From an uncultured Planctomycetaceae bacterium (GTDB taxonomy: Bacteria; Planctomycetota; Phycisphaerae; SM23-33), in the NCBI GenBank assembly GCA_964616985.1, contig CAZTVF010000005.1:6771-70770 (forward strand): a DNA stretch of 64,000 bases, read 5' to 3'. Below, piece by piece: positions 1-64,000 of this stretch. The notes under the pieces were generated by a model. It had not been told where the DNA came from and did no database searches. It saw only the letters and a program-made list of their open reading frames with translations. Made by a program: the position numbers and the translations under genes. How positions within the stretch are numbered: position 1 is the first letter of the stretch; every line of letters begins with the position of its first letter.

Positions 1-457
1 CATCCGCTTCGTGGATGAGGTCGACGACGGCTTCCTTGGTCTGGCTCTGGCGCAGGAACTTGCGGAAGATGTCCCGCTGCACGTGCTTGAAGATCGTTTC
101 CATCGCCTGGAGGTGCTCATCGGGGCTGTCGGGGCTCGACAGCAGGAGGATGACCGAGTAGACGGGCTTGGCGTCCAGCGACGAGAAGTCGATGCCTTCG
201 CTGGAGCGGCCGATCGTCCCGATGGGCTTCTTGATGCCCTTGAGCTTGGCGTGGGGCAGGGCGACGCCCTTGCCGATGCCGGTGGTGGCCTGCGCTTCGC
301 GGGCGAGGATGGCCTTGGTGATGTCTTCCACGCTCTTTTTGGCAACGGCGCCGGCAGCGGCCAGCGCCTCAACCAATTCCACCACCGCCGCTTCGCGCGT
401 GGTCGCCTTCAATTCGGGGACGATCGCGTCGCTTACCATAATATCTGACAGCTTCAT
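1..457 (-). CDS. ptsN: PTS IIA-Ntr nitrogen regulatory protein (PtsN); N-terminus in window, runs off the left edge
   Basis: The minus-strand translation begins MKLSDIMVSDAIVPELKATTREAAVVELVEALAAAG and carries the phosphorylatable His in GKGVALPHAKL, typical of EIIA-Ntr. It lies directly downstream of hpf as in rpoN-hpf-ptsN clusters. It is absent from the ORF track because the gene extends past position 1. Confidence 0.7.
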   Translation of the reverse strand, partial: MKLSDIMVSDAIVPELKATTREAAVVELVEALAAAGAVAKKSVEDITKAILAREAQATTGIGKGVALPHAKLKGIKKPIGTIGRSSEGIDFSSLDAKPVYSVILLLSSPDSPDEHLQAMETIFKHVQRDIFRKFLRQSQTKEAVVDLIHEAD

Positions 458-525
458 GCATCGCTCCTGCTAACTGAGTACGCCCGCGCAGAGGCGGGCT
501 GGAACAACAGGTCTTCCAACCGCGG

Positions 526-855
526 CTACTCGCCGGCTTCAGACGTCTGCCCGTGCGAGGGGCCCTGACGGTCGCGCACCTTGTCTTTGTGCCGCCGAAC
601 CTGTTCGGAAATCTTGTGAAGGCACTGGTCGATGCACGTGTACATGTCCTCGTGGCGATCAGTGGCGACGAACTTGTTCTTCTTCTTGGCCGTGGCGACG
701 ATTTCCACCACGGACATGTCGGCTTGTTTATCCAGAATTACTTCGATCGACAGCAGGCTGTCGTAAAAACGCTCCAACTTGGACACCTTGGACGCCACAT
801 GCTCACGCAGGGTGTCGGTCACGTTCATGTGGCGAGCCTGAACCTGTATATCCAC
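526..855 (-). CDS. hpf: ribosome hibernation promoting factor / sigma-54 modulation protein (HPF/RaiA/YfiA family)
   Basis: 109 aa with a typical HPF fold signature (MDIQVQARHMNVTDTLREHVASKVSKLERF...VEIVATAKKKNKFVATDRHEDMY). It uses a GTG start preceded by AAGGAG and sits upstream of ptsN. Confidence 0.75.
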   Translation of the reverse strand: MDIQVQARHMNVTDTLREHVASKVSKLERFYDSLLSIEVILDKQADMSVVEIVATAKKKNKFVATDRHEDMYTCIDQCLHKISEQVRRHKDKVRDRQGPSHGQTSEAGE

Positions 856-1065
856 GCAAAAGCTCCTTTAAGAGCCCGTCGAGGGGCTCTCGCTTTGCGG
901 TGGTTTGTTCCGCCACCGCGCCGGTGCCAGACCATCCTAGTGACTGCCCCTGCGGGCGTCAAGTACTTGACAGGCAGCGAAGTTTCGCATAACACAGTTG
1001 CCGTCCTTTGTTTATTCCCACAGCCGATGCCCCCGCGGGGGCTCGTTCTTTTTGAAGAGGCTCCA

Positions 1066-2268
1066 ATGAAAGTCTTTGTCGTCAACTGCGGCAGCAGTTC
1101 CATCAAGTACCAGCTCTTCGACATGACCAATGAATCCGTCCTTGCCCGCGGCATCATGGAGCGGGTGGGCTCGGCCGACGCCAAGCTGGCCCACGTGGTC
1201 GGCGAGAAGAAGCATGAGAAGCAGGTGGCGGCCCCGAACCACACCGCCGGGATGAGGTTCATCCTGGAGGCCCTGGTCGACCCGCAGATCGGCGTGCTCA
1301 AGAGCATCGGCGAGATCAACGCCGTCGGCCATCGCGTGCTGCACGGCGGGGAGAAGATCTCGGCCACGTGCGTCATCGACGAGAAGGTCATCGCGGTGAT
1401 CAAGGAGAACTTCGTCCTGGGCCCCCTGCACAACCCGCCGAACCTGATGGGCATCGAGGCGGCGATGAAGGACATGCCGGGCGTGCCCAACGTGGCGGTT
1501 TTCGACACGGCGTTTTTCAGCACGCTGCCGCCCAAGGCCTACCGCTATGCCGTGCCCGAGGAGTGGTATCGCAAGCACCACGTGCGGCGGTACGGTTTCC
1601 ACGGCACGAGCCATCGCTACGTCACGCGCCGTTCGGCCCAGCTGCTGGACAAGCCCCTCGACCAGGTCAACCTGATCACCGTGCACCTGGGCAACGGGTG
1701 CTCGATGACCGCGGTGGCCGGGGGCAAGGCCATCGACCACTCCATGGGCATGACGCCGCTGGAGGGCCTGGTAATGGGCACGCGAAGCGGCGACATCGAC
1801 CCGGCCATCCTGCCCTACATGATCGGCCGAGCCAACCTCACCCCCGAGCAGATCGACACCATCCTCAACAAGTCCTCGGGCCTGCTGGGGCTCAGCGGCA
1901 TCAGCAACGACATGCGTGACCTGCTGGCCGCCGAGGCCAAGGGCGAGAAGTACGCCGAGCTGGCCCTGTCGGTGTTCGTCTACCGCATCCTGAAGTACAT
2001 CGGCTCGTATTACACGATCCTGCCGGCGCTGGACGCGATCGTGCTGACCGGCGGCATCGGCGAGAATTCGCTGCCGATCCGCCATCGCGTCTGCGAGGGC
2101 CTCTCGCGCCTCGGCGTCCGCCTGGACCCCCAGCGCAACGAACGCACCATCCGCGGCGTCCATGGCCCCATCTCGGCCGAGGGCTCGCCCCTGGCCGTCT
2201 GGGTCGTGCCCACCAACGAAGAACTCATGATCGCCCGCGACACCGCCGAAGCCGTGAAGAGACAGTAA
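1066..2268 (+). CDS. ackA: acetate kinase
   Basis: The translation from the internal ATG is MKVFVVNCGSSSIKYQLFDM...GFHGTSHRYV...VHLGNGCSMTAV, the canonical AckA N-terminus and motifs, 400 aa. The track ORF 553-2268 carries a spurious 171-aa N-terminal extension. Confidence 0.85.
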   Translation: MKVFVVNCGSSSIKYQLFDMTNESVLARGIMERVGSADAKLAHVVGEKKHEKQVAAPNHTAGMRFILEALVDPQIGVLKSIGEINAVGHRVLHGGEKISATCVIDEKVIAVIKENFVLGPLHNPPNLMGIEAAMKDMPGVPNVAVFDTAFFSTLPPKAYRYAVPEEWYRKHHVRRYGFHGTSHRYVTRRSAQLLDKPLDQVNLITVHLGNGCSMTAVAGGKAIDHSMGMTPLEGLVMGTRSGDIDPAILPYMIGRANLTPEQIDTILNKSSGLLGLSGISNDMRDLLAAEAKGEKYAELALSVFVYRILKYIGSYYTILPALDAIVLTGGIGENSLPIRHRVCEGLSRLGVRLDPQRNERTIRGVHGPISAEGSPLAVWVVPTNEELMIARDTAEAVKRQ

Positions 2269-2289
2269 AACCGGGAGCCATGCCCCGCA

Positions 2290-2650
2290 GCCGACGGGTG
2301 CCATGAGGTGCCATGGGTGCCATGCTTTTAGCCCCGCAGGGGCAAAAGCATGTTTACAGCGCACCCAATCACGGATGACGTCGGGGTCTGGAACGTGTGA
2401 CGACTGTCCCCCCGTTGGCGCGAAGAAAAGAGAAACCGGGGTCATCGTCTCATCCGCTCCGCCTCGCAAGTTCTGCCCACACGTCGCTATCGCTCGGCCT
2501 TTCTGCGCTGTAGACCCGGCATTTGCGGACGGCTGGGAGTGCGGCGCCGGTTGTATAAACATGCTTTTGCCCCTGCGGGGCTAAAAGCATGGCACCCGGA
2601 ATAGGAGCATGGCACCCGGAGCAAGAGCATGGCACCCGGAGCGCAGGCGT
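2290..2650. repeat. MITE-like element: ~40-bp terminal inverted repeats with subterminal short tandem repeats around a ~200-bp core
   Basis: The left arm GGGTGCCATGCTTTTAGCCCCGCAGGGGCAAAAGCATGTTTA (about 2318-2358) is the near-perfect reverse complement of the right arm (about 2556-2597). Outside the arms are 3x GGTGCCATG on the left and 3x GCATGGCACCCGGA on the right. Each arm is itself a 14-bp-stem hairpin followed by a T-run facing the core. Confidence 0.5.
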
Positions 2651-2805
2651 CAGACGCCTGTGCACGGGCAACACGCAGACTTTTCTCCGTCGCCGCCGTT
2701 TACTCCGTCGCCGGCGCGGAATTCCATTGCCTCCGGTTGCGGCGAAAGCTTTAATGGACGCTCAAGGATAGCACCGCCACGGAACGTCACGAAGGAGCCA
2801 ATGGA

Positions 2806-3861
2806 ATGCGCACCGACGTCAAGATTGGAATAACGACCGGCCTGGTCGTCTGCGTAGGCATACTGCTGTATTTCGTCTTCACCAACAACAAGGACACCCG
2901 GCCCGTCAGGAATCGCGATGGCGACGTGGGCCTGCGGTCCGACACGCCGCCGCTGGCCACGCCGCGAGGCGAGGTTCCTCGTTCGCCCCTGGCCGTGGCG
3001 TCGCCCACGCCCCAGCCCGTGCCCGCGCCGACGCCCGCCATCACCGTCAGCGAAGGCAACTCCAGCGTGGTCTCCACCGTCCGCCCCGACCGGCCTTCCG
3101 AGAGCACCGTCAACGTCACGCTGCACGACGCCAACAAGGCCGGCGATAGCATCGTGATCGACCCGCCGACGGCCGAGCCCAATAAGGATGTGCGAACGGG
3201 CGAGGCGGTGCTGCTGCCGGTGACTCCCGGCATCCGCGAGGGCGTCCGCAGCGGCGAGCCCAACGCGACCGCCGTCGCCCCCCGCACCACGGCCAATGAA
3301 GAGCCCGGGTCCGTGATGGTTGGCGCGGCCGGCGAAAAGTATTACATCGTCAAACGCGGCGACAACGGCCTGTGGGCCGTGGCCGAGAAGGTCTATGGCG
3401 ACGGCAAGAAGTGGGAACTGATCGCGGCGGTCAACCCGCCCGAGGTGTCGCGCAACCCGCTGCGTCCCGGCCAGAAGATCAGCCTGCCGGCCAATGCAGG
3501 CGTTGCCGAGGCCCCGCCGGTTCGCCCGCTGGCTTCGGCGGCCAGCACCTCCAAGCCTGCCGACGGCGAGAAGTACGTCGTCAAGTCGGGCGACACGGGT
3601 CTGGAAGCGATCGCCCGGAAAGTTTATAACGGCGATGGCACGCTTTGGCCTGCCATCGCAAAGGCCAACCCGAACGTGGACTCCGCCCGCCTTCGCGTCG
3701 GCCAGGAAATTATCATTCCTTCATTGAACGATGCAAAGCGGATGCTGGGGGTCGCGGCGACGGCGACATCCCGGCCGACCACCGAGCGGGCTCGAAGCAC
3801 GCCGACGGCCAGGCCCACGGAAAAACCCAAGGCCACCGACAGCGGCAAGAAGTTCGACTGA
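2806..3861 (+). CDS. membrane-anchored protein with two LysM peptidoglycan-binding domains
   Basis: It has an N-terminal TM helix (IGITTGLVVCVGILLYFVF), a Pro/Thr-rich linker, and two LysM repeats (YYIVKRGDNGLWAVAEKVYGDGKKWELIAAVNP and YVVKSGDTGLEAIARKVYNGDGTLWPAIAKANP). The RBS GAAGGAG lies 8 nt upstream. Confidence 0.7.
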   Translation: MRTDVKIGITTGLVVCVGILLYFVFTNNKDTRPVRNRDGDVGLRSDTPPLATPRGEVPRSPLAVASPTPQPVPAPTPAITVSEGNSSVVSTVRPDRPSESTVNVTLHDANKAGDSIVIDPPTAEPNKDVRTGEAVLLPVTPGIREGVRSGEPNATAVAPRTTANEEPGSVMVGAAGEKYYIVKRGDNGLWAVAEKVYGDGKKWELIAAVNPPEVSRNPLRPGQKISLPANAGVAEAPPVRPLASAASTSKPADGEKYVVKSGDTGLEAIARKVYNGDGTLWPAIAKANPNVDSARLRVGQEIIIPSLNDAKRMLGVAATATSRPTTERARSTPTARPTEKPKATDSGKKFD

Positions 3862-4038
3862 TCCCTCAAGGAGTAGCTGATTGGAATGAGCAGCTGGGCT
3901 TTCCGATCCGTCCGCCGGCCCGCCCGGCGGACGCGGTGGTCATGACATGGCCGCGGGGCGAACTCGCAAACCCCGGGCCCCAGCAGCTGCGCCTCATCCC
4001 GAGACGCGGAACACTCCCTGCATGAACGGAGACTGGGC

Positions 4039-5754
4039 ATGCTTCGGTACACTCTGATTTCACTGGCCACGGCGTTCGTCTTCCTGGGCATCAACTGCAC
4101 CCCCAAGCCGACCCCTCAGCAGCAACTGGAACAACAGGTCCGCGCGACCCACATGTCCGGCACGGTGGCGGAGTTCGCCATGTTCGAAGGCGCCGCCGAC
4201 CTGCCGGTGCAGGGGTATGGCGTGGTGGTGGGGCTGGGGACCAACGGGTCCCGCGAGGTGCCCGCGCACGTCAAGCCGTATCTTGTTGAATACCTTGGCA
4301 AGCTCGGTTTCGGCTCGGCCTCAAAGAACCTGCTCCATATGACCCCCAGCAAGGTGCTCAGCTCAACCGACACCGCGGTGGTGCTGATCGGCGGGGCCAT
4401 TCCGTTCGGCGCCCCGCCGGGCACGAAGTTCGACCTGTTCATCGAGGCGATGCCCAACACCCAGACCCGCAGCCTCTGGGGCGGCTGCCTGCTGCAATCG
4501 GAACTCCGCTTCGCCGATCGCGGCATGGCCATCCCCGGCGGCCCCACCCGTCCGCTGGCGGCGGGGCAGGGCGACGTATTCTGCAATCCCTTCGTGGACC
4601 CCAACGACGAGCGCGAGATGGTGAAGTGGCGTTCCGGCCGCGTCCTCGGCGGCGGCACGGTGGGAGTCCCCACGCCGATTCTGCTGGTCCTTCGCCAGCC
4701 GGACTACGCCCGGGCCGACCTGCTCCAGCGGCGGATCAACGAGGTCTTCGGCGCCAACGCCGTCGCCGTCGCCAAGGCCACCGGGCGCCGCGTCATCGAG
4801 ATCACCGTTCCCAAGGAATGGCACAAGGATTACCAGCATTTCCTGCAGCTGGTGCTGCATATCCCGCTGGATGCCTCGAGCAACTACGAGGTTCGGGCCC
4901 GCGATCTGATCCGCGCCATGGAAGCCCCCGACGCCCCTTGCCAGGACATCGCGATGATCCTCGAAGCCACCGGCCGGCAGATCGTGCCGATCCTCAAGAG
5001 CCACTACACCGACAGCAACCCCAACGTCGCCTACTTCTGCTCCCGCACGGGCGTGAGGCTGCGGGATGAGACGGCCGGGACGGTCGTCGTCCGCTTCGCC
5101 AAGACCCCTTCGCCGCTGCAACTGGAGGCGATCGGCGAATTGGGGAGGCGCAACGAGATCCTCGAAGCTCAGATGGTGCTGCATGACCTGCTGGACGATG
5201 ACAATATGAGCACCCGGATCGCCGCGTACGATGCTCTGGTCCGCCGCGGCGACCGGCGCCGTATCACCCGCCTGGACGTGGACAAGCAGTTCAAGCTCGA
5301 CATTGTCGAATGCCAGAAGACGCCTCTGATCTACGCCACGCAGACCGATCAGCCCCGCCTGGTCGTGTTCGGCAAGGCGATGCCTGTCAAACGCCCGATG
5401 TTCTTCAACACCTCCGACGACCTGGTCACCGTCCGCTGCAACGAGGGCGAGGAGAAGCTGACGGTCTTCCGCAAGACGTTCGACAACCGCTTCAGCGACA
5501 GCTACGAGGTGAACCCCGACGTGCAGTCGCTGGTGCTCAAGTTGGGGTCCCGCCCGATGATGGGCGACGACGGGTCGATCAAGGGCCTGGGGCTGAGCTA
5601 CTGCCAGCTGGTGGCGGTGCTGCACGGAATGTGTCAAAAGGGCGATATTCCCGCCAAATTCAACTTGCAAGAACTGGCCCCCTCGCCCACAATCTACGAC
5701 AGCAACGCACCGGTGATACCGCAGGCGGCACCGCCGGCGGAATCGCCGAAGTGA
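4039..5754 (+). CDS. flagellar P-ring protein FlgI homolog, enlarged to 571 aa, with a signal peptide
   Basis: The N-terminal region (VQGYGVVVGLGTNGS...TAVVLIGGAIPFGAPPGTKFDLFIEAMPNTQTRSLWGGCLLQSEL) follows the FlgI pattern (GYGLVVGL-G-GD ... PPF..G..IDV.V.S.G.A.SL.GG.LL). The C-terminus (LSYCQLVAVLHGMCQKGDIPAKF) resembles the FlgI C-terminal helix. This comes from manual pattern comparison only. Confidence 0.45.
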   Translation: MLRYTLISLATAFVFLGINCTPKPTPQQQLEQQVRATHMSGTVAEFAMFEGAADLPVQGYGVVVGLGTNGSREVPAHVKPYLVEYLGKLGFGSASKNLLHMTPSKVLSSTDTAVVLIGGAIPFGAPPGTKFDLFIEAMPNTQTRSLWGGCLLQSELRFADRGMAIPGGPTRPLAAGQGDVFCNPFVDPNDEREMVKWRSGRVLGGGTVGVPTPILLVLRQPDYARADLLQRRINEVFGANAVAVAKATGRRVIEITVPKEWHKDYQHFLQLVLHIPLDASSNYEVRARDLIRAMEAPDAPCQDIAMILEATGRQIVPILKSHYTDSNPNVAYFCSRTGVRLRDETAGTVVVRFAKTPSPLQLEAIGELGRRNEILEAQMVLHDLLDDDNMSTRIAAYDALVRRGDRRRITRLDVDKQFKLDIVECQKTPLIYATQTDQPRLVVFGKAMPVKRPMFFNTSDDLVTVRCNEGEEKLTVFRKTFDNRFSDSYEVNPDVQSLVLKLGSRPMMGDDGSIKGLGLSYCQLVAVLHGMCQKGDIPAKFNLQELAPSPTIYDSNAPVIPQAAPPAESPK

Positions 5755-5799
5755 TCCCAGGGACGACATCATTCGTTGCGTTAAGGAAGACGCCAGGAA

Positions 5800-8700
5800 A
5801 TGAAACTAAGAAAGCTGATCCTTTCGGGCTTCAAGAGTTTCGCGGACCGGACTGAATTCGACTTCGACGACGGCATCAGTTGCGTTGTCGGCCCCAACGG
5901 CTGCGGCAAGAGCAACGTGGTCGATGCCTTCAAGTGGGTCCTCGGGGAACAGTCGGCCAAGAGCCTCCGCGGTACGGAGATGATGGACGTCATCTTCAAC
6001 GGCTCGTCGGCGCGCAAGCCCGCGGGCATGGCCGAGGTCACGCTGGTTTTCGACAACAGCGACGGGCTGCTCCGCATCCCCAACTCCGGCGAGACCACGC
6101 CCCAGACGGCCATCTCCGTCACCCGCCGCCTATACCGCAGCGGGCAGAGCGAGTACCTCATCAACAAGCTGCCCAGCCGCCTGCGCGACATCCGCGAGAT
6201 GTTCATGGACACCGGCGTGGGCGTCGACGCCTACAGCGTCATCGAGCAGGGCAAGGTCGAGGTCTTCCTCCAGTCCTCGCAGGACGACCGCCGCGCCATC
6301 TTCGACGAGGCCGCCGGCATCAGCAAGTACAAGGCCCGCAAGAAGGAGGCCCTCCGCAAGCTCGAACGCGTCGAGCAGAACCTCCTCCGCGTCACCGACA
6401 TCCAGGCCGAGGTCGAGAAGCGCCTCCGCTCCATCAAGTACCAGGCCGGCAAGGCCCGCAACTACCAGGAATATAGCGAGCGCCTCAAGGACCTCCGCTC
6501 GCTGTTCTTCCAGGCGCAGTACCACACGCTGTCGGGCTCGCGCACGGAACTGCAGAAGAAGCTCGACGCCGCCACCGACAACCTCGGCCGCATCACGGCC
6601 ATGATCGAACAGCTGGAGACCGCCCGCCGCGGCGTGGAGGTCGAATCGGCGGACCTCGACGGCACGGCCCGCGAACTGCAGGGCCGCGTAGGCTCGGTCA
6701 CCGGCCAGATCTCCACCCGCAAGGAACGCGTCGAGATGCTGTCCTCGCGCGTGGGCGAGCTCGGCCAGCAGATCGTCGCCGCCGTCGCCCGCTGCGAGGA
6801 ACTCGAGGCCAAGATCGAGGCCTTCGACCAGGCGTTCAACGCCCGCCGCGAGGACCTCGTCCGCGTGGAGGTGCAGTCGACGGAGCTGGCGCAGAAGTGC
6901 GAAGCGGTCCGCATCGAGCACACGTCGAAGGAAGCGGACATCACCGAGCTGGCCGACCGGCTGGAAGATGAGAAGGCCGGCACGATCGACCTGCTCCGCC
7001 GCACCGCGCAGCTGCACAACGAAATCCAGTCTCACAGCATCCGCCGCGAGAATCTCGCCGGCCAGCAGACCCGCCTCAGCGGTCGGGCCGAGGAGATCGC
7101 CACGGCCCTGACGGCGCTGTTCGAGCAGCGGGCCGCCGTGGAGATCAAGGTGGCCGAAGTGCGCGAGGTGCTCACCGCCTCGCAGGCCCGCCTCGAAGAG
7201 ATCAAGCAGGCGGGCAAGGATCTCGACGCCACCCGCCAGGCCGCCCAGACCGAACTGGGCAACCATCGCGAGCAGCGCAGCGCCCTGCAGAGCCGCATCC
7301 AGGCCCTGCGCGAGATGCAGGCCCGCCGCGAAGGCGTCGCCGCCGGCGTCCGCAACGTGCTGGAGGCCGCCCAGAAGAACGAACTGCCCGCCATCCGCGG
7401 CATGCTCGGCGACTTCCTCCAGTCCGACGTGCAGCACGCACAGATCGTCGAGGCCGCCCTGGCCGGGGCCGACCAGTCGCTGCTGGCCGCCCGCTACGAC
7501 GACCTCGCCGCCGCCAGCGAAAAGATCACCAAGATCCTCGGCGGCAAGGGCGCCGTCGAAGTCCTCTGCCTCGACCGCCTCGAGACATTCACCCAGGACT
7601 TCGAGCTCGCCTCCTGTCCGCAGATCAACGGCCGCGTCATGGACTGGGTCACCTTCGACGGCGACCTCGCCCCGCTGATGTGGCGGCTGCTGGGCAAGAC
7701 CTACGCGGTGGCCACCATGGCCGACGCCGCGGCGGCCGCTGCCGTCGCGCCGCGCGGCTCGCGATTCGTCACCGCCGGCGGTGAAGTGCTTGAGGCCGAC
7801 GGCCGCGTGCGCCTCGGCGCCGCCAACCGCGGGGCCGGCGTCATCGCCCGCCGCAGCGAGATGGTCGAGCTGGAGGCCCGCGTGGCCCAACTCGATCAGA
7901 AAATCGAGGAGCTCCAGGCCCGCTGCCAGACCATGCGGTCGGAGCGCGAGCACCTGGAGGAACTGCAGCAGAAGATTCGCACGGCCATCTACGAGGCCAA
8001 CACCATCCGCGTCGAGTGCGTCAGCCGCCTGGGCGCCCTGAACGAGCAGGCCGGCAAGCTCGAGCGTGAAAAGCCCCTGGTGGCCGAGGACCTCAAGAAC
8101 CTCGCCCTGCAGGTGGAGCAGGCCGTCTCGCGCGAGCACCAGGCCCGCGAGAAGGCCGCCGAGCTGGAGGCCCTCAACGCCGAACGCCAGCAGGAGGTCG
8201 CCCGCCTGACCGAGGAGATCGCCGCCGCCCGCTCGCGGCAGGCCCAGCTGACCGCCCAGCTCACTGAGCACAAGGTGGCCCTGGCCCAGTCGCAGGAAAA
8301 GATCCTCTCGCTGAAGGAGGCGATCAACTCGCTCTCCCGCCAGCGCGAGCAGATGGCCAACGACATCACCTCCGGCCGCTCCGAGATCGAGCTCTCCCGC
8401 CATCGCCGCACCGAGGCCGAAGAAGGGATCAAGGCCGCCCAGGTCGAGTTGGAGCGCCTCTCGGCTGAGAAGGAGACCCTCGAGGGCGAGCTGCAGGACG
8501 TGGAAGAGACCCGCAAGGGCCTGTTCGAGAAGCTCGAGGAGATCCGCCGCCAGCTGACCGCCCAGCGAGGCGAGCACGACCAGGCCTCCAACAAGCTCAA
8601 CAAGAACCGCGTCGAGCTCAGCGAGGCCGATGTCCGCATCGAGAACCTCATCTCCCGAGCTTCGGACGAAATGCAGATGAACCTGCTGGAGCGGTTCGCC

Positions 8701-9423
8701 ACCTACCAGCACGACGAGGCCCGTGATTGGGCCGCCGTCGAGGCGGAGATCCACGACCTCAAGGGCAAGATCGAACGCCTGGGCAACGTCAACCTCGACG
8801 CCATCGCCGAGCAGGAAGAACTCACGCAGCGCCAGGAATTCCTCGGCGCGCAGCTGGAGGACGTGCGGACCTCGCAGAAGCAGCTGGCCGACCTGATCGA
8901 GAAGATCAACCAGGAAAGCCGCGACCTGTTCCTCAAGACCTTCGAGGCCGTCCGCGCGAACTTCCAGGAACTCTTCCGCAAGCTCTTCGGCGGCGGCAGG
9001 GCGGACATCTTCCTGATGACCCCCGAGGACGTGCTGGAAAGCGGCATCGAAGTCGTCGCCCGCCCGCCCGGCAAGGAAATGCGGAGCATCACGCTGCTGT
9101 CCGGCGGCGAGAAGACGATGACCGCGCTGGCGCTGCTGTTCAGCATCTTCCGTAGCCGCCCCAGCCCCTTCTGCATCCTGGACGAAGTGGATGCGGCGCT
9201 GGACGAGGCCAATAACCGCCGCTTCAACCTGCTGGTCAGCGAGTTCATCGGCACCAGCCAGTTCCTCGTCATCTCGCACGCCAAGCGCACGATGAGCATG
9301 GCCAGCGTGCTGTACGGCGTGACGATGCAGGAGCCCGGCGTCTCCCGCCGCATCAGCGTCAAGTTCGAGGACGTCGGCGAGAAGCTCGAGCACGACCTCA
9401 AGCCCGCAGCGGCGAAGAGTTGA
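5800..9423 (+). CDS. smc: chromosome segregation protein SMC
   Basis: 1207 aa. It has the Walker A GPNGCGKSN at the N-terminus, long coiled-coil arms, the C-terminal signature LSGGEKTMTALALLF, and Walker B ILDEVDAALD. Confidence 0.9.
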   Translation: MKLRKLILSGFKSFADRTEFDFDDGISCVVGPNGCGKSNVVDAFKWVLGEQSAKSLRGTEMMDVIFNGSSARKPAGMAEVTLVFDNSDGLLRIPNSGETTPQTAISVTRRLYRSGQSEYLINKLPSRLRDIREMFMDTGVGVDAYSVIEQGKVEVFLQSSQDDRRAIFDEAAGISKYKARKKEALRKLERVEQNLLRVTDIQAEVEKRLRSIKYQAGKARNYQEYSERLKDLRSLFFQAQYHTLSGSRTELQKKLDAATDNLGRITAMIEQLETARRGVEVESADLDGTARELQGRVGSVTGQISTRKERVEMLSSRVGELGQQIVAAVARCEELEAKIEAFDQAFNARREDLVRVEVQSTELAQKCEAVRIEHTSKEADITELADRLEDEKAGTIDLLRRTAQLHNEIQSHSIRRENLAGQQTRLSGRAEEIATALTALFEQRAAVEIKVAEVREVLTASQARLEEIKQAGKDLDATRQAAQTELGNHREQRSALQSRIQALREMQARREGVAAGVRNVLEAAQKNELPAIRGMLGDFLQSDVQHAQIVEAALAGADQSLLAARYDDLAAASEKITKILGGKGAVEVLCLDRLETFTQDFELASCPQINGRVMDWVTFDGDLAPLMWRLLGKTYAVATMADAAAAAAVAPRGSRFVTAGGEVLEADGRVRLGAANRGAGVIARRSEMVELEARVAQLDQKIEELQARCQTMRSEREHLEELQQKIRTAIYEANTIRVECVSRLGALNEQAGKLEREKPLVAEDLKNLALQVEQAVSREHQAREKAAELEALNAERQQEVARLTEEIAAARSRQAQLTAQLTEHKVALAQSQEKILSLKEAINSLSRQREQMANDITSGRSEIELSRHRRTEAEEGIKAAQVELERLSAEKETLEGELQDVEETRKGLFEKLEEIRRQLTAQRGEHDQASNKLNKNRVELSEADVRIENLISRASDEMQMNLLERFATYQHDEARDWAAVEAEIHDLKGKIERLGNVNLDAIAEQEELTQRQEFLGAQLEDVRTSQKQLADLIEKINQESRDLFLKTFEAVRANFQELFRKLFGGGRADIFLMTPEDVLESGIEVVARPPGKEMRSITLLSGGEKTMTALALLFSIFRSRPSPFCILDEVDAALDEANNRRFNLLVSEFIGTSQFLVISHAKRTMSMASVLYGVTMQEPGVSRRISVKFEDVGEKLEHDLKPAAAKS

Positions 9424-9495
9424 TCAGTTAATCAGTTAATCGGTTGATCGGTTGATCCGTGGATCAGTGGATCAGTTAATCAGTTGATCGGTGCA
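9424..9495 (+). repeat. array of nine tandem 8-bp iteron-like units (TCRGTKRA) directly after the smc stop
   Basis: The units read tcagttaa tcagttaa tcggttga tcggttga tccgtgga tcagtgga tcagttaa tcagttga tcggtgca with a strict 8-bp period. Confidence 0.6.
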
Positions 9496-9590
9496 TGGTG
9501 TATCCCAATCGATCGACAGTGATCCCCGATCTGGTCTATCCGACGATTTGGGTTTCCGCTCGCGATTTCGCGCACGGCGGCCCCTCCTGG

Positions 9591-9654
9591 GGTGGCGGCC
9601 TTCCCAGGCCGCCGCCAGATTGATGAGACGCAATGGTGGGCAAGCCTGCCCACC
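9591..9654. repeat. two REP-like hairpins: family 1 (GGTGGCGGCCTTCCCAGGCCGCCGCC) and family 2 (GGTGGGCAAGCCTGCCCACC)
   Basis: Both are perfect short palindromic stems (GGCGGCCT/AGGCCGCC and GGTGGGCA/TGCCCACC). Copies of the same sequences recur elsewhere in the window. Confidence 0.55.
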
Positions 9655-9670
9655 CTACGGTGGCTGATGC

Positions 9671-9720
9671 AACGATTCACTGATTCACTGATTCACTGAT
9701 CAACCGATTCACTGATTCCC
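9671..9720 (-). repeat. second 8-bp unit array (TTCACTGA x4-6), the inverted complement of the 9424-9495 array
   Basis: The sequence gattcactgattcactgattcactgatcaaccgattcactgattc fits the reverse complement (tYMacYga) of the first array's unit. The two arrays bracket about 175 bp containing the REP hairpins. Confidence 0.5.
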
Positions 9721-9781
9721 CACCGCGCGGCGATTATCGCTTTGCCAAACCCACCGCTTCTGCCGTATATCTTGCATATCT

Positions 9782-11101
9782 ATGCACAACGCAAACCCCA
9801 AGGTCGCGCTGGTGTCGCTGGGCTGCCCCAAGAACCTCGTCGATAGCGAGAAGATGCTCGCTACGCTGGCCGAGGGCGGCTGCGTCGTGGGCGCGCCCAT
9901 GGAAGACGCCGACGTCATCGTGGTCAACACGTGCGGCTTCCTCTCCTCCGCGCGCGAGGAATCGCTGGGCGTGATCCGCGAGGCCCTGGGGCTCAAGGAG
10001 GGTGGCCGCACGCAACGCGTGGTGGTCGCCGGCTGCCTGGTCAATCGCGACGCCAAGAAGCTCTTCAACATCGTCCCTGGCATCGACGCCATCGTCGGCG
10101 TGAACGACCGCGACGCAATCCTCGCCGCCGTGCGGGGGCAGCGGCGCGTGACCAAGGCCCATGCCTATGACGGCGGCATCCTCAGCGACGCCGGCCGCTT
10201 CCGCCTCACCCCTCGCCACACCGCGTATCTCCGCATCGCCGAGGGCTGTTCGCAGCGGTGCACCTTCTGCACCATCCCGGCCATCCGCGGGCCCTTCCGC
10301 TCCAAGCCCGTCGAGCAGATCGTGCAGGAGGCCCGCGAACTGATCGCCGACGGCGCGGTGGAACTCAACCTCATCGCCCAGGACACTACCAGCTTCGGCC
10401 GCGATCTCGAACAGGACCAGACGCTCGCCGGCCTGCTCCGCCGGCTGGACGCGCTGGACGGCGTGCAGTGGATCCGCCTGATGTACGCCTACCCGCGCCG
10501 CTTCACCGACGGCCTGATCGAGGCCATGGCCGAGTGCGAGCACGTATTGCCGTACGTCGATATTCCGCTGCAGCACATCTCGGACAGTGTCCTGCGCCGC
10601 ATGGGCCGCGGCGTCGGCCGCTCGGCCACCGATAAGCTCCTGGCGAAGATGCGCGACCGCATCAAGGGCCTGGTGATCCGCACGGCCTTCATCGTGGGCT
10701 TCCCGGGCGAGACGGAGGCGAACTTCCAGGAACTGCTGCAGTTCGTCAAAGATTTCCGCTTCGACGCCTTGGGCGTTTTCGAGTTCTCGCCCGAGGAAGG
10801 CGCACCCGCCGCCCGCCTGCCTCACGCGGTGGCGGCCGAGGTGAAAACCCATCGCGCCCGCCAGATCATGCTCGCCCAGCGCAAGATCGCGTTTGCCGCA
10901 AACCGCCACAAGATCGGCCGCTCGCTGCAGGTGCTTGTCGACGGCCCCGGCGGGGCGGGGCCGACGACCGGCCGCTATTATGGGCAGGCGCCGGATGTCG
11001 ACAGCGTTTGCCTGTTGACGAAACGCGTCCGGCAGGGACAATTGGTGTCCGCGAAGGTCGCGGGAACCGACGAGTACGACCTGGTAGTGGACCCGATGTA
11101 A
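9782..11101 (+). CDS. rimO: ribosomal protein S12 methylthiotransferase RimO (MiaB-family radical SAM)
   Basis: It has the KVALVSLGCPKNLVDSE N-terminal MTTase domain, the radical SAM CSQRCTFCTIP motif (CxxxCxxC), and a TRAM-like C-terminus. Confidence 0.8.
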   Translation: MHNANPKVALVSLGCPKNLVDSEKMLATLAEGGCVVGAPMEDADVIVVNTCGFLSSAREESLGVIREALGLKEGGRTQRVVVAGCLVNRDAKKLFNIVPGIDAIVGVNDRDAILAAVRGQRRVTKAHAYDGGILSDAGRFRLTPRHTAYLRIAEGCSQRCTFCTIPAIRGPFRSKPVEQIVQEARELIADGAVELNLIAQDTTSFGRDLEQDQTLAGLLRRLDALDGVQWIRLMYAYPRRFTDGLIEAMAECEHVLPYVDIPLQHISDSVLRRMGRGVGRSATDKLLAKMRDRIKGLVIRTAFIVGFPGETEANFQELLQFVKDFRFDALGVFEFSPEEGAPAARLPHAVAAEVKTHRARQIMLAQRKIAFAANRHKIGRSLQVLVDGPGGAGPTTGRYYGQAPDVDSVCLLTKRVRQGQLVSAKVAGTDEYDLVVDPM

Positions 11102-11103
11102 GT

Positions 11104-11781
11104 ATGAACTGGAAACTGCCCAACCAACTGACGATCGGCCGCATCGTGCTGGCGGCGATGTTCTTCGTGCTCCTGGGGATGTACGAGCCGGCACGGTGGT
11201 GGTCGAACTGGCTGATGAACGCCGCGTTCGTGATCTACCTCGTCGCGGGCATCACCGACATTCTCGACGGCTACCTCGCCCGCAAGTGGAACCTCACCAG
11301 CGCCTTCGGGCGCATCACCGACCCCTTCGTGGACAAGGTGCTGGTGGTGGGGGCCTTCGCGATGCTCGCGGGCTCCAACTTCGTGATGCAGGCGTCGGCG
11401 GCCGACGTGGAGCGGGGCCTGCCGCGCTGGATCACCGGCAACATGGCCACCGGCGTGCAGGCGTGGATGGTCGTGGTCATCATGGCCCGGGAGTTCATCG
11501 TCTCGGCCGTGCGCGGCTACAGCGAGTCGCAGGGCATCAAGTTCCCCGCGACGCCCGCCGGCAAGATCAAGATGTTCGTGCAGTCGTTCGCGATCTGCGC
11601 CGTGCTGTACCAGTTGGCGAACGCGCCGTCGGCGGCGTGGGCGATCTACCTCAAGGTGGGCTCGGTGTGGCTGTCGGTCATCATCACCGTGCTCAGCGGT
11701 CTGGCGTACGTGGGCAAGGCGCGGCACCTGTTGTCGAGCGACCACGTCGAGATCAGATCAAAGGATGACACCAAGCAATGA
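11104..11781 (+). CDS. pgsA: CDP-diacylglycerol--glycerol-3-phosphate 3-phosphatidyltransferase (CDP-alcohol phosphatidyltransferase family)
   Basis: It begins [17 protein letters not shown] and carries the CDP-OH-P-transferase motif [27 protein letters not shown] with multiple TM helices. It overlaps uppP by ATGA. Confidence 0.7.
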
Positions 11782-12767
11782 CACGCAAGGCATGGATGCC
11801 TGTGATCGTGGCCGTCGCCGCCGCGGCGATGCTGGCCGCTCCCGCAACCGCCGCCAAACCTGAGGCGACCTCGGCCCCCGCGTCGCAGCCGGTGCAGAAG
11901 ATCACCGTGGCGCAGGCGGCGATCCTGGGCGTCGTCGAGGGGATCACCGAATACCTCCCCGTCTCCTCCACCGGGCACCTCATCCTCGCCGGCAACTTCC
12001 TGGGCCTCAGCCACACCACCGACGAGCAGACGCTCCTGGGCCGCAAGATCCAGAAGGACCCCGCGCTGGACGCCTTCGACATCGTCATCCAGCTGGGCGC
12101 GATCCTGGCCGTGCTGGGCCTCTATCGCCGCCGCGTGGGGCAGATGTGCAAGGGCCTCGTCGGCCAAAGCCCCGACGGCCTGCGCCTGCTGGGCCTGCTG
12201 CTGCTGGCCTTCGTGCCCGCGGCCGTCGCGGGGCTGCTGCTGCACCACAAGATCGAGGAACACCTGTTCGCGCCCGTGCCGGTGACGTTCGCCCTGGTCA
12301 TCGGCGGGCTGTTGATGATCGTGGTGGAAGATCACTTCTGGCTGCGAAGCAGCACTCGCAAACGCACCACCGACGTGGGGTCGATGCAGTACTGGCAGGC
12401 GCTGGCAATCGGCATGGCCCAGTGCCTGTCGCTGTGGCCGGGAACGTCGCGCAGCATGATCACGATCATCGCGGCGCTGATCGTGGGACTGGACATGCTG
12501 ACGGCGGCTGAGTTCAGCTTCCTGCTGGCCCTGCCGACGCTGGGGGCGGCGACGCTGTACTCGGGCTACAAGCAATGGCACGAGCTGCTGCAGGTGGCCG
12601 GGCCGCTGGGGATCGCGGTGGGGCTGGTGGTCAGCGGCATCGTCGCGGCCATCGCCGTCAAGGGCTTTGTGCGATGGTTGACGCGTCACGGGCTGGTGCC
12701 GTTCGGCATCTATCGCATCCTGCTGGGCGCGGGGCTGTTCATCTGGTTCGTCGTGCTGGACAAGTAG
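11778..12767 (+). CDS. uppP: undecaprenyl-diphosphatase (BacA/UppP)
   Basis: It has the [18 protein letters not shown] signature and a polytopic membrane profile. A ~45-aa N-terminal extension suggests the true start may be further downstream. Confidence 0.75.
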
Positions 12768-12952
12768 TCGAGGCCGCCGGCGGCGGTCCCGGGGCGGCCT
12801 GCCGTCAACATAGCCGGCGCGTTGGCACCCGACGCCTGGCTATGCGTCGAACTCATGGGCGAACCCACCCCCGGGCGTCGCGTCGCGAGGGTCAATTGCT
12901 TTTGCCGTCGCCCTATGATAATGTCAACGCACCGAGGCCCACTGGGCCGGGA

Positions 12953-13483
12953 ATGATGAGTATGACCAAGACCAACACGCGGCTGGGCGTCTTTCCGGGG
13001 ACTTTCGATCCGATCACCAATGGCCACCTCGACGTCATCCGCCGGGGCGCTAAGCTTTTCGACGGCCTTATCGTCGCCGTCGGCGAGAACCCCGAGAAGG
13101 CCGCCATGCTCAAGCAGGAAGAGCGCGCGGAGATCATCCGCGAGGTGGTGGCCGACATCCCTAACGTGCGCGTCGAGGTATTCAGCGGCCTGACCGTCGA
13201 CTTCGCCCGCAAGGTGGGGGCGGCGGCGATGCTCCGCGGCATCCGCAACAGTTCCGACCTTCAATACGAGTTCCAGATCGCGCTGACCAATCGCGTGGTG
13301 GCTGGCGTGGAAACCGTATTCATCATGACCAGCACCGAATACGCGTTCACCTCCTCCTCGCTGATCCGCCAGATCGCCCGCATGGGCGGCGACGTGTCGG
13401 CCATGGTGCCGCCGCAGGTGTTGCCGCACATCCAGGCCCGCTGCCGGGGCGGCGGCAACGACGGGACGCTTCGCGAAACATGA
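12953..13483 (+). CDS. coaD: pantetheine-phosphate adenylyltransferase
   Basis: MMSMTKTNTRLGVFPGTFDPITNGHLDVIRRG matches the (T/H)xGH nucleotidyltransferase motif. The start was set by codon counting within track ORF 12575-13483. Confidence 0.8.
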   Translation: MMSMTKTNTRLGVFPGTFDPITNGHLDVIRRGAKLFDGLIVAVGENPEKAAMLKQEERAEIIREVVADIPNVRVEVFSGLTVDFARKVGAAAMLRGIRNSSDLQYEFQIALTNRVVAGVETVFIMTSTEYAFTSSSLIRQIARMGGDVSAMVPPQVLPHIQARCRGGGNDGTLRET

Positions 13484-15723
13484 GGATCGCCAAGGGGACA
13501 TTCCTTCTGCTGGGCGCGATGGCGCTCGCGGCAGCGGCCTTGGCCGCCGACGCGCCGCCGGCGGCGGCCACCGCGCCTGCCCCGGCCATCGCCGACCTCC
13601 CCATCCGCATCGGCGGGCACGTTCGCGTGCTCGCGCCGCTGCTGACGCACGAGACCTCCGCGCCGCAGGCTCGCCAGGAACTGCTGGCCCTGCAGGAATC
13701 GTTCTTCTCGACGCTCGGGTCGTTCGCCGATGACGAGGACCTCGAACTGCGGCTGCGAACGCTGGCCTCGCTGGAGGATGGCATCCTGGAAGTGCGCGTC
13801 GCGAGGATCCTGGCGATCCTGCCCCTGGAGCAGGCGGATAAGATGCTGCGGTTCCGCAAGGCCCAGCCTCGGCTGTTCGCCGAGATGTTCAGCCAGGACT
13901 GGTCCCGTCGCACGAAGGCGATGAAGCAGCTCGCCAAGGCGACCGACCCGCAGAAACTGGCCGAGCCGCTGGTGATCATGTCGCTCCGCCATCCCGACTC
14001 GCAGCTGGTGGCGCAGGCGGCGCTGGCCGCCGGCCGCCTGGGATATGATTCGCCCGCCATCACCGAGGCATTGATCGAGGTGGCGCTGCAGGACGATAAC
14101 GACAACGGCTACCTGGTCGATCCGGACGGCACGCGGACCTCCTCGTGGATGGCGGCGCTGTCGGCGCTTCGCGATATCAACAGCGCCCAGGCGGCGCCGG
14201 TGCTCGCCTCGCTGCTGATCTCCAACAAGAGCAACTGGGGCAACTACGAGCGCTATGCCTCGGTGGCCGAGGCGCTGGCCAACAGCAACGAGATTCGCGT
14301 CCTGCCCGCGCTCATCGCCAGCCTCGACAACCGCCGCACGGCCAACTACAGCTGGTCGAACGGCGACTCCTCCGGCGGCACGAGCCTGTGCGACTACGCG
14401 TTCTACGCCGTGCTCCGCCTGACGGGACAGGCGGGGCAGGAGTACGCCTTCATTGTCAATTCGAACTATGGCAATACCAACATGGGCTTCAGCGACGAGA
14501 AGAGCCGCCGCGTTGCCTACGACCGTGTGAAGCAGTGGTGGGCTGCCCACAAGGATGAGCCGCCCTACAAGACGATGGAGCCGCTGGAGATCAAGCCGAT
14601 GAGCCGCCCCGGCAACAAGGCCGCGACGGCCAGTTCGGCCCCGGCGACGATGGCCGCGTCGGCCCCAGCCCCGGCGTCCATGCCTGCCCCCGTCCTGCCC
14701 CCCAGCCTGGCCGCGTCGGTTGCGGAGTACCTCAGGCCGCTGGCCCGGCAGTGCGCGGCGCCCAATCTCCACGTTCGTCAGGCCGCCCAGCGGGCGATCG
14801 CCGACCTTGAGGATGTGTACCTGCAGTCGCTGGTCGAGGCCGCGCGGGAAGGCGAACCGGCCCTGCGCGACAAGGTGCTGGACCTGCTGGCCGAGGCGTT
14901 CGCGGAGGGGACGATCCAGTCGACACTTTGCCGCCTGCCGGCGGCGCAGAAGGCGAAGATGTTCGCCTTGCTCCAGGATTCGCCCAAGGCGGCGCGGGAC
15001 ATGTTCTCGTTGAACAGTTCGGCCAAGGCCGAGGCGATGAAGACGCTGTTGGCGCGGCCGGACCCCAACACGCTGGCCGAGCCGCTGCTCCTGCTGACGT
15101 TGAAGGACCCCGCACCGTTCGTCCAACGGTTCGGCATCTCGCTTGCCGCCACCGGGCGCTATCGCAGCGACGAGAGCATAGATGCCCTGCTGTGCATGCT
15201 GCTGGCGATCTCGCAGGATGAGTGGAACCAGGCGGCCTACAACAGTGATCGCCCGCTGCGCAAGCTGCTCGAAGCGCTGACGAAGATCGGCAGCCCCCGT
15301 GCGGCGCCAGTCCTGCTGGGCATGCTCAACGTCAACGAGTACAACCGGGCGGCCCTGCTGATCGAGCCGTTGGTGGCGACCGGGCAGAAAGGCATGATCC
15401 CCGCGCTGATAGGCCGGCTGAACAACACCAGCGTCTACAGCACTCACTCCATGAATAACAAGAGCGTGACGCTGGCCAGCAGCGATACGGCGCTGGTGGT
15501 CCTGCTGCGGCTGACCGGCCAGGACATCAAATCGTACGGTCTGGAATCCATCGACAGCGGCGTCAAACTGTACGGGTTCAAGGACGAAAAGACCCGCAAA
15601 GACGCGATCAAGAAATTCCGCGACTGGTGGGCCGCCAACAAGGACCAGGCTCCCTATAAAGACATCAAGCCCATCGGCGCCCAGACACTCACCGGCGCCG
15701 ACGGTCGGCAGCAGGGGGACTAG
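13480..15723 (+). CDS. secreted HEAT/ARM-repeat protein with internal duplication (hypothetical)
   Basis: It has a signal peptide (MRIAKGTFLLLGAMALAAAALAA). Two homologous modules are present (...PQKLAEPLVIMSLRHPD... and ...PNTLAEPLLLLTLKDPAP..., and ...KDEPPYK... twice). Confidence 0.45.
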   Translation: MRIAKGTFLLLGAMALAAAALAADAPPAAATAPAPAIADLPIRIGGHVRVLAPLLTHETSAPQARQELLALQESFFSTLGSFADDEDLELRLRTLASLEDGILEVRVARILAILPLEQADKMLRFRKAQPRLFAEMFSQDWSRRTKAMKQLAKATDPQKLAEPLVIMSLRHPDSQLVAQAALAAGRLGYDSPAITEALIEVALQDDNDNGYLVDPDGTRTSSWMAALSALRDINSAQAAPVLASLLISNKSNWGNYERYASVAEALANSNEIRVLPALIASLDNRRTANYSWSNGDSSGGTSLCDYAFYAVLRLTGQAGQEYAFIVNSNYGNTNMGFSDEKSRRVAYDRVKQWWAAHKDEPPYKTMEPLEIKPMSRPGNKAATASSAPATMAASAPAPASMPAPVLPPSLAASVAEYLRPLARQCAAPNLHVRQAAQRAIADLEDVYLQSLVEAAREGEPALRDKVLDLLAEAFAEGTIQSTLCRLPAAQKAKMFALLQDSPKAARDMFSLNSSAKAEAMKTLLARPDPNTLAEPLLLLTLKDPAPFVQRFGISLAATGRYRSDESIDALLCMLLAISQDEWNQAAYNSDRPLRKLLEALTKIGSPRAAPVLLGMLNVNEYNRAALLIEPLVATGQKGMIPALIGRLNNTSVYSTHSMNNKSVTLASSDTALVVLLRLTGQDIKSYGLESIDSGVKLYGFKDEKTRKDAIKKFRDWWAANKDQAPYKDIKPIGAQTLTGADGRQQGD

Positions 15724-15744
15724 GGCGTCTTACAGGGGGGGGCT

Positions 15745-15805
15745 CCCAGCGGGAAGAAGCAGCGAGCCGCAGAACGGCAAAACAAGGAATTTCGAATACT
15801 GAAGT
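15745..15805 (+). repeat. copy of a dispersed ~60-bp 3'-end element (GAAGAAGCAGCGARCMGCAGAAC.GCARAACAAGGAATKTCGAATACTGAAGTGAAAGACAA)
   Basis: The same element occurs twice in tandem inside the 3' end of the transporter ORF at 46900-47090. Here it sits 20 nt after the stop of the HEAT-repeat gene. Confidence 0.55.
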
Positions 15806-15904
15806 GAAAGACAATGGGTCAGGAAAAGGTTCCTGACTGGCTGACCCCTTTTCCTCCTTGAGGGGCAATGCGAACGTCTGCCGCAGTGGAACGCGCTGAT
15901 GTTG

Positions 15905-16120
15905 TGTCATGGGTCCCGTAGGGACCGCTGAAGCTAGCCCAGCACTTTAGTGCTGGGTCAGGGGGCCGAGCGCACTTGAGTCCCGTAGGGACGATTGAAA
16001 CGTTTCAGTCGTCCCTGCGGGACTCAGAATGCGGGGAATACCTGCGTTTCCCCAGCACTGAAGTGCTGGGCTATTCTCAGCCGTCCCTACGGGACGCAGT
16101 AGCGGAAAAGCCATCCCACG
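15905..16120. repeat. cluster of short perfect palindromes in the convergent intergenic spacer
   Basis: GTCCCGTAGGGAC, CGTCCCTGCGGGACT/AGTCCCGTAGGGACG and CGTCCCTACGGGACG occur together with CCCAGCACTTTAGTGCTGGG and CCCAGCACTGAAGTGCTGGG and TGAAACGTTTCA. They are arranged as two inverted super-units. Confidence 0.5.
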
Positions 16121-16209
16121 CGCCCCGTCGGGTTCTGCGTGACGCACGCGACCTGGCCCCGAGGAGGCGGGATGCATAGACCGCCCGGATGGATCGCTCA
16201 GGTGGGATG

Positions 16210-16228
16210 GTGGGCAAGCCTGCCCACG
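16210..16228. repeat. REP family 2 copy (GGTGGGCAAGCCTGCCCAC)
   Basis: It is identical to the core at 9635-9654. Confidence 0.5.
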
Positions 16229-16577
16229 CTGCCCAAACGGTTTGGGCCGGCCAAGGGCGTCGGGCGGCGAGAAGCGGGTGGCGTTCGGAATCCCGTGAAG
16301 AACATTTGTTGTGGAGGGGGGCGGCTTGGCTTGGGGGGCGTCGTTACATATTCATGATAATGAATACGAATGAGTGGAAATAAAATCGGCGTCAGGGGAG
16401 GGGAGCCTGACGCCGTAAACTCGGTCAATAGAGGGACTCTTTTGACCGAGGAGCCTCACCGTAACGCGCCACTTCTATTTATAACGCAGAATTGGGATGT
16501 GTCAAGAAAATGAGAGAAAAAAAGTGGCATAGTAACCATTGATCCGCCGCCCGCCAGTTGAGGACGGACAGGGCCAC

Positions 16578-17219
16578 TCACTCCGCGTTTGCTGTTCCGT
16601 AAAGCCCGGTCCCAGCGATATATGCGCCCACGGCGTCGGGAACCCAATGTCGTATCGACAGGCCCGTCGCCCGCCGCCGGCGGATTTCGGTGGACGAGAT
16701 ATCGATCAGCGGCGTGGCCACCACGTTCTCCCTCAGCCGCTGCACAGCCTGCAGGCCCAGGGAATCAGCCAAGTTGTGAAACACGATATCGAGCTTCGCG
16801 TCCCAGGGGGGTCTGACGGCCACCAGCAGCGTGGCCAGGTCGAGCACGTCTTTCACCCGGTGCCAGCTTGGCAGATCCGCCAGCATGTCGGCGCCGATGA
16901 CCCAGTTCAACTGCGTCTGCGGGCCGTACTGCTGCCGCAGGAAGCACAGCGTGTCGTAGGTGAAACTTCGGCCGGGGCGATGGATCTCGATCTCGCTGAT
17001 CTCGAAGATGTCGTCCCCTTCGGTCGCCAGGCGGAGCATCGCCAGGCGGTCTGCCGCCGACGCGCGGGCGGGGCCCTTGTGAGGCGGCAGGCCCGAGGGC
17101 ACCAGCACGATCTTGCCGATGCCCCTGTGCTCGGCCAGCGACCGCGCGACGATCAGGTGCCCGTTGTGCACCGGGTCGAACGTGCCGCCGAAACAGACGA
17201 TGGATTTCGCTTCGGTCAT
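16578..17219 (-). CDS. nadD: nicotinate-nucleotide adenylyltransferase
   Basis: It starts MTEAKSIVCFGGTFDPVHNGHL (HxGH motif) and ends ISSTEIRRR. The track ORF has a 31-aa spurious extension. It overlaps the DUF58 gene stop by ATGA. Confidence 0.75.
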   Translation of the reverse strand: MTEAKSIVCFGGTFDPVHNGHLIVARSLAEHRGIGKIVLVPSGLPPHKGPARASAADRLAMLRLATEGDDIFEISEIEIHRPGRSFTYDTLCFLRQQYGPQTQLNWVIGADMLADLPSWHRVKDVLDLATLLVAVRPPWDAKLDIVFHNLADSLGLQAVQRLRENVVATPLIDISSTEIRRRRATGLSIRHWVPDAVGAYIAGTGLYGTANAE

Positions 17220-18112
17220 TTTCCCTGTCGCTGGGCGAGGAATTCGAGGAGGGCCTTGTCGAAGGTCATGGCGTTGTCGACGGTGATGAAATCCGCCCGC
17301 ACGCTCTGGCACTGCCGCTTGTACTCATCGATGAACGCCTGAATTTCCTTGAGGTACGACGCGCGGATCGCCTGCGGGTCGACCTCGATCGTCTCGCCGG
17401 TCTCGGGCTCCTCGAACCGCACCTGCCCGTCGAACTCGAACGTCAATTCGCTGTGGTCGAGCACCTGGAAGATGATCATGTCGTGCCCGCGGTACTTGAG
17501 GTGATGCAGCGCCTTGATCACTTCCTCCTGCCCGGCCAGCAGGTCCGACAGCAGGATGATCAGCCCGCGTTTCTTGATTCGTCCGGCCACGTCGTGCAGC
17601 GCGGCGGCCAGGTTCGTCTTCGCCGACGGCCGCGTCCGCGCGAGGATCGACAGGATATTCATCAGGTGCGACCGCTTGCTCTTGGGCGGCAGGAAGCCTC
17701 GCACCTTCTCGTCAAAGGTCACCAGGCCCACCGAGTCCTGCTGATGCACCATCATGTACCCCAGTGCCGCGGCCAGCGAGATGGCGTAATCCATCTTGCT
17801 CATCCGGCCGCCGGTGGCGTACGCCATCGACCCCGAGCAATCGACCAGCAGGTATGCGTCGAGGTTGGTCTCGGCCTGGTACTTCTTGATGTAGAAGCGG
17901 TCGGTCTTGCCGTACACGCCCCAGTCGATCTGGCGAATGTCGTCGCCGGGCACGTACTTGCGGTGCTCGGAGAACTCCACCGAGAAGCCGTGGTATGGCG
18001 AGGCATGCAGGCCCGAGAGGAACCCCTCGACGATGAATCGCGCCTTGAGGTCCAGCCGCACCACCTGCTGGATCACGTCCGGACGCAGATACTGTTCGAT
18101 GTTCAGTGACAT
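17216..18112 (-). CDS. DUF58-family protein (vWA-like; normally MoxR-associated)
   Basis: YHGFSVEFSEHRKYVPGDDIRQIDW and LLVDCSGSMAY (MIDAS-like DxSxS) are typical of DUF58. Confidence 0.7.
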   Translation of the reverse strand: MSLNIEQYLRPDVIQQVVRLDLKARFIVEGFLSGLHASPYHGFSVEFSEHRKYVPGDDIRQIDWGVYGKTDRFYIKKYQAETNLDAYLLVDCSGSMAYATGGRMSKMDYAISLAAALGYMMVHQQDSVGLVTFDEKVRGFLPPKSKRSHLMNILSILARTRPSAKTNLAAALHDVAGRIKKRGLIILLSDLLAGQEEVIKALHHLKYRGHDMIIFQVLDHSELTFEFDGQVRFEEPETGETIEVDPQAIRASYLKEIQAFIDEYKRQCQSVRADFITVDNAMTFDKALLEFLAQRQGK

Positions 18113-18234
18113 CGTCTCAGAGTGTACCCCATCGCAAGGGCGGAAGGAAGTGCGGCGCGTGGCTTGGCGGCTGCGTTCGCGTGACGCCCAGATTCGGTGG
18201 GCCCCACCTGGACGTCCAGCCCCCGTAAGCTTCT

Positions 18235-18400
18235 GAACATGTCAGCCCATGGCGGAAACCATGGGATTCGGGGCCGCGTGTCTGCAAGCCCCGGCAGGGG
18301 CGACATACGCGTCGTCCGGTGTCGCCCCTGCCGGGGCTCAGGAAAACGCTCAACTGACCTCATCGACCCACGGCTTCCGCCGTGGGCTAACATGTTTGAG
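18235..18400. repeat. composite palindromic element: two inverted ~30-bp hairpin units flanking an 18-bp-stem hairpin
   Basis: AACATGTCAGCCCATGGCGGAAACCATGGG (18235-18264) and its inverted relative CCCACGGCTTCCGCCGTGGGCTAACATGTT (18369-18398) flank GCCCCGGCAGGGGCGACA...TGTCGCCCCTGCCGGGGC. Confidence 0.45.
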
Positions 18401-18514
18401 GACCGCTTTGCTCAAACGCGTGCCCGCCGGGGGCCGGTACAGGACAGAGCCTTGCCGCGGCAACGGATTCGTCCAGAAACAACGGCCACGCCTGTCACGA
18501 ACGTGGGATCGTTC

Positions 18515-20158
18515 TCACTTCGCCAGGAACGCCTCGATGGCGGCGGCGCAGGCGTCGAGCGAGACGCGGCCGGTCTGTGGATTGCCGCGGACGCCGCCGA
18601 TCCACTCGATGGGCTTTTCCATGAAGTACGTCTCGTGCACCTTGTACATCATCTGGTAGCAGAAGCGTTGTGCGTCCAGGACCATCGCCTCGCGTGCAGC
18701 CGGCGGCAGGTCGGACGACAGTCCCGGCCACGTCTTGCCCGCGGCGAGATTGACGGCCGCCAAGGCCGTCACCACCGTGGTGGGGGCCTGGCCCTGGGCG
18801 GCGAACCCGCCGGCTTCATCCAGGGGGCTGTCGATCGGCACCGGCAGCGGCAGGGCGGTTGTCACGCCCTCCCAGTTGCGCGTCTCGGCCAGGCCCGCGC
18901 GGATCATCCAGCAGGCGGACAATGCATCCTGGGCCACCAGCTTGGGCGGCGGCTGTATGGCGGGGGCGTTTGACTCGGCCAGTCGCGACAGGGCCAGGCC
19001 CGCCAGTGTCGCGTTGAGCAGCGAGGCCGGCTGCGTGCTCGAGCGGTCCAGCGTCGCCGTCGGCCAGCCGTCGCGTAAGGCCCGGCGCATCGCGGCAGCC
19101 AGCTTGGCCCGCACCGCGGCGATCTGGTCGTTGGGCTTGAGCTCGCCGATGGCCAGCAGCATCAGCGCCGTCGCCGCCAGCTGGTCGTCCTCGGCCTCGG
19201 TCATCAGGAATGCCCCGCCGGCTTCTTCGCGCAGGCAGGTCATCGCGTAGTGCATCGCCGCGTTGACGGTCTTGGAATAGTCCTCGCGGCCGGTGGCCTT
19301 GGCCAGGCGGGCGAGGGCGTAGGTGGCGTACATGTGCTCGCGGAGGCTGGGCTGGGCCAGCGGGGCGATGAACTGGCCGCTGGTGTCCTGGCTGCGGACG
19401 AGGAAGTCGGCCACCAGCGACGCCCCCGTGCGGACGGCGTTGGGGTCCATCGCGCCAAACGGCTGCAGGGCCTTGCCGCGATACAGCCACACCACCTTCT
19501 CCTGCGGATAGCTGACGAACTGCGCCACCGAGAACGCCGACCATCGTATCGGCATGCGGACATTCTCGGGCTTGACCGGCAGCTGGGCGATCGCGAGGTT
19601 GCGGATTCTCGACGGCGTGAGGCCGTCCTGCAGCTGGGCCGAGGGGAACACGAAGGATTCATCGACGCCCCGGGTCGCCTTCACGCCGGTCAAGCCAGGC
19701 ATGGCCAGGCGGGCGAAGGCCTCGGCGTTGCCGTCGATGGGCACCGTCGCGGTGAATACCTCCAGGTCCAGCGTCGTCGCATCGAGGACGGCGGGCGTGA
19801 CCTTGTCCGGCAGAGGCTCCGCGCCGCGCATCACCTCCAGGGCGGCCGCGATCACGTTGCGACCCAACTCGCGCCCTTGCTGAATGCTCGTGGCGGCAAC
19901 GACGCCATCCTTCCGCAATGTCAGGCGGGCGGAATAGGGGCGCTTCGCCAGGGCCGCCAGCCGATCGGGGATGAACTGCTTGTCGGCGGGCGCTCGCGTG
20001 CGGAGATACTCGCTCATTGCCGACCTCGCCAGGTCCAGCAGGGCCGTGCCATCGCCAAGGCCAAGCTCGGGGACGGGGGGCAGCGGGTCGGCCGGCGCCT
20101 GTGAATACGCCGCAGAGCTCAGCAAAAGGACGATTACCATCGGAATGGTTTTGGCCAT
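18515..20158 (-). CDS. secreted hypothetical protein (alpha-helical repeat fold?)
   Basis: It has a signal peptide (MAKTIPMVIVLLLSSAAYSQAP). No motif was confidently recognised. The start was set at the second in-frame Met. Confidence 0.35.
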   Translation of the reverse strand: MAKTIPMVIVLLLSSAAYSQAPADPLPPVPELGLGDGTALLDLARSAMSEYLRTRAPADKQFIPDRLAALAKRPYSARLTLRKDGVVAATSIQQGRELGRNVIAAALEVMRGAEPLPDKVTPAVLDATTLDLEVFTATVPIDGNAEAFARLAMPGLTGVKATRGVDESFVFPSAQLQDGLTPSRIRNLAIAQLPVKPENVRMPIRWSAFSVAQFVSYPQEKVVWLYRGKALQPFGAMDPNAVRTGASLVADFLVRSQDTSGQFIAPLAQPSLREHMYATYALARLAKATGREDYSKTVNAAMHYAMTCLREEAGGAFLMTEAEDDQLAATALMLLAIGELKPNDQIAAVRAKLAAAMRRALRDGWPTATLDRSSTQPASLLNATLAGLALSRLAESNAPAIQPPPKLVAQDALSACWMIRAGLAETRNWEGVTTALPLPVPIDSPLDEAGGFAAQGQAPTTVVTALAAVNLAAGKTWPGLSSDLPPAAREAMVLDAQRFCYQMMYKVHETYFMEKPIEWIGGVRGNPQTGRVSLDACAAAIEAFLAK

Positions 20159-20211
20159 GGGCATACTATAGATGATGACGTCGAGGCAGGGCAATTGCAT
20201 TATTCAAGGGT

Positions 20212-20233
20212 CGGCGGCCTTCCCAGGCCGCCA
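20212..20233. repeat. REP family 1 copy (GGCGGCCTTCCCAGGCCGCCACC)
   Basis: It matches the hairpin repeat seen at 9591, 32058, 43796, 43838 and 50598. Confidence 0.5.
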
Positions 20234-20672
20234 CCACAGCCGTCTGCAGTTGGCGGCCCAGGAAGGTCGCCACCCCGAATCACAACCGTCGTCGCGAGCG
20301 GTCTGCTGAGTCGCGAAATGGGCATCGCTCGGCTGCTCAGGGCCTCTGGAGCCTTCATCACCGGTTTTACGGCCGGTAAGCCCAAGAGGGCAAAAAATCT
20401 TTAACGGATTGCCGGACAAGAAGATACATCGAAAACTGCGACTTTTCGTCTGGGTTTGGCCGTGCAATTCCAACGATTTGAGGTGATGATCCCTAATCAC
20501 AAAATCCTTAGCTTGCCGATTTATAAGCTAAGACGAGCCCGTTGGGCTCGCCGGCGATCCGTTCAACGCCGGGGAAAACTGGACCGGTGCGGAATCGCAG
20601 TATGAGGCCGCTTCCGGCGTACACTTAGGCTAAGTCCCCTTAGTTTGGACAGGACGCGCTGGAGAAAGGCAA

Positions 20673-23339
20673 ATGGCTGTCGTTACCTACGATGACCGCA
20701 GCTTCCTCATCGACGGCCGCCGCGTCTGGCTGGTCAGCGGAGCCGTGCATTACTTCCGCACCCCGGCGGCGTTATGGCAGGATCGTCTGCTTAAGGCAAA
20801 GCGTTGCGGCCTCAATTGTATCAGCACTTCGATTCCCTGGAACTTCCACGAGACGGCCGAGGGCCGGTGGAACCTCACGGGGGATCATGACTTGGCGGCC
20901 TTCGTGCGCCTGGCGGGCGATCTGCGCCTGTACGTCATCCTCAAGCCCGGCCCCTACGTCGGCGCCGACTGCGACAACGGCGGCCTGCCCGGCTGGCTGA
21001 GCACCAAGACCGGCATCGGCTATCGCACGAGCAACGCCACGTACACTCATTACTATGACAAGTACTTCCGGCAGGTGCTGCCTCGCTTGGCCGACCTGCA
21101 GGTGACGCACGGCGGCAACATCATCCTGATCCAGAACGAAAGTCACTACGACAACACGGTGATGCCCGACCGGCTGAGCTATCTCGAGTTCGTCAGTCAG
21201 CTCTTCCGCCGCAGCGGCTTTGACATCCCCATCATCACCTGCAACGACATCTCGGCCCCGCCCGTTCCCGGCGCGGTGGAGACCGCCGCCGGCTATGGCA
21301 CCGCCGAGCTGAAGCGACTGCGCCAGCGTTCGGGCAACGGCCCGATGATGATCAGCGAGTTCCGCCCCGCCCCGGCCGACTGCTGGGGAGAGGCGCACGC
21401 GAAGAGTGACCCGCGCGAGCTGGCCCGCAAGGCGCTGGAAGCCTTGGGCTGCGGCGCGATGTTCGACTATTACACTTGGCACGGCGGGACGAACTTCGAT
21501 TTCTGGACCGCTCGCAGCGACCGCGGCCCCGCGGCCTACCTCACCACCAGCTACGACGGCGACGCGCCGCTGGCTGAGGGCGGCGGGCTGACCGAAAAGT
21601 ATTACTTCAGCCGCCTGGCGAACCTGCTGGCCAACCACATGGGCCCCTTCATCGCCGGCTGCACCATGGACGCCCCGGGCGTGACGGTGCAGGACTGCAC
21701 GCAGACGTTCAACATCTCCGGCCCCGCCGGCCGCTGGGCCGTGATCACCAACAACGGGCGGTATGACATCAAGACCGCCCGCGTCGCCTTGCCCGATGGC
21801 CTGGAGCTCGATGTGTCGCTGGAGCCCCTGGGTGCGGTGGCGATCCCGGTGGGCGTCACCCTGAGCCCGACGGTGGTGATGGACTTCGCAAACCTCATGC
21901 CGCTGGGCCTGTTCAACGACCGCTACCTGGTCTTCCACGGGCCGGCGGGCTTCGCGGGCAAGATCAGCCTCAACGGCACGGTGCTGGCTGTCGCCGTGCC
22001 CGCGGGGGAGACGCCCACGCTCGTCGAGGCGCAGGGCCTGACGGTCGTGGTGATGAACAGCGACCTGGCGATGCGGACCTGGGCCATGCCTGACGGCGTG
22101 GTGGTGGGCCCGCAGTTCGTCGGCGCCACCATCGAGCAGGCCTCCGCCGCGCCGCACGCCAAGGACTGCATGCTGCTGCCGCTGGAAGATAAGCCCAGCC
22201 GCCTGTCCGTCACCCACACCCGCGCGGGCTCGCCCCCGCACATCACGCTGGGCGCGTGGAAGCGTCTGGCCGTGTGCGTCGAGCCCGTCGCGCAGGACCT
22301 GCAGTGGCAGGCCATGCCCGGCCCGCGCGACGTGGACCAGATCGGCATTCATCACGGCTACGCGTGGTATCGGATCGTGCTGGACCAGCCGCGCCCGCGC
22401 AAGGTGCGACTGTACCTGCCGGAGTGCGAGGACCGCGCGACGCTGTTCCTCAACGGCGAACTCATCGGAACCTGGGGCCGCGGCGCCGACGCCGAGCGCG
22501 AGCCCATCGGCGTCTCGCTGGGCAAGGGCGCCAATACGCTGGTGGCCCTGGTGGACAACCTCGGCCGCTTCAGCGATGAGCCCAACCTCGGCGGGCGCAA
22601 GGGCCTCTTCGGCCACATGTACGACGCCAAGGCGATCAAGCCTCTGAAGTTCAAGGTCAAGGCCGACGGCAGCTTCACGCGGCGACTGGTGCCCCGGCAG
22701 CATTCGCACCTGGCCGGCGCGTTGGAGAAGATGCCGATGGTCTCGGCCGAGCTCTCGATCCCGCTGACGCAGATCACGCCCCTGCACCTTTCGTTCCATG
22801 GCGTGCCGCACGCGGTGGCCATCCTGTGCAACGACCGCATGGTGAAGTTCTTCCCCCAGCCGCCGGCCGGCGAGAACTTCGGCGACGTGCTGCTGGCGGC
22901 CGAGCTTCGCAAGGGAAAGAACAACCTCCGCGTGCTGCTGTGGGGCGACGTGAAGCCCGAGGCGATGGGAAACTTCGGCCTGCACGCGATGGAAGAAAAC
23001 CTCACCGAAAACGCCGCCTGGAGCTTCCGCACCTGGTCGCTGCCGCATGGCGGCGGGCACGTGGTGGGCAAGGACCAGCCGGCGTGGTATGTCACGCCGT
23101 TCAAGTACAAGCCTACGGACGAGCCGCTGTTCCTCCACATCATCGGGGCCAAGAAGGGCCAGATCTTCCTCAACGGGCACAACGTCGGCCGCTTCTGGAC
23201 CGTCGGCCCGCAGGAGCACTACTACCTGCCGGCGTGCTGGCTGAAGGAAGAGAACGAACTGATGATCTTCGAGGAAGGTGGGCTAATCCCCGCTAAGAGC
23301 AGCCTCGAATTCCGCCCCCAGGGGCCGTACCACAAGTAG
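20673..23339 (+). CDS. beta-galactosidase, glycoside hydrolase family 35
   Basis: The N-terminus (FLIDGRRVWLVSGAVHYFRTPAALWQDRL...GLNCISTSIPWNFHE...LYVILKPGPYVGADCDNGGLPGWL) is the GH35 TIM-barrel signature. 888 aa with beta-sandwich C-terminal domains and an RBS GGAGAAAGG. Confidence 0.8.
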   Translation: MAVVTYDDRSFLIDGRRVWLVSGAVHYFRTPAALWQDRLLKAKRCGLNCISTSIPWNFHETAEGRWNLTGDHDLAAFVRLAGDLRLYVILKPGPYVGADCDNGGLPGWLSTKTGIGYRTSNATYTHYYDKYFRQVLPRLADLQVTHGGNIILIQNESHYDNTVMPDRLSYLEFVSQLFRRSGFDIPIITCNDISAPPVPGAVETAAGYGTAELKRLRQRSGNGPMMISEFRPAPADCWGEAHAKSDPRELARKALEALGCGAMFDYYTWHGGTNFDFWTARSDRGPAAYLTTSYDGDAPLAEGGGLTEKYYFSRLANLLANHMGPFIAGCTMDAPGVTVQDCTQTFNISGPAGRWAVITNNGRYDIKTARVALPDGLELDVSLEPLGAVAIPVGVTLSPTVVMDFANLMPLGLFNDRYLVFHGPAGFAGKISLNGTVLAVAVPAGETPTLVEAQGLTVVVMNSDLAMRTWAMPDGVVVGPQFVGATIEQASAAPHAKDCMLLPLEDKPSRLSVTHTRAGSPPHITLGAWKRLAVCVEPVAQDLQWQAMPGPRDVDQIGIHHGYAWYRIVLDQPRPRKVRLYLPECEDRATLFLNGELIGTWGRGADAEREPIGVSLGKGANTLVALVDNLGRFSDEPNLGGRKGLFGHMYDAKAIKPLKFKVKADGSFTRRLVPRQHSHLAGALEKMPMVSAELSIPLTQITPLHLSFHGVPHAVAILCNDRMVKFFPQPPAGENFGDVLLAAELRKGKNNLRVLLWGDVKPEAMGNFGLHAMEENLTENAAWSFRTWSLPHGGGHVVGKDQPAWYVTPFKYKPTDEPLFLHIIGAKKGQIFLNGHNVGRFWTVGPQEHYYLPACWLKEENELMIFEEGGLIPAKSSLEFRPQGPYHK

Positions 23340-23454
23340 GCGTCCGGCGGCACGCGAGATTTCTTCGCCCCGCCGATGCTCGGCTATCGCTCGCCTTTCG
23401 GCGCTGTTCGATAGTTGATGCCGGGCGAAGCCGGTTTCACATGGCACCTCGTCT

Positions 23455-23500
23455 GCGTGTCCGGCCGAGCATGCCGGCGCGGGTACGCTTCGGCATGGCA
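23455..23500. repeat. single copy of the 37-bp hairpin unit (CATGCCGGCGCGGGTACGCTTCGGCATGGCACC)
   Basis: The same unit is repeated x3 at 47253-47370. Confidence 0.5.
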
Positions 23501-23545
23501 CCCCTCGGTATCATCTGGTAGGATGCCCTCATCAGGAGCATCCTT

Positions 23546-26152
23546 ATGTCTTTGAATTCCCGCTTCCGTTCGCTCGCGTTGGTCGTCTCGTTCGTCTGTC
23601 TTCTGTTCTCTTCCCGCGCATTCGCCGGCGGGGGGCCTGAGGGCGTCGCGGTGGTGGTCAACGCCGAGAGCTGGGCCTCGCAGGCGGTCGCCAACGAGTA
23701 CATCCACCTGCGGAAGATCCCGCCGCTCAACGTCATCTACCTCAGCGGCCTGCCCACCTTCGAGACCATCGGCGTGGAGGACTTCCGCGAGAAGATCCTC
23801 AAGCCCGTGATGCTCACGCTGGCGCAGCGAGGCGTGGCCCCGCAGATCGACTGCATCACCTACTCCAGCGACATCCCTTACGCAGTGGAAGCCCGCGCCG
23901 ACGCCAACAAGGACCAGATGGACAAGCTGTTCCCCGGCATGGCCCGATTCCTGGCCACCGAGGCATCGATCAACTCGATGACGTACCTGTACGAGCTGGT
24001 GCTGGCCAAGGATATCCATTACTTCGACCTGGGCATCAACTGGTATTTCCCCTCCGAGCCTCGCGGCGCGGGCCGGCGTGAGAAACGCTGGAGCGACGCC
24101 GAGGGCAAGGACGGCCAGGCGGTCGAGGCCTTGCTGCGCGAGAAGAAGTACGCCGAGGCCCTGCCGCTGCTGGAGAAGCTCCGGGCGGCGCATCCCGACA
24201 GCGCCGACGTGGCTTATCGCGTTGCGCTGTGCAGCGCCCAACTGAAGAAGATGGACGACGCCCTCGCCGCCCTGGAATCGGCGGTGGAGCACGGGTACAC
24301 CAACTGGCCGCGCGTCGAGAATGCCGAGGAATTCAGGGCCCTGCGCGGCAAAGAAGCGTTCACCGCACTGATCGAGAAGATGAAGAAGGCCAAGCCCGCC
24401 GTGCCCGTCCCCGATGCCCGCGCCTTCGACTCCAACATCGCCTGGAAATCGCCGCGCGATGGCGGCCAGCAGCACTACGTGCTCTCGACCATGCTCGCCG
24501 TGACCAGCGGCCGCGGAAACTCGGTCTCCGAGGCCCTGTCGCAATTGCGGCGCAGCGCCTCGTGCGACGGCGTCAAACCTGCGGGCACCGTCTATTTCAT
24601 GGCCAACAGCGACGTGAGATCGACCACGCGCGAGTGGGCCTTCACGGCCGCCGCCGCCAAGCTCAACGCCATGAGCGTTCCGGCCGACATCATCTGGGGC
24701 GTCCTGCCCCAGAAGAAGAAGGTGGCCGGGCTGGTGGTGGGGGCCGCCGATTTCAACTGGGGCGCGTGCGGCAGCAGCATCGACGCCGGCGCCATCTGCG
24801 AGCACCTCACCAGCTACGGCGGCATCATGCGAGACAGCGGCCAGACGCCGCTGACGGAGTTCCTCCGCGCCGGGGCCGCCGGCGCCAGCGGCACGGTCAC
24901 CGAACCCTTCGCCATCCAGGCGAAGTTCCCCTCGCCGTTCATCCAGGTCTACTATGCCCAGGGCGCCAGCCTCGCCGAGGCGTTCTACATGTCCGTCTCG
25001 GGGCCGTACCAGCTGCTGATCGTGGGCGACCCGCTCTGCCAGCCGTGGGCGACGATCCCTGACGTGCAGGTGAAATCGCCCTCGGAGCCGGTCAAGGGCA
25101 CGCTGAAACTCGAGGCGTCGGTGAAGCAGAAGGACCTGCCGATCGCGTCGTACGAGCTCTTCGTCGATGGCAGGCGAACGGCATCGTCCCCGTCTTCGCC
25201 GCTGGAACTCGACACGACCAAGCTCAGCGACGGCTACCACGAGATCCGCGTCGTCGCCATCGCCGCCAATGCCGTGCGAACGCAAGGCCGCGAGATATTC
25301 CCCATCGTCGTCGCTAATGGCGCCGGCGAACTGAAGATCACCGGCCCCGAGCAGAAAGAGATCGCGTATGACGGCCCGCGGTTCTCCATCGCCGGCCGCA
25401 TGGCCGGGGCCAAGCGGATCGTCTTCACCTTCAACGGCACCGAGATCGGACGGCTCAACAGCGGCGACGGCAAGATCGAGGTCGATCCGCGTCAACTCGG
25501 CCAGGGGCCGGTGAAGATTCACGCCACCGCCACCGTCGAGGGCGAGAAGGGCGAGGTCACCGTCGCCGCGGCCCCCCTGGAACTGACGATCATCCCGCCG
25601 TTCCCGCTGGAGGCGGTGAAGCTTGCCGAGGGCGCGAAGCTGGCCAAGGGCGTGCAGATCACGCTTGAAAAGGGCGAGAAGGTCGTCGTCGAGCAGGCGA
25701 TTCCGAACTGGCTGGCGGCCGCCGGCGTGAAGGCGAAAGAGAAGTTCGTCATTGAAGGTTATCTTCAGGCGTCGGCCGACGACGTGTACCAGTTCCAGGT
25801 TAACGCGGCCTCGCCGCTGGCGCTGGAGGTGGATGGGGTGGCCCTGCGCCCCAGCGGCGCGGCGTGGAAGTTCGCCCCGGTGACGCTGGCCAAGGGCCTG
25901 CACAAGTTCACCGCCCGCGGGACGGCATCGGACAAGCTTGACGTCGAGATCCGTTTCGGCGGCAGCGGGGCGTACAACATCCTGGGCTGCTGCCAGCACG
26001 TCGCCATCGAGGGCGAGCGCGTGATTCAGCCGCCCGCGCCCAAGAGCCAACCCGCCAGCGCCAGCAAGCCCGCCACCGCACCGGCGACCGGGCCCGCGGC
26101 CAAGACAGCGACCGCGCCATCGACGGCGCCATCGAGTCAGTCCGCGAAATGA
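23546..26152 (+). CDS. secreted TPR-repeat protein with C-terminal beta-sandwich repeats (hypothetical)
   Basis: It has a signal peptide and a TPR segment (KKYAEALPLLEKLRAAHPDSADVAYRVALCSAQLKKMDDALAALESAVEHGY). The long C-terminus has Ig-like repeats and a Pro/Ala/Thr-rich tail. Confidence 0.45.
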   Translation: MSLNSRFRSLALVVSFVCLLFSSRAFAGGGPEGVAVVVNAESWASQAVANEYIHLRKIPPLNVIYLSGLPTFETIGVEDFREKILKPVMLTLAQRGVAPQIDCITYSSDIPYAVEARADANKDQMDKLFPGMARFLATEASINSMTYLYELVLAKDIHYFDLGINWYFPSEPRGAGRREKRWSDAEGKDGQAVEALLREKKYAEALPLLEKLRAAHPDSADVAYRVALCSAQLKKMDDALAALESAVEHGYTNWPRVENAEEFRALRGKEAFTALIEKMKKAKPAVPVPDARAFDSNIAWKSPRDGGQQHYVLSTMLAVTSGRGNSVSEALSQLRRSASCDGVKPAGTVYFMANSDVRSTTREWAFTAAAAKLNAMSVPADIIWGVLPQKKKVAGLVVGAADFNWGACGSSIDAGAICEHLTSYGGIMRDSGQTPLTEFLRAGAAGASGTVTEPFAIQAKFPSPFIQVYYAQGASLAEAFYMSVSGPYQLLIVGDPLCQPWATIPDVQVKSPSEPVKGTLKLEASVKQKDLPIASYELFVDGRRTASSPSSPLELDTTKLSDGYHEIRVVAIAANAVRTQGREIFPIVVANGAGELKITGPEQKEIAYDGPRFSIAGRMAGAKRIVFTFNGTEIGRLNSGDGKIEVDPRQLGQGPVKIHATATVEGEKGEVTVAAAPLELTIIPPFPLEAVKLAEGAKLAKGVQITLEKGEKVVVEQAIPNWLAAAGVKAKEKFVIEGYLQASADDVYQFQVNAASPLALEVDGVALRPSGAAWKFAPVTLAKGLHKFTARGTASDKLDVEIRFGGSGAYNILGCCQHVAIEGERVIQPPAPKSQPASASKPATAPATGPAAKTATAPSTAPSSQSAK

Positions 26153-26217
26153 ATCGCCGGGATCGCGGTGCTGACGCCACGCACTCGCCCGATGCAAGAC
26201 AGGAGACGCCTGTGAAG

Positions 26218-27729
26218 ATGCGCCACGCCGTAGTCGCGATGCTGTGCTGCACGCTCGTCTCATCGGCAGCGGCCTCCGCGGCCGACAACGTCATCTACGT
26301 CAACAACCAGACGGGCTCCGATGCCTTCGACGGCCGCTCGCCCGCGCCCGCCGATGGCAAGCGTGGCCCCGTGGCCACCATCATGGCCGGTGTGGCAAAG
26401 GCGGCCGTCGGCGGCGTGGTGTCGATCGCCAACACGGGCAAGGACTATCGCGAGTCGGTGAGCATCGAGAAGTTCGGCAAGGGGCGGGCGGCCACGCCGC
26501 TGGTGATCGAGGGCAACGGCGCGGGCGTAACCGGCCTGCTGGAGGTGCCCGCCGCGCGGTGGACGCTGGAGAAGGACGACCTTTACTACTTCGAGAACAA
26601 GCTCTCGGACGACCCGCCGAAGTACGGCCCGATGCCCAACAGCAACTGGCTGGGCTTCCTGAAGCACCAGGGCTGGTTCCCCGAGCCGCAGGCCCCGCGG
26701 ATCTTCTTCCTCGACGGCAAGGAGGCGCCCGACAGCCTCACGCTGGAGGGCATCCAGCCGGGCGGCTTCTTCTATCAGACCCAGGGCAAGCCGCGTCGCG
26801 TGTACTTCCGCCTGCCGCCCGGCGGCAAGCTCGCCGACTGCCGCATCGAGATGCCGCTGAACACCGGCGTGTTCGTGAGCGATGACTACGTGGTCGTTCG
26901 CAACCTCGCCTCGCGCCATTCGCAGGACGACGGCTTCGCGGGCTTCTGGGGCCAGGCGGTAGTGTTCGAGAACGTCAATGGCTCGTTCAACTGCGACCAG
27001 GGCATCTCGTTCCACGGCACTAGCAGCACGCTGATCGACGGCGGCCTGTTTGAACGCAACGGGGGCGGCGGCATCGTGGACGTGATGTCGTGCGTCAGCG
27101 TCTATCGCCGCGCGGTCTCGCGCGATAACCTCATCTCCGGCGCGCTGCTGCAGGGCACGGCCCACAGCATGCTGGGCTGCCAGTTCTTCGGCAACGCCGG
27201 CCCGCAGGTGAGCGTGGGCGCGGGCACGACGACGAACCTGACCAACTGCCTCGTCATCGGCAGCGACGCCAACGGCCGGCGGAGCCCCGGCGTGGTCATG
27301 CACTACGGGCGGCTGGACCGATGCACCCTCGTGCGGTGCAGTGTGGGCCTGCAGGTGCCCCAGCGGCCGGGCGGGCTGGGGGCGTCGCTCCGCAACAGCA
27401 TCGTCCGCGACTGCAACGTCGCCGTCTCCATCCAGCCCGATCACCTGGGCTCGTTCCGCATGGCCAACAACATCATCGAACTGGGCGTGATGTCGATCGG
27501 CGATCAGAAGGGCAAGGCTGCGAACTGGCAGGATTTCGCCGCCGCCAACAAGCTCGGCAGCGACAACGTCATCGATGCCCCCGAACTGGAGGGCCCCACG
27601 TTCCTGCTCCCCAAGGATTCCGTGCACGCGACGGCGGGCGAAAACAAGACCACCCCCGGCGCGTCGGTGCAGCCTTACGCCGGGTGGAAGTCGCTGGGCG
27701 ATGCCCCGACGACGCAGCCGTCGCCGTGA
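26218..27729 (+). CDS. secreted right-handed parallel beta-helix (pectate-lyase-fold) repeat protein
   Basis: It has a signal peptide from MRHAVVAMLCCTLVSSAAASAA. Repeated NxG-rich coils (VFENVNGSFNCDQGISFHGTSSTLIDGGLFERNGGGGIVDV...) are typical of PbH1 repeats. An alternative start at 26149 overlaps the upstream stop. Confidence 0.55.
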   Translation: MRHAVVAMLCCTLVSSAAASAADNVIYVNNQTGSDAFDGRSPAPADGKRGPVATIMAGVAKAAVGGVVSIANTGKDYRESVSIEKFGKGRAATPLVIEGNGAGVTGLLEVPAARWTLEKDDLYYFENKLSDDPPKYGPMPNSNWLGFLKHQGWFPEPQAPRIFFLDGKEAPDSLTLEGIQPGGFFYQTQGKPRRVYFRLPPGGKLADCRIEMPLNTGVFVSDDYVVVRNLASRHSQDDGFAGFWGQAVVFENVNGSFNCDQGISFHGTSSTLIDGGLFERNGGGGIVDVMSCVSVYRRAVSRDNLISGALLQGTAHSMLGCQFFGNAGPQVSVGAGTTTNLTNCLVIGSDANGRRSPGVVMHYGRLDRCTLVRCSVGLQVPQRPGGLGASLRNSIVRDCNVAVSIQPDHLGSFRMANNIIELGVMSIGDQKGKAANWQDFAAANKLGSDNVIDAPELEGPTFLLPKDSVHATAGENKTTPGASVQPYAGWKSLGDAPTTQPSP

Positions 27730-28824
27730 TTACATCCCGCACGCCTGCTTGAGGCGGCCGACGAAGTAGAGGAAGTCGCTGTAGCTCACGTCGTGCGGCA
27801 GGCCGTGGTCAAACCAGGGCACCAAGCCGCCCGCCTGCACCGTCCGAGCGATTTTGTCCATCTCGCGATCGATCGCGCCCCGCCCAGCCGCCAGCGCCTT
27901 TTTGTCCACGCCGCCCAGCATCAGCAGCCGGGGGTATCGCTTGCGGTATTCCCACACGTCCATGCCCGCCTGCGCCTCCATGGGCACCACGCCGTCGATG
28001 CCCGCCTCCAGCCAGATCGGGATGAGTTCATCGATATAGCCGTCGCTGTCGAGCACGATGAACGGAATGCCCTTCTGTCGCAGCTTGGCCACCATGCGGC
28101 GGTAGCGGGGGAGCATGAACTGCCGCACCTGCGGCGCGCCCAGCAGCGGGGCGGTCTTGTAGGCCATGTCCTCCCACAGGCAGACGGCGTCGGGCACGAA
28201 GTCGCTGAACATCGCGTCGCACAGCCGCTCGAACAGGTCCACCACCGTCTCCATCATCTCCTCGACCAGTGCGGGGTCGTCATAGAAGAGGTAGCTCGTC
28301 GCCTCCACGCCCATCATCTCGCGGATGGAGCCATACAGGCTGCCCGCGCGATCCATGTACACGATCAGGGGGGCCGTGCGCTGGCGCCAGGCTTCCTTCT
28401 GCCTCGCCCAGGCGTCCCCGACGCGGGCCTCGTCCCAGGCGATGCGGCCACGGTACTTGTCCCAATCGGCCCGCGAGGTCACGGGGAAGCTTTCGAAATG
28501 GGGCATCGACTTGTAGTTGTCCTTCTTGAACTCGGTGCAGACGATGCCGTTGTGGTTGACGTACGTGACCTTGTCTTCCGTCTCGCCGAGCACCTTCCGC
28601 TCGAAGGGCGGATACACCCAGATGCTGGCGGCGGGGCCTGACCAGAGGTGATGCTGCAGCCCCAGGTGGTCGATGAGGCGGGGGATGTCCTGTACGCCGG
28701 CGGGCATGCCCTCGCCGCGCCACCGCTCCAGCGTGCTGGGCCAGATGCCCCCCAACGTCGCCAGCGTGCGGCCGGGCGTCTGGAACCGCATCGCCCCCAG
28801 GAACGTCTCTCTCGCATTGTTCAT
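27730..28824 (-). CDS. uroporphyrinogen decarboxylase (URO-D) family protein, paralog 1
   Basis: It has a TIM-barrel UroD/MtaA-like pattern (...GVDKKALAAGRGAIDREMDKIARTVQAGGLVPWFDHGLPHDVSYSDFLYFV). It is a paralog of the ORFs at 39152-40141 and 41803-42804. Confidence 0.55.
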   Translation of the reverse strand: MNNARETFLGAMRFQTPGRTLATLGGIWPSTLERWRGEGMPAGVQDIPRLIDHLGLQHHLWSGPAASIWVYPPFERKVLGETEDKVTYVNHNGIVCTEFKKDNYKSMPHFESFPVTSRADWDKYRGRIAWDEARVGDAWARQKEAWRQRTAPLIVYMDRAGSLYGSIREMMGVEATSYLFYDDPALVEEMMETVVDLFERLCDAMFSDFVPDAVCLWEDMAYKTAPLLGAPQVRQFMLPRYRRMVAKLRQKGIPFIVLDSDGYIDELIPIWLEAGIDGVVPMEAQAGMDVWEYRKRYPRLLMLGGVDKKALAAGRGAIDREMDKIARTVQAGGLVPWFDHGLPHDVSYSDFLYFVGRLKQACGM

Positions 28825-28937
28825 GGCACTTCCCTTTGCGGCCATCAGGGCCGGGGACGAAGCCTAACCCCTCTCGCCGGGCGAGGTCAAGAATTGTCTG
28901 TTGACGCGGGGGAGCTTGTCGCGGTACGATTGGATGC

Positions 28938-28955
28938 GATGAATACGTATTCATC
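28938..28955. promoter_or_regulatory. perfect 18-bp palindrome GATGAATACGTATTCATC in the divergent UroD-like/IclR promoter region; candidate IclR operator
   Basis: It is perfectly self-complementary with an extra half-site GATGAATC 4 bp downstream. It lies about 20 bp upstream of the IclR-family gene start. Confidence 0.5.
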
Positions 28956-28976
28956 ATAGATGAATCGAGGCCGCGT

Positions 28977-29750
28977 GTGCCGGGCAGCCAGACAATTCAA
29001 TCGGTGGAGCGGGCGATGGACGCCCTTGAGCGCATCGCGCAGGCGCCGCAGGGCCTGACGCTGGCGGCGCTGGCGGCGGGGCTGGGCCTCAAGCCGCCCA
29101 CCGCGCACGCGATCCTGCGGACGCTCGCCGCCCGCGGCTACCTCCGCCGCCTGGACAAGCCCGCGCGGTACGCGATCGGGCCGGCTGCGGCGGCCTTGGC
29201 TGCGGCGGGCGCGCCGCTCCCCTGGCGCCAGGCCGCCCACGAGGCCATGGCCCGCCTCGCACGCCAGTTGCCCAAGGCCACCGTCGTCCTGGTGGAGGCC
29301 GTTGGCGGAGAGCTGATGACGACGCGGCGGATGAGCCCCGAGCAGCCGGGCGTCCTCCAGAAGCCCTCCCACCAGGTCATGTCGCCCTATTCCTCCGCCT
29401 CCGACCTGGCTTTTCTCGCCTTCGCGCCGGCCGATGCCGCGGCCAGCCATTGCCGCCGCTACCCCTTTGCCGAGTACGGCGCGCACCAGTGGCGCGGTGA
29501 GGCCGAGCTGGAGACCTTTCTCCAGCGGGCCCGCCGCCTGGGATACGCGCTGCGGGTGGACGCATTCTACCTCCTTCGGGCGGCCGCTCCGCTTCTGTCG
29601 CCCGAGGGCGAGCTGCTGGCGATGCTGGGGGTCTCGGCCCCCAAGGCCGGGATGACGCCGGCGATGAAGAAGAACATGATCGCCCGCCTGCTGGCGGCGA
29701 CCTCTGCGATCCATCAATCACTCAAACTTACCGCACAGGAGATCTCATGA
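28977..29750 (+). CDS. IclR-family transcriptional regulator
   Basis: It has an N-terminal wHTH (SVERAMDALERIAQAPQGLTLAALAAGLGLKPPTAHAILRTLAARGYL) and an IclR-type C-terminal effector domain. It uses a GTG start. Confidence 0.7.
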   Translation: MPGSQTIQSVERAMDALERIAQAPQGLTLAALAAGLGLKPPTAHAILRTLAARGYLRRLDKPARYAIGPAAAALAAAGAPLPWRQAAHEAMARLARQLPKATVVLVEAVGGELMTTRRMSPEQPGVLQKPSHQVMSPYSSASDLAFLAFAPADAAASHCRRYPFAEYGAHQWRGEAELETFLQRARRLGYALRVDAFYLLRAAAPLLSPEGELLAMLGVSAPKAGMTPAMKKNMIARLLAATSAIHQSLKLTAQEIS

Positions 29751-30757
29751 CGCTGACATCGGAATTCATCAAGAAGGAAGCACTCGCGCTGGGCGCCGAC
29801 GCCGTCGGCATCGGCAGCATCGATCGCTGGGCGGGGGCGCCCCTCCAGCAGGACCCGCGGCAGATCATGCCCGAGGCGCGGTCGGTCATCGCGCTGGCCT
29901 TTCGCGTGATGCGCGGCAGCCTGCGCGGCATCGAGGAGGGCACGTTCTTTTCAAACTATTCCGCTATGGGATACGGCGGCATCACGTACCTGTACATGCC
30001 GATGACGGTGATCAACGTCGCCAAGATCATCGAGGACGTCGGCTACGAGGCCATCCCGTATGGCCACCAGAGCGACTGGCGCGGCATCGATAACGTCGGG
30101 CAGACGTATGACCATTTCAGCCGTCCCGTCGCCCCCGGCCGCGCGGCCCCGGACGTGGCGGTGCATCTCCGCATCGCGGCGTACCTGTGCGGCCTGGGCG
30201 AGATCGGCTTCTCGAAGATGCTCCTGACGCCGCAGTTCGGGCCCCGGCAGCGCGTGGGCATCATCCTGACCGAGGCCGAACTGGAGCCCGACCCGATCTA
30301 CGCGGGCCCGCCGCTGTGCAACCGCTGCCTGGCGTGCGTCCGCGAGTGCCCCGGCAAGTGCTTCGACCCCTCCAAGACCGTGAAGGTCACGCTGGCCGGT
30401 CGCGAGGTCGAGTGGATGGACATCGACTGCAACGCCTGCGACGTCGCCTTCCGCGGCGCGGTGGTGGACGATTCGACGCCCCCGCAGGAGTCGTACATGG
30501 ACACCTTCGGCCACCGCACGCGGCCGGGGTCGTGGTCGCCGTTCTACAAGAAGCCTCGCAACCTCTACAACACCGGCCAGGCCGTCTGCGGCTCGCGAGG
30601 CTGCACGCGTGCGTGCATGATCTCGATGGAGTCTCGCGGGGTCGTGGCCAACAAGTTCCACCAGCCCTTCCGGCGGCGCAAGCCCTGGAGCATCGACTGG
30701 TCGCAGCCGCCGGCGGACGGTGAATCCACGGATGGTCTCAAGAGCGACACGGACTGA
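29747..30757 (+). CDS. QueG/reductive-dehalogenase-like iron-sulfur protein (DUF1730-like N-domain plus 4Fe-4S ferredoxin motif), paralog 1
   Basis: LGADAVGIGSIDRW...PEARSVIAL...YLCGLGEIGFSKMLLTPQFGPRQRVGIILTEAELEPDPI...PLCNRCLACVRECPGKC follows the QueG order (LGFDLVGI/ARSVI/LGWIGKN..ELEPD/CxxCxxCxxxCP). Additional Cys clusters lie downstream. Confidence 0.5.
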   Translation: MTLTSEFIKKEALALGADAVGIGSIDRWAGAPLQQDPRQIMPEARSVIALAFRVMRGSLRGIEEGTFFSNYSAMGYGGITYLYMPMTVINVAKIIEDVGYEAIPYGHQSDWRGIDNVGQTYDHFSRPVAPGRAAPDVAVHLRIAAYLCGLGEIGFSKMLLTPQFGPRQRVGIILTEAELEPDPIYAGPPLCNRCLACVRECPGKCFDPSKTVKVTLAGREVEWMDIDCNACDVAFRGAVVDDSTPPQESYMDTFGHRTRPGSWSPFYKKPRNLYNTGQAVCGSRGCTRACMISMESRGVVANKFHQPFRRRKPWSIDWSQPPADGESTDGLKSDTD

Positions 30758-30823
30758 AAGGGCGATGCGACCGGGCAAGCAGGGCGGCTCACCGTCGGTC
30801 GGTAGTAGTGCCCTGCAATACAA

Positions 30824-30944
30824 TATGTGAATGCGTGTGGCGGCGGCTTGCCGTTCGGCGCTGTCAGATATGGGTGACGGCATGGGCTTCTACAGCGCCG
30901 AACGGCAAGCCGGCGCCAAAGCCTTGCTCCAAGACTGAACCGTG
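30824..30944. repeat. ~115-bp long-stem hairpin element, copy A (21-23-bp perfect inverted repeat around a 29-nt loop)
   Basis: The stems are GGCGGCTTGCCGTTCGGCGCTGT ... ACAGCGCCGAACGGCAAGCCG. The conserved flanks are ATGTGAATGCGT upstream and CGCCAAAGCCTTGCTCC..AACCGTG downstream. The second copy at 33229-33350 has the loop reverse-complemented. Confidence 0.6.
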
Positions 30945-30970
30945 GAAAACTAATACAAGAGGTGAACGGG

Positions 30971-32014
30971 ATGAGCCTGAGCAGTGCGGACATCAAGAGG
31001 CGTGCGATGGAGCTTGGCGCCGACCTCGCCGGCATCGGGAACATCGAGCGATGGCAGGGGGCGCCGCGCCAGATGGACCCGCTGCAGATCATGCCCGAGT
31101 GCCGCAGCATCATCGTCATGGGCTTCCGCGTGCACCGCGGCACGCTGCGCGGCATCGAGGAGGGCACGATGTTCAGCAACTACGCGGCCATGGCGTACGG
31201 CGGCATCACGTACCTCCGCATGCCGCCGGTCATGTGGGGCCTGGCCGACATGATCGAGGATGAGGGCCACGAGGCCGCACCCATCGGCCAGATCGACTGG
31301 TGGCGAAGCTACGACGACGCCGGGCGCGTGTGGAAGGGCTTCAGCCGGCCTGTTGCCGAGGGCAAGGCCGCACCCGACGTGTCCATCCACACCCGCGTGG
31401 CCGCCTACCTCGCCGGCCTGGGCGAGTTCGGCTGGAGCAAGGTCTTCCTCACGCCGCAATTCGGCCCCCGGATGCGGTTCGGCATCGTGCTGACCGACCT
31501 GGAAGTGGAGCCGGATCCGATCTACGCCGGCCCGCCGCTGTGCAATCGCTGCATGGCCTGCGTCCGCGAATGCCCCGCCAAGGCCATCAGCCCCGACAAG
31601 AGCACCAAGGTCGTCCTGGCCGGCCACGAAGTGGAGTACGGCGAGTTCGACGCCATCCGCTGCTGCAACGTGTTCGGCGGCGGGGAGATTCCCGACGACC
31701 AGGCCTCGATCAAGAATGAGGATATTTACTCCTCCTGGCTGGGGCTCAAGTCCGTCCGGGGCTCGCACACGCCGTTCTGCAAGAAGCCCTCGCCCGTCTA
31801 TTGGACCGGCCAGGCCATCTGCGGCGGCAAGGGCTGCGTGCGGGCGTGCATGATGTCGCTCGAGGCCCGCAAGGCCGTGGGCAACCAGTTCAAGTCGCCC
31901 TTCCGCCGGCGCAAGCCGTGGTCCGTCGACTGGACGAAGGACGCCCCCGCAATCGAGGATCCCATCGCCGATTACCGTCCCCCGGCCGACCGCCCGGCCG
32001 AGGACTTTAGCTGA
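30971..32014 (+). CDS. QueG/reductive-dehalogenase-like iron-sulfur protein, paralog 2 (tandem duplicate)
   Basis: It is about 60% identical to the upstream ORF over its full length (MSLSSADIKRRAMELGADLAGIGNIERWQGAP...CNRCMACVRECPAKA). It has an RBS AGAGG. Confidence 0.5.
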   Translation: MSLSSADIKRRAMELGADLAGIGNIERWQGAPRQMDPLQIMPECRSIIVMGFRVHRGTLRGIEEGTMFSNYAAMAYGGITYLRMPPVMWGLADMIEDEGHEAAPIGQIDWWRSYDDAGRVWKGFSRPVAEGKAAPDVSIHTRVAAYLAGLGEFGWSKVFLTPQFGPRMRFGIVLTDLEVEPDPIYAGPPLCNRCMACVRECPAKAISPDKSTKVVLAGHEVEYGEFDAIRCCNVFGGGEIPDDQASIKNEDIYSSWLGLKSVRGSHTPFCKKPSPVYWTGQAICGGKGCVRACMMSLEARKAVGNQFKSPFRRRKPWSVDWTKDAPAIEDPIADYRPPADRPAEDFS

Positions 32015-32023
32015 AAACTGGCG

Positions 32024-32083
32024 TGGCGGCCTTGCGGGGCCGCCGCCAGAGCCCTGAGGGTGGCGGCCTTCGCAGGCCGCCGC
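32024..32083. repeat. two adjacent REP family 1 copies (variant GGCGGCCTTGCGGGGCCGCCGCC, then GGCGGCCTTCGCAGGCCGCCGCC)
   Basis: This is the sequence immediately after the Fe-S paralog 2 stop codon. Confidence 0.5.
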
Positions 32084-32148
32084 CCGTCATATGAGCAGCG
32101 ACAGAAGGCATAGCGCGATCGAACGCTTGACGCAACCGTAGAAGGCAC

Positions 32149-33204
32149 ATGATGACCAAGACAAGCGACAGCACGTTCCCGCGGTTCTCGGTCGGCTACC
32201 AGCTCGCCGAGGAGGGCGAAGAGTCGTTCGTTGACATCGTGAGCGACTACCGGCCGCACGTGGCGGAGGTGTACTTCCCGTGGGCCGCCATGCCCTCGGG
32301 GCGGGCCTCGCTGACCGAGCGGCGGGGCTACGTCGATTGGTCCGGCCAGGGGCGCCTGGAAGCTGACCTCAAGGCGCTGCGCGCGATGGGCGTGCGGCTG
32401 AACGTGCTGTTCAACGCGAACTGCTACGGCGGCAAGGCCGTCAGCGAGTACCTGCAGAACCAGGTAGCTTCGGTGATGGAACGCCTGCAGGAAGTCTGCG
32501 GCGGGGCCGACGTGGCCACCACCTGCTCGCCCGCCATCGCGCGGCTGATCAAGACGCACTTCGCCGCCACGCGGACGCGGGCGTCGGTCAACATGCGGAT
32601 CGGCACGGTGCAGGGCATGCAGTACGTGGCCGACATCTTCGACGAATTCTGCGTGCAGCGCGACTACAACCGCGACCTTGGCCGCCTGCGCCAGCTGCGC
32701 CAGTGGGCCGACGCGCACGGCAAGAGCCTGTCGATCCTGGTCAACAGCGGGTGCCTCGCCTTCTGCAGCGGGCAGACGTTCCACGACAACCTCGTCGCGC
32801 ACGAGCGCGAGGTGGATGAGAGCGTCAACGTCGCCGGGTGGTCACCCACGGTGTGCTGGGGGCTGCTGAAGGACAAGGCGAATTGGCCGGTGCTGCTGCA
32901 GTCCACGTGGGTCCGCCCCGAGGACATCGGCCAGTACCGCGGCCTGGTGGACATGGTCAAGCTGGCCACGCGGATGCACCAGCGGCCGCGGATGGTGATC
33001 GCCGCGTACGTGCGGGCCCGCCACCATGGAAACCTGCTGGACCTGATGGAGCCCGCCTTCTCGCCCGCGATCGCCCCGGCCGTCATCGAGAACGACCGCA
33101 TGCCCGCGGACTTCTTCGAGCGCACCAGCCAGTGCGATCGCCAATGCGACCGCTGCGGCTACTGCGCCGAGGCGCTGTCCAAGGCGCTGGTGACCCCGGA
33201 GTGA
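32149..33204 (+). CDS. hypothetical protein (Cys-rich C-terminus CDRQCDRCGYC; possible TIM-barrel enzyme)
   Basis: It is a 351-aa ORF with coding-like composition followed by a hairpin element. No confident family assignment was possible from the sequence alone. Confidence 0.3.
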   Translation: MMTKTSDSTFPRFSVGYQLAEEGEESFVDIVSDYRPHVAEVYFPWAAMPSGRASLTERRGYVDWSGQGRLEADLKALRAMGVRLNVLFNANCYGGKAVSEYLQNQVASVMERLQEVCGGADVATTCSPAIARLIKTHFAATRTRASVNMRIGTVQGMQYVADIFDEFCVQRDYNRDLGRLRQLRQWADAHGKSLSILVNSGCLAFCSGQTFHDNLVAHEREVDESVNVAGWSPTVCWGLLKDKANWPVLLQSTWVRPEDIGQYRGLVDMVKLATRMHQRPRMVIAAYVRARHHGNLLDLMEPAFSPAIAPAVIENDRMPADFFERTSQCDRQCDRCGYCAEALSKALVTPE

Positions 33205-33228
33205 GAGCTCGTAGTTCGTAACACTCCA

Positions 33229-33350
33229 GTATGTAAATGCGTCTGGAGGCGGCTTGCCGTTCGGCGCTGTAGAAGCCCCAGGGCGTCACCCATACCTGAC
33301 AGCGCCGAACGGCAAGCCGCCGCCAAAGCCTTACTCCCAGATTCAACCGT
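33229..33350. repeat. ~115-bp long-stem hairpin element, copy B (loop inverted relative to copy A)
   Basis: It has the same stems and same-orientation flanks as copy A. Its loop AGAAGCCCCAGGGCGTCACCCATACCTG is approximately the reverse complement of the copy-A loop CAGATATGGGTGACGGCATGGGCTTCTAC. Confidence 0.6.
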
Positions 33351-33359
33351 GCAGGATTA

Positions 33360-34769
33360 CTACGCCTTCACCGGCGGGCGGGTGAAGGGGCGGCGGGGCA
33401 GGGAGGTCGCCGTCTGGTATCGCCCGGGCGTGATGTGCTCTTCACCGATCACGCCGCCAGCGGCGAGCAGGTGCTGCTGCAGCATCGCGACGGGAAGCTG
33501 GCGGGGCGTGACGCCCTGGCGGATGGAAAGAGCCGCCGCGGCGCCGGCGGCCTCGCCCGTGCCCGCGCACTGGGCCATCACCCGCGTGGAGCCCAGGGCG
33601 ACGTGCGTGACGCTGATGCAGCGCCCGGCCACGAGGATGTTCTCGATCTTCCGCGGGACCAGCACGCGGTAGGGGATGTGGTAGCGGAAGCCCGTTCGCG
33701 GCCGCCACGTCGTGCCGTCCATGCCGGGCCCGTCGATGCGGTGGATGTCGATGAAGAACGAGCCGTAGCAGATGTTGTCGTCGAAACGGCACTCCTTCAT
33801 GATGTCCTGCTCGGTCAGGACGTACTCGCCCATGATCCGCCGCGACTCGCGCAGGCCGATCGTGTTGGGCGTCGAGACAAGGTAGCACTCCTCCATGCCG
33901 GCGACGTACTTGCGGAAGACGTCGATGCAGTGGAAGGCCTGGCGTCGGGCCTCGATGGTCGCGCGCGTCAGGTCCTCGGCCTTGGTCGTGTCGATGCCGT
34001 TGACGTGCGTGAAGTTGATGCCCACGAAGTGCGGCTGCGACGAATTCCACCAGAAGCCCATGATGCAGTGCTGAAAGGGCTCCATGTCGCCGTTCTGCTG
34101 GGCCTTCTCCCACACGTGGTTCATGCCGTAGCTCTGCTTGCCGTCGGGCCCGACGCGCCACGCCTCGACCTTCGCCCAATCGACGCCGCCGATGGTGAAC
34201 ATCAGCGTGACGGGCTGGCACTTGTGGTCGCCGGGGCGGCCGACTTCAAACTCGCAGCCGGCCGAGGCGGCGAGGTCGCCGTCGCCGGTGCAGTCGACGA
34301 GGCGCTTGGCGAAGACGGCCTGGCGGCCGGTCTTGTTCTGGATGACCGCCCCGACGGCGGCGCCGTCGCGGACGATCGCGCCGCACAGGAAGGTGTGGTA
34401 GAGGATCTCAACTTTCGACTCGAGCATCATCCGCTCGAGGAGGAACTTGAGCCCCTCGACGTCGAAGAACGCGCCGCCGGGGTAGCGGTCGCCGAAGCCC
34501 TCGTCGCAGACGCGGTCGACGATCTCAGCGGCGATGCCGCCGACGATGCGGTCCTGGTCGCCCCAGCTGGAGTAGATGGCCATGTAGCCGTGCCCGCCGG
34601 CCCCGGCCACGCCGCCGAGGCAGTTGAACTGCTCGACCAGCAGCGTGCGCTGCCCCAGCCTGGCCGCCGCCAGCGCCGCAGCCACGCCCGCCGGCCCGCC
34701 GCCGGCCACCACAACGTCATACTCGCCCTTGACGGGCAGTTCCCTGGCCTCTTCGAAATACCGCTGCAT
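33360..34769 (-). CDS. FAD-dependent oxidoreductase (FAD_oxidored / glucose-inhibited-division-like Rossmann family)
   Basis: It has the dinucleotide-binding motif YDVVVAGGGPAGVAAALAAARLG and a C-terminal GTGEAAGAAAAL motif. The start was set at MQRYFEE. Confidence 0.65.
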   Translation of the reverse strand: MQRYFEEARELPVKGEYDVVVAGGGPAGVAAALAAARLGQRTLLVEQFNCLGGVAGAGGHGYMAIYSSWGDQDRIVGGIAAEIVDRVCDEGFGDRYPGGAFFDVEGLKFLLERMMLESKVEILYHTFLCGAIVRDGAAVGAVIQNKTGRQAVFAKRLVDCTGDGDLAASAGCEFEVGRPGDHKCQPVTLMFTIGGVDWAKVEAWRVGPDGKQSYGMNHVWEKAQQNGDMEPFQHCIMGFWWNSSQPHFVGINFTHVNGIDTTKAEDLTRATIEARRQAFHCIDVFRKYVAGMEECYLVSTPNTIGLRESRRIMGEYVLTEQDIMKECRFDDNICYGSFFIDIHRIDGPGMDGTTWRPRTGFRYHIPYRVLVPRKIENILVAGRCISVTHVALGSTRVMAQCAGTGEAAGAAAALSIRQGVTPRQLPVAMLQQHLLAAGGVIGEEHITPGRYQTATSLPRRPFTRPPVKA

Positions 34770-34771
34770 GC

Positions 34772-36070
34772 TCACTCCTTGCACTTGAGGAAATCAGCCG
34801 CCATCTTGCCGGTGAGGGACTTTCCCGGGGTCCTGGCGGCGAGATCCTCGAGAAATTTAGCCATATCGGGCTTCAGTACGCCTTTGTCGCTGAAGAAGCC
34901 GGGGCCGCCCTTCTGGGCGAAGGCGCCGGCGAAGACGCCCAGTGTCGCCACTGCCGCCGAGGCCTTGGGTTCCTTCTTCGCCGCGGCCAGGGCGTCGGCG
35001 ACCTCCTTGGCCTTGGGATGGCCGTTGAGCTGCCGCGTGAAGATGGGCCCGTAGTACGCGCTGAGCGACGGGTCATGCTGGGCAAGCTCCTTCGTCAGCT
35101 CGACGACCTTGTCGACCCGGGCCTCGATGACCTTCTGCAGAGCGACGGCCTTTTCCTTCACATCGGCGGGGAGCTTCTCATCGGCGACGACTTTAGTGAT
35201 AGCGGCGCTGGCCTTGCCCAGTTCCAGAGCGTTGGCTTGGGCAACGATGGGCTTGAGCTCCTTCTGCGTGTAGTCCGGCGCGTAGAGGAAGGCGCAGAAG
35301 GCCAGGTCGCTGCGGCGAAAGACCCACGCGGAGGCATCGATGTCTTCGCCGGAGATGGAATGTCCCTTGCCTTTCTGGATGTGCAGGTAGATATCCGGGT
35401 TCGTGGCGCCCTTGGCGGCGCGGCCGAAAAGCTCCTGCGCTCGCTGCGGCTGGGAGGCCCCCAGCGTAGGCCGGCCGGCGTTCCACTCCTCGGTGCCCAA
35501 GGCGATCAGCCAGCTCAGCCGCGGGCAGGCGCCGGAGACGGACGTCCAGAGGTTGGAGCTGTACGGGGCCGAGTGGTTGAACTGGAAGCCGGGGGCGTCG
35601 CCCTTGCCGTACTTGTCCAGGAACAGGCCATGGATGAGCCCGCCGCCGGAGAAGGAACTGATCACGCCGCGGCCGGGGATGATCTTGTAGTCCGCCTGCA
35701 CCTGGGCGATCGCTTCGAGGGCAACCTTGAGCTTGCCGTCGGAGTCTTTGGCGTTATCCCCGTCGAGGTACGACATCTTGATGCCGATGAGATTGAACTT
35801 GTCGAGGAACTGGCCCGGCCCGTAGCCGCTAGCGGCCTCGGCGTTGCCCTTGCCCTGGCCGTGGAAGAAGATGTAGATGCCGGCCGGGTTGTCGGCGCTG
35901 TACGTCTTGGGGACGTGGACCCAGTACTGGTAGTCGGGGTTGGCGGTCGTGAACTTGAACGAGCCCGTCTTGCCCGCGTTTTCCGACGGTTTGGGCCCGC
36001 CCAGCAAGGGGGAGGCGGTGAGGCACAGGATGGCCAGGAGCGTGACAAGGAACGCGGGGGGCAAACGCAT
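34772..36070 (-). CDS. secreted alpha/beta-hydrolase (esterase-like)
   Basis: It has a signal peptide (MRLPPAFLVTLLAILCLTASPLLG), GIYIFFHGQGKG and a SFSGGG nucleophile-elbow-like motif. The assignment is tentative. Confidence 0.45.
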   Translation of the reverse strand: MRLPPAFLVTLLAILCLTASPLLGGPKPSENAGKTGSFKFTTANPDYQYWVHVPKTYSADNPAGIYIFFHGQGKGNAEAASGYGPGQFLDKFNLIGIKMSYLDGDNAKDSDGKLKVALEAIAQVQADYKIIPGRGVISSFSGGGLIHGLFLDKYGKGDAPGFQFNHSAPYSSNLWTSVSGACPRLSWLIALGTEEWNAGRPTLGASQPQRAQELFGRAAKGATNPDIYLHIQKGKGHSISGEDIDASAWVFRRSDLAFCAFLYAPDYTQKELKPIVAQANALELGKASAAITKVVADEKLPADVKEKAVALQKVIEARVDKVVELTKELAQHDPSLSAYYGPIFTRQLNGHPKAKEVADALAAAKKEPKASAAVATLGVFAGAFAQKGGPGFFSDKGVLKPDMAKFLEDLAARTPGKSLTGKMAADFLKCKE

Positions 36071-36096
36071 TGGTTTCTCCGGTGATGGCGTCGCAG

Positions 36097-38946
36097 TTAC
36101 TTCGCCGGGGCCGAAGTGGGCGGCTCGGCGGCAGGCGTCATTATAACGCGTCCCATCCGCTCGGGCACGTGGTTATTGTTGCTGTGGACGGGCGACCACA
36201 TGGATCGTTCCATGCCGTACATGTGACGCGTGCGGATGACGTTGAAGGCAATCTTCTGCCCGGTGGCGGCGTCCTTAACGCCCAAGGTCTTCCAGGGGAT
36301 GGCGACTGTGAGCGTCCAGGACGTGGCGTCCTTGTCCGCGTGGACCTGCCAGGGGCCGTTCCAGTTGGCGTCCCAGACCTCGCCCTCGTACTGCGTGCCG
36401 ATGGAATTGGCGACGAACTGGAAATAAGTCATGGCACCGGCGTTGGGGTCGACGAAGATCTCGACACTGTCCTCGTTGTACACCGCCCCGTCGTGCTGCG
36501 TGACAGATGGCCTCATGTTCGCCAAGATCTTCTTATCTTCGAAACAACGGATGCTGAGGTATAGGGCATTGGCGTCGTGCAGCAGCCGCACCTCAGTGGG
36601 CTGGGCCGCGTTGGCGTCCCCCGTGGCGTTGACGAAGCCCGGCAGGGCCGACGCCTTCGCCCAGGCAGGGTCTTTGAGGCCATCCTCGATCTTGGGCCCC
36701 TTGGCCACCGCCGGGCACAGGGCGCGGGGCTGGCGGGCCAGCGCGACCGCTCGCGCGTCGATATTCACCGGCGGCTGCACCAGCGCGTTGGCGTCGGCTG
36801 CGAGGCCGACCGATACCACCGGGTGCGGCTGGACTTCGGCCGGGTTGCCTTCAAAGGCCAGGGCGAAGGACACCTCCCGCGATTCGCCCGCGGCAAGGTT
36901 GGCCTCCGCCCGCAGGGGCGAGACCTTCCAGCGGCAGTTGGCTGGCAGCGTCCACACAGCCGCCTGCGCCGCCGGCTGGGATGTCGCATTCCGCAGCGGC
37001 ACCTTCACGGTACCGCAGACGGCGCCCGTTTCATCGCTGACGGCGAAGTCGCGGGCCGTCAGCGGCCGGACATATTGCAGCCCGCCGCCCGGTGGGACGT
37101 CGATCACCACGCGGATGCCGGCCGTGGACAACGGTTGCCGATCGGCGTTGAGCGGGCGACGCTGCGCCGAACGTCCGCCACGCGCGACCTTTCGGTCGGT
37201 GGCTGCCGGCCCGGCGGGGTCTACGGCCGGGCTGAAGGCATAGTAGTCCTTGGCGTACCAGTCGGCACACCAGTCCAGGCCTCCGTGCATGCCGTAGAGG
37301 CCCCAGGGGTTGGGCAGCGGCATCACGTCGAAGTCGTGCTGCAGGGCCGGCTTGTCCCCGAACGACCATCGCTCTGGCGTGCCGGCGCGGGCGGCGTATT
37401 CCCACTGCGCCTCCGTCGGCAGATGTGCGCGCAGGCCCGTCTGCAGCGAAAGGCGGCGGCAGAAATCGGCCGCCTGCTGCCAAGTCAACTCGGCGGGCAT
37501 CCTCGCCGCCGCCTGCTCGATCGCCGTCACCACGCTCGGCGACAGCTTGACGTCTGTGGCCTGGCCGCTGACACCATCGGGCGTCTGGCCGGGAAGGTGC
37601 CCCATCACAGCGCAGTACTGCGCACCGGTCAAGCGGGAGGCGCTGATGTAGAAAGGCTTCGACAGCGTCACTTCGTGCTGCGGTCCTTCATCGGCCTCTC
37701 GCTGGGCCTCGTCGGCGGGCGAGCCCATCGTGAACTTTCCCGCGGGCACGAGCACCAGCGGCATCAGCACGCCTCCGGCCAACTCGAGGGATTCGGCCTT
37801 CGGAGCATTGGGGCCGCAGGCCAGGGCGGCCGCCGCCTGCATCATGGCGGCACGCGCGATGGCCGCCAGGCGAGGATTGGCGCCCGCGGAGGCCTCCACC
37901 GTTTTGAGGGCCTCCACGGCGGTCGGCGAGCCAAGCACTGAAAGGACGCGGACCGAGCGCAGGGAGGTCATCTCCTTGGCCTGCACCTGCACGGCCTCAC
38001 GGTCCAGCAGTTCCTGCAGGCGCGCGCGGACCTCTTCGGACTCGGTAGTCTTGAGGGCTTCTCGCAGCAGCGGGGCGGCGACAGGTCCGATCTTGGCGAG
38101 GGCGTCCGACGCGGCCTTGCGATTGGCGAACTCATCGGCGTCCAGCTGTGTCACGAGCTTGGCGACCATGGCGGCATCGACCCCGCCGCTGGCATGCTTG
38201 GCGGCGATGAACTTCGCCGCCGCGTCGCCGGCGGCCACGAGGGACCATTGCGCATCGATCCCAACCGGCGCGGGCTCGCCCAGCCTGGCCCACAGCACTT
38301 CCATCTGCGATTTGGTAAGGTCCACGACCGCGGCGATGGCTTCGACCCGCACGTTGTCCAGCCCCCAGGCGATGATGCTACCGCCCGCGCCCTGGCCTTC
38401 GCAGACGAGGTTCGCTTCGGGGGCCTCGTGCGGCAGGACGACACTGACCTGGTGAATCGTGTTGTAGCTGGGCTCGTGGCCCCGGCTGTTGAGGGAGAGC
38501 TTGTCCCTGGCCGCCGGCTTGGGGTTGAGCTCATCGATCAACGTGAGGCTGCCGGCCGTCGCATCGGATCCCGTGAAGGTCAGACGTGTCAGCAGCTGTC
38601 CGCCGCCCGTGCGAAGCGACCACGACGAACTGCTGGAGGGAAAGCTCATCAGCATGTATACATCGAGCGTCATCCGCAGGAACTTGTGCGGCGGGAGATT
38701 GTGAAGCGAAAGGGTCGGCCCCGCGTTCTCGAAGCGGCCCAGGAAGGTCCGCTTGATCCCGGAGGCGTTCTCGCGGCGGTCGCTGGACCACTCGCTGCCG
38801 ACGCCGGCGGCGAAGTTGGATTCATAGACGAGCGTCTCGCCGCTGGTTCGCGACGAGGCTGCCGCCTTGGGGGCCTGCGCCTCGGCGGCCGAGAACACCG
38901 CCGCCAGCAGCGCGAAAGCACAAACGCTCCAACCTGCGATCCGCAT
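36097..38946 (-). CDS. secreted multidomain protein with formylglycine-generating-enzyme (FGE/SUMF1 sulfatase-maturase) domain and C-terminal CBM9/DOMON-like domain
   Basis: It has a signal peptide. The FGE block reads LVPAGKFTMGSPADE...GPQHEVTLSKPFYISASRLTGAQY...WQQAADFCRRLS...LPTEAQWEYAARAGT...WGLYGMHGGLDWCADWY. The C-terminus ...DANALYLSIRCFEDKK...YNEDSVEIFVDPN...YFQFVANSIGTQYEG... resembles CBM9. Confidence 0.6.
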   Translation of the reverse strand: MRIAGWSVCAFALLAAVFSAAEAQAPKAAASSRTSGETLVYESNFAAGVGSEWSSDRRENASGIKRTFLGRFENAGPTLSLHNLPPHKFLRMTLDVYMLMSFPSSSSSWSLRTGGGQLLTRLTFTGSDATAGSLTLIDELNPKPAARDKLSLNSRGHEPSYNTIHQVSVVLPHEAPEANLVCEGQGAGGSIIAWGLDNVRVEAIAAVVDLTKSQMEVLWARLGEPAPVGIDAQWSLVAAGDAAAKFIAAKHASGGVDAAMVAKLVTQLDADEFANRKAASDALAKIGPVAAPLLREALKTTESEEVRARLQELLDREAVQVQAKEMTSLRSVRVLSVLGSPTAVEALKTVEASAGANPRLAAIARAAMMQAAAALACGPNAPKAESLELAGGVLMPLVLVPAGKFTMGSPADEAQREADEGPQHEVTLSKPFYISASRLTGAQYCAVMGHLPGQTPDGVSGQATDVKLSPSVVTAIEQAAARMPAELTWQQAADFCRRLSLQTGLRAHLPTEAQWEYAARAGTPERWSFGDKPALQHDFDVMPLPNPWGLYGMHGGLDWCADWYAKDYYAFSPAVDPAGPAATDRKVARGGRSAQRRPLNADRQPLSTAGIRVVIDVPPGGGLQYVRPLTARDFAVSDETGAVCGTVKVPLRNATSQPAAQAAVWTLPANCRWKVSPLRAEANLAAGESREVSFALAFEGNPAEVQPHPVVSVGLAADANALVQPPVNIDARAVALARQPRALCPAVAKGPKIEDGLKDPAWAKASALPGFVNATGDANAAQPTEVRLLHDANALYLSIRCFEDKKILANMRPSVTQHDGAVYNEDSVEIFVDPNAGAMTYFQFVANSIGTQYEGEVWDANWNGPWQVHADKDATSWTLTVAIPWKTLGVKDAATGQKIAFNVIRTRHMYGMERSMWSPVHSNNNHVPERMGRVIMTPAAEPPTSAPAK

Positions 38947-39034
38947 GAGATGGCTCCGTAGAGGTGATGCCCCTATTCTCTAGCCACCCCTGGACGAAAT
39001 GCAAGGAAATAGATTACGCGTGGGGCCAGAAATC

Positions 39035-39134
39035 GGAAGCACGAAGCCCAAAAACTCGAAGCACGAAGCCCAAAAACTCGAAGCACGAAGCACGAAATCC
39101 GAAACAAGCCCGAATACGGGTTCGGATTTCGTGC
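39035..39134 (-). terminator. candidate terminator region for the upstream minus-strand gene: tandem 22-bp repeats plus a 14-bp-stem hairpin
   Basis: GAAGCACGAAGCCCAAAAACTC occurs twice, then GCACGAAATCCGAA-(18-nt loop containing the CCCGAATACGGG sub-hairpin)-TTCGGATTTCGTGC. On the minus strand the hairpin is followed by GAGTTTTTGGG. Confidence 0.35.
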
Positions 39135-39151
39135 TTCGGATTTCGGATTTC

Positions 39152-40141
39152 TCAGGCGCCTCCAGCGGCGACAAACGCCTCGTAGGCCCAGTCGTCCCAC
39201 TCGTTCTTGACGCCGATGCCGGGCAGGTCGGGATAGTTCTTGGCGATCAGGCCGCCGCGGAACGTATCCACCATGCGGCGCGTCTCGCGCTCGATCAACT
39301 CGCGGTCGCCCGTCGGCAGCACCTTCTGGATATCGCATGGCGAGTACAGCCCAACGCCGTGCTTGCGCAGTTTGGCCGCCAGGGCCGGCAGATCGTACAC
39401 GGCCGGCTGATCGAACTGCAGGCAGTCGATGCCCGCCTCGCACAGGTCGTCCACCAGGGCCCAGTTGTAGCCGCACGAGTGCTGGATCACCTTCATGCCG
39501 TACTGATGGGCCTTGCCCGTGAGACGCTCGTACAGCGGGCGGAAGATGTCTCGCCACATGGCCGGGCTCATCAGGGTGCGGTCCTGGATGCCCAGGTCCT
39601 CGCAGAACATGATGCCGTCAACGCCGGCCTTGCCGTACTGCTCGATCACGCCCTCCAGCATCGTGGTGACGCGGTCGTGGAGGATGTCGATGCGCTCGCG
39701 TTCCTCGATGAGGTCGAGGAAGTAGATCTCCATCTTCCGCAGGTAGCGGCAGGTGGCGAAGGGCCAGCCGGGCATCCAGCCCAGGCGGAAGCGGTCGGTA
39801 CCCGAGGCGGCCAGGTCGCGGGCGCCCTGGAAGAAGGCGGGGTTGGCCAGGTCCGGCAACTGCAGGCCCTCGAGCTTGTCCCACGTGTCCAGGGCGGGCT
39901 TGAAGATCTCGCCGCCCTGCGACATGCCCGAGATGCGGTGCCACACGTTGCCCCAGGCGTCGGTGCGAAACTCGATCTCGCCCTCCGTCCACACCTCGGC
40001 TTTGAAGCCATCGTTGACCCCGCAGCCGGCGAAGTCGTTGCGGCGGTCGCGGTCGAAGTTCAGGCCGATGCGCTCTTCGCAGCGGCACTCGATGTTCTGG
40101 CGAATCACTTCACGCGGGGTCAAGGGCATCGCGGGCTCCAT
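39152..40141 (-). CDS. uroporphyrinogen decarboxylase (URO-D) family protein, paralog 2
   Basis: It is homologous to 27730-28824 and 41803-42804 (...IFRPLYERL...GMKVIQHSCGYNWALVDDLCEAGIDCLQFDQP...). Confidence 0.55.
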   Translation of the reverse strand: MEPAMPLTPREVIRQNIECRCEERIGLNFDRDRRNDFAGCGVNDGFKAEVWTEGEIEFRTDAWGNVWHRISGMSQGGEIFKPALDTWDKLEGLQLPDLANPAFFQGARDLAASGTDRFRLGWMPGWPFATCRYLRKMEIYFLDLIEERERIDILHDRVTTMLEGVIEQYGKAGVDGIMFCEDLGIQDRTLMSPAMWRDIFRPLYERLTGKAHQYGMKVIQHSCGYNWALVDDLCEAGIDCLQFDQPAVYDLPALAAKLRKHGVGLYSPCDIQKVLPTGDRELIERETRRMVDTFRGGLIAKNYPDLPGIGVKNEWDDWAYEAFVAAGGA

Positions 40142-40189
40142 TCGTTTCAGGCTGTGGTTGCAGGGATTATCCGCTCCCCGGCGCGCCGG

Positions 40190-41761
40190 TCAAGCCTTCC
40201 TCGCGGCCGAGTCGCTGCGGCCATAGGCGTGCAGCCGGAATCGGCACAGGGTGAGGCGGTCGTGCAGCACCACGCCGGTGCCGTGGCAGGACTCGTCGCC
40301 GTTGAGGCGGCGGGTGGCAAGGAACTCGCCGCTGGCATAGCGGCCCTCGTCCGATTCCAGGATCTCCGCCGCGACCAGCGAGCCGTCCGTCGGCTCGGAG
40401 GTGAAGATGATGTTGTAGCCCATGGCCAGGAATACCCCGCCGCCAAGCGATACCAGCAGGGCCGAGCCGGGCACGGCACACTCGGCCAGCTTGCGGCTGG
40501 TCCGCGGCCGCAGGCGGAAGCCATCCAGTTCCACCATCCACGACTCGTCATCGGCCTGTTGCAGGAAGCCCGCGGTCCTGCCCTGGGCCGCCGCCTCGGC
40601 CAGGGGCGGCCCCATCTCTCGAAGTGCGGCATACACGTCGGCCAGCGGGTGGGGGGCCTTCATTGCGTCAATGCCGAACGGCGCGAACCCGATGGCCCCG
40701 TGCTGCCCGATCGCGTAGAGGCACTTGGCCGCGGCGGCGGGCGTGGCGTTGGTCTCGGGGACGAACAGCGGGTTGTCCTCGCGGGCATAGTCGGCCGCGT
40801 GGTGGCGGAAGTCAGGCTGGTAGATGTCCGGCGCCAACAGGGCGATGCTCGGCGCCGCGGCCCGCCAGATTTCGTACACCTTGGTTACCGGCCCGCCGCT
40901 GGGATACTGTCCGGGCTTGTAGCCCGGCCCGGCGATCAGCCACGCGTTGGCGTACATCGGCAGGTCGTACTCGGCCTTGCCCGCGCGGGCCATCTGCTCC
41001 ACGTACCGCGCCACGTGCCAGGCCATGAATACTTCGTCGGCCTCGCCCGCGAAGACCTCGGCCCACGTGCCCTGCATGCGTGCGCCCGCGGCATCCCACG
41101 CGTCGCGGATGGGCGCACTGAGCCGGTCGCGGCGCCGGGCCAGGTGCGACATCAACTCCGCCGGCACGGCCTGGGCGAACGCCGCCTCGGCCGCGGCCGA
41201 GCGGTCGCGGGCGATCGACAGCACGCCTGTCTCGTTCTCCACCTGCACCATCAGCACGGTGTGGCGGTCGGCGTCGATCTGGCCGATGCGTCTCATCACC
41301 GCCGCGAACGCCCGGGCGTCGGCGGCCAGCACGGCGGGGCTGAACATGCTCAGCGTCCAGCTGGGCTTGCCCGCTTCGCCCTCGGCACGGGGGAATCGCT
41401 TGAGGTCGGTTTTCACCCACGCGGGGGCGTAGCAGGAGATCGCGTTCTTCATCGCCCCGAACCACAGGAACACCAGGTGCAGCCCGCGGCTGCGGCACGA
41501 CTCGACGATGCCCTCGAGCAGCGTGAAATCGAACCGGCCTTCGACGGCCTCGACGAGGTCCCAGTACAGCGGCAGGATGGCCAGGTTGGAGTTTAGGCTC
41601 ACCAGGCCGTCGAGCACCGGCTGGATGTACTCGAGGTTGGACCCCGAGCTGTTGTTCGTCTGCCCGCCCAGCAGGATGCTCGGCCGCCCTTCAATCACCA
41701 GTTTGCCTCGCCCGCCGGCGGTCTGTGCGGGCGGGATGATCTTGATCCAGTCGTGGCTCAT
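40190..41761 (-). CDS. clan GH-A glycoside hydrolase (GH35/GH42-like TIM barrel), 523 aa
   Basis: The catalytic acid/base-like block HTVLMVQVENETG matches the GH35-type QxENE motif, and the upstream FDFTLLEGIVESCRSRGLHLVFLWFG is TIM-barrel-like. The track ORF 40190-42736 carries a spurious 325-aa extension, and the start was set at MSHDWIKII. Confidence 0.5.
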   Translation of the reverse strand: MSHDWIKIIPPAQTAGGRGKLVIEGRPSILLGGQTNNSSGSNLEYIQPVLDGLVSLNSNLAILPLYWDLVEAVEGRFDFTLLEGIVESCRSRGLHLVFLWFGAMKNAISCYAPAWVKTDLKRFPRAEGEAGKPSWTLSMFSPAVLAADARAFAAVMRRIGQIDADRHTVLMVQVENETGVLSIARDRSAAAEAAFAQAVPAELMSHLARRRDRLSAPIRDAWDAAGARMQGTWAEVFAGEADEVFMAWHVARYVEQMARAGKAEYDLPMYANAWLIAGPGYKPGQYPSGGPVTKVYEIWRAAAPSIALLAPDIYQPDFRHHAADYAREDNPLFVPETNATPAAAAKCLYAIGQHGAIGFAPFGIDAMKAPHPLADVYAALREMGPPLAEAAAQGRTAGFLQQADDESWMVELDGFRLRPRTSRKLAECAVPGSALLVSLGGGVFLAMGYNIIFTSEPTDGSLVAAEILESDEGRYASGEFLATRRLNGDESCHGTGVVLHDRLTLCRFRLHAYGRSDSAARKA

Positions 41762-41802
41762 GCGTGCTCCGTTGATGACGTTAATGAGGCTTGGCCGAGG
41801 GG

Positions 41803-42804
41803 TTAGTGCCGGGTGCTCCCGGCCAGTTGGCAGTAGTGTTTGAGCAGGCGGACGTAGGTGTGGAAGTCGGCGAGGCTGACGCCGGGCGGGGTCTGGTGGT
41901 CGGTGGAGGGAAGGAAACCGCCGCTGCGCATGACGGGCAGGAGGCGTTCGCACTCGGCCGTGATGGCGGCCTCGCCCAGGTGCGTGACGGTCTTGTCGAA
42001 GCCGCCGATCATCCGCCACGTGGGGTAGAGGCGGCGGAGTTCGGCCACGTCCACGCCGGCCATCCGCTCCAGCGGCAGGCAGCCTTCGATGCCGGCCGCC
42101 TGCATCCAGGGCACGACGGGCATGACGTCGCCGTCGGTGTCGACCATGGGGATCACGCCCGCCTGCTTGAGCCGCGGCACGATGCGGCGGTAGCGGGGGG
42201 CGATGAACTCGTCGAACTGCTCGCGGCTGAGCATCGGGCCGTGGTTGTAGGAGAGGTCCTCGGCGAAGGTCAGCACGTCGGGGGCGAGGATCGCCAGCAC
42301 CTGGTCGAGGACGGCATTGTTCCAGCGGCACAGGTCGTCGTTGATGCGGTGCATGAGGGCCGGCTGGTCGTAGAAGGCGAAGAGGTGGGGCTCGACGCCG
42401 AAGATCTCGCGCGGGAACCAGAAGAAACCGTCGATCTGCATCCAGACCACGACGTCGCCCGTGGCCTGGGCGGCGGCGATGCGGCGGAGATTGGCCGTAT
42501 CCAGAACGGGCGCCTGCCGCAGCGTGGGCGCGACGACGCGTTCGTAGTCGGCCTCGCTGTCGATGTAGCCCGCGCTGCGGGGCCTGTCGGCCGGGCGGGG
42601 CAGGGTCCACCGCGGGCTGATCCACACCCATTCGTTGACGGCCAGGCCGAAGTGCCGCAGCGTGTCCTCGCGCGAGAGCTTGGGCAGCCCCTCGCCGCAC
42701 CATCGCTCGAGCGTCTTGTCCCACCAGGAAATCCATTCCATCGCCGGCAGGGCGCCCGCCGGCTGGAAGTTCATGAGGGCCTTGAACTGCTGGCGGATGT
42801 TCAT
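41803..42804 (-). CDS. uroporphyrinogen decarboxylase (URO-D) family protein, paralog 3
   Basis: It is the third homolog (...FDEFIAPRYRRIVPRLKQAGVIPMVDTDGDVMPVVPWMQAAGIEGCLPLE...). It overlaps the nucleoside hydrolase stop by ATGA. Confidence 0.55.
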   Translation of the reverse strand: MNIRQQFKALMNFQPAGALPAMEWISWWDKTLERWCGEGLPKLSREDTLRHFGLAVNEWVWISPRWTLPRPADRPRSAGYIDSEADYERVVAPTLRQAPVLDTANLRRIAAAQATGDVVVWMQIDGFFWFPREIFGVEPHLFAFYDQPALMHRINDDLCRWNNAVLDQVLAILAPDVLTFAEDLSYNHGPMLSREQFDEFIAPRYRRIVPRLKQAGVIPMVDTDGDVMPVVPWMQAAGIEGCLPLERMAGVDVAELRRLYPTWRMIGGFDKTVTHLGEAAITAECERLLPVMRSGGFLPSTDHQTPPGVSLADFHTYVRLLKHYCQLAGSTRH

Positions 42805-43718
42805 CGTGTGGCCTCCGCTCCCATCACGGTCGAAAGGAACAGCTCGCGCAGGCCCGGCGCGTTGGCTTCGGTGGTGACGTGGATGCTGGCGCCGTTGCTG
42901 CCGGCGACGGTCATGCCGCGGGTGCAGTCGCCGCGCGTCTCCACGCGGATGGACATCGGCTGCGTCTTATAGAACGTGCGGTCGAAGGCGTGCACCATCG
43001 GGAACAGGTCGTACATCACCGGCCCGGGTTTCCAGTTCTGGCCCGGATGCCACACGTCGATCGCCTTGCCCATCGCGATCGCCAGGGGGGAACGGCTGCG
43101 GCGGAAGACGTCGCATTCGGCCATCGTCAGCGTGAACTGTCGCGTCACGCTCCAGGTGCCCATGTGGATCGGCACGCCGCTGGTCAGCACGATGTCCGAC
43201 GCGACGTAGTCGTACGCCACGTTATGCTCGCAGCGGTTGAGGACCATTTCACCGCCCATCATGGCGATGTATTGGATCTTGCCCGCAATGTCGGGCCGCC
43301 TCCGCAAGGCCGTCGCGATGTTCGTCAGCGGGCCGATGCACGCCAGCACGATCTCGCCCGCGTTCTGCTCCACGGTGCGGATGATGAGGTCCACCGCGTC
43401 CTGCCCGGAGGGATCGTCGATCGCTTCCTCGGGCAGGGCGAAGGCGTAGTGGTTCATCGACCGCGACATGTCGTGCTGCTCGGCGAGCTCCTGGGGGCCC
43501 ACCGGCCGCAGGGGCAGTTCCATGCCCGCCGCTACGGGGATGTCATCGCGGCCGAGATATCGCAGCAGTCGCTTGACCAGCCTCACCCGCTTGTCGCTGG
43601 GCCAAGTGACGGTCGTGATCGCCTTGATCTGGAGCTCCGGGCGGAGCGCCGCGAACCATATCGCCAGGAGGTCGTCGATGTCCTGGCCCGGATCAGTGTC
43701 GATGAGAATTCTCTGCAT
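42801..43718 (-). CDS. inosine-uridine-preferring nucleoside hydrolase family protein
   Basis: The N-terminal ILIDTDPGQDIDDLLAI is the IUNH aspartate-cluster signature. Confidence 0.75.
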   Translation of the reverse strand: MQRILIDTDPGQDIDDLLAIWFAALRPELQIKAITTVTWPSDKRVRLVKRLLRYLGRDDIPVAAGMELPLRPVGPQELAEQHDMSRSMNHYAFALPEEAIDDPSGQDAVDLIIRTVEQNAGEIVLACIGPLTNIATALRRRPDIAGKIQYIAMMGGEMVLNRCEHNVAYDYVASDIVLTSGVPIHMGTWSVTRQFTLTMAECDVFRRSRSPLAIAMGKAIDVWHPGQNWKPGPVMYDLFPMVHAFDRTFYKTQPMSIRVETRGDCTRGMTVAGSNGASIHVTTEANAPGLRELFLSTVMGAEATR

Positions 43719-43795
43719 GCGATGATTGTACGGGAAGACAGGCGATTGGGGAATTCCCGTCAGACCTCATTGGGGAAATACCCGTCCGATCTCAT

Positions 43796-43864
43796 GGGTG
43801 GCGGCCTTCCCAGGCCGTCGCCTGCAGCGCCCGTCTTGGGTGGCGGCCTTCCCAGGCCGCCGCC
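43796..43864. repeat. two REP family 1 copies (GGGTGGCGGCCTTCCCAGGCCG(T/C)CGCC) 15 bp apart
   Basis: They lie in the divergent intergenic spacer between the nucleoside hydrolase and aroA. Confidence 0.55.
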
Positions 43865-43928
43865 TCTTGCCAGACGTATTCTTGCAGAGACCGCCGCTCC
43901 CGCATACCATGTCGATACGAGGTGATCG

Positions 43929-45209
43929 ATGGATCTGATTGTCGGAAACTCCCCGAACTTGCATGGCACGGTGAAGATCCCGGCCAACAAGAGCCACTCG
44001 TTCCGCGCGCTGATCATGGCGGCGCTGGGCGAGGGCACCAGCCGGATCGTGAACCCGGCCGTGTCCAATGACTGGATGCTGGGGACCGAGGCGCTGGAGA
44101 TGTTCGGCGCGCGGATCGAGCCCAAGGCCAACGCCGTGTGGGAAGTCACGGGCACCGCGGGCAAACTCACCACGCCCGAGGATGTAATCAACTGCGGCAA
44201 CAGCGGCATTATCCTGCGATTCTTCACCGCCCTGGCCGCCTGCTGCGAGGGGTACACTGTGCTGACGGGCGACGAGTCGCTGCGGCACATCCGCCTCTGC
44301 CAGCCGCTCATCGACGCGATCAACGCCCTTGGCGCGTTCGCCGTGTCCACCAAGGGCGACGGGCATGCCCCGCTGGTGGTCCGGGGGCGGCTTCGCGGTG
44401 GCAGCGCCGAGATCGACGGCATGGACTCCCAGCCGGTGTCGGCCCTGCTGATTGCCTCGGCCCTGGCCGACGCCCCGACCGAGCTGATCGTCCGCCGCGC
44501 GGGCGAGAAGCCGTGGGTGGGCATGACGCTGGCGTGGATGGACCTGTGCAAGGCCGAGTACTCCAACACGAACTTCGAACACTATCGCGTCCGCGGCAAG
44601 AGCCGCTGGCACGCCTTCGAGAGCCACATCCCGCTGGACTGGTCGGCGGCGCTGTACCCCATCGCCGCGGCGGTGCTGACGCCCAACAGCGAGGTTCACA
44701 TCCCGGGCCTGGACTACCGCGACACGCAGGGCGACAAGATGGTCGTCGACGTGCTGCGGAAGATGGGGGCCCAGATCGACACGGCCGACCGCTCGGTGGT
44801 GGCGCGTTCCAGCACGCTCAAGGGCATGACCATCGACTGCAACGACTTCATCGACCAGTTCATGCTGCTGGCCGTGATCGGCGCCTGCGCCGAGGGCGAG
44901 ACCGTTCTCACCAACGCCGAGGTCTGCCGCTACAAGGAATGCGACCGCATCACCGAGATGCGAAAGGCGCTGCAGGCCATGGGGGCCAACGTCGAGGAAC
45001 GCCCTGACGGCCTGGTGATCCGCAAGAGCCAACTGCACTCCGCCCGCCTCGACAGCCGAGGCGACCATCGCATGGTCATGACCATGGCCGTCGCCGGCCT
45101 GTTGGCCGAGGGCGAAACCATCATCACCAAGCCCGACTGCGTGAAGAAGACCTTCCCCCATTTCGTCGAGCAGATGCAGCAACTGGGTTGCGACATGCAA
45201 ATGTCCTGA
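43929..45209 (+). CDS. aroA: 3-phosphoshikimate 1-carboxyvinyltransferase (EPSP synthase)
   Basis: LHGTVKIPANKSHSFRALIMAALGEGTSRI, the (L)KSxS motif, and a 426-aa length match the EPSPS class II pattern. Confidence 0.85.
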   Translation: MDLIVGNSPNLHGTVKIPANKSHSFRALIMAALGEGTSRIVNPAVSNDWMLGTEALEMFGARIEPKANAVWEVTGTAGKLTTPEDVINCGNSGIILRFFTALAACCEGYTVLTGDESLRHIRLCQPLIDAINALGAFAVSTKGDGHAPLVVRGRLRGGSAEIDGMDSQPVSALLIASALADAPTELIVRRAGEKPWVGMTLAWMDLCKAEYSNTNFEHYRVRGKSRWHAFESHIPLDWSAALYPIAAAVLTPNSEVHIPGLDYRDTQGDKMVVDVLRKMGAQIDTADRSVVARSSTLKGMTIDCNDFIDQFMLLAVIGACAEGETVLTNAEVCRYKECDRITEMRKALQAMGANVEERPDGLVIRKSQLHSARLDSRGDHRMVMTMAVAGLLAEGETIITKPDCVKKTFPHFVEQMQQLGCDMQMS

Positions 45210-45299
45210 GAAAAGCTGCTTGCGTCACCGCAGGCCGACGTGCGAGAGAGCTTTTTGGGAGTAATTTCGCGAAGTTTTTCGAGTCCTGCGAAATTGCTC

Positions 45300-45326
45300 T
45301 TGACCGATTCGCCCTTTCTCTATAAT
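45300..45326 (+). promoter_or_regulatory. sigma-70-like promoter for the tRNA (TTGACC - 15 nt - TATAAT)
   Basis: The -10 hexamer TATAAT lies 15 nt upstream of the tRNA 5' end and the spacer is 15 nt, slightly short. Confidence 0.35.
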
Positions 45327-45341
45327 GTTACCAATCCGTTC

Positions 45342-45414
45342 GCGCCGCTAGCTCAGTTGGTAGAGCAGGTGACTCTTAATCACCGGGTCGTAGGTTCGAC
45401 TCCTACGCGGCGCA
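45342..45414 (+). tRNA. tRNA-Lys (anticodon CTT)
   Basis: The manual fold gives acceptor GCGCCGC/GCGGCGC, a D-arm GCTCAGTTGGTAGAGC, an anticodon stem GGTGA/TCACC with loop CTCTTAA (U33, anticodon CUU, A37), a T-arm GTAGG-TTCGACT-CCTAC, and discriminator A. The CCA is not encoded. Confidence 0.8.
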
Positions 45415-45417
45415 CGT

Positions 45418-45452
45418 AAAGACCGGCCCGAAAGGCCGGTCTTTGTTTTTTG
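45418..45452 (+). terminator. rho-independent terminator after tRNA-Lys
   Basis: AGACCGGCC-CGAAA-GGCCGGTCT is followed by TTGTTTTTTG. Confidence 0.65.
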
Positions 45453-45580
45453 TGGGGAAGGCTGTTGCCCGGCGGGAGCCTGCGCTCGTGCCCGTCCGGC
45501 GTGTGTGCGGCAGCGACGATCATGCGTGCCGCGGCGTTTGCCACTTGGCATTGCCGGGGCGGTCGGGTAAATTCCCGCCC

Positions 45581-47092
45581 ATGATCAAGAATACATTTCT
45601 GCGGAGCTACGCACTGTCGCTGGTGCTGATCGGGGCCATCGTGGTCGGGTCGCTCGTGGGCCTCGTGTTTCCGACCGCCACGACAAACTTCCCCATCCAG
45701 TGGCACGACACGTCCTTCAACACGTGGCTGCTCACCAGCGTCATCAAGCCGTTTGGCGACGTCTTCCTCAACGCATTGTTCACCGTGGTCGTGCCGCTGG
45801 TGTTCTTCTCGATCTCCTCGGCTGTCGCGGGCATGGTGAGCACGAAGCGGCTGTTTCGCATCCTGGGCTGGATGATGGTCGTCTTCATCATCACCGGCGT
45901 GATCGCATCGCTGCTGATGGTGGCCGGGGTGAAGCTGTTCCCGCCGGCCGAGGGCGTGCACCTGACGGTGCAGGCGGGGGCGGCCGTGCAGAAGATGAGC
46001 ACATCCGACCAGATCGTCAGCGCCGTCAGCACGTCGGACTTTGTGAACCTGCTGTCGAAGAGAAACATGCTCGCCCTGATCGTCTTCGCGGTGCTGGTGG
46101 GGCTGGCCGCATCGGCGGCGGGCGAGAAGGGAAGGCCCTTCGCGAACTTCCTCGCCTCCGGCAGCGAGGTGTTCATGAAGGTGATCTCGCTGATCATGTA
46201 CTACGCGCCGCTGGGGCTGGCGGCGTACTTCGCGTACCTGGTGGGGGTGTTCGGGCCGGACCTGCTGACGGACTACGCGCGGGCCATGGCGCTATACTAC
46301 CCGCTGTGCATCGCGTACTTCTTCATCGCCTTCACGCTGTATTCCGGCCTGGCCGGCGGGGGCTTGGGCGTGCGGAGGTTCTGGGGCAACATCGTGCCGG
46401 CATCGCTGACGGCGATGGGCACCGGCAGCAGTTTCGCCACGATCCCGGTGAGCCTTCAGGCGGCCGACCGCATCGGCACGCCCCGCGAGGTGAGCGAGGT
46501 GGTGATCCCCATCGGCGCGACGATCCACATGGACGGCTCGTGCCTGGCGGCGGTGCTGAAGATCGCCTTCCTCTTCGGCATCTACCAGATGCCTTTTCAG
46601 GGCTTCGAGACGATCGCCATCGCGGTGGGCATCGCGATCCTCAGCGGCACGGTGATGAGCGGCATCCCGCAGGGCGGTTTCACGGGCGAGATCCTGATCG
46701 TGGCGATGTACGGCTTCCCGCCCGAGGCGCTGCCGATCATCTCGATGATCGGCACGCTGGTGGATCCGCCGGCCACGATGGTCAACGCCGTCGGCGACAA
46801 CGTCGCCAGCATGCTTGTCGCCCGCCTCATGGGCGGCAAGGGGTGGATGCAGGCCGGCAATGCGCCCCAGGCCGATGCGAACGTGTGCTGCGTCCGGGCC
46901 GCCGCGAATGACGAAGAAGCAGCGAACAGCAGAACCGCAGAACAAGGAATGTCGAATACTGAAGTGAACGGCAACGCGCCTCAGGCCGATGCGAACGTGT
47001 GCTGCGTCCGGGCCGTCGCGAATGGCGAAGAAGCAGCGAACAGCAGAACCGCAGAACAAGGAATGTCGAATGCTGAAGTGAAAGACAAATAG
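45581..47092 (+). CDS. dicarboxylate/amino acid:cation symporter (DAACS; SstT/GltP-like) with a repeat-derived C-terminal tail
   Basis: It has a polytopic profile and DAACS motifs (...SSFATIPVSL..., ...GATIHMDGSCL...). The start is MIKNTF by codon counting. The last ~80 aa are encoded by two tandem copies of a dispersed element. Confidence 0.65.
   Translation: MIKNTFLRSYALSLVLIGAIVVGSLVGLVFPTATTNFPIQWHDTSFNTWLLTSVIKPFGDVFLNALFTVVVPLVFFSISSAVAGMVSTKRLFRILGWMMVVFIITGVIASLLMVAGVKLFPPAEGVHLTVQAGAAVQKMSTSDQIVSAVSTSDFVNLLSKRNMLALIVFAVLVGLAASAAGEKGRPFANFLASGSEVFMKVISLIMYYAPLGLAAYFAYLVGVFGPDLLTDYARAMALYYPLCIAYFFIAFTLYSGLAGGGLGVRRFWGNIVPASLTAMGTGSSFATIPVSLQAADRIGTPREVSEVVIPIGATIHMDGSCLAAVLKIAFLFGIYQMPFQGFETIAIAVGIAILSGTVMSGIPQGGFTGEILIVAMYGFPPEALPIISMIGTLVDPPATMVNAVGDNVASMLVARLMGGKGWMQAGNAPQADANVCCVRAAANDEEAANSRTAEQGMSNTEVNGNAPQADANVCCVRAVANGEEAANSRTAEQGMSNAEVKDK
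46850..47090 (+). repeat. tandem duplication (about 114 bp x2) of a dispersed element, in-frame with the transporter 3' end
   Basis: Units starting GCGCC(C/T)CAGGCCGATGCGAACGTGTGCTGCGTCCGGGCC... are about 95% identical. Each ends with the ~60-bp core also found at 15745-15805. Confidence 0.6.
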
Positions 47093-47252
47093 ATTGAAGA
47101 ACCAAACTTGTCTGGGGGTGCGAAGGCGTCACCGGGTCAATTCTCGTCTGGCGGCAAATGGAACCCGGCGGCCGGGGCGGCATATCCATCGTCCTTTATG
47201 TCCCGTCTGTGCCGCCCGAAACTCGTTTGGGAGTGCGAGCCGCATTCCAAGC

Positions 47253-47370
47253 GAGCATGCCGGCGCGGGTACGCTTCGGTATGGCACCGGCGAGCATGCC
47301 GGCGCGAATACGCTTCGGCATGGCACCGGCGAGCATATCCGGCGCGAGTACGCTTCGGCATGGCACCCAT
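47253..47370. repeat. three tandem copies of a 37-bp hairpin unit (GGCACCGGCGAGCATGCCGGCGCGRRTACGCTTCGGCAT)
   Basis: This is a direct triplication with a few substitutions. Each unit contains the inverted repeat CATGCCG...CGGCATG. A single copy lies at 23455-23500. Confidence 0.6.
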
Positions 47371-47380
47371 CGCCGGGCGA

Positions 47381-48025
47381 TCAGAAGATGTCCGTGGCCC
47401 CCAGCTGCTGCGCGAGCTTTTCGATGGCCTGCCGCAGGAGCTTGACCTCGTCCTCGAGCTTGTCCACCCGTTCGGCCACCGCAGGGTCGGGCGGGGCGGC
47501 CTCGGTGGGCGCAGGGGCACTTGACGATTCCAGCGGGTGAAGTTCGGGGCACAGAAGCTGCGCGTACCGCGTGGCCCGGCCGCCCGCGACGGGCCTGACC
47601 AGCGGCTCGGGGCGGTCCATCATGTGGGCCAGCGTGTTCTGCACCACCTCCAGCGATTCCAGCGGGTGCATCCGCGACGCGCGGCCGCGAAGCTCGCCCA
47701 CCGTCTGCGGACCGCGAAGGAGCATCTCCGTCAGGATCACCAGCTCGGTCACCCCGACGCCCAGCGACTCATTCGCACTGTGCTTGTACTTCATCACGCG
47801 GCTGCCGAGGGTGTCGGCGTAGATGACCAGCTTCTTGTCCCGCAGGCCGTCCAGGGCCCGCACGACACGGTCCTCATCGATCGTGATCATCGGATCGCGA
47901 TTGCTCTTCTGGTTGCAGCCATTGATGATCGCGTTGAGCGACATGGGGTACTGTCCCGGCGTGGTCAGTTCCTTCTCCACCAACACACCCAGCACACGGC
48001 ACTCATCCGGGGTCAACTGAATCAT
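47381..48025 (-). CDS. YceH/DUF480 (UPF0502) family protein
   Basis: MIQLTPDECRVLGVLVEKELTTPGQYPMSLNAIINGCNQKSNRDPMI is the characteristic N-terminus. The start was set at the second Met of the track ORF. Confidence 0.65.
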   Translation of the reverse strand: MIQLTPDECRVLGVLVEKELTTPGQYPMSLNAIINGCNQKSNRDPMITIDEDRVVRALDGLRDKKLVIYADTLGSRVMKYKHSANESLGVGVTELVILTEMLLRGPQTVGELRGRASRMHPLESLEVVQNTLAHMMDRPEPLVRPVAGGRATRYAQLLCPELHPLESSSAPAPTEAAPPDPAVAERVDKLEDEVKLLRQAIEKLAQQLGATDIF

Positions 48026-48090
48026 TCCTGCCTCCGGTTGGTTTATACGATCTGTTGCGGCGAATGACACACGAATCCGCAAGGCGGCCG

Positions 48091-50109
48091 CTACTTCGCC
48101 GGCGCCCATCCCGGCAGCGAGACATTTCCACGTCGAATGGGGGCGTAGACCCGCGAGGCCGCGGTTTTCATCGGCCCCGGCGTCAGGATGTTGACCACCC
48201 GGCCGGATTGGAGCACGATCTCGTCGCGGGGGTCGCCGGTGAGGTCCTGCACCATCGCCATCGCGCCGTTGGCACGGTTAGGGCAGGGCACGTCGAACTT
48301 CACCAGCTTGCGTCCGGTTGCATCGTAGAGTCCCAGGGCATCCTGCGAGCCCATCAGCAGGATATGCTCCCACCCGTCGCCGGTCCAGTTGACGGGGCAA
48401 TGCATCGCGCCGAGGTAGTCGCACTGCAGCGTGCCCAGGCGTTTGCCGGTGGCCGAGAAGACGGCCATGTAGCCGTACGTGCCCCAGCGGCTGTTGGTGA
48501 GCACCTGCAGGCCGTCGTGATCCTCGAGCAGCCGGCCCACCTGGCACCACTGCACGTGCCCCAGGCGGTGGATGGCGAGCGTGCGGCCGGTGCGGGCGTC
48601 GACGACGGCGTTGCCGTTGCAGCCGAGCTGCAGGTGCGCGACGGGGCCGATCTCGCTGTCGGCGTCGAAGAACCCCATGGCGACGGAATCCACGTGGTCG
48701 GGCCGGTGATAGTGCCCGGGCTGGTAGAGAAGGTCCGCATCCTCCCACTGCCAGATCACCTTGCCGTCGTGCGACAGCAGCGTGGGCCCGGCGAGGACCT
48801 CCTCGCGGCCGTCGCCGTTGACGTCGCAGAAGGCGAAGCTTCGCGAGTGCCCGAACGGCGGCAGGATCCGCTTCTCCCACAGGATGTCCAGTTTGCGCGA
48901 GACGGCCCAGCAGCGAAAGCCCGCGCCGCCGCTGGTGGGCAGTTCCTCGCGGAGGAAGAACTCGCCGGCCAGGGGCGCCCCCGAGAGGTTGGCGACGCAC
49001 TCGCCCACCGGCACGACGATGGCCTTGGGGTCATCCGACGCGGGCGTCTTGAGGCGGCGGACGATGCGGCCGGTGGGGCCATCGACCAGCACGTGCTCGT
49101 CGCCCAGGCGGCCGAAGATGTCGTTGAGGCCGTCGGCGCGCGGCGCGGCGATACAGGAGGTCAATTCGCCGGCGAGCCGCCAGATCTCGCGGCCGCGAAG
49201 GTCCATGCACAGGGTCGCGCCCGCGCCGCCGGCCTCGCTGCCGGAGCCGATCAACTGGGCCTCGTCGCGCCGGGCCAGGCGGGCGGCGAAGGTGACGGCG
49301 GCGATGGGCTCGGCCAGGGTGAAAGTCGAATGCACGACGGGCTCGGGCATGCGCTGCGCCATGGCCGCGCGGCGGTCTTCCTCCCGGGCCTGCTGGGCAG
49401 CGAAACGTCGCACCGCGGGGCCGTCGGCGCGGATCACGAGCTGGTCGACGTACGCCGCGGCGTTGGTCCGCACGCCCGCCAGGCCGCGTTCGAAGCGGTC
49501 GTCGGTGACGGCAAAGACGCGCCGGCCGTCGAGGCTGGCCTCGAGGCGGTCGCCTCGGCAGGAGAGTTCGAGGCAGTACCAGGCGCCCATTTCGGGCTTG
49601 ATGCAGGTGGAGGCGAGTTCGAGCCACTCGTCGTCGCTGCGGCGGATGAGGGCGAGCTTGCCGTCGGCCTGGATGCACAGGAAGTAGTACTGGCGGACGT
49701 TGAGCATGCGGGCGACGATGCCGACGGCGGCGATGCGGTTGTCGACGCGGTCCTCCAGCGGTCGCGTGCGGTCCGACAGCAGCGCGACCCGCGCGCGGAC
49801 GATGCAGTCGGGCGGCACGGGTTGACGAGTCACCAGCGAGCGGTCGAATCGCGTGCCGTCCCAGCCCGCGCGGGCGTCAGCCTCCAGGTCGAAGTGCAGC
49901 ACGGGGCGGTTGCTGTGCCCGTGCAGCACGGGGCCCTGCGGAAGGTGCGCCACCTTCATGAGGCTGTAGTGCTTCCAGTATGCCGGCGGCACGGTGGGGG
50001 CAACCCATTCCGTGAAGCAGGCGTCAACGTCGGCGCTGGGCTCCATCGGGTTCAGCACCCAGCCCTGGGGGCAGTTGTCCAGGCGAAGCTCGAGGTGACA
50101 CTGATTCAT
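48091..50109 (-). CDS. LamG-like (concanavalin-type) domain plus FG-GAP/VCBS repeat protein
   Basis: FG-GAP-like repeats are present (FCDVNGDGREEV, FFDADSEIG, LTGDPRDEIVL). The N-terminal jelly-roll-like segment reads YYFLCIQADGKLALIRR...LSCRGDRLEASLDGRRVF. The start is uncertain (50109 or 50130). Confidence 0.45.
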   Translation of the reverse strand: MNQCHLELRLDNCPQGWVLNPMEPSADVDACFTEWVAPTVPPAYWKHYSLMKVAHLPQGPVLHGHSNRPVLHFDLEADARAGWDGTRFDRSLVTRQPVPPDCIVRARVALLSDRTRPLEDRVDNRIAAVGIVARMLNVRQYYFLCIQADGKLALIRRSDDEWLELASTCIKPEMGAWYCLELSCRGDRLEASLDGRRVFAVTDDRFERGLAGVRTNAAAYVDQLVIRADGPAVRRFAAQQAREEDRRAAMAQRMPEPVVHSTFTLAEPIAAVTFAARLARRDEAQLIGSGSEAGGAGATLCMDLRGREIWRLAGELTSCIAAPRADGLNDIFGRLGDEHVLVDGPTGRIVRRLKTPASDDPKAIVVPVGECVANLSGAPLAGEFFLREELPTSGGAGFRCWAVSRKLDILWEKRILPPFGHSRSFAFCDVNGDGREEVLAGPTLLSHDGKVIWQWEDADLLYQPGHYHRPDHVDSVAMGFFDADSEIGPVAHLQLGCNGNAVVDARTGRTLAIHRLGHVQWCQVGRLLEDHDGLQVLTNSRWGTYGYMAVFSATGKRLGTLQCDYLGAMHCPVNWTGDGWEHILLMGSQDALGLYDATGRKLVKFDVPCPNRANGAMAMVQDLTGDPRDEIVLQSGRVVNILTPGPMKTAASRVYAPIRRGNVSLPGWAPAK

Positions 50110-50310
50110 GCCAAACCTTTCCTGAGTCATGCGACTACGGGCTCCCGCGGGAGCTCGGATCGCCGCAGTGGCGGCTGCACGGCCTATAGTTCTGAAAGGC
50201 AAGAGGGCCGGCGTCGAATCTATGATGCTCGCGGGCGTGGGTCAACGCATTTTGATTTGCCGCCACGCGCGCCGCGGACGATAATCTCGCACCAATCGAA
50301 AGGATCACCC

Positions 50311-50577
50311 ATGACCAAAGAGAAGCACACAATCCTCGGCGTCCACATCACCGACCGTCTCAAGGAAGCCGTCGAGGTGCAGAAGCTGCTGACCGAGTAC
50401 GGCGACCAGATCAAGATGCGCCTGGGCCTGCACGAGGTGGGCAAGGGCGTTCAGCGCAACGGCCTGCTGCTGCTGGAGATGATCGAGCCCGACCTTCGTA
50501 TCCAGGAACTCTGCGACAAGCTCAACGCCATCGAGGGCGTCGAAGTCCAGTCGATGGTCTTCTACCACCAGGCGTAG
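50311..50577 (+). CDS. TM1266-like small ACT/RHH-fold regulatory protein (the family annotated as putative iron-only hydrogenase system regulator)
   Basis: Over its whole 88-aa length it follows the TM1266 pattern as recalled from memory (ILtIvVeDR..A..V..LL......I..RlG.......ngLLLLEM.......I.eL..KL..IeGVeV). It has the RBS AAAGGA. Confidence 0.5.
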   Translation: MTKEKHTILGVHITDRLKEAVEVQKLLTEYGDQIKMRLGLHEVGKGVQRNGLLLLEMIEPDLRIQELCDKLNAIEGVEVQSMVFYHQA

Positions 50578-50597
50578 AACCGCATGATGCTTGATGG

Positions 50598-50668
50598 GGT
50601 GACGGCCTTCCCAGGCCGCCGCCGGGCGGTCTGTTGGTGGCAGCCTGGGAAGGCCGCCTCCCTGGCCG
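50598..50668. repeat. REP family 1 copy plus an inverted degenerate copy
   Basis: GGTGACGGCCTTCCCAGGCCGCCGCC ... GCAGCCTGGGAAGGCCGCC. Confidence 0.5.
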
Positions 50669-50672
50669 CGAG

Positions 50673-51512
50673 TTATCGCACGATCCCCAGCTCCCTCAGC
50701 AGCCGGGGCTGCACGGGCAGCTGGGCCAGCAGGGCGAGCAGTCGCTGCCGCGCGGGCGGGAAAGAGCCCCCGATGCGGCGGGCGAGGATGAGCTCGTTCT
50801 TGAGGCTGTGTTCCCAGCCGACCAGTTCGGTCACGGTCACCTGGTAGCCCGAGGCCTCCAGCGTCAGGGCCCGCAGCACGTTGGTAAGGTGGCTGCCGAA
50901 CTCGCGCCGGTGGATCGGGTGCGCGTACAGCTCCGCCAGCGGACCTTCCTTGAGTTTCGCCAGCTGCTGGGCCACCTCTGCCTGGCAGCAGGGCACGACG
51001 GCGATATAGTCGGCCTTGGCCCGCAGGCCCTGCAGCAGGGCGTCGTCGGTGGCCGTGTCGCACGCGTGCAGCGCCACCAGCATGTGCACACGCTCGGGCA
51101 GCGGCGCTTCCGCCGCCAGCGCCCGCTGGCATCGCAGCCGCCCGAACCCCAGTCTTGTCGCCAGGGCGTTCGCCTGCTCCACCAGTTCCGGCCGCGACTC
51201 GACGCCGATGATTCGCCCGGTGGCGTGCTGGCGGAGGTAGAGGTCGTACAGCAGGAAGCCCAGGTAGGACTTTCCCGAGCCCACGTCGACGATGGCGGGG
51301 TCGGGGAAGCGTTTGAAGATGTCGTCCAGCGCCGGCCGCAGCAGCGTGATGAGGTGGTTCACCTGCTTGAGCTTGCGGCGGGCGTCGGCGTTGAGGTCGC
51401 CGGCCGGGGTGAGCAGGTGCAGTTGCTGCAGCAGCTCTCGCGACTGCGACGGCAGCAGCTCCTGCTCCACCTGCGGTGCGGGGACGGCGGCGCGTGGTTT
51501 CTTTGTGGGCAT
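50673..51512 (-). CDS. class I SAM-dependent methyltransferase (putative)
   Basis: It has a motif-I-like IVDVGSGKSYLG and an acidic motif-II region, 279 aa. It lies 16 bp downstream of the B12-rSAM gene on the same strand. Confidence 0.45.
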   Translation of the reverse strand: MPTKKPRAAVPAPQVEQELLPSQSRELLQQLHLLTPAGDLNADARRKLKQVNHLITLLRPALDDIFKRFPDPAIVDVGSGKSYLGFLLYDLYLRQHATGRIIGVESRPELVEQANALATRLGFGRLRCQRALAAEAPLPERVHMLVALHACDTATDDALLQGLRAKADYIAVVPCCQAEVAQQLAKLKEGPLAELYAHPIHRREFGSHLTNVLRALTLEASGYQVTVTELVGWEHSLKNELILARRIGGSFPPARQRLLALLAQLPVQPRLLRELGIVR

Positions 51513-51528
51513 GCCTTGAGTATACCGT

Positions 51529-53100
51529 TCAGTCGGCCCTGGTGGCGAGGTCCTCAGGGGCGACGCGGGGCGAGGTGGCGGCGCACTCGGGTTTGTCGCT
51601 TGTGGCGTTAGGGGGCGTGTCGGCGCCCTCGGGGTAGGGATAGAAGCCGAACTCTCGAAGAAGCTCCAGCTTGGGCAGAACGTTATTCGCCAGGTCCACG
51701 TGGAAGAAGCCCGGGAAGATGTCGGGGTTGTCCATGATCAGCTGGAAATACTCGCGGTGGCGGGGCGGGATCTCAATCTCGCCGCCGCGCGAGACCTCGT
51801 GCCCGGTGAACACGAACTCCGGCAGCAGCCACGGGCAGAACTCCAACTTCACGCGGCCGGCCCAGTCGCGGTAGACCTGCGTCTGCGGCAGCAGGCTCAG
51901 CAGGCTGGGCAGGATGCGGGCGCCCATCATGCGGAAGGCGATCATCTGGAACAGCGACTGGCGGAAATCGTCGATCGTCTCAAATGGGAAACCCCACACG
52001 AAGAACGTGTCCACCCGCGGGAACAGCGGCACGGCCTTGGGCACGATCTCGAGGCTCTGGGCCGACGTGAAGCCCTTGCGGATCTCGGCCAGCACCTTGT
52101 CGCTGCCCGACTCGATGCCGAACCGCATCTCCATGCAGCCGCACTGCGACATCGCCCGCATCATCTCTTCGTCCATGAGATTCACGCGGCCGAACGCCTT
52201 CCACCGCAGGGGCAGGTTCGTGGCGGCGAGTTCGCGGCAGAACTCCATCACGTGCCGTTTGCCCGAGACGAAGAATTCATCCTGGAAGAGGAACAGGTCC
52301 ACGCCCGCCTGCTCGTGCAGATGTTTCATCTCGGCGACGATGTTGGCGGGGGAGCGGGAGTGGCTTTCGAGATTCCACACCGGGGCGACCGAGCAGAAGG
52401 TGCAGGGGTACGGGCAACCGCGGCTGGTCATCATGCCGTAGCCGGCGTATCGCTTGATGTCGATCTTGTGCCACGCCGGGAAGCCGATGGCGTCGAGGTC
52501 GGTGATCCGCGGGCGGTCGGGATTGTGAATGACCTCGCCGCCGGCGGTACGGTAGGAAATGCCGCGAACGCCGCCGAGGTCGCCGCCGGCCTGGATCGTC
52601 CGCAGCAGATCGATGCCGGTAAGCTCGCCCTCGCCGCGGCAGATGACGTCGATCCAGGGGAATCGCTGGAGGATCTGGGCTTCGACGGCCTTGGAGCCCA
52701 CGCCGCCCAGCACGAGGATGCGATCGGGGTAGCGCTGGCGGAGGGCCTTGGCGGCCAGGATGGTGAACGGCAGCAGATTGGCCATGCACGACAGGCCGAT
52801 CACGCGTGCCGGATTCGACAGGAAAGAGAGGAAGACCTGCATGTCGAACGGTTCGTCGCTGTCTACGACCTGGTAATCGCGGAAGTCGACCTCCAGCCCG
52901 GCGTCCTCCATCGCCCTGGTCAGGTACAGGCAGCCCAGCGGCACGTGTAGCTCCCGCTCGATCTCCTGGCCGTAACGCATGAACAACATATTGAGGTTGA
53001 TTAACGTGATATCGGCCACTCGATGAACTCCTGGCGTCCCGGCGGGGGCTAATCCGCGCGACGCCACCGATTCTACCGCGTTGCGGTGCTGAAAGACCAC
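51529..53100 (-). CDS. B12-binding domain radical SAM protein (class B radical SAM, likely methylase)
   Basis: It has an N-terminal cobalamin-binding-like Rossmann segment (ITLINLNMLF...VIGLSCMANLL...ILVLGG) and the radical SAM core MMTSRGCPYPCTFCSV (CxxxCxxC). An alternative GTG start lies near 53020. Confidence 0.7.
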   Translation of the reverse strand: MVFQHRNAVESVASRGLAPAGTPGVHRVADITLINLNMLFMRYGQEIERELHVPLGCLYLTRAMEDAGLEVDFRDYQVVDSDEPFDMQVFLSFLSNPARVIGLSCMANLLPFTILAAKALRQRYPDRILVLGGVGSKAVEAQILQRFPWIDVICRGEGELTGIDLLRTIQAGGDLGGVRGISYRTAGGEVIHNPDRPRITDLDAIGFPAWHKIDIKRYAGYGMMTSRGCPYPCTFCSVAPVWNLESHSRSPANIVAEMKHLHEQAGVDLFLFQDEFFVSGKRHVMEFCRELAATNLPLRWKAFGRVNLMDEEMMRAMSQCGCMEMRFGIESGSDKVLAEIRKGFTSAQSLEIVPKAVPLFPRVDTFFVWGFPFETIDDFRQSLFQMIAFRMMGARILPSLLSLLPQTQVYRDWAGRVKLEFCPWLLPEFVFTGHEVSRGGEIEIPPRHREYFQLIMDNPDIFPGFFHVDLANNVLPKLELLREFGFYPYPEGADTPPNATSDKPECAATSPRVAPEDLATRAD

Positions 53101-53273
53101 TCTTCAGTAGACGCTCGATTGCCCGGAAGGATTCCCCGCCGGCCCCAAACTTCGCCACGCGTGTTCCTGAAGTACGACAGATTGTTCGGATTGTGCCCTA
53201 GCCGCGCCACGATGTATCGCATATCGTGATGGCGGTGGCGAGTGATCGAAATGACGAGTGATTGGATTGCATT

Positions 53274-54218
53274 ATGATCGATGAAGTTCCCCGCGGCGTC
53301 TGGCCGGTCATGCTGACGCCATTTCGGGATGACGGAAGCGTGGACTGGCCCGGCGTGGATGCCCTCACCGACTGGTACATCGCCAGCGGCGTCGCGGGGC
53401 TGTTCGCCGTCTGCCTGTCCAGCGAGATGTACCACCTGTCGCCGCAGGAGCGAGTGCAACTGGCGGCCCGTGTCGTCCAGCGATCGGCCGGTCGCGTGCC
53501 GGTCGTTGCCGCGGGCGCCTTTGGGGACTCGCTGGAGCAACAGGCCGCGGCGGCCCGGAGGATCGCCGATACCGGCGTGGCGGCCGTGGTGCTCACTGCC
53601 AACCAGCTGGCGGCCGAAACGGGATCGGATGCCGCCTGGCAGGAGAACGCCGAGGCGATGCTCGATGCCTGTCCATTGATCCCGCTGGGGCTGTACGAGT
53701 GCCCCGTGCCCTATCATCGCACGCTGAGCGCGGAATTGACCGGCTGGGCCGCACAAACCGGGCGGTTCCTGTTCTTGAAGGACACCTGCTGCCGGCGCGA
53801 CCAGCTCGAGGCAAAACTGAAGCGGCTGGACGGTTCGCCGCTGCGTTCGTACAACGCTCACTGCCCGACGTTGCTGCATTCGCTCTGCACGGGCGGGGCC
53901 GGCTACAGCGGCATCGCGGCCAACTTCTACCCCGAGCTGTTCGTCCGCCTGTGCGCCCAGTTCGCGGATCGCCCAGCCGAGGCCAGCCGCCTGCAGCGAT
54001 TCCTTACGCTGGCCGACCTGACGATCCGCATGCGGTACCCGGCGTCAGCCAAGCGGTATCTTGGCCTGCTGGGCCTGCCGATCGGCTCGTTCTGCCGCCT
54101 GCCGATGCCCGCGCCCCGCGCCGATGATGATGAGGAAATGATGCTGGCGAACCTGCGGCAAGCCGTTGACGAGATGAAGGACGAGTTGGGGTGTCGCACG
54201 AAGGCCGCGCAGCGATAG
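53274..54218 (+). CDS. dihydrodipicolinate synthase / N-acetylneuraminate lyase family (class I aldolase) protein
   Basis: WPVMLTPFRDDGSVDW...GVAGLFAVCLSSEMYHLSPQER follows the DHDPS/NAL N-terminal pattern. It lies next to sialidase-like genes. Confidence 0.6.
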   Translation: MIDEVPRGVWPVMLTPFRDDGSVDWPGVDALTDWYIASGVAGLFAVCLSSEMYHLSPQERVQLAARVVQRSAGRVPVVAAGAFGDSLEQQAAAARRIADTGVAAVVLTANQLAAETGSDAAWQENAEAMLDACPLIPLGLYECPVPYHRTLSAELTGWAAQTGRFLFLKDTCCRRDQLEAKLKRLDGSPLRSYNAHCPTLLHSLCTGGAGYSGIAANFYPELFVRLCAQFADRPAEASRLQRFLTLADLTIRMRYPASAKRYLGLLGLPIGSFCRLPMPAPRADDDEEMMLANLRQAVDEMKDELGCRTKAAQR

Positions 54219-54230
54219 CGAGGAGAGACC

Positions 54231-55313
54231 ATGGGAGCCCCCGGGAACGTTCAGCACGTGAAGGTGTATTCGGAGCAGGGCAAGTTTGCCGGCTGGCCGG
54301 CCAACAGCGGCCTGTGGGCCTGGGGCAACGAACTGCTGGTCGGCTTCGCGTTGGCCGATCACGACGAAAGCCAGAAAGGCCACAAATACGCCTACCAGAC
54401 GGCGCGTCAGCAGTTTGCCCGCAGCCTCGACGGCGGCCAGACATGGACGCTCGAGGACGCATTCGGATGCGGGATCACGGCCCTGTCGCAGGACCACGTC
54501 GCCGTCGCCAACGCCGCCGCGCCGGGGGATTGCCCCGGCAACTGCGACTTCACCCACCCGGATTTCGCGATGACCTTTCGCCGGGCCAACGATGTAGACG
54601 GCCGATCGCATTTCTATGTGACGAGCGACCGTGGCCGGGCCTGGAAGGGGCCGTACGCATTTCCAAACCTGGGCAATCCGGGCATGCTCGCACGCACCGA
54701 CTATTTTGTTGAAGGCCCCCGCGCGATGCTGGCGATGTTGACGGCGTCCAAGACGAACCGCCAGGAAGGGCGCGTCGGCTGCGCCCGCACCTGCGACGGC
54801 GGCCGCTCGTGGCAGTGGGTTTCGTGGGTGGATGAGGAGCCCAAAGGTTACGCGATCATGCCGGCGACGGTGAGGCTGGCGACGGGGCGGCTGGTGTGCG
54901 TCGTGCGCCGCCGGGGCGATAATCGCTGCTGGCTGGCGGGCTACATCTCCGAAGACAACGCCGCGACCTGGCGGCGCATCGCCGACCCCGCTCCCCAGAC
55001 CGGGCACGGCGGCAGCCCCGCTGCGCTGGTCGTCTTGGCCGACGGCCGGCTGTGCCTCGCCTACGCCGTGCGGGGCACGAGCCCCCAGGACGCATCCCGC
55101 ATCTGCGTGCGGTTCAGTGCTGACGGCGGCGAAGGCTGGGGCGAGGAAATCGTCATTCGCGGCAACGATGGCGCGAACTGGGACATCGGCTATCCGCGGA
55201 TCGCACAACGCCCCGACGGCAAGGTGGTGGTATTGTATTACTACAATCACGGCTGGATCGAATCGCCCTCCTACCGCTACATCGCGGCGACACTGTTCGA
55301 TCCGCAAGCCTGA
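54231..55313 (+). CDS. BNR/Asp-box repeat exo-alpha-sialidase-like protein
   Basis: It has four Asp-box motifs (SLDGGQTW, TSDRGRAW, TCDGGRSW, SADGGEGW) and the RBS GAGGAGAG. Confidence 0.6.
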   Translation: MGAPGNVQHVKVYSEQGKFAGWPANSGLWAWGNELLVGFALADHDESQKGHKYAYQTARQQFARSLDGGQTWTLEDAFGCGITALSQDHVAVANAAAPGDCPGNCDFTHPDFAMTFRRANDVDGRSHFYVTSDRGRAWKGPYAFPNLGNPGMLARTDYFVEGPRAMLAMLTASKTNRQEGRVGCARTCDGGRSWQWVSWVDEEPKGYAIMPATVRLATGRLVCVVRRRGDNRCWLAGYISEDNAATWRRIADPAPQTGHGGSPAALVVLADGRLCLAYAVRGTSPQDASRICVRFSADGGEGWGEEIVIRGNDGANWDIGYPRIAQRPDGKVVVLYYYNHGWIESPSYRYIAATLFDPQA

Positions 55314-55360
55314 TCGCTGGTGGACCTGATTGCAGGAACGCCGTAGCCGGAGAACCCGAC

Positions 55361-57733
55361 ATGGAGAAGATTGTCTACTCACGTGAGGTGCCCGTCCGCT
55401 GGAATGTGGACGTGGCCGTCGTCGGGGGCGGCATGGCCGGCGTGTGCGCCGCCTGCGCCGCGGCCGATAGCGGCGCGACGGTGGCGCTGGTCGAACGCTT
55501 CGCCTCCACCGGGGGCATGATGACCAACGGCGGTGTCAACAACTTCAGCGGCGAGACGGGCGGGCAGGGCCGCGTTTTCGACGAGATCATCGCGCATCTC
55601 GGCGCCTTCGGCGCCATCGCGCCGTACAAGCCGTGGGTCCCTTTTGGCCCCGAGCGGGGCTTCGACCACGAGATCCTCAAGAGCGTGCTCCAGGAAGTCC
55701 TGCTGAGGCGGGGCGTGATGCTGCTGCTGCATAGCCGGTTTGTGGATGTGGCCGGGGCGGCCGACGGGCGGATCGACAGCGTTGTGCTGCGGGGCAATTC
55801 CGGCCCCGAGGCGTTGCGGGCGAAGCAGTTCATCGATTGCACCGGCGAGGGTGAGCTCGCCCACATGGCCGGCTGCGAGACGATGAAGGGGCGGCCGGGG
55901 GACGAGCTGCAGCTGCCGATGAGCCTGATGTATTTCGTGCGCGAGGTCGATGACGCGGACCGCGCCGCCCAAGTGCCCGAGGGCTGGCAGGAGCAGATCG
56001 TGGTCGAGGCCGACCTGCCGATGACCAGCATCTGGGCGAACGGCCCGCGCAGCAAGGCGATCAAGATCAAGGTGATCGGCCACGATTCGACCGACACCGA
56101 GAGCATCAGCCGGGCCGAGATCGCCGCCCGGCGTCGGATGCTGCAGGTGCTCGATTTCCACCAGCGGCGTTCGGGCAAGCCGTGGCGGCTGGCGTATGCC
56201 TCGCCCATCATCGGCATCCGCGAGGGGCGGCGGGTCGTCGGCGAGTACGTCCTCACCGAAGCCGATGTCCGCTCCGGGCGGGCCTTCGACGACGGCGTGG
56301 CCGTGGGGAGCTACTACCTCGACGCCCACGAGCCGACGACCGACAAACGTGTCAGCACGATCGCCGACCGGGAGCAGGCGCGGGTGCCCCCTTACCACAT
56401 CCCGCTGCGCAGCCTGGTCGCGCGGGACGCCCGCAACCTCTGGATGGCCGGGCGGAACATGTCGGCCGACTACTTCGCGCTCAGCTCGGCCCGCGTCTCG
56501 CCCACGTGTGCGATGATGGGCCAGGCCGCCGGCGTGGCGGCGGCCATCGCCGCACAGCGTGGTCTTGCGGCCCGCAACGTGCCGGCGGGGGAGGTGCGGC
56601 GGGTGCTGCTCGACCGCGACGCTAATCTGAACACCACTGGGCGCCCATCGTCGCCGCCACGGATCGCCAATCCCGGATATGACGCGAGCACCGCCCGCCC
56701 GCTGCCGGTCGAGCGGACGTGGCTGTATCAGCCGGCGACTGAATGGACCTATTCCCACCACCCGCACCTGGCCCACTTCAATGGCCGCTATGTGGCCGTG
56801 TGGTCCAATGGGCGGCAGGATGAGGACGGGCCCGGCCAGCGCGTGCTTTGCGCCACTTCGACCGACTTCCGCCAATGGACGACGCCGACGCCGCTGCTGG
56901 ATACGCAGCCGGGCAAGCATACGGAACTGGTGCTGACCGCGGCGGGGCTCCATCGGCACGCGGGCAACCTCGTCGCGTACATCGCCTGCTACGAGTGGTG
57001 CCCCGACGCCCTGGTCGACGGCCGGCGGCAGAAGGGCATCCGGAAGCACTTCGACAAGACGCTGCTGACGATGACGACGGCCGACGGCGTGCACTGGGCG
57101 GGGCCCGCGGATCTGCAGATGGGCATCGTGCCCAACCATGGCCCGCAGCGCACGGCGTCGGGCAGGCTCATCATCAGTTGTGATAGCACGTTCCCATTCA
57201 CGGACGACCAGGCGGGGCTGGGCGGGTGGCAGATGAGCGGCATCCGCCCGTGCGACATGCCGCCGGGCGTTCACCTGTGCGAAGGGTCGTTCTACCAGAC
57301 CGACGACGGCGTGCTGCACATGCTGCTCCGCAGCGACACCGCCCGCTTGTGGCTGACCGAGAGCCGCGACGACGGCGTGACGTGGTCGGCGCCGGTGCCC
57401 ACGCAATTCACCGACAACGCCACCAAGTTCCACTTCGGTCGCCTGCCGGATGGGCGATTCTACTACGTCGGTTGTCCGGATCCCGAGCCGCCATGGCAAC
57501 GTTGTCCGCTGGTGCTGTCGCTGTCGCGTGACGGCGTCCAGTTCAGCCGTCACTTCATTCTCGCCGGCGCCGACACGCCCTACACCCGCCGCCGCGACGG
57601 CGTGTGCAAGGGCGGCGACTACGGCTACCCCCACACGCTGATCCACGGCGATGCGCTGCACGTCATCGTCTCGCGACGCAAGGAAGCCGTCGAAGTGTTG
57701 AGCGTGCCGCTGGCGGCCCTGGGCGCTGAGTGA
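55361..57733 (+). CDS. fusion protein: N-terminal FAD-dependent oxidoreductase domain plus C-terminal BNR/sialidase-like domain
   Basis: The N-terminus VDVAVVGGGMAGVCAACAAADSGATVALVERF...GQAAGVAAAIAAQ is homologous to the stand-alone FAD protein at 33360-34769. The C-terminus has Asp-boxes (TTADGVHW, SRDDGVTW, SLSRDGVQF). It is one uninterrupted 790-aa ORF. Confidence 0.55.
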   Translation: MEKIVYSREVPVRWNVDVAVVGGGMAGVCAACAAADSGATVALVERFASTGGMMTNGGVNNFSGETGGQGRVFDEIIAHLGAFGAIAPYKPWVPFGPERGFDHEILKSVLQEVLLRRGVMLLLHSRFVDVAGAADGRIDSVVLRGNSGPEALRAKQFIDCTGEGELAHMAGCETMKGRPGDELQLPMSLMYFVREVDDADRAAQVPEGWQEQIVVEADLPMTSIWANGPRSKAIKIKVIGHDSTDTESISRAEIAARRRMLQVLDFHQRRSGKPWRLAYASPIIGIREGRRVVGEYVLTEADVRSGRAFDDGVAVGSYYLDAHEPTTDKRVSTIADREQARVPPYHIPLRSLVARDARNLWMAGRNMSADYFALSSARVSPTCAMMGQAAGVAAAIAAQRGLAARNVPAGEVRRVLLDRDANLNTTGRPSSPPRIANPGYDASTARPLPVERTWLYQPATEWTYSHHPHLAHFNGRYVAVWSNGRQDEDGPGQRVLCATSTDFRQWTTPTPLLDTQPGKHTELVLTAAGLHRHAGNLVAYIACYEWCPDALVDGRRQKGIRKHFDKTLLTMTTADGVHWAGPADLQMGIVPNHGPQRTASGRLIISCDSTFPFTDDQAGLGGWQMSGIRPCDMPPGVHLCEGSFYQTDDGVLHMLLRSDTARLWLTESRDDGVTWSAPVPTQFTDNATKFHFGRLPDGRFYYVGCPDPEPPWQRCPLVLSLSRDGVQFSRHFILAGADTPYTRRRDGVCKGGDYGYPHTLIHGDALHVIVSRRKEAVEVLSVPLAALGAE

Positions 57734-58067
57734 TGACCGTGCCTGCCGGGCAGGACGTTACCGGTGGGAACTTTGCCATAGCTCCCGGATGCGTTGGGCG
57801 ATGCCGATGTAGTCGTCGAAGCTGGATGGCTTGAGCAGGTATGCCCCTTCCTGCAGGTCGAAGAGGGAGACGAGGTCGCAGTCGACGACCCCGACGGTGA
57901 CATCGGTCGTCGGCCGCACGCGGGTGGCTCGCGAACGCGGCCTCTGGCGATCGACGATGCCCAATGCGGGGGCGCTTCCACTTGTCGACAACAACTCTCC
58001 GCGCGGAGCGTACAGAGGAGTGTGCCGGTAGGATTGCGGCACACCGACATCAACAACGACTGGGGCA

Positions 58068-59024
58068 ATGATGAACGGCGCTCACGTATTCAAGGTCCTT
58101 TTGGTCGAGGACAACCCGGGGGACGCCCGCCTGATTGAGATGGCTCTCAGAACGCCGGCGGCTGCATTCCGTCTGATTCACGTCGAGACCCTGGCCGCAG
58201 CCTTGAAGGAGATCCGCCAGTCGCCATATGACTTGGTCCTGCTGGACCTGCATCTTCCCGACAGCGATGGCAGCGAGACCTACGAGAATATTCTGGCCGG
58301 TACGCATCAGGTGCCGATCGTCGTCCTGACCAGCCAGGAGGACGATGTGCTCGCGATGAAAGCAATCGCCGCCGGGGTGCAGGACTACCTGGTCAAAGGC
58401 TCAATCAGCGAATTCGCGATGAGGCGATGTCTACGCTACGCGCGGGAACGTAAGCGACTGGAATTGGAGCTCCAGAAGGCGAACGAGACCCTTGAGCAGC
58501 GCGTGAAGGAGCGGACGGCCGAACTGGAGAAATCGGTCACGCTGCTGGGCCAGGAGATGACCGAGCACACCCGCGCCGACGAAGAGGCCGAGGAGGCCCG
58601 GAAGCGGTTCTACGAGATTCTCGACGAACTGCCCATGGTGTTCTGGATCGCCAGCGCCGACTCCATGCAGACCATCCATTGCAGCCGCCACTATGAAGAA
58701 GTCACCGGCCGCTCCTCCGACTCGTCCGGCAACCGCGGCTGGGCCGAAGCGATCCATCCCGACGACCGACCGGCGGTAGTGGCCGAGTTCGACAATTGGC
58801 TTCACCAGGCCCAGAGGGGCCATATGCCTCCCCTGGAGCAGAGCTTCCGAGTTCAGGGCGTCAACGGCCGCACGTTGCCGTTCCGCTGCCGCACGTTCGG
58901 CATCTGGGAGGCCAACGGGTCGCTCCGGTACATCTGCGGGATCGGCGAAGAGCGACCCGTCGAGGAAGCAGCCGGGGGCACGGCGTCCCGCTGGCAGAAA
59001 CTGAGACACGTTCTTTCGAAGTAG
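58068..59024 (+). CDS. response regulator with REC receiver domain plus PAS domain
   Basis: The REC domain reads KVLLVEDNPGDARLIEMAL...DLVLLDLHLPDSDG...PIVVLTSQEDDVLAMKAIAAGVQDYLVKG. A coiled-coil linker and a PAS-like C-terminus follow (MVFWIASADSMQTIHCSRHYEEVTG). Confidence 0.7.
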   Translation: MMNGAHVFKVLLVEDNPGDARLIEMALRTPAAAFRLIHVETLAAALKEIRQSPYDLVLLDLHLPDSDGSETYENILAGTHQVPIVVLTSQEDDVLAMKAIAAGVQDYLVKGSISEFAMRRCLRYARERKRLELELQKANETLEQRVKERTAELEKSVTLLGQEMTEHTRADEEAEEARKRFYEILDELPMVFWIASADSMQTIHCSRHYEEVTGRSSDSSGNRGWAEAIHPDDRPAVVAEFDNWLHQAQRGHMPPLEQSFRVQGVNGRTLPFRCRTFGIWEANGSLRYICGIGEERPVEEAAGGTASRWQKLRHVLSK

Positions 59025-59094
59025 GTGGTGAACTGCCGATGACGCCCGGCCGCGACGCGTCACACCCCCGACAAAATCACATTCGGCCCCCGAC

Positions 59095-59141
59095 AGCGGG
59101 CGATGGGATTCGAACCCACGACAGCTAGCTTGGAAGGCTAT
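59095..59141 (-). other. tRNA-Gly(UCC) 3'-half remnant (anticodon stem-loop through discriminator); candidate att site of an integrated element
   Basis: The minus strand reads ATAGC-CTTCCAA-GCTAG / CTGTC / GTGGG-TTCGAAT-CCCAT / CGCCCGC-T. That is an anticodon loop with UCC, a canonical T-loop, and the Gly-type acceptor CGCCCGC+U. No D-arm or 5' acceptor strand lies upstream, so it is a fragment. Confidence 0.5.
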
Positions 59142-59324
59142 GAGCATAGCGCGCAAGGGGATGAATCCACCGATACTTGCAGCGCGGCCCCCGGCAGTGC
59201 CAACCAATCTGCCAACCATTCCGCGCAAGAACTGGCCGAAATCGTCAAGGCTTGGCCTACGCTCCCCGACGCCGTCAAGGCTGGTATCCTGGCGATGGTC
59301 AAGGCCAGCGGGACGGCGAGGTGA

Positions 59325-59730
59325 GACCGTGAGGACGCCGACGCCAACGACTGGCCCAGACCAAGGCAGAACCCGCGGCAGCAATGGCCGCTTTCGCAAA
59401 GGCAACCCCGGCGGGCCGGGCAACCCTCACGTCGGCAGCGTCGCGGCCTTTCGGGCCGCGCTCTTCGAGGTCGTAACCGAGAAGGACATCGTGGCCGTCT
59501 GGCGGAAGCTTGTAGCCCTGGCCAAGGCCGGCGAGCCCTGGGCCATCAAGGAGTTCCTGGACAGGACGCTGGGCAAGGCCGTGCAGGCGGCTGAGGTGCG
59601 CGATGAGCCCGATGAGGAGAAGCGGTCCGTGAGGACCTGGGCCGAGATCATGCGACCCTACACGAATATTCGCCTGCCCCTGCCGCCAGGCGTGCCGCGT
59701 CCCCACCCAGGCCCAGAACGCCGGGCATGA
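59325..59730 (+). CDS. phage/mobile-element-type small protein (DUF5681 / terminase-small-subunit-like Gly-Pro box), hypothetical
   Basis: FRKGNPGGPGNPH resembles the KGxSGNPxGRP box of that family, from memory. It is followed by DIVAVWRKLVALAKAGEPWAIKEFLDRTLGK. A possible GTG start lies just after the stop of a 73-aa ORF (59103-59324, ...ELAEIVKAWPTLPDAVKAGILAMVKA). Confidence 0.3.
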
Positions 59731-60079
59731 CCACCCCTGTCGCACCCCTATGTCATCATGCGGCTGTCTCGAGCTTGCGGGCTGAGCCAGTTTGATGGAT
59801 AATCCCCCGGCCACCAGTCTTCGTGATTGCCGGGGAACATAGTTTTCGAACGAGTCGGCAGCGAAGTACGGGGCCTCAAGGCCGCTATGCAATGACAACT
59901 GCCTACCATGCACGCTATTACGCCTTCAGATACAGCCAGTAGCGCCGTCCTGCGCGAATGGCTGCGGGACGTGATCGGCTCGCAGAAACGATCCGGCGCA
60001 GCTGGAAGTGTTTGTCGGTTGCGGCGGCCAGGTCTTTCCGGCGGGAACACCCCGCTCTTGAAGTGATGAACAAGAAGGA

Positions 60080-62389
60080 GTGAAGTGGATCGTGGATCAA
60101 ACAATGCAAAACAAGATCGTCTCCTTCATCTGGGGCATCGCCGACGATGTGCTGCGCGACCTGTTCAAACGCGGTAAGTATCCGGACGTGATCCTGCCGA
60201 TGTGCGTCATCCGACGCATGGACGCGGTGCTCGAACCGACCAAACAAGAGGTGCTCGGCACCAAGAAGATGCTGGACGAGAGCGGCATTACCGAGCAGCG
60301 CGCGGCCCTCTGCGAGGCGGCGGGACAGGCCTTTTACAACACCTCGCGCTTCACCCTGCGCGACCTGAAGTCGCGCGGCAGCCAGCAGCAACTCCTTGCC
60401 GACTTCGAGGACTATCTCAACGGCTTCTCGCCCAACGTCCAGGACATCATCGAAAACTTCAAATTCCGCAACCAGCTATCCACACTGTCGAAGGCCGATG
60501 CACTGGGTACGCTGATCAGCAAGTTTCTCGACCCCGATATTGACCTCTCCCCGGCCGGCATCGACAACCACTCGATGGGCACGGTCTTTGAGGAGCTGGT
60601 CCGCAAGTTCAACGAGGAGAACAACGAAGAGGCGGGCGAGCACTGGACGCCGCGCGATGCCGTGCGGCTGATGGCGAACCTCGTCTTCCTGCCAATCGAG
60701 GCGAAGCTCAAATCCGGCACCTACCTGCTCTACGACTGCGCGTGCGGCACCGGCGGCATGCTGACCGTGGCGGAGGAGACGCTCACGGCCATCGGCGCGA
60801 AGCGTAAGCGGCAGATCAAAAGCCTCCTCTACGGCCAGGAGATCAACCCCGAGACCTATGCTGTCTGCAAGGCGGACATGCTGCTCAAAGGCGAAGGCGA
60901 GAGCGCCGACCACATCGTCGGCGGCGCGGAATGGTCCACGCTCCAGCACGACGCCTTCCCGGCGCAGGAGTTCGACTTCATGCTCGCCAACCCGCCCTAT
61001 GGCAAGAGCTGGAAGAAGGACCTCGAAGCGATGGGTGGCAAGGATGGCATGCGCGACCCGCGGTTCAAGGTGATGCTCGCCGACGAGGAGTTGTCGCTCG
61101 TCACCCGCTCCAGCGACGGGCAGATGCTCTTTCTGGCCAACATGGCGTCGAAAATGAACGGCAGGTCGGCACTGGGCAGCCGCATCGCCGAGGTCCACAA
61201 CGGCAGCTCGCTCTTCACCGGCGACGCGGGCCAGGGCGAGAGCAACATCCGCCGCTGGCTCATTGAGAACGACTGGCTGGAGGCCATCGTCGCCCTGCCG
61301 CTCAACCTCTTCTACAACACCGGCATCGCCACCTACATCTGGGTGCTGTCGAACAGGAAGCCCGAGCATCGCAAGGGCCAGGTCCAGCTTATCGATGCGA
61401 CCCAGTGGTTCAAGCCGCTTCGCAAGAACCTCGGCAAGAAAAACTGCGAGCTCTCGCCCGAAGATATCGAACGTATCAGCCGCACCTTCCTTGAGTTTAA
61501 GGAAACGCCCGAGTCGAAGAGATTCGTCAACGCCGCCTTCGGGTACTGGAAGGTCACGGTCGAGCGCCCGCTGCGCCTGCACAGCCAGCTCTCGCTCAAG
61601 GCCATCGAGACGCTGCGGTTCGCCTCCGGCGACGAAGACGTGCGCGCCGCACTCTATGAGGAGTTCGGCGACGACCTCTTCACGAAGTTCGCCAAGATCT
61701 CTTCCTCGCTGGAAAAACGCCTCGCTGACTGGGGCGACGATGAGGACGACGATGAAGAGGGCGGCAGCGCCAAGAAGGGCATGCCCGAGAAGAAGAAAAA
61801 GAAACTGCTCGACCCCAGGACCTGGGAGCGAGACGGGCGCCTCGTCGAGACGGCCACGGCACTTCGCACGGCGCTGGGCGATAAGCTCTTTAAGGATCAT
61901 AACATCTTCCGCGATCGCGTGGATGCCGCGATCGAGAAGGTCGACCTCAAGCTCCCCGCCGGCGACCTGAAGCAGATACTCAAGGCCGTGAGCTGGCGAG
62001 TCGAGACCGCGCCGCCGGTGATCGCCAAGGTCCACAGGCCGGGCAAGGCGACGGTGGATCCGCTGCACGGCCGCTACGCCTCGCCCGTCGGCGACCCGAA
62101 ACTCGTGCTGGAATACGAACCCGACTCCGATCTGCGCGACACCGAGCAGGTGCCGCTCCTGGAAGAAGGCGGCATCGAGGCCTTCTTCCGCCGCGAGGTG
62201 CTGCCGTACACGCCCGACGCGTGGATCAAGGAGGACGCCACGAAGATCGGCTACGAGGTGAGCTTCACCCGCCATTTCTACAAGCCGCCGCCGCTGCGCA
62301 CGCTGGAGGAGATTAGCGCCGACATCCTCGCCATCGAGAAAGAGGCCGGGGGGCTGCTGGATGGGCTATTGAAGGGGGTCGCGAGGTGA
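60080..62389 (+). CDS. hsdM: type I restriction-modification system DNA methyltransferase subunit HsdM
   Basis: It has the HsdM N-terminal domain (IVSFIWGIADDVLRDLFKRGKYPDVILPM), the SAM-binding motif LLYDCACGTGGML, and the catalytic FDFMLANPPYG (NPPY). It runs 769 aa with an acidic C-terminal insert. The start is ambiguous (GTG 60080 or 60092, ATG 60104). Confidence 0.85.
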   Translation: MKWIVDQTMQNKIVSFIWGIADDVLRDLFKRGKYPDVILPMCVIRRMDAVLEPTKQEVLGTKKMLDESGITEQRAALCEAAGQAFYNTSRFTLRDLKSRGSQQQLLADFEDYLNGFSPNVQDIIENFKFRNQLSTLSKADALGTLISKFLDPDIDLSPAGIDNHSMGTVFEELVRKFNEENNEEAGEHWTPRDAVRLMANLVFLPIEAKLKSGTYLLYDCACGTGGMLTVAEETLTAIGAKRKRQIKSLLYGQEINPETYAVCKADMLLKGEGESADHIVGGAEWSTLQHDAFPAQEFDFMLANPPYGKSWKKDLEAMGGKDGMRDPRFKVMLADEELSLVTRSSDGQMLFLANMASKMNGRSALGSRIAEVHNGSSLFTGDAGQGESNIRRWLIENDWLEAIVALPLNLFYNTGIATYIWVLSNRKPEHRKGQVQLIDATQWFKPLRKNLGKKNCELSPEDIERISRTFLEFKETPESKRFVNAAFGYWKVTVERPLRLHSQLSLKAIETLRFASGDEDVRAALYEEFGDDLFTKFAKISSSLEKRLADWGDDEDDDEEGGSAKKGMPEKKKKKLLDPRTWERDGRLVETATALRTALGDKLFKDHNIFRDRVDAAIEKVDLKLPAGDLKQILKAVSWRVETAPPVIAKVHRPGKATVDPLHGRYASPVGDPKLVLEYEPDSDLRDTEQVPLLEEGGIEAFFRREVLPYTPDAWIKEDATKIGYEVSFTRHFYKPPPLRTLEEISADILAIEKEAGGLLDGLLKGVAR

Positions 62390-63768
62390 TCGCCGATCTC
62401 AAGCCATATCCGGAATACAAGGAGTCGGGGTTGCCCTGGCTTGGTGGAATCCCGCGGCATTGGGACGCCGGGCCGGGTTTCGCGGCTTTCCGTGAAAAGC
62501 AGGTCAAGAATACCGGGATGCGAGAGAAGACCGTGCTCTCGTTGAGCTACGGTCGCATCGTGGTGAAACCGCCCGAGAAACTGCACGGCCTCGTGCCGGA
62601 ATCTTTTGAGACCTACCAGGTTGTTGACCCCGGCGACATCATCATCCGCTCGACTGATCTGCAGAATGACTGGAACAGCCTGCGGGTTGGGCTTGTTCGC
62701 AATCGCGGCATCATTACATCCGCCTATCTTTGCTTCCGCACGACGGGTACGCTCCATCCTGAATACGGCTACCAGCTTCTTCATGCCTTCGATTTGATGA
62801 AGGTGTTTTATGGCTTGGGCTCGGGCCTGCGCCAGAATCTTGATTTCGGCGACTTCAAGCGGATGCTCATATTCTTGCCATCGCCCGCGGAGCAGGCGGC
62901 GATTGTGCGGTTTCTGGACTGGGCGAACGGGCGGCTGGAGCGGGCGATCCGGGCGAAGCGAAAGGTGATCACGCTGCTCACGGAGCAGAAGCAGGCCATC
63001 ATCCACCGCGCCGTCACCCGCGGCCTCGACCCCTCCGTTCCCCTCAAACCATCCGGCATCCCCTGGCTCGGGGACATTCCGCAGCATTGGGAGATTTCGC
63101 GCAGCAGGAGGCTGTTTTCTGCTCGAAAAAATCTTGCATTGCCCGACGACGTGCAACTTTCAGCAACTCAGGCATATGGGGTGATTCCACAGGCTGACTT
63201 TGAAAAGAAGGTCGGGCGACGAGTTGTAAAAATCTCTATGCATTTGGAGAAGCGTCGTCACGTTGAAAGAGATGATTTCGTTATCAGCATGAGGAGCTTT
63301 CAGGGAGGGCTCGAACGTGCATGGGCGCCAGGAGCCATCAGGTCCTCATACGTCGTTTTGAAGTCAGAGCAGAACGTTGATGTTGGTTTTTTCGCCTACC
63401 TATTCAAATCACGCGGCTATATCGGCGCCTTGCAGGCAACTGCCGATTTCATTCGAGACGGACAAGACCTCAATTTCGGGAATTTTTGCCGAGTCGATCT
63501 ACCATTGATCCCGCTAGAGGAGCAGAGGACAATCGCGCAGTTCATTGCCAGCGCGACGGTGGGTATCGACACAACTCGTTTCCGCCTCGAACGCGAGATC
63601 GAGCTCCTCCGCGAATACCGCACCCGCCTCGTCGCCGACGTAGTGACCGGCAAACTCGATGTGCGCGAGGCAGCCGCGCGGTTGCCCGAGGAGCCCACTC
63701 CCGACGCCGCGGTTTCCGACGAAGATTTGCCCGACGACGTGGAACTTGAACCCGAGGCCACCGAATGA
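62386..63768 (+). CDS. hsdS: type I restriction-modification specificity subunit HsdS (two target-recognition domains)
   Basis: It has conserved HsdS spacer regions (LPSPAEQAAIVRFLDWANGRLERAIRAKRKVITLLTEQKQAIIHRAVTRG and LPLIPLEEQRTIAQFIASATVGIDTTRFRLEREIELLREYRTRLVADVVTGKLDV) around two TRDs. It overlaps hsdM by ATGA. Confidence 0.8.
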   Translation: MIADLKPYPEYKESGLPWLGGIPRHWDAGPGFAAFREKQVKNTGMREKTVLSLSYGRIVVKPPEKLHGLVPESFETYQVVDPGDIIIRSTDLQNDWNSLRVGLVRNRGIITSAYLCFRTTGTLHPEYGYQLLHAFDLMKVFYGLGSGLRQNLDFGDFKRMLIFLPSPAEQAAIVRFLDWANGRLERAIRAKRKVITLLTEQKQAIIHRAVTRGLDPSVPLKPSGIPWLGDIPQHWEISRSRRLFSARKNLALPDDVQLSATQAYGVIPQADFEKKVGRRVVKISMHLEKRRHVERDDFVISMRSFQGGLERAWAPGAIRSSYVVLKSEQNVDVGFFAYLFKSRGYIGALQATADFIRDGQDLNFGNFCRVDLPLIPLEEQRTIAQFIASATVGIDTTRFRLEREIELLREYRTRLVADVVTGKLDVREAAARLPEEPTPDAAVSDEDLPDDVELEPEATE

Positions 63769-64000
63769 ACGCGCAGGAACTTACCGCCCTGTTGGATCGC
63801 CTTCGCCGTGAACCGCACGAGACGGAGTGGCTGGAGTTCAAGGAGAACCAATATGAGCCGCAGCTTCTCGGCGAGTATCTCTCCGCGCTGGCCAACGCGG
63901 CCTGCCTGGCCGGCAAGCCGCGAGGCTACCTTGTGTTTGGCGTCCAGGATCAAACCCATGCCGTGGTGGGCACGCTGTTCGACCCCCACGCGGCCAAGGG
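63765..64000 (+). CDS. AlbA_2 (Schlafen/divergent-AAA-like) DNA-binding domain protein, N-terminal part (runs off the window)
   Basis: ETEWLEFKENQYEP...YLSALANAACLAGKPRGYLVFGVQD matches the ExxLEFKE hallmark of the AlbA_2 domain commonly encoded inside type I R-M loci. It overlaps the hsdS stop. Confidence 0.45.
   Translation, partial: MNAQELTALLDRLRREPHETEWLEFKENQYEPQLLGEYLSALANAACLAGKPRGYLVFGVQDQTHAVVGTLFDPHAAK

Follow-up and report, generated by a model that had tools for sequence, protein, structure and literature searches.

The window analyzed here, a single stretch of 64,000 nucleotides, raises the question of why the 3' half of a tRNA gene lies between a response-regulator gene and a type I restriction-modification (R-M) cassette, and of what kind of DNA extends to its right (table 1). 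The reverse complement of positions 59095-59141 reads ATAGC-CTTCCAA-GCTAG-CTGTC-GTGGG-TTCGAAT-CCCAT-CGCCCGC-T and runs from an anticodon stem-loop (UCC) through the variable loop and T-arm to the acceptor strand's 3' half and the discriminator base, and thereby includes the parts that a preliminary description of this DNA had named when it called the segment a tRNA-Gly(UCC) remnant and not a gene. We arrive at the same view, as ARAGORN reports no tRNA at these positions and the Rfam tRNA model gives 18.6 bits (E = 1.2) where its gathering score is 29; the fit requires deletion of the D-arm (3 nt vs 15) and leaves two of the seven acceptor pairs mismatched. A tRNA gene lacking the D-arm was considered as a candidate and ruled out by the same sub-threshold score and mismatched acceptor. 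The sole tRNA detected by ARAGORN within the 64-kb window is a tRNA-Lys (45342-45415); an island at that gene was likewise ruled out, the next gene being an SDF transporter and an integrase being absent there.

Taken alone, an Rfam score of this size is not significant, and the fragment could then be a chance tRNA-like match, with the genes to its right native to the chromosome. The 25 nt of the T-arm and acceptor, however, occur only once within the window and not at all over 100 shuffles, and they are identical to those of a fragment at the related locus L072. In comparison with the intact tRNA-Gly(UCC) of L116, both stems differ by compensatory changes (TAGC/GCTA in the window vs CAGC/GCTG, and GTGGG/CCCAT vs GACGG/CCGTT), and this covariation marks the fragment as derived from a functional tRNA. 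The exact 47-mer had no match in the genome, metagenome, and viral contig collections, and no further copy of the 47-nt repeat is present within the window.

Table 1. Features from the response-regulator gene to the right end of the window.
Feature	Positions	Strand	Basis
REC-PAS gene (response regulator)	58068-59024		Domains by Pfam
Chromosomal flank, REC-PAS stop codon to fragment 3' end	59025-59094	.	Similarity to related fragments stops there
3' part of tRNA-Gly(UCC), anticodon stem to discriminator; not a gene	59095-59141	-	Sequence, ARAGORN, Rfam
ORF A, 73 aa, apparent severed C-terminal tail of an integrase reading frame	59103-59324	+	Alignment to long-form integrases
Tandem 12-nt repeat TGCCAACCAATC / TGCCAACCATTC within ORF A	59198-59221	+	Read from sequence
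ORF B, 133 aa, DUF5681-like, family marker gene	59329-59730	+	Family alignment, position near terminase in relatives
Non-coding gap, 349 nt, GC 0.59, two weak terminator-like hairpins	59731-60079	.	Composition, hairpin search
hsdM, type I methyltransferase, 769 aa, long C-terminal extension	60080-62389	+	PADLOC MTase_I 842 bits, full length
hsdS, 460-aa type I specificity subunit with two target-recognition domains	62386-63768	+	PADLOC Specificity_I 362 bits, full length
Schlafen/AlbA_2-domain gene, N-terminal 78 codons, exits window	63765-64000	+	Pfam SLFN_AlbA_2 36.4 bits (cut-off 25.3 bits)

The 5' side of the fragment faces the genes of the putative element, and its 3' side faces the chromosomal flank. 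When related fragments are aligned, similarity is gone immediately 3' of the acceptor end, and the short stretch between there and REC-PAS would be the original DNA downstream of the tRNA-Gly gene. The search for an empty site among related genomes returned none: 64 loci carry the flanking FAD-BNR gene, none of them shows synteny right of that gene, and an ARAGORN scan of 29 of the 64, the closest one included, gave no tRNA. The nearest homologs of the flank are 79% identical at best, with synteny lost right of the FAD-BNR gene, and searches for exact protein matches to HsdS, HsdM (with two start codons), REC-PAS, and FAD-BNR gave 0 hits.

Two small open reading frames follow the fragment. The first, ORF A, starts inside it, such that its N-terminus (MGFEPT...) is the T-arm of the tRNA translated antisense; its C-terminus carries the motif ELAEIVKAWPTLPDAVKAGILAMV. 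Along its entire length ORF A aligns with the final ~100 residues of "long-form" integrases of 490-534 aa (P0015, P0017, P0047, and P0053 among others, and also that of L093), and from this alignment it looks like a piece of an integrase reading frame that was cut off by integration and no independent phage gene. On a 1,505-bp Logan contig corresponding to window positions 58635-60139, a gene caller likewise predicted this 73-aa gene, whose product is a singleton when the protein collection is clustered. A 41-aa query made of the antisense-tRNA peptide retrieved no candidate integrase from that collection; the same query also missed ORF A, which the collection contains. The 12-nt tandem repeat within ORF A may represent an arm-type integrase-binding site.

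ORF B starts with a GTG located 5 nt past the stop codon of ORF A and preceded by GAGG, and has a GC content of 0.687. The preliminary description had found it reminiscent of small-terminase or DUF5681 proteins: the Gly/Pro-box sequence GRFRKGNPGGPGNPH is indeed there, but the protein scores 16.3 bits against Pfam DUF5681 and its homolog in L094 scores 23.9 bits, both below the curated cut-off of 27.5 bits, which relates ORF B to DUF5681 at most distantly. Its relatives are nonetheless numerous, with >200 loci from metagenomes and 10 from IMG/VR in addition to one identical protein (P0001), and ORF B keeps 17 of the 17 residues that are invariant in its family (alignment A1). In the viral contigs L150 and L159 a homolog stands directly upstream of a Terminase_6N (large terminase) gene, with a gene for a portal or a portal-associated protein (DUF4055) coming next. 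The earlier label of phage-type small genes does not suit ORF A, given its match to integrase tails. Sequence searches with ORF B against PHROGs, NCBIfam, PADLOC, and the PDB gave no match, its AlphaFold model is weak (pLDDT 64), and Foldseek returned no match at E <= 0.001; since the model offers no significant structural neighbor, it is from gene position that we predict ORF B to be probably a small-terminase-like protein of DNA recognition or packaging. Our literature search was directed at DUF5681 and turned this domain up in one paper only, on a Salmonella phage.

The surroundings of the ORF B homologs bear directly on the origin of the fragment. A strict T-arm motif lies antisense within <=800 nt upstream of the homolog at 11 of 83 loci, against one of 83 for the sense strand and 1/79 and 0/79 for the two downstream controls; bare antisense 3' fragments of tRNA or tmRNA genes precede ORF B homologs far more often than seen in these controls, and at most of the sites ARAGORN sees no intact tRNA. 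Fragments of tRNA-Gly(CCC) that, like the one in the window, begin at the anticodon stem are found in L072, L147, and L106/107/109, in each case upstream of homologs of both ORF A and ORF B, and tmRNA-like 3' ends occupy the corresponding place in L066 (sub-threshold in Rfam) and L069 (recognized by eye). This recurrence of a fragment together with ORF A and ORF B across many loci, along with the alignment of ORF A to integrase tails, effectively refutes a chance match, to which we assign a vanishingly small probability.

Three related elements could be followed from end to end: L094 at a tRNA-Phe (50-nt direct repeat, 5.3 kb), L143 at a tRNA-Val (23-nt direct repeat, 8.6 kb), and L086 at a tRNA-Phe (23-nt direct repeat, 10.7 kb). 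All three show the gene order fragment, ORF A-like, ORF B, other genes, Phage_integrase, and intact tRNA, with the intact tRNA and the fragment on the same strand. The preliminary description had read the window's fragment as an att-type boundary of an element extending rightward with the R-M genes as cargo, and the comparison with the related loci backs that reading, although the far end lies beyond position 64000 and thus past the DNA that was read. Complete relatives measure 5-11 kb between direct repeats of 23-50 nt and also encode HTH_17 excisionase-like genes and an AAA_25 or DUF3987 replication-type protein; recognizable structural genes are absent, and in this they resemble satellites or integrative mobilizable elements, not prophages. 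A full prophage, with ORF B as its small terminase and the structural genes located further to the right, would fit the IMG/VR homologs that adjoin large terminase and portal genes, yet the gene that follows ORF B in the window is hsdM and no large terminase, and the complete relatives that share its layout measure 5-11 kb and have no recognizable structural genes, for which reasons we hold this explanation to be very improbable. The position of ORF B is not fixed throughout the family: in L130 and L134 it immediately precedes the integrase instead of standing at the distal end.

To the right of ORF B the window carries a type I R-M cassette. HsdM contains the Pfam domains N6_Mtase and HsdM_N; HsdS scores 23.2 bits against Pfam Methylase_S, and an internal 41-nt repeat in hsdS marks its two conserved regions. 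The ATG of the AlbA_2 gene overlaps the hsdS stop codon (ATGA). Such an order of hsdM, hsdS, and AlbA_2 with overlapping start and stop codons is shared with type I R-M operons that hold a passenger gene between hsdS and hsdR, and differs from them in the unusually long HsdM of 769 aa and in that the window ends before any hsdR. The related locus L098 has the same layout, with HsdM, HsdS, a Macro-domain passenger, and HsdR, at an HsdM identity of only 24%.

Composition sets this region apart, much as the preliminary description had proposed. Over positions 59142-64000, right of the fragment, the GC content is 0.616, versus 0.664, and windows of equal size within positions 1-59094 are all higher (0.641-0.682), so that even their minimum exceeds the value of this region; positions 60001-64000 are, moreover, the strongest tetranucleotide outlier of the whole window (z = 4.5). 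A GC content of about 50% had been given for the second target-recognition domain of hsdS, and the computed value is 0.51. A compositional outlier of this kind is a further argument against native chromosomal genes and a chance match.

Whether the R-M genes and the tRNA fragment belong to one and the same element is a separate matter. The GC content varies within the region, from 0.687 in ORF B to 0.626 in hsdM and 0.576 in hsdS, and in L085, L093, L079, and L122 an integrase and then an att fragment stand directly upstream of ORF B, as in tandem copies or circular forms. Both observations could be accommodated if the fragment, ORF A, and ORF B formed one element and the type I R-M genes a second one, inserted in or beside it, because tandem accretion at a single tRNA site would place them next to each other. 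The interval from ORF B to hsdM, however, holds no extra att repeat or recombinase, and the complete element L086 encloses its R-M genes, adjoining ORF B, within a single pair of direct repeats; a composite island appears improbable to us on this evidence. The cargo next to ORF B is of a comparable kind elsewhere: type III restriction-modification genes in both L086 and L075, the type I genes of L098 mentioned above, and an SNF2 helicase in L109 and L107, preceded in L109 by a PLD nuclease. We infer that the R-M genes of the window lie within the same element as the fragment.

The integrase matching this element type belongs to a family of >1,600 members, and the 64-kb window contains no homolog of it; the source contig (79,060 bp; its NCBI record bears P0001, P0129, and P0130 and shares its sample with Logan SRR12261225) carries none of the best 120 of the >1,600 family matches. 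Together with the location of the far end beyond the window DNA and the lower-GC gap of 349 nt between ORF B and hsdM, this would be in line with a decayed remnant, of which only the fragment, ORF A, and ORF B survive, the end with the integrase and the intact tRNA having been lost or rearranged and the R-M genes being either separate or the last cargo. Decay is, on the other hand, difficult to reconcile with the undisrupted stems of the fragment, the complete set of invariant residues in ORF B, the conserved tail motif of ORF A, and full-length hsdM and hsdS genes; we regard it as unlikely, and we infer that this copy retains its integrase and an intact tRNA-Gly.

We consider it likely, from all of the above, that an integrative element entered a tRNA-Gly(UCC) gene through tyrosine-integrase recombination and that positions 59095-59141 are one of its two att junctions. 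The attP of such an element would have duplicated the 3' part of the tRNA, beginning with the anticodon stem, and recombination would rebuild an intact tRNA at the integrase end, which is expected right of position 64000 on the minus strand. The bare 47-nt copy would stay behind at the integrase-distal end, an attR-type junction, with the original flank and REC-PAS to its left. Integration would sever the last ~70-100 codons of the integrase reading frame, whose 3' end would contain attP in this family, and these codons would persist as ORF A. Next to it, ORF B is the conserved DUF5681-like gene whose homolog holds the small-terminase position in phage contigs, a position that suggests packaging or mobilization of the element with phage help, in the manner of a satellite. 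Directly after ORF B there would be a slot for variable cargo, filled here by hsdM, hsdS, the AlbA_2 passenger, and presumably hsdR.

As a kind of island, a small mobile element with R-M defense is ordinary and well known. With the islands and prophages that target tRNA and tmRNA genes the locus shares a distal junction marked by a bare copy of the tRNA 3' part, and its relatives resemble these in the integrase beside the rebuilt tRNA, the repeats of 23-50 nt, and the targets, which include tRNA-Gly, Phe, Val, and Sec and tmRNA-like 3' ends. Integration into tRNA genes was reportedly divided by Williams in 2002 into anticodon-loop and T-loop sublocation classes; the repeat in the window, whose first part is the anticodon stem, matches the former class. 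In contrast to those islands, the element in the window is known from one junction, and its family occurs in metagenome-derived genomes of PVC bacteria and Planctomycetota.

Islands of the SaPI and PICI type are phage satellites with a small terminase of their own, and P4-like satellites have defense hotspots. The complete relatives described here are similarly small (5-11 kb), with an integrase at one end, excisionase-like and replication-type genes, and no structural genes, and near the other end they have a small-terminase-type gene with variable defense cargo beside it. They share no gene homology with SaPI, PICI, or P4, and ORF B differs from the characterized small terminases of satellites in that it matches none of them significantly in sequence or fold.

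In the integration-dependent immunity of mycobacteriophages, attP lies within the repressor gene. SSV-type archaeal integrases have attP inside int, and the gene is partitioned on integration (PMC8371274). The present arrangement resembles both in that the att core falls in a reading frame of the element, so that the integrated and the excised states would encode different C-termini. It differs from SSV in its bacterial host and in the extent of the truncation: only the tail past the catalytic tyrosine would be removed, which would leave the catalytic domain intact.

A broader proposal, which we put forward as doubtful, is that ORF A, ORF B, and the associated integrases belong to a satellite-like family of elements, 5-11 kb in size and so far undescribed, that are widespread in Planctomycetota and PVC bacteria and combine a switch based on attP within the integrase gene with a slot for defense cargo. 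The long integrase encoded in the excised state would then end in the conserved tail AWPxLPxAVRAGIxAMV; in the integrated state the integrase would lack this tail and ORF A would be left stranded, a difference reporting the integration state. The small-terminase-like gene by the att site would adjoin a slot that recurrently captures R-M and other defense systems.

For the locus itself, the reading as an integrated element accounts for the presence of a type I R-M system of foreign composition beside a response-regulator gene, and it predicts that beyond the window there follow hsdR, a few core genes, an integrase frame running into an intact tRNA-Gly(UCC) (...RAMGFEPTTASLEGY...), and the 47-nt direct repeat. 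ORF A and ORF B provide a sequence handle on small elements that target tRNA and tmRNA genes and move defense genes in the poorly studied PVC bacteria and Planctomycetota, and the placement of attP inside the integrase gene could, if true, serve as a testable regulatory switch.

The minus-strand segment reads, from 59141 to 59095, ATAGC-CTTCCAA-GCTAG-CTGTC-GTGGG-TTCGAAT-CCCAT-CGCCCGC-T, which covers the anticodon stem through the discriminator of a tRNA-Gly(UCC). ARAGORN gives no tRNA call here (its sole call in the window is a tRNA-Lys(CTT)), and the Rfam tRNA model scores 18.6 bits, under its gathering score of 29, with a fit that needs 3 nt for the 15-nt D-arm region and leaves 2 of 7 acceptor pairs mismatched; the segment is thus not a gene but a fragment, in agreement with the preliminary description. 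A chance look-alike is ruled out: the 25 nt of T-arm plus acceptor are single copy in the window, absent from 100 shuffles and identical to the tRNA-Gly fragment of L072 (L numbers denote loci or contigs with homologues of ORF B, the integrase or the flank genes), and the differences from the intact tRNA-Gly(UCC) of L116 are compensatory in both stems. The exact 47-mer found no match in 185,579 reference genomes, JGI metagenomes or IMG/VR. We consider it probable that the fragment is one of the two att junctions of an integrative element inserted into tRNA-Gly(UCC) by a tyrosine integrase. On the element side of this att core, 59142-59154 is partly complementary to the 3' acceptor strand (5/7 pairs), as is an element-side stretch of L147 (48-120; 6/7 pairs), where ARAGORN reports a tRNA whose D region is abnormal; these stretches may be due to chance, or may be a trace of attP origin.

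Features of the window and of related elements
Sequence	Feature	Coordinates	Remarks
Window	tRNA-Lys(CTT)	45342-45415	
Window	DHDPS-family, BNR-repeat and FAD-oxidoreductase-BNR fusion gene cluster	53262-57733	
Window	tRNA-Gly(UCC) fragment, putative att core	59095-59141 (-)	
Window	ORF A	59103-59324 (+)	73 aa; first residues MGFEPT are the T-arm read antisense
Window	Tandem 12-nt repeat inside ORF A	59198-59221	TGCCAACCAATC / TGCCAACCATTC
Window	ORF B	59329-59730 (+)	133 aa; contains GRFRKGNPGGPGNPH; sub-threshold DUF5681 match
Window	hsdM	60080-62389	Full-length PADLOC MTase_I match
Window	hsdS	62386-63768	Full-length PADLOC Specificity_I match
Window	AlbA_2 ORF	ATG at 63765	Overlaps hsdS stop; SLFN_AlbA_2 match above Pfam's cut-off
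L094	Complete element, about 5.3 kb	tRNA-Phe 15031-15103 (-); repeat at 9767; ORF B 9989-10285; integrase 13740-15092	50-nt direct repeat
L143	Complete element, about 8.6 kb	tRNA-Val 18161-18234 (-); repeat at 9643; ORF B 9971-10282; integrase 16891-18201	23-nt direct repeat
L086	Complete element, about 10.7 kb	tRNA-Phe 19486-19560 (-); repeat at 8793; ORF B 9995-10288; integrase 18088-19548	23-nt direct repeat
L098	Type I operon	10726-17531	HsdM, HsdS, Macro-domain gene, HsdR
L134	Element	407-8334	35-nt direct repeat of tRNA-Sec

Relatives of ORF B (41-62% identity) are encoded on 10 contigs of IMG/VR and on over 200 from metagenomes. Among the 83 loci with sufficient sequence for the scan, 11 carry the strict T-arm motif in antisense within 800 nt upstream of the ORF B homologue, against 1/83 on the sense strand and 1/79 and 0/79 downstream; several further loci have imperfect or shorter upstream copies, and most of these upstream sites lack an intact tRNA by ARAGORN. 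The tRNA-Gly(CCC) fragments of L072, L147 and L106/107/109 begin at the anticodon stem exactly like that of the window; a tmRNA-like 3' end is present in L066, where it scores under the Rfam threshold, and was recognised by eye in L069; further loci have fragments from other tRNAs. Three loci are whole elements, in which fragment and intact tRNA lie on one strand, ORF B is near the fragment and a Phage_integrase gene runs into the intact tRNA. The island reading of the preliminary description predicts this geometry for the window; in its essentials, that reading is supported by the independent comparative evidence. Besides HTH_17 excisionase-like genes, their backbones encode an AAA_25 protein and, in L143, a HigB/HigA pair; structural genes were detected in none of the three. 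Gene order varies within the family: in the L134 element the ORF B homologue immediately precedes the integrase instead of sitting at the distal end.

The integrases of the elements belong to a family of more than 1,669 members; those with a named source come mainly from metagenome genomes of Phycisphaerae and Planctomycetota. About 12 of its best 120 are long forms of 490-534 aa, whose extra C-terminal tail, past the catalytic domain, contains the antisense-tRNA peptide (...GFEPT...) followed by DPDLAAxxAAWPxLPxAVRAGIVAMV. ORF A aligns with these tails from MGFEPT to ...AGILAMVKASG, and the frame left of the fragment has no similarity to them. Of the two small genes initially taken as phage-type, ORF B retains its likeness to DUF5681, below threshold, and ORF A is better described as an integrase tail. 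In L093, a single 521-aa ORF comprises integrase, att core and ORF A motif, followed by ORF B and later an AAA_25 gene, the order that would be expected of an excised (attP) or tandem form. The simplest reading of these sequences would place attP within the integrase ORF, at its 3' end, so that integration would strand the cut-off tail as ORF A at the distal junction. If so, ORF A is itself evidence for a recombination junction at the fragment; in-frame continuity alone is weak evidence, as high GC leaves many frames open. ORF B most likely starts at the GTG at 59329, 5 nt past the ORF A stop and 7 nt past a GAGG. The tandem repeat in ORF A, some 60 nt away from the att core, could be a pair of arm-type integrase-binding sites rather than a coding signal. 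L160 (1-9081), a Logan contig of 9,081 bp present in 6 samples, encodes a long-form integrase with attP within the reading frame, together with an HTH_17 gene and a DUF3987 primase-type protein. As the same repeat protein is cut at both of its ends, it may be a circular excised element; no exact terminal overlap was found.

PADLOC and Pfam bear out the hsdM-hsdS-AlbA_2 order described initially, which begins after a 349-nt gap from ORF B. HsdM has 769 aa, about 250 above the usual length, with a low-complexity, acidic and lysine-rich stretch at residues ~556-626 (DWGDDEDDDEEGG...KKKKK), and still matches the single MTase_I model end to end. The slot beside ORF B is variously occupied: by a DUF4917/SIR2-like gene and a type III restriction-modification system, within the repeats, in L086, by a type III system in L075, by an SNF2 helicase in L107 and L109 (preceded in the latter by a PLD nuclease) and by FG-GAP surface proteins in L100. 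Directly downstream of the ORF B homologue of L098 is a type I operon with the layout of the window (ORF B, hsdM, hsdS, passenger gene), hsdR following. With HsdM proteins only 24% identical, the two loci acquired their type I systems independently, at the same slot; by this analogy the R-M genes of the window likely, though this is not proven, lie inside the element, with hsdR after the AlbA_2 gene. A composite or tandem island, its R-M genes brought by a second element, appears quite improbable. Neither a second copy of the repeat nor an integrase was found within the 64-kb window, and the far junction is a prediction; a decayed remnant, with only fragment, ORF A and ORF B surviving at the distal end, is somewhat less improbable but still unlikely.

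Composition agrees with the initial expectation of foreign DNA to the right. GC is 0.616 in 59142-64000 and 0.664 in 1-59094, the former under all equal-size windows of the first 59 kb (minimum 0.641), and the second target-recognition domain of hsdS, put at about 50% beforehand, has 0.51. In strand-symmetric tetranucleotide frequencies, 60001-64000 is the top outlier among 4-kb windows (z = 4.5). Another outlier at 5-10 kb makes composition alone suggestive, not decisive: 5000-11000 ranks second (z about 3.6-3.7) and coincides with a 1207-aa ORF (5800-9423). The tRNA-Lys(CTT) lies within a local GC dip (0.61) and gives no sign of an island, the next gene being a sodium:dicarboxylate symporter and not an integrase.

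The region left of the fragment is ordinary chromosome, with genes for DHDPS, BNR, a FAD-oxidoreductase-BNR fusion and a response regulator of REC-PAS type. The cluster of the first three resembles a sialic-acid or glycan utilisation locus, and the 790-aa fusion has relatives across PVC, Armatimonadota, Chloroflexota and even one Paenibacillus genome. Its closest relatives, at most 79% identical and from Verrucomicrobiota and Lentisphaerota metagenome genomes, show no synteny to its right; an ARAGORN scan of 29 of their loci detected no tRNA, and no empty site was seen among them. The 1,505-bp Logan contig L065 (SRR12261225) is identical to 58635-60139 and runs unbroken from chromosome through fragment to ORF A; it ends in REC-PAS and at the hsdM start, which could reflect low coverage, or strains that differ at the boundary of the cargo.

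The element is of an ordinary kind, a tRNA-targeting integrative island with defence cargo, and its family appears to be previously undescribed. Only two points are unusual, the splitting of the integrase tail and the position of a terminase-like gene next to the cargo slot, and the functional meaning of both is putative. ORF B has no match in PHROGs, NCBIfam, PADLOC or PDB; its AlphaFold model (overall pLDDT 64) is confident only in a three-helix core (residues 33-80) and has no significant Foldseek neighbour. The gene immediately upstream of the large terminase is in the classical small-terminase position, and in two IMG/VR contigs (L150 and L159) an ORF B homologue directly precedes a Terminase_6N large terminase, followed by a portal or portal-associated (DUF4055) gene. 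From gene position only, we infer a role in packaging or DNA recognition. If the packaging role is true, these small elements, which have no structural genes, would act like phage satellites.
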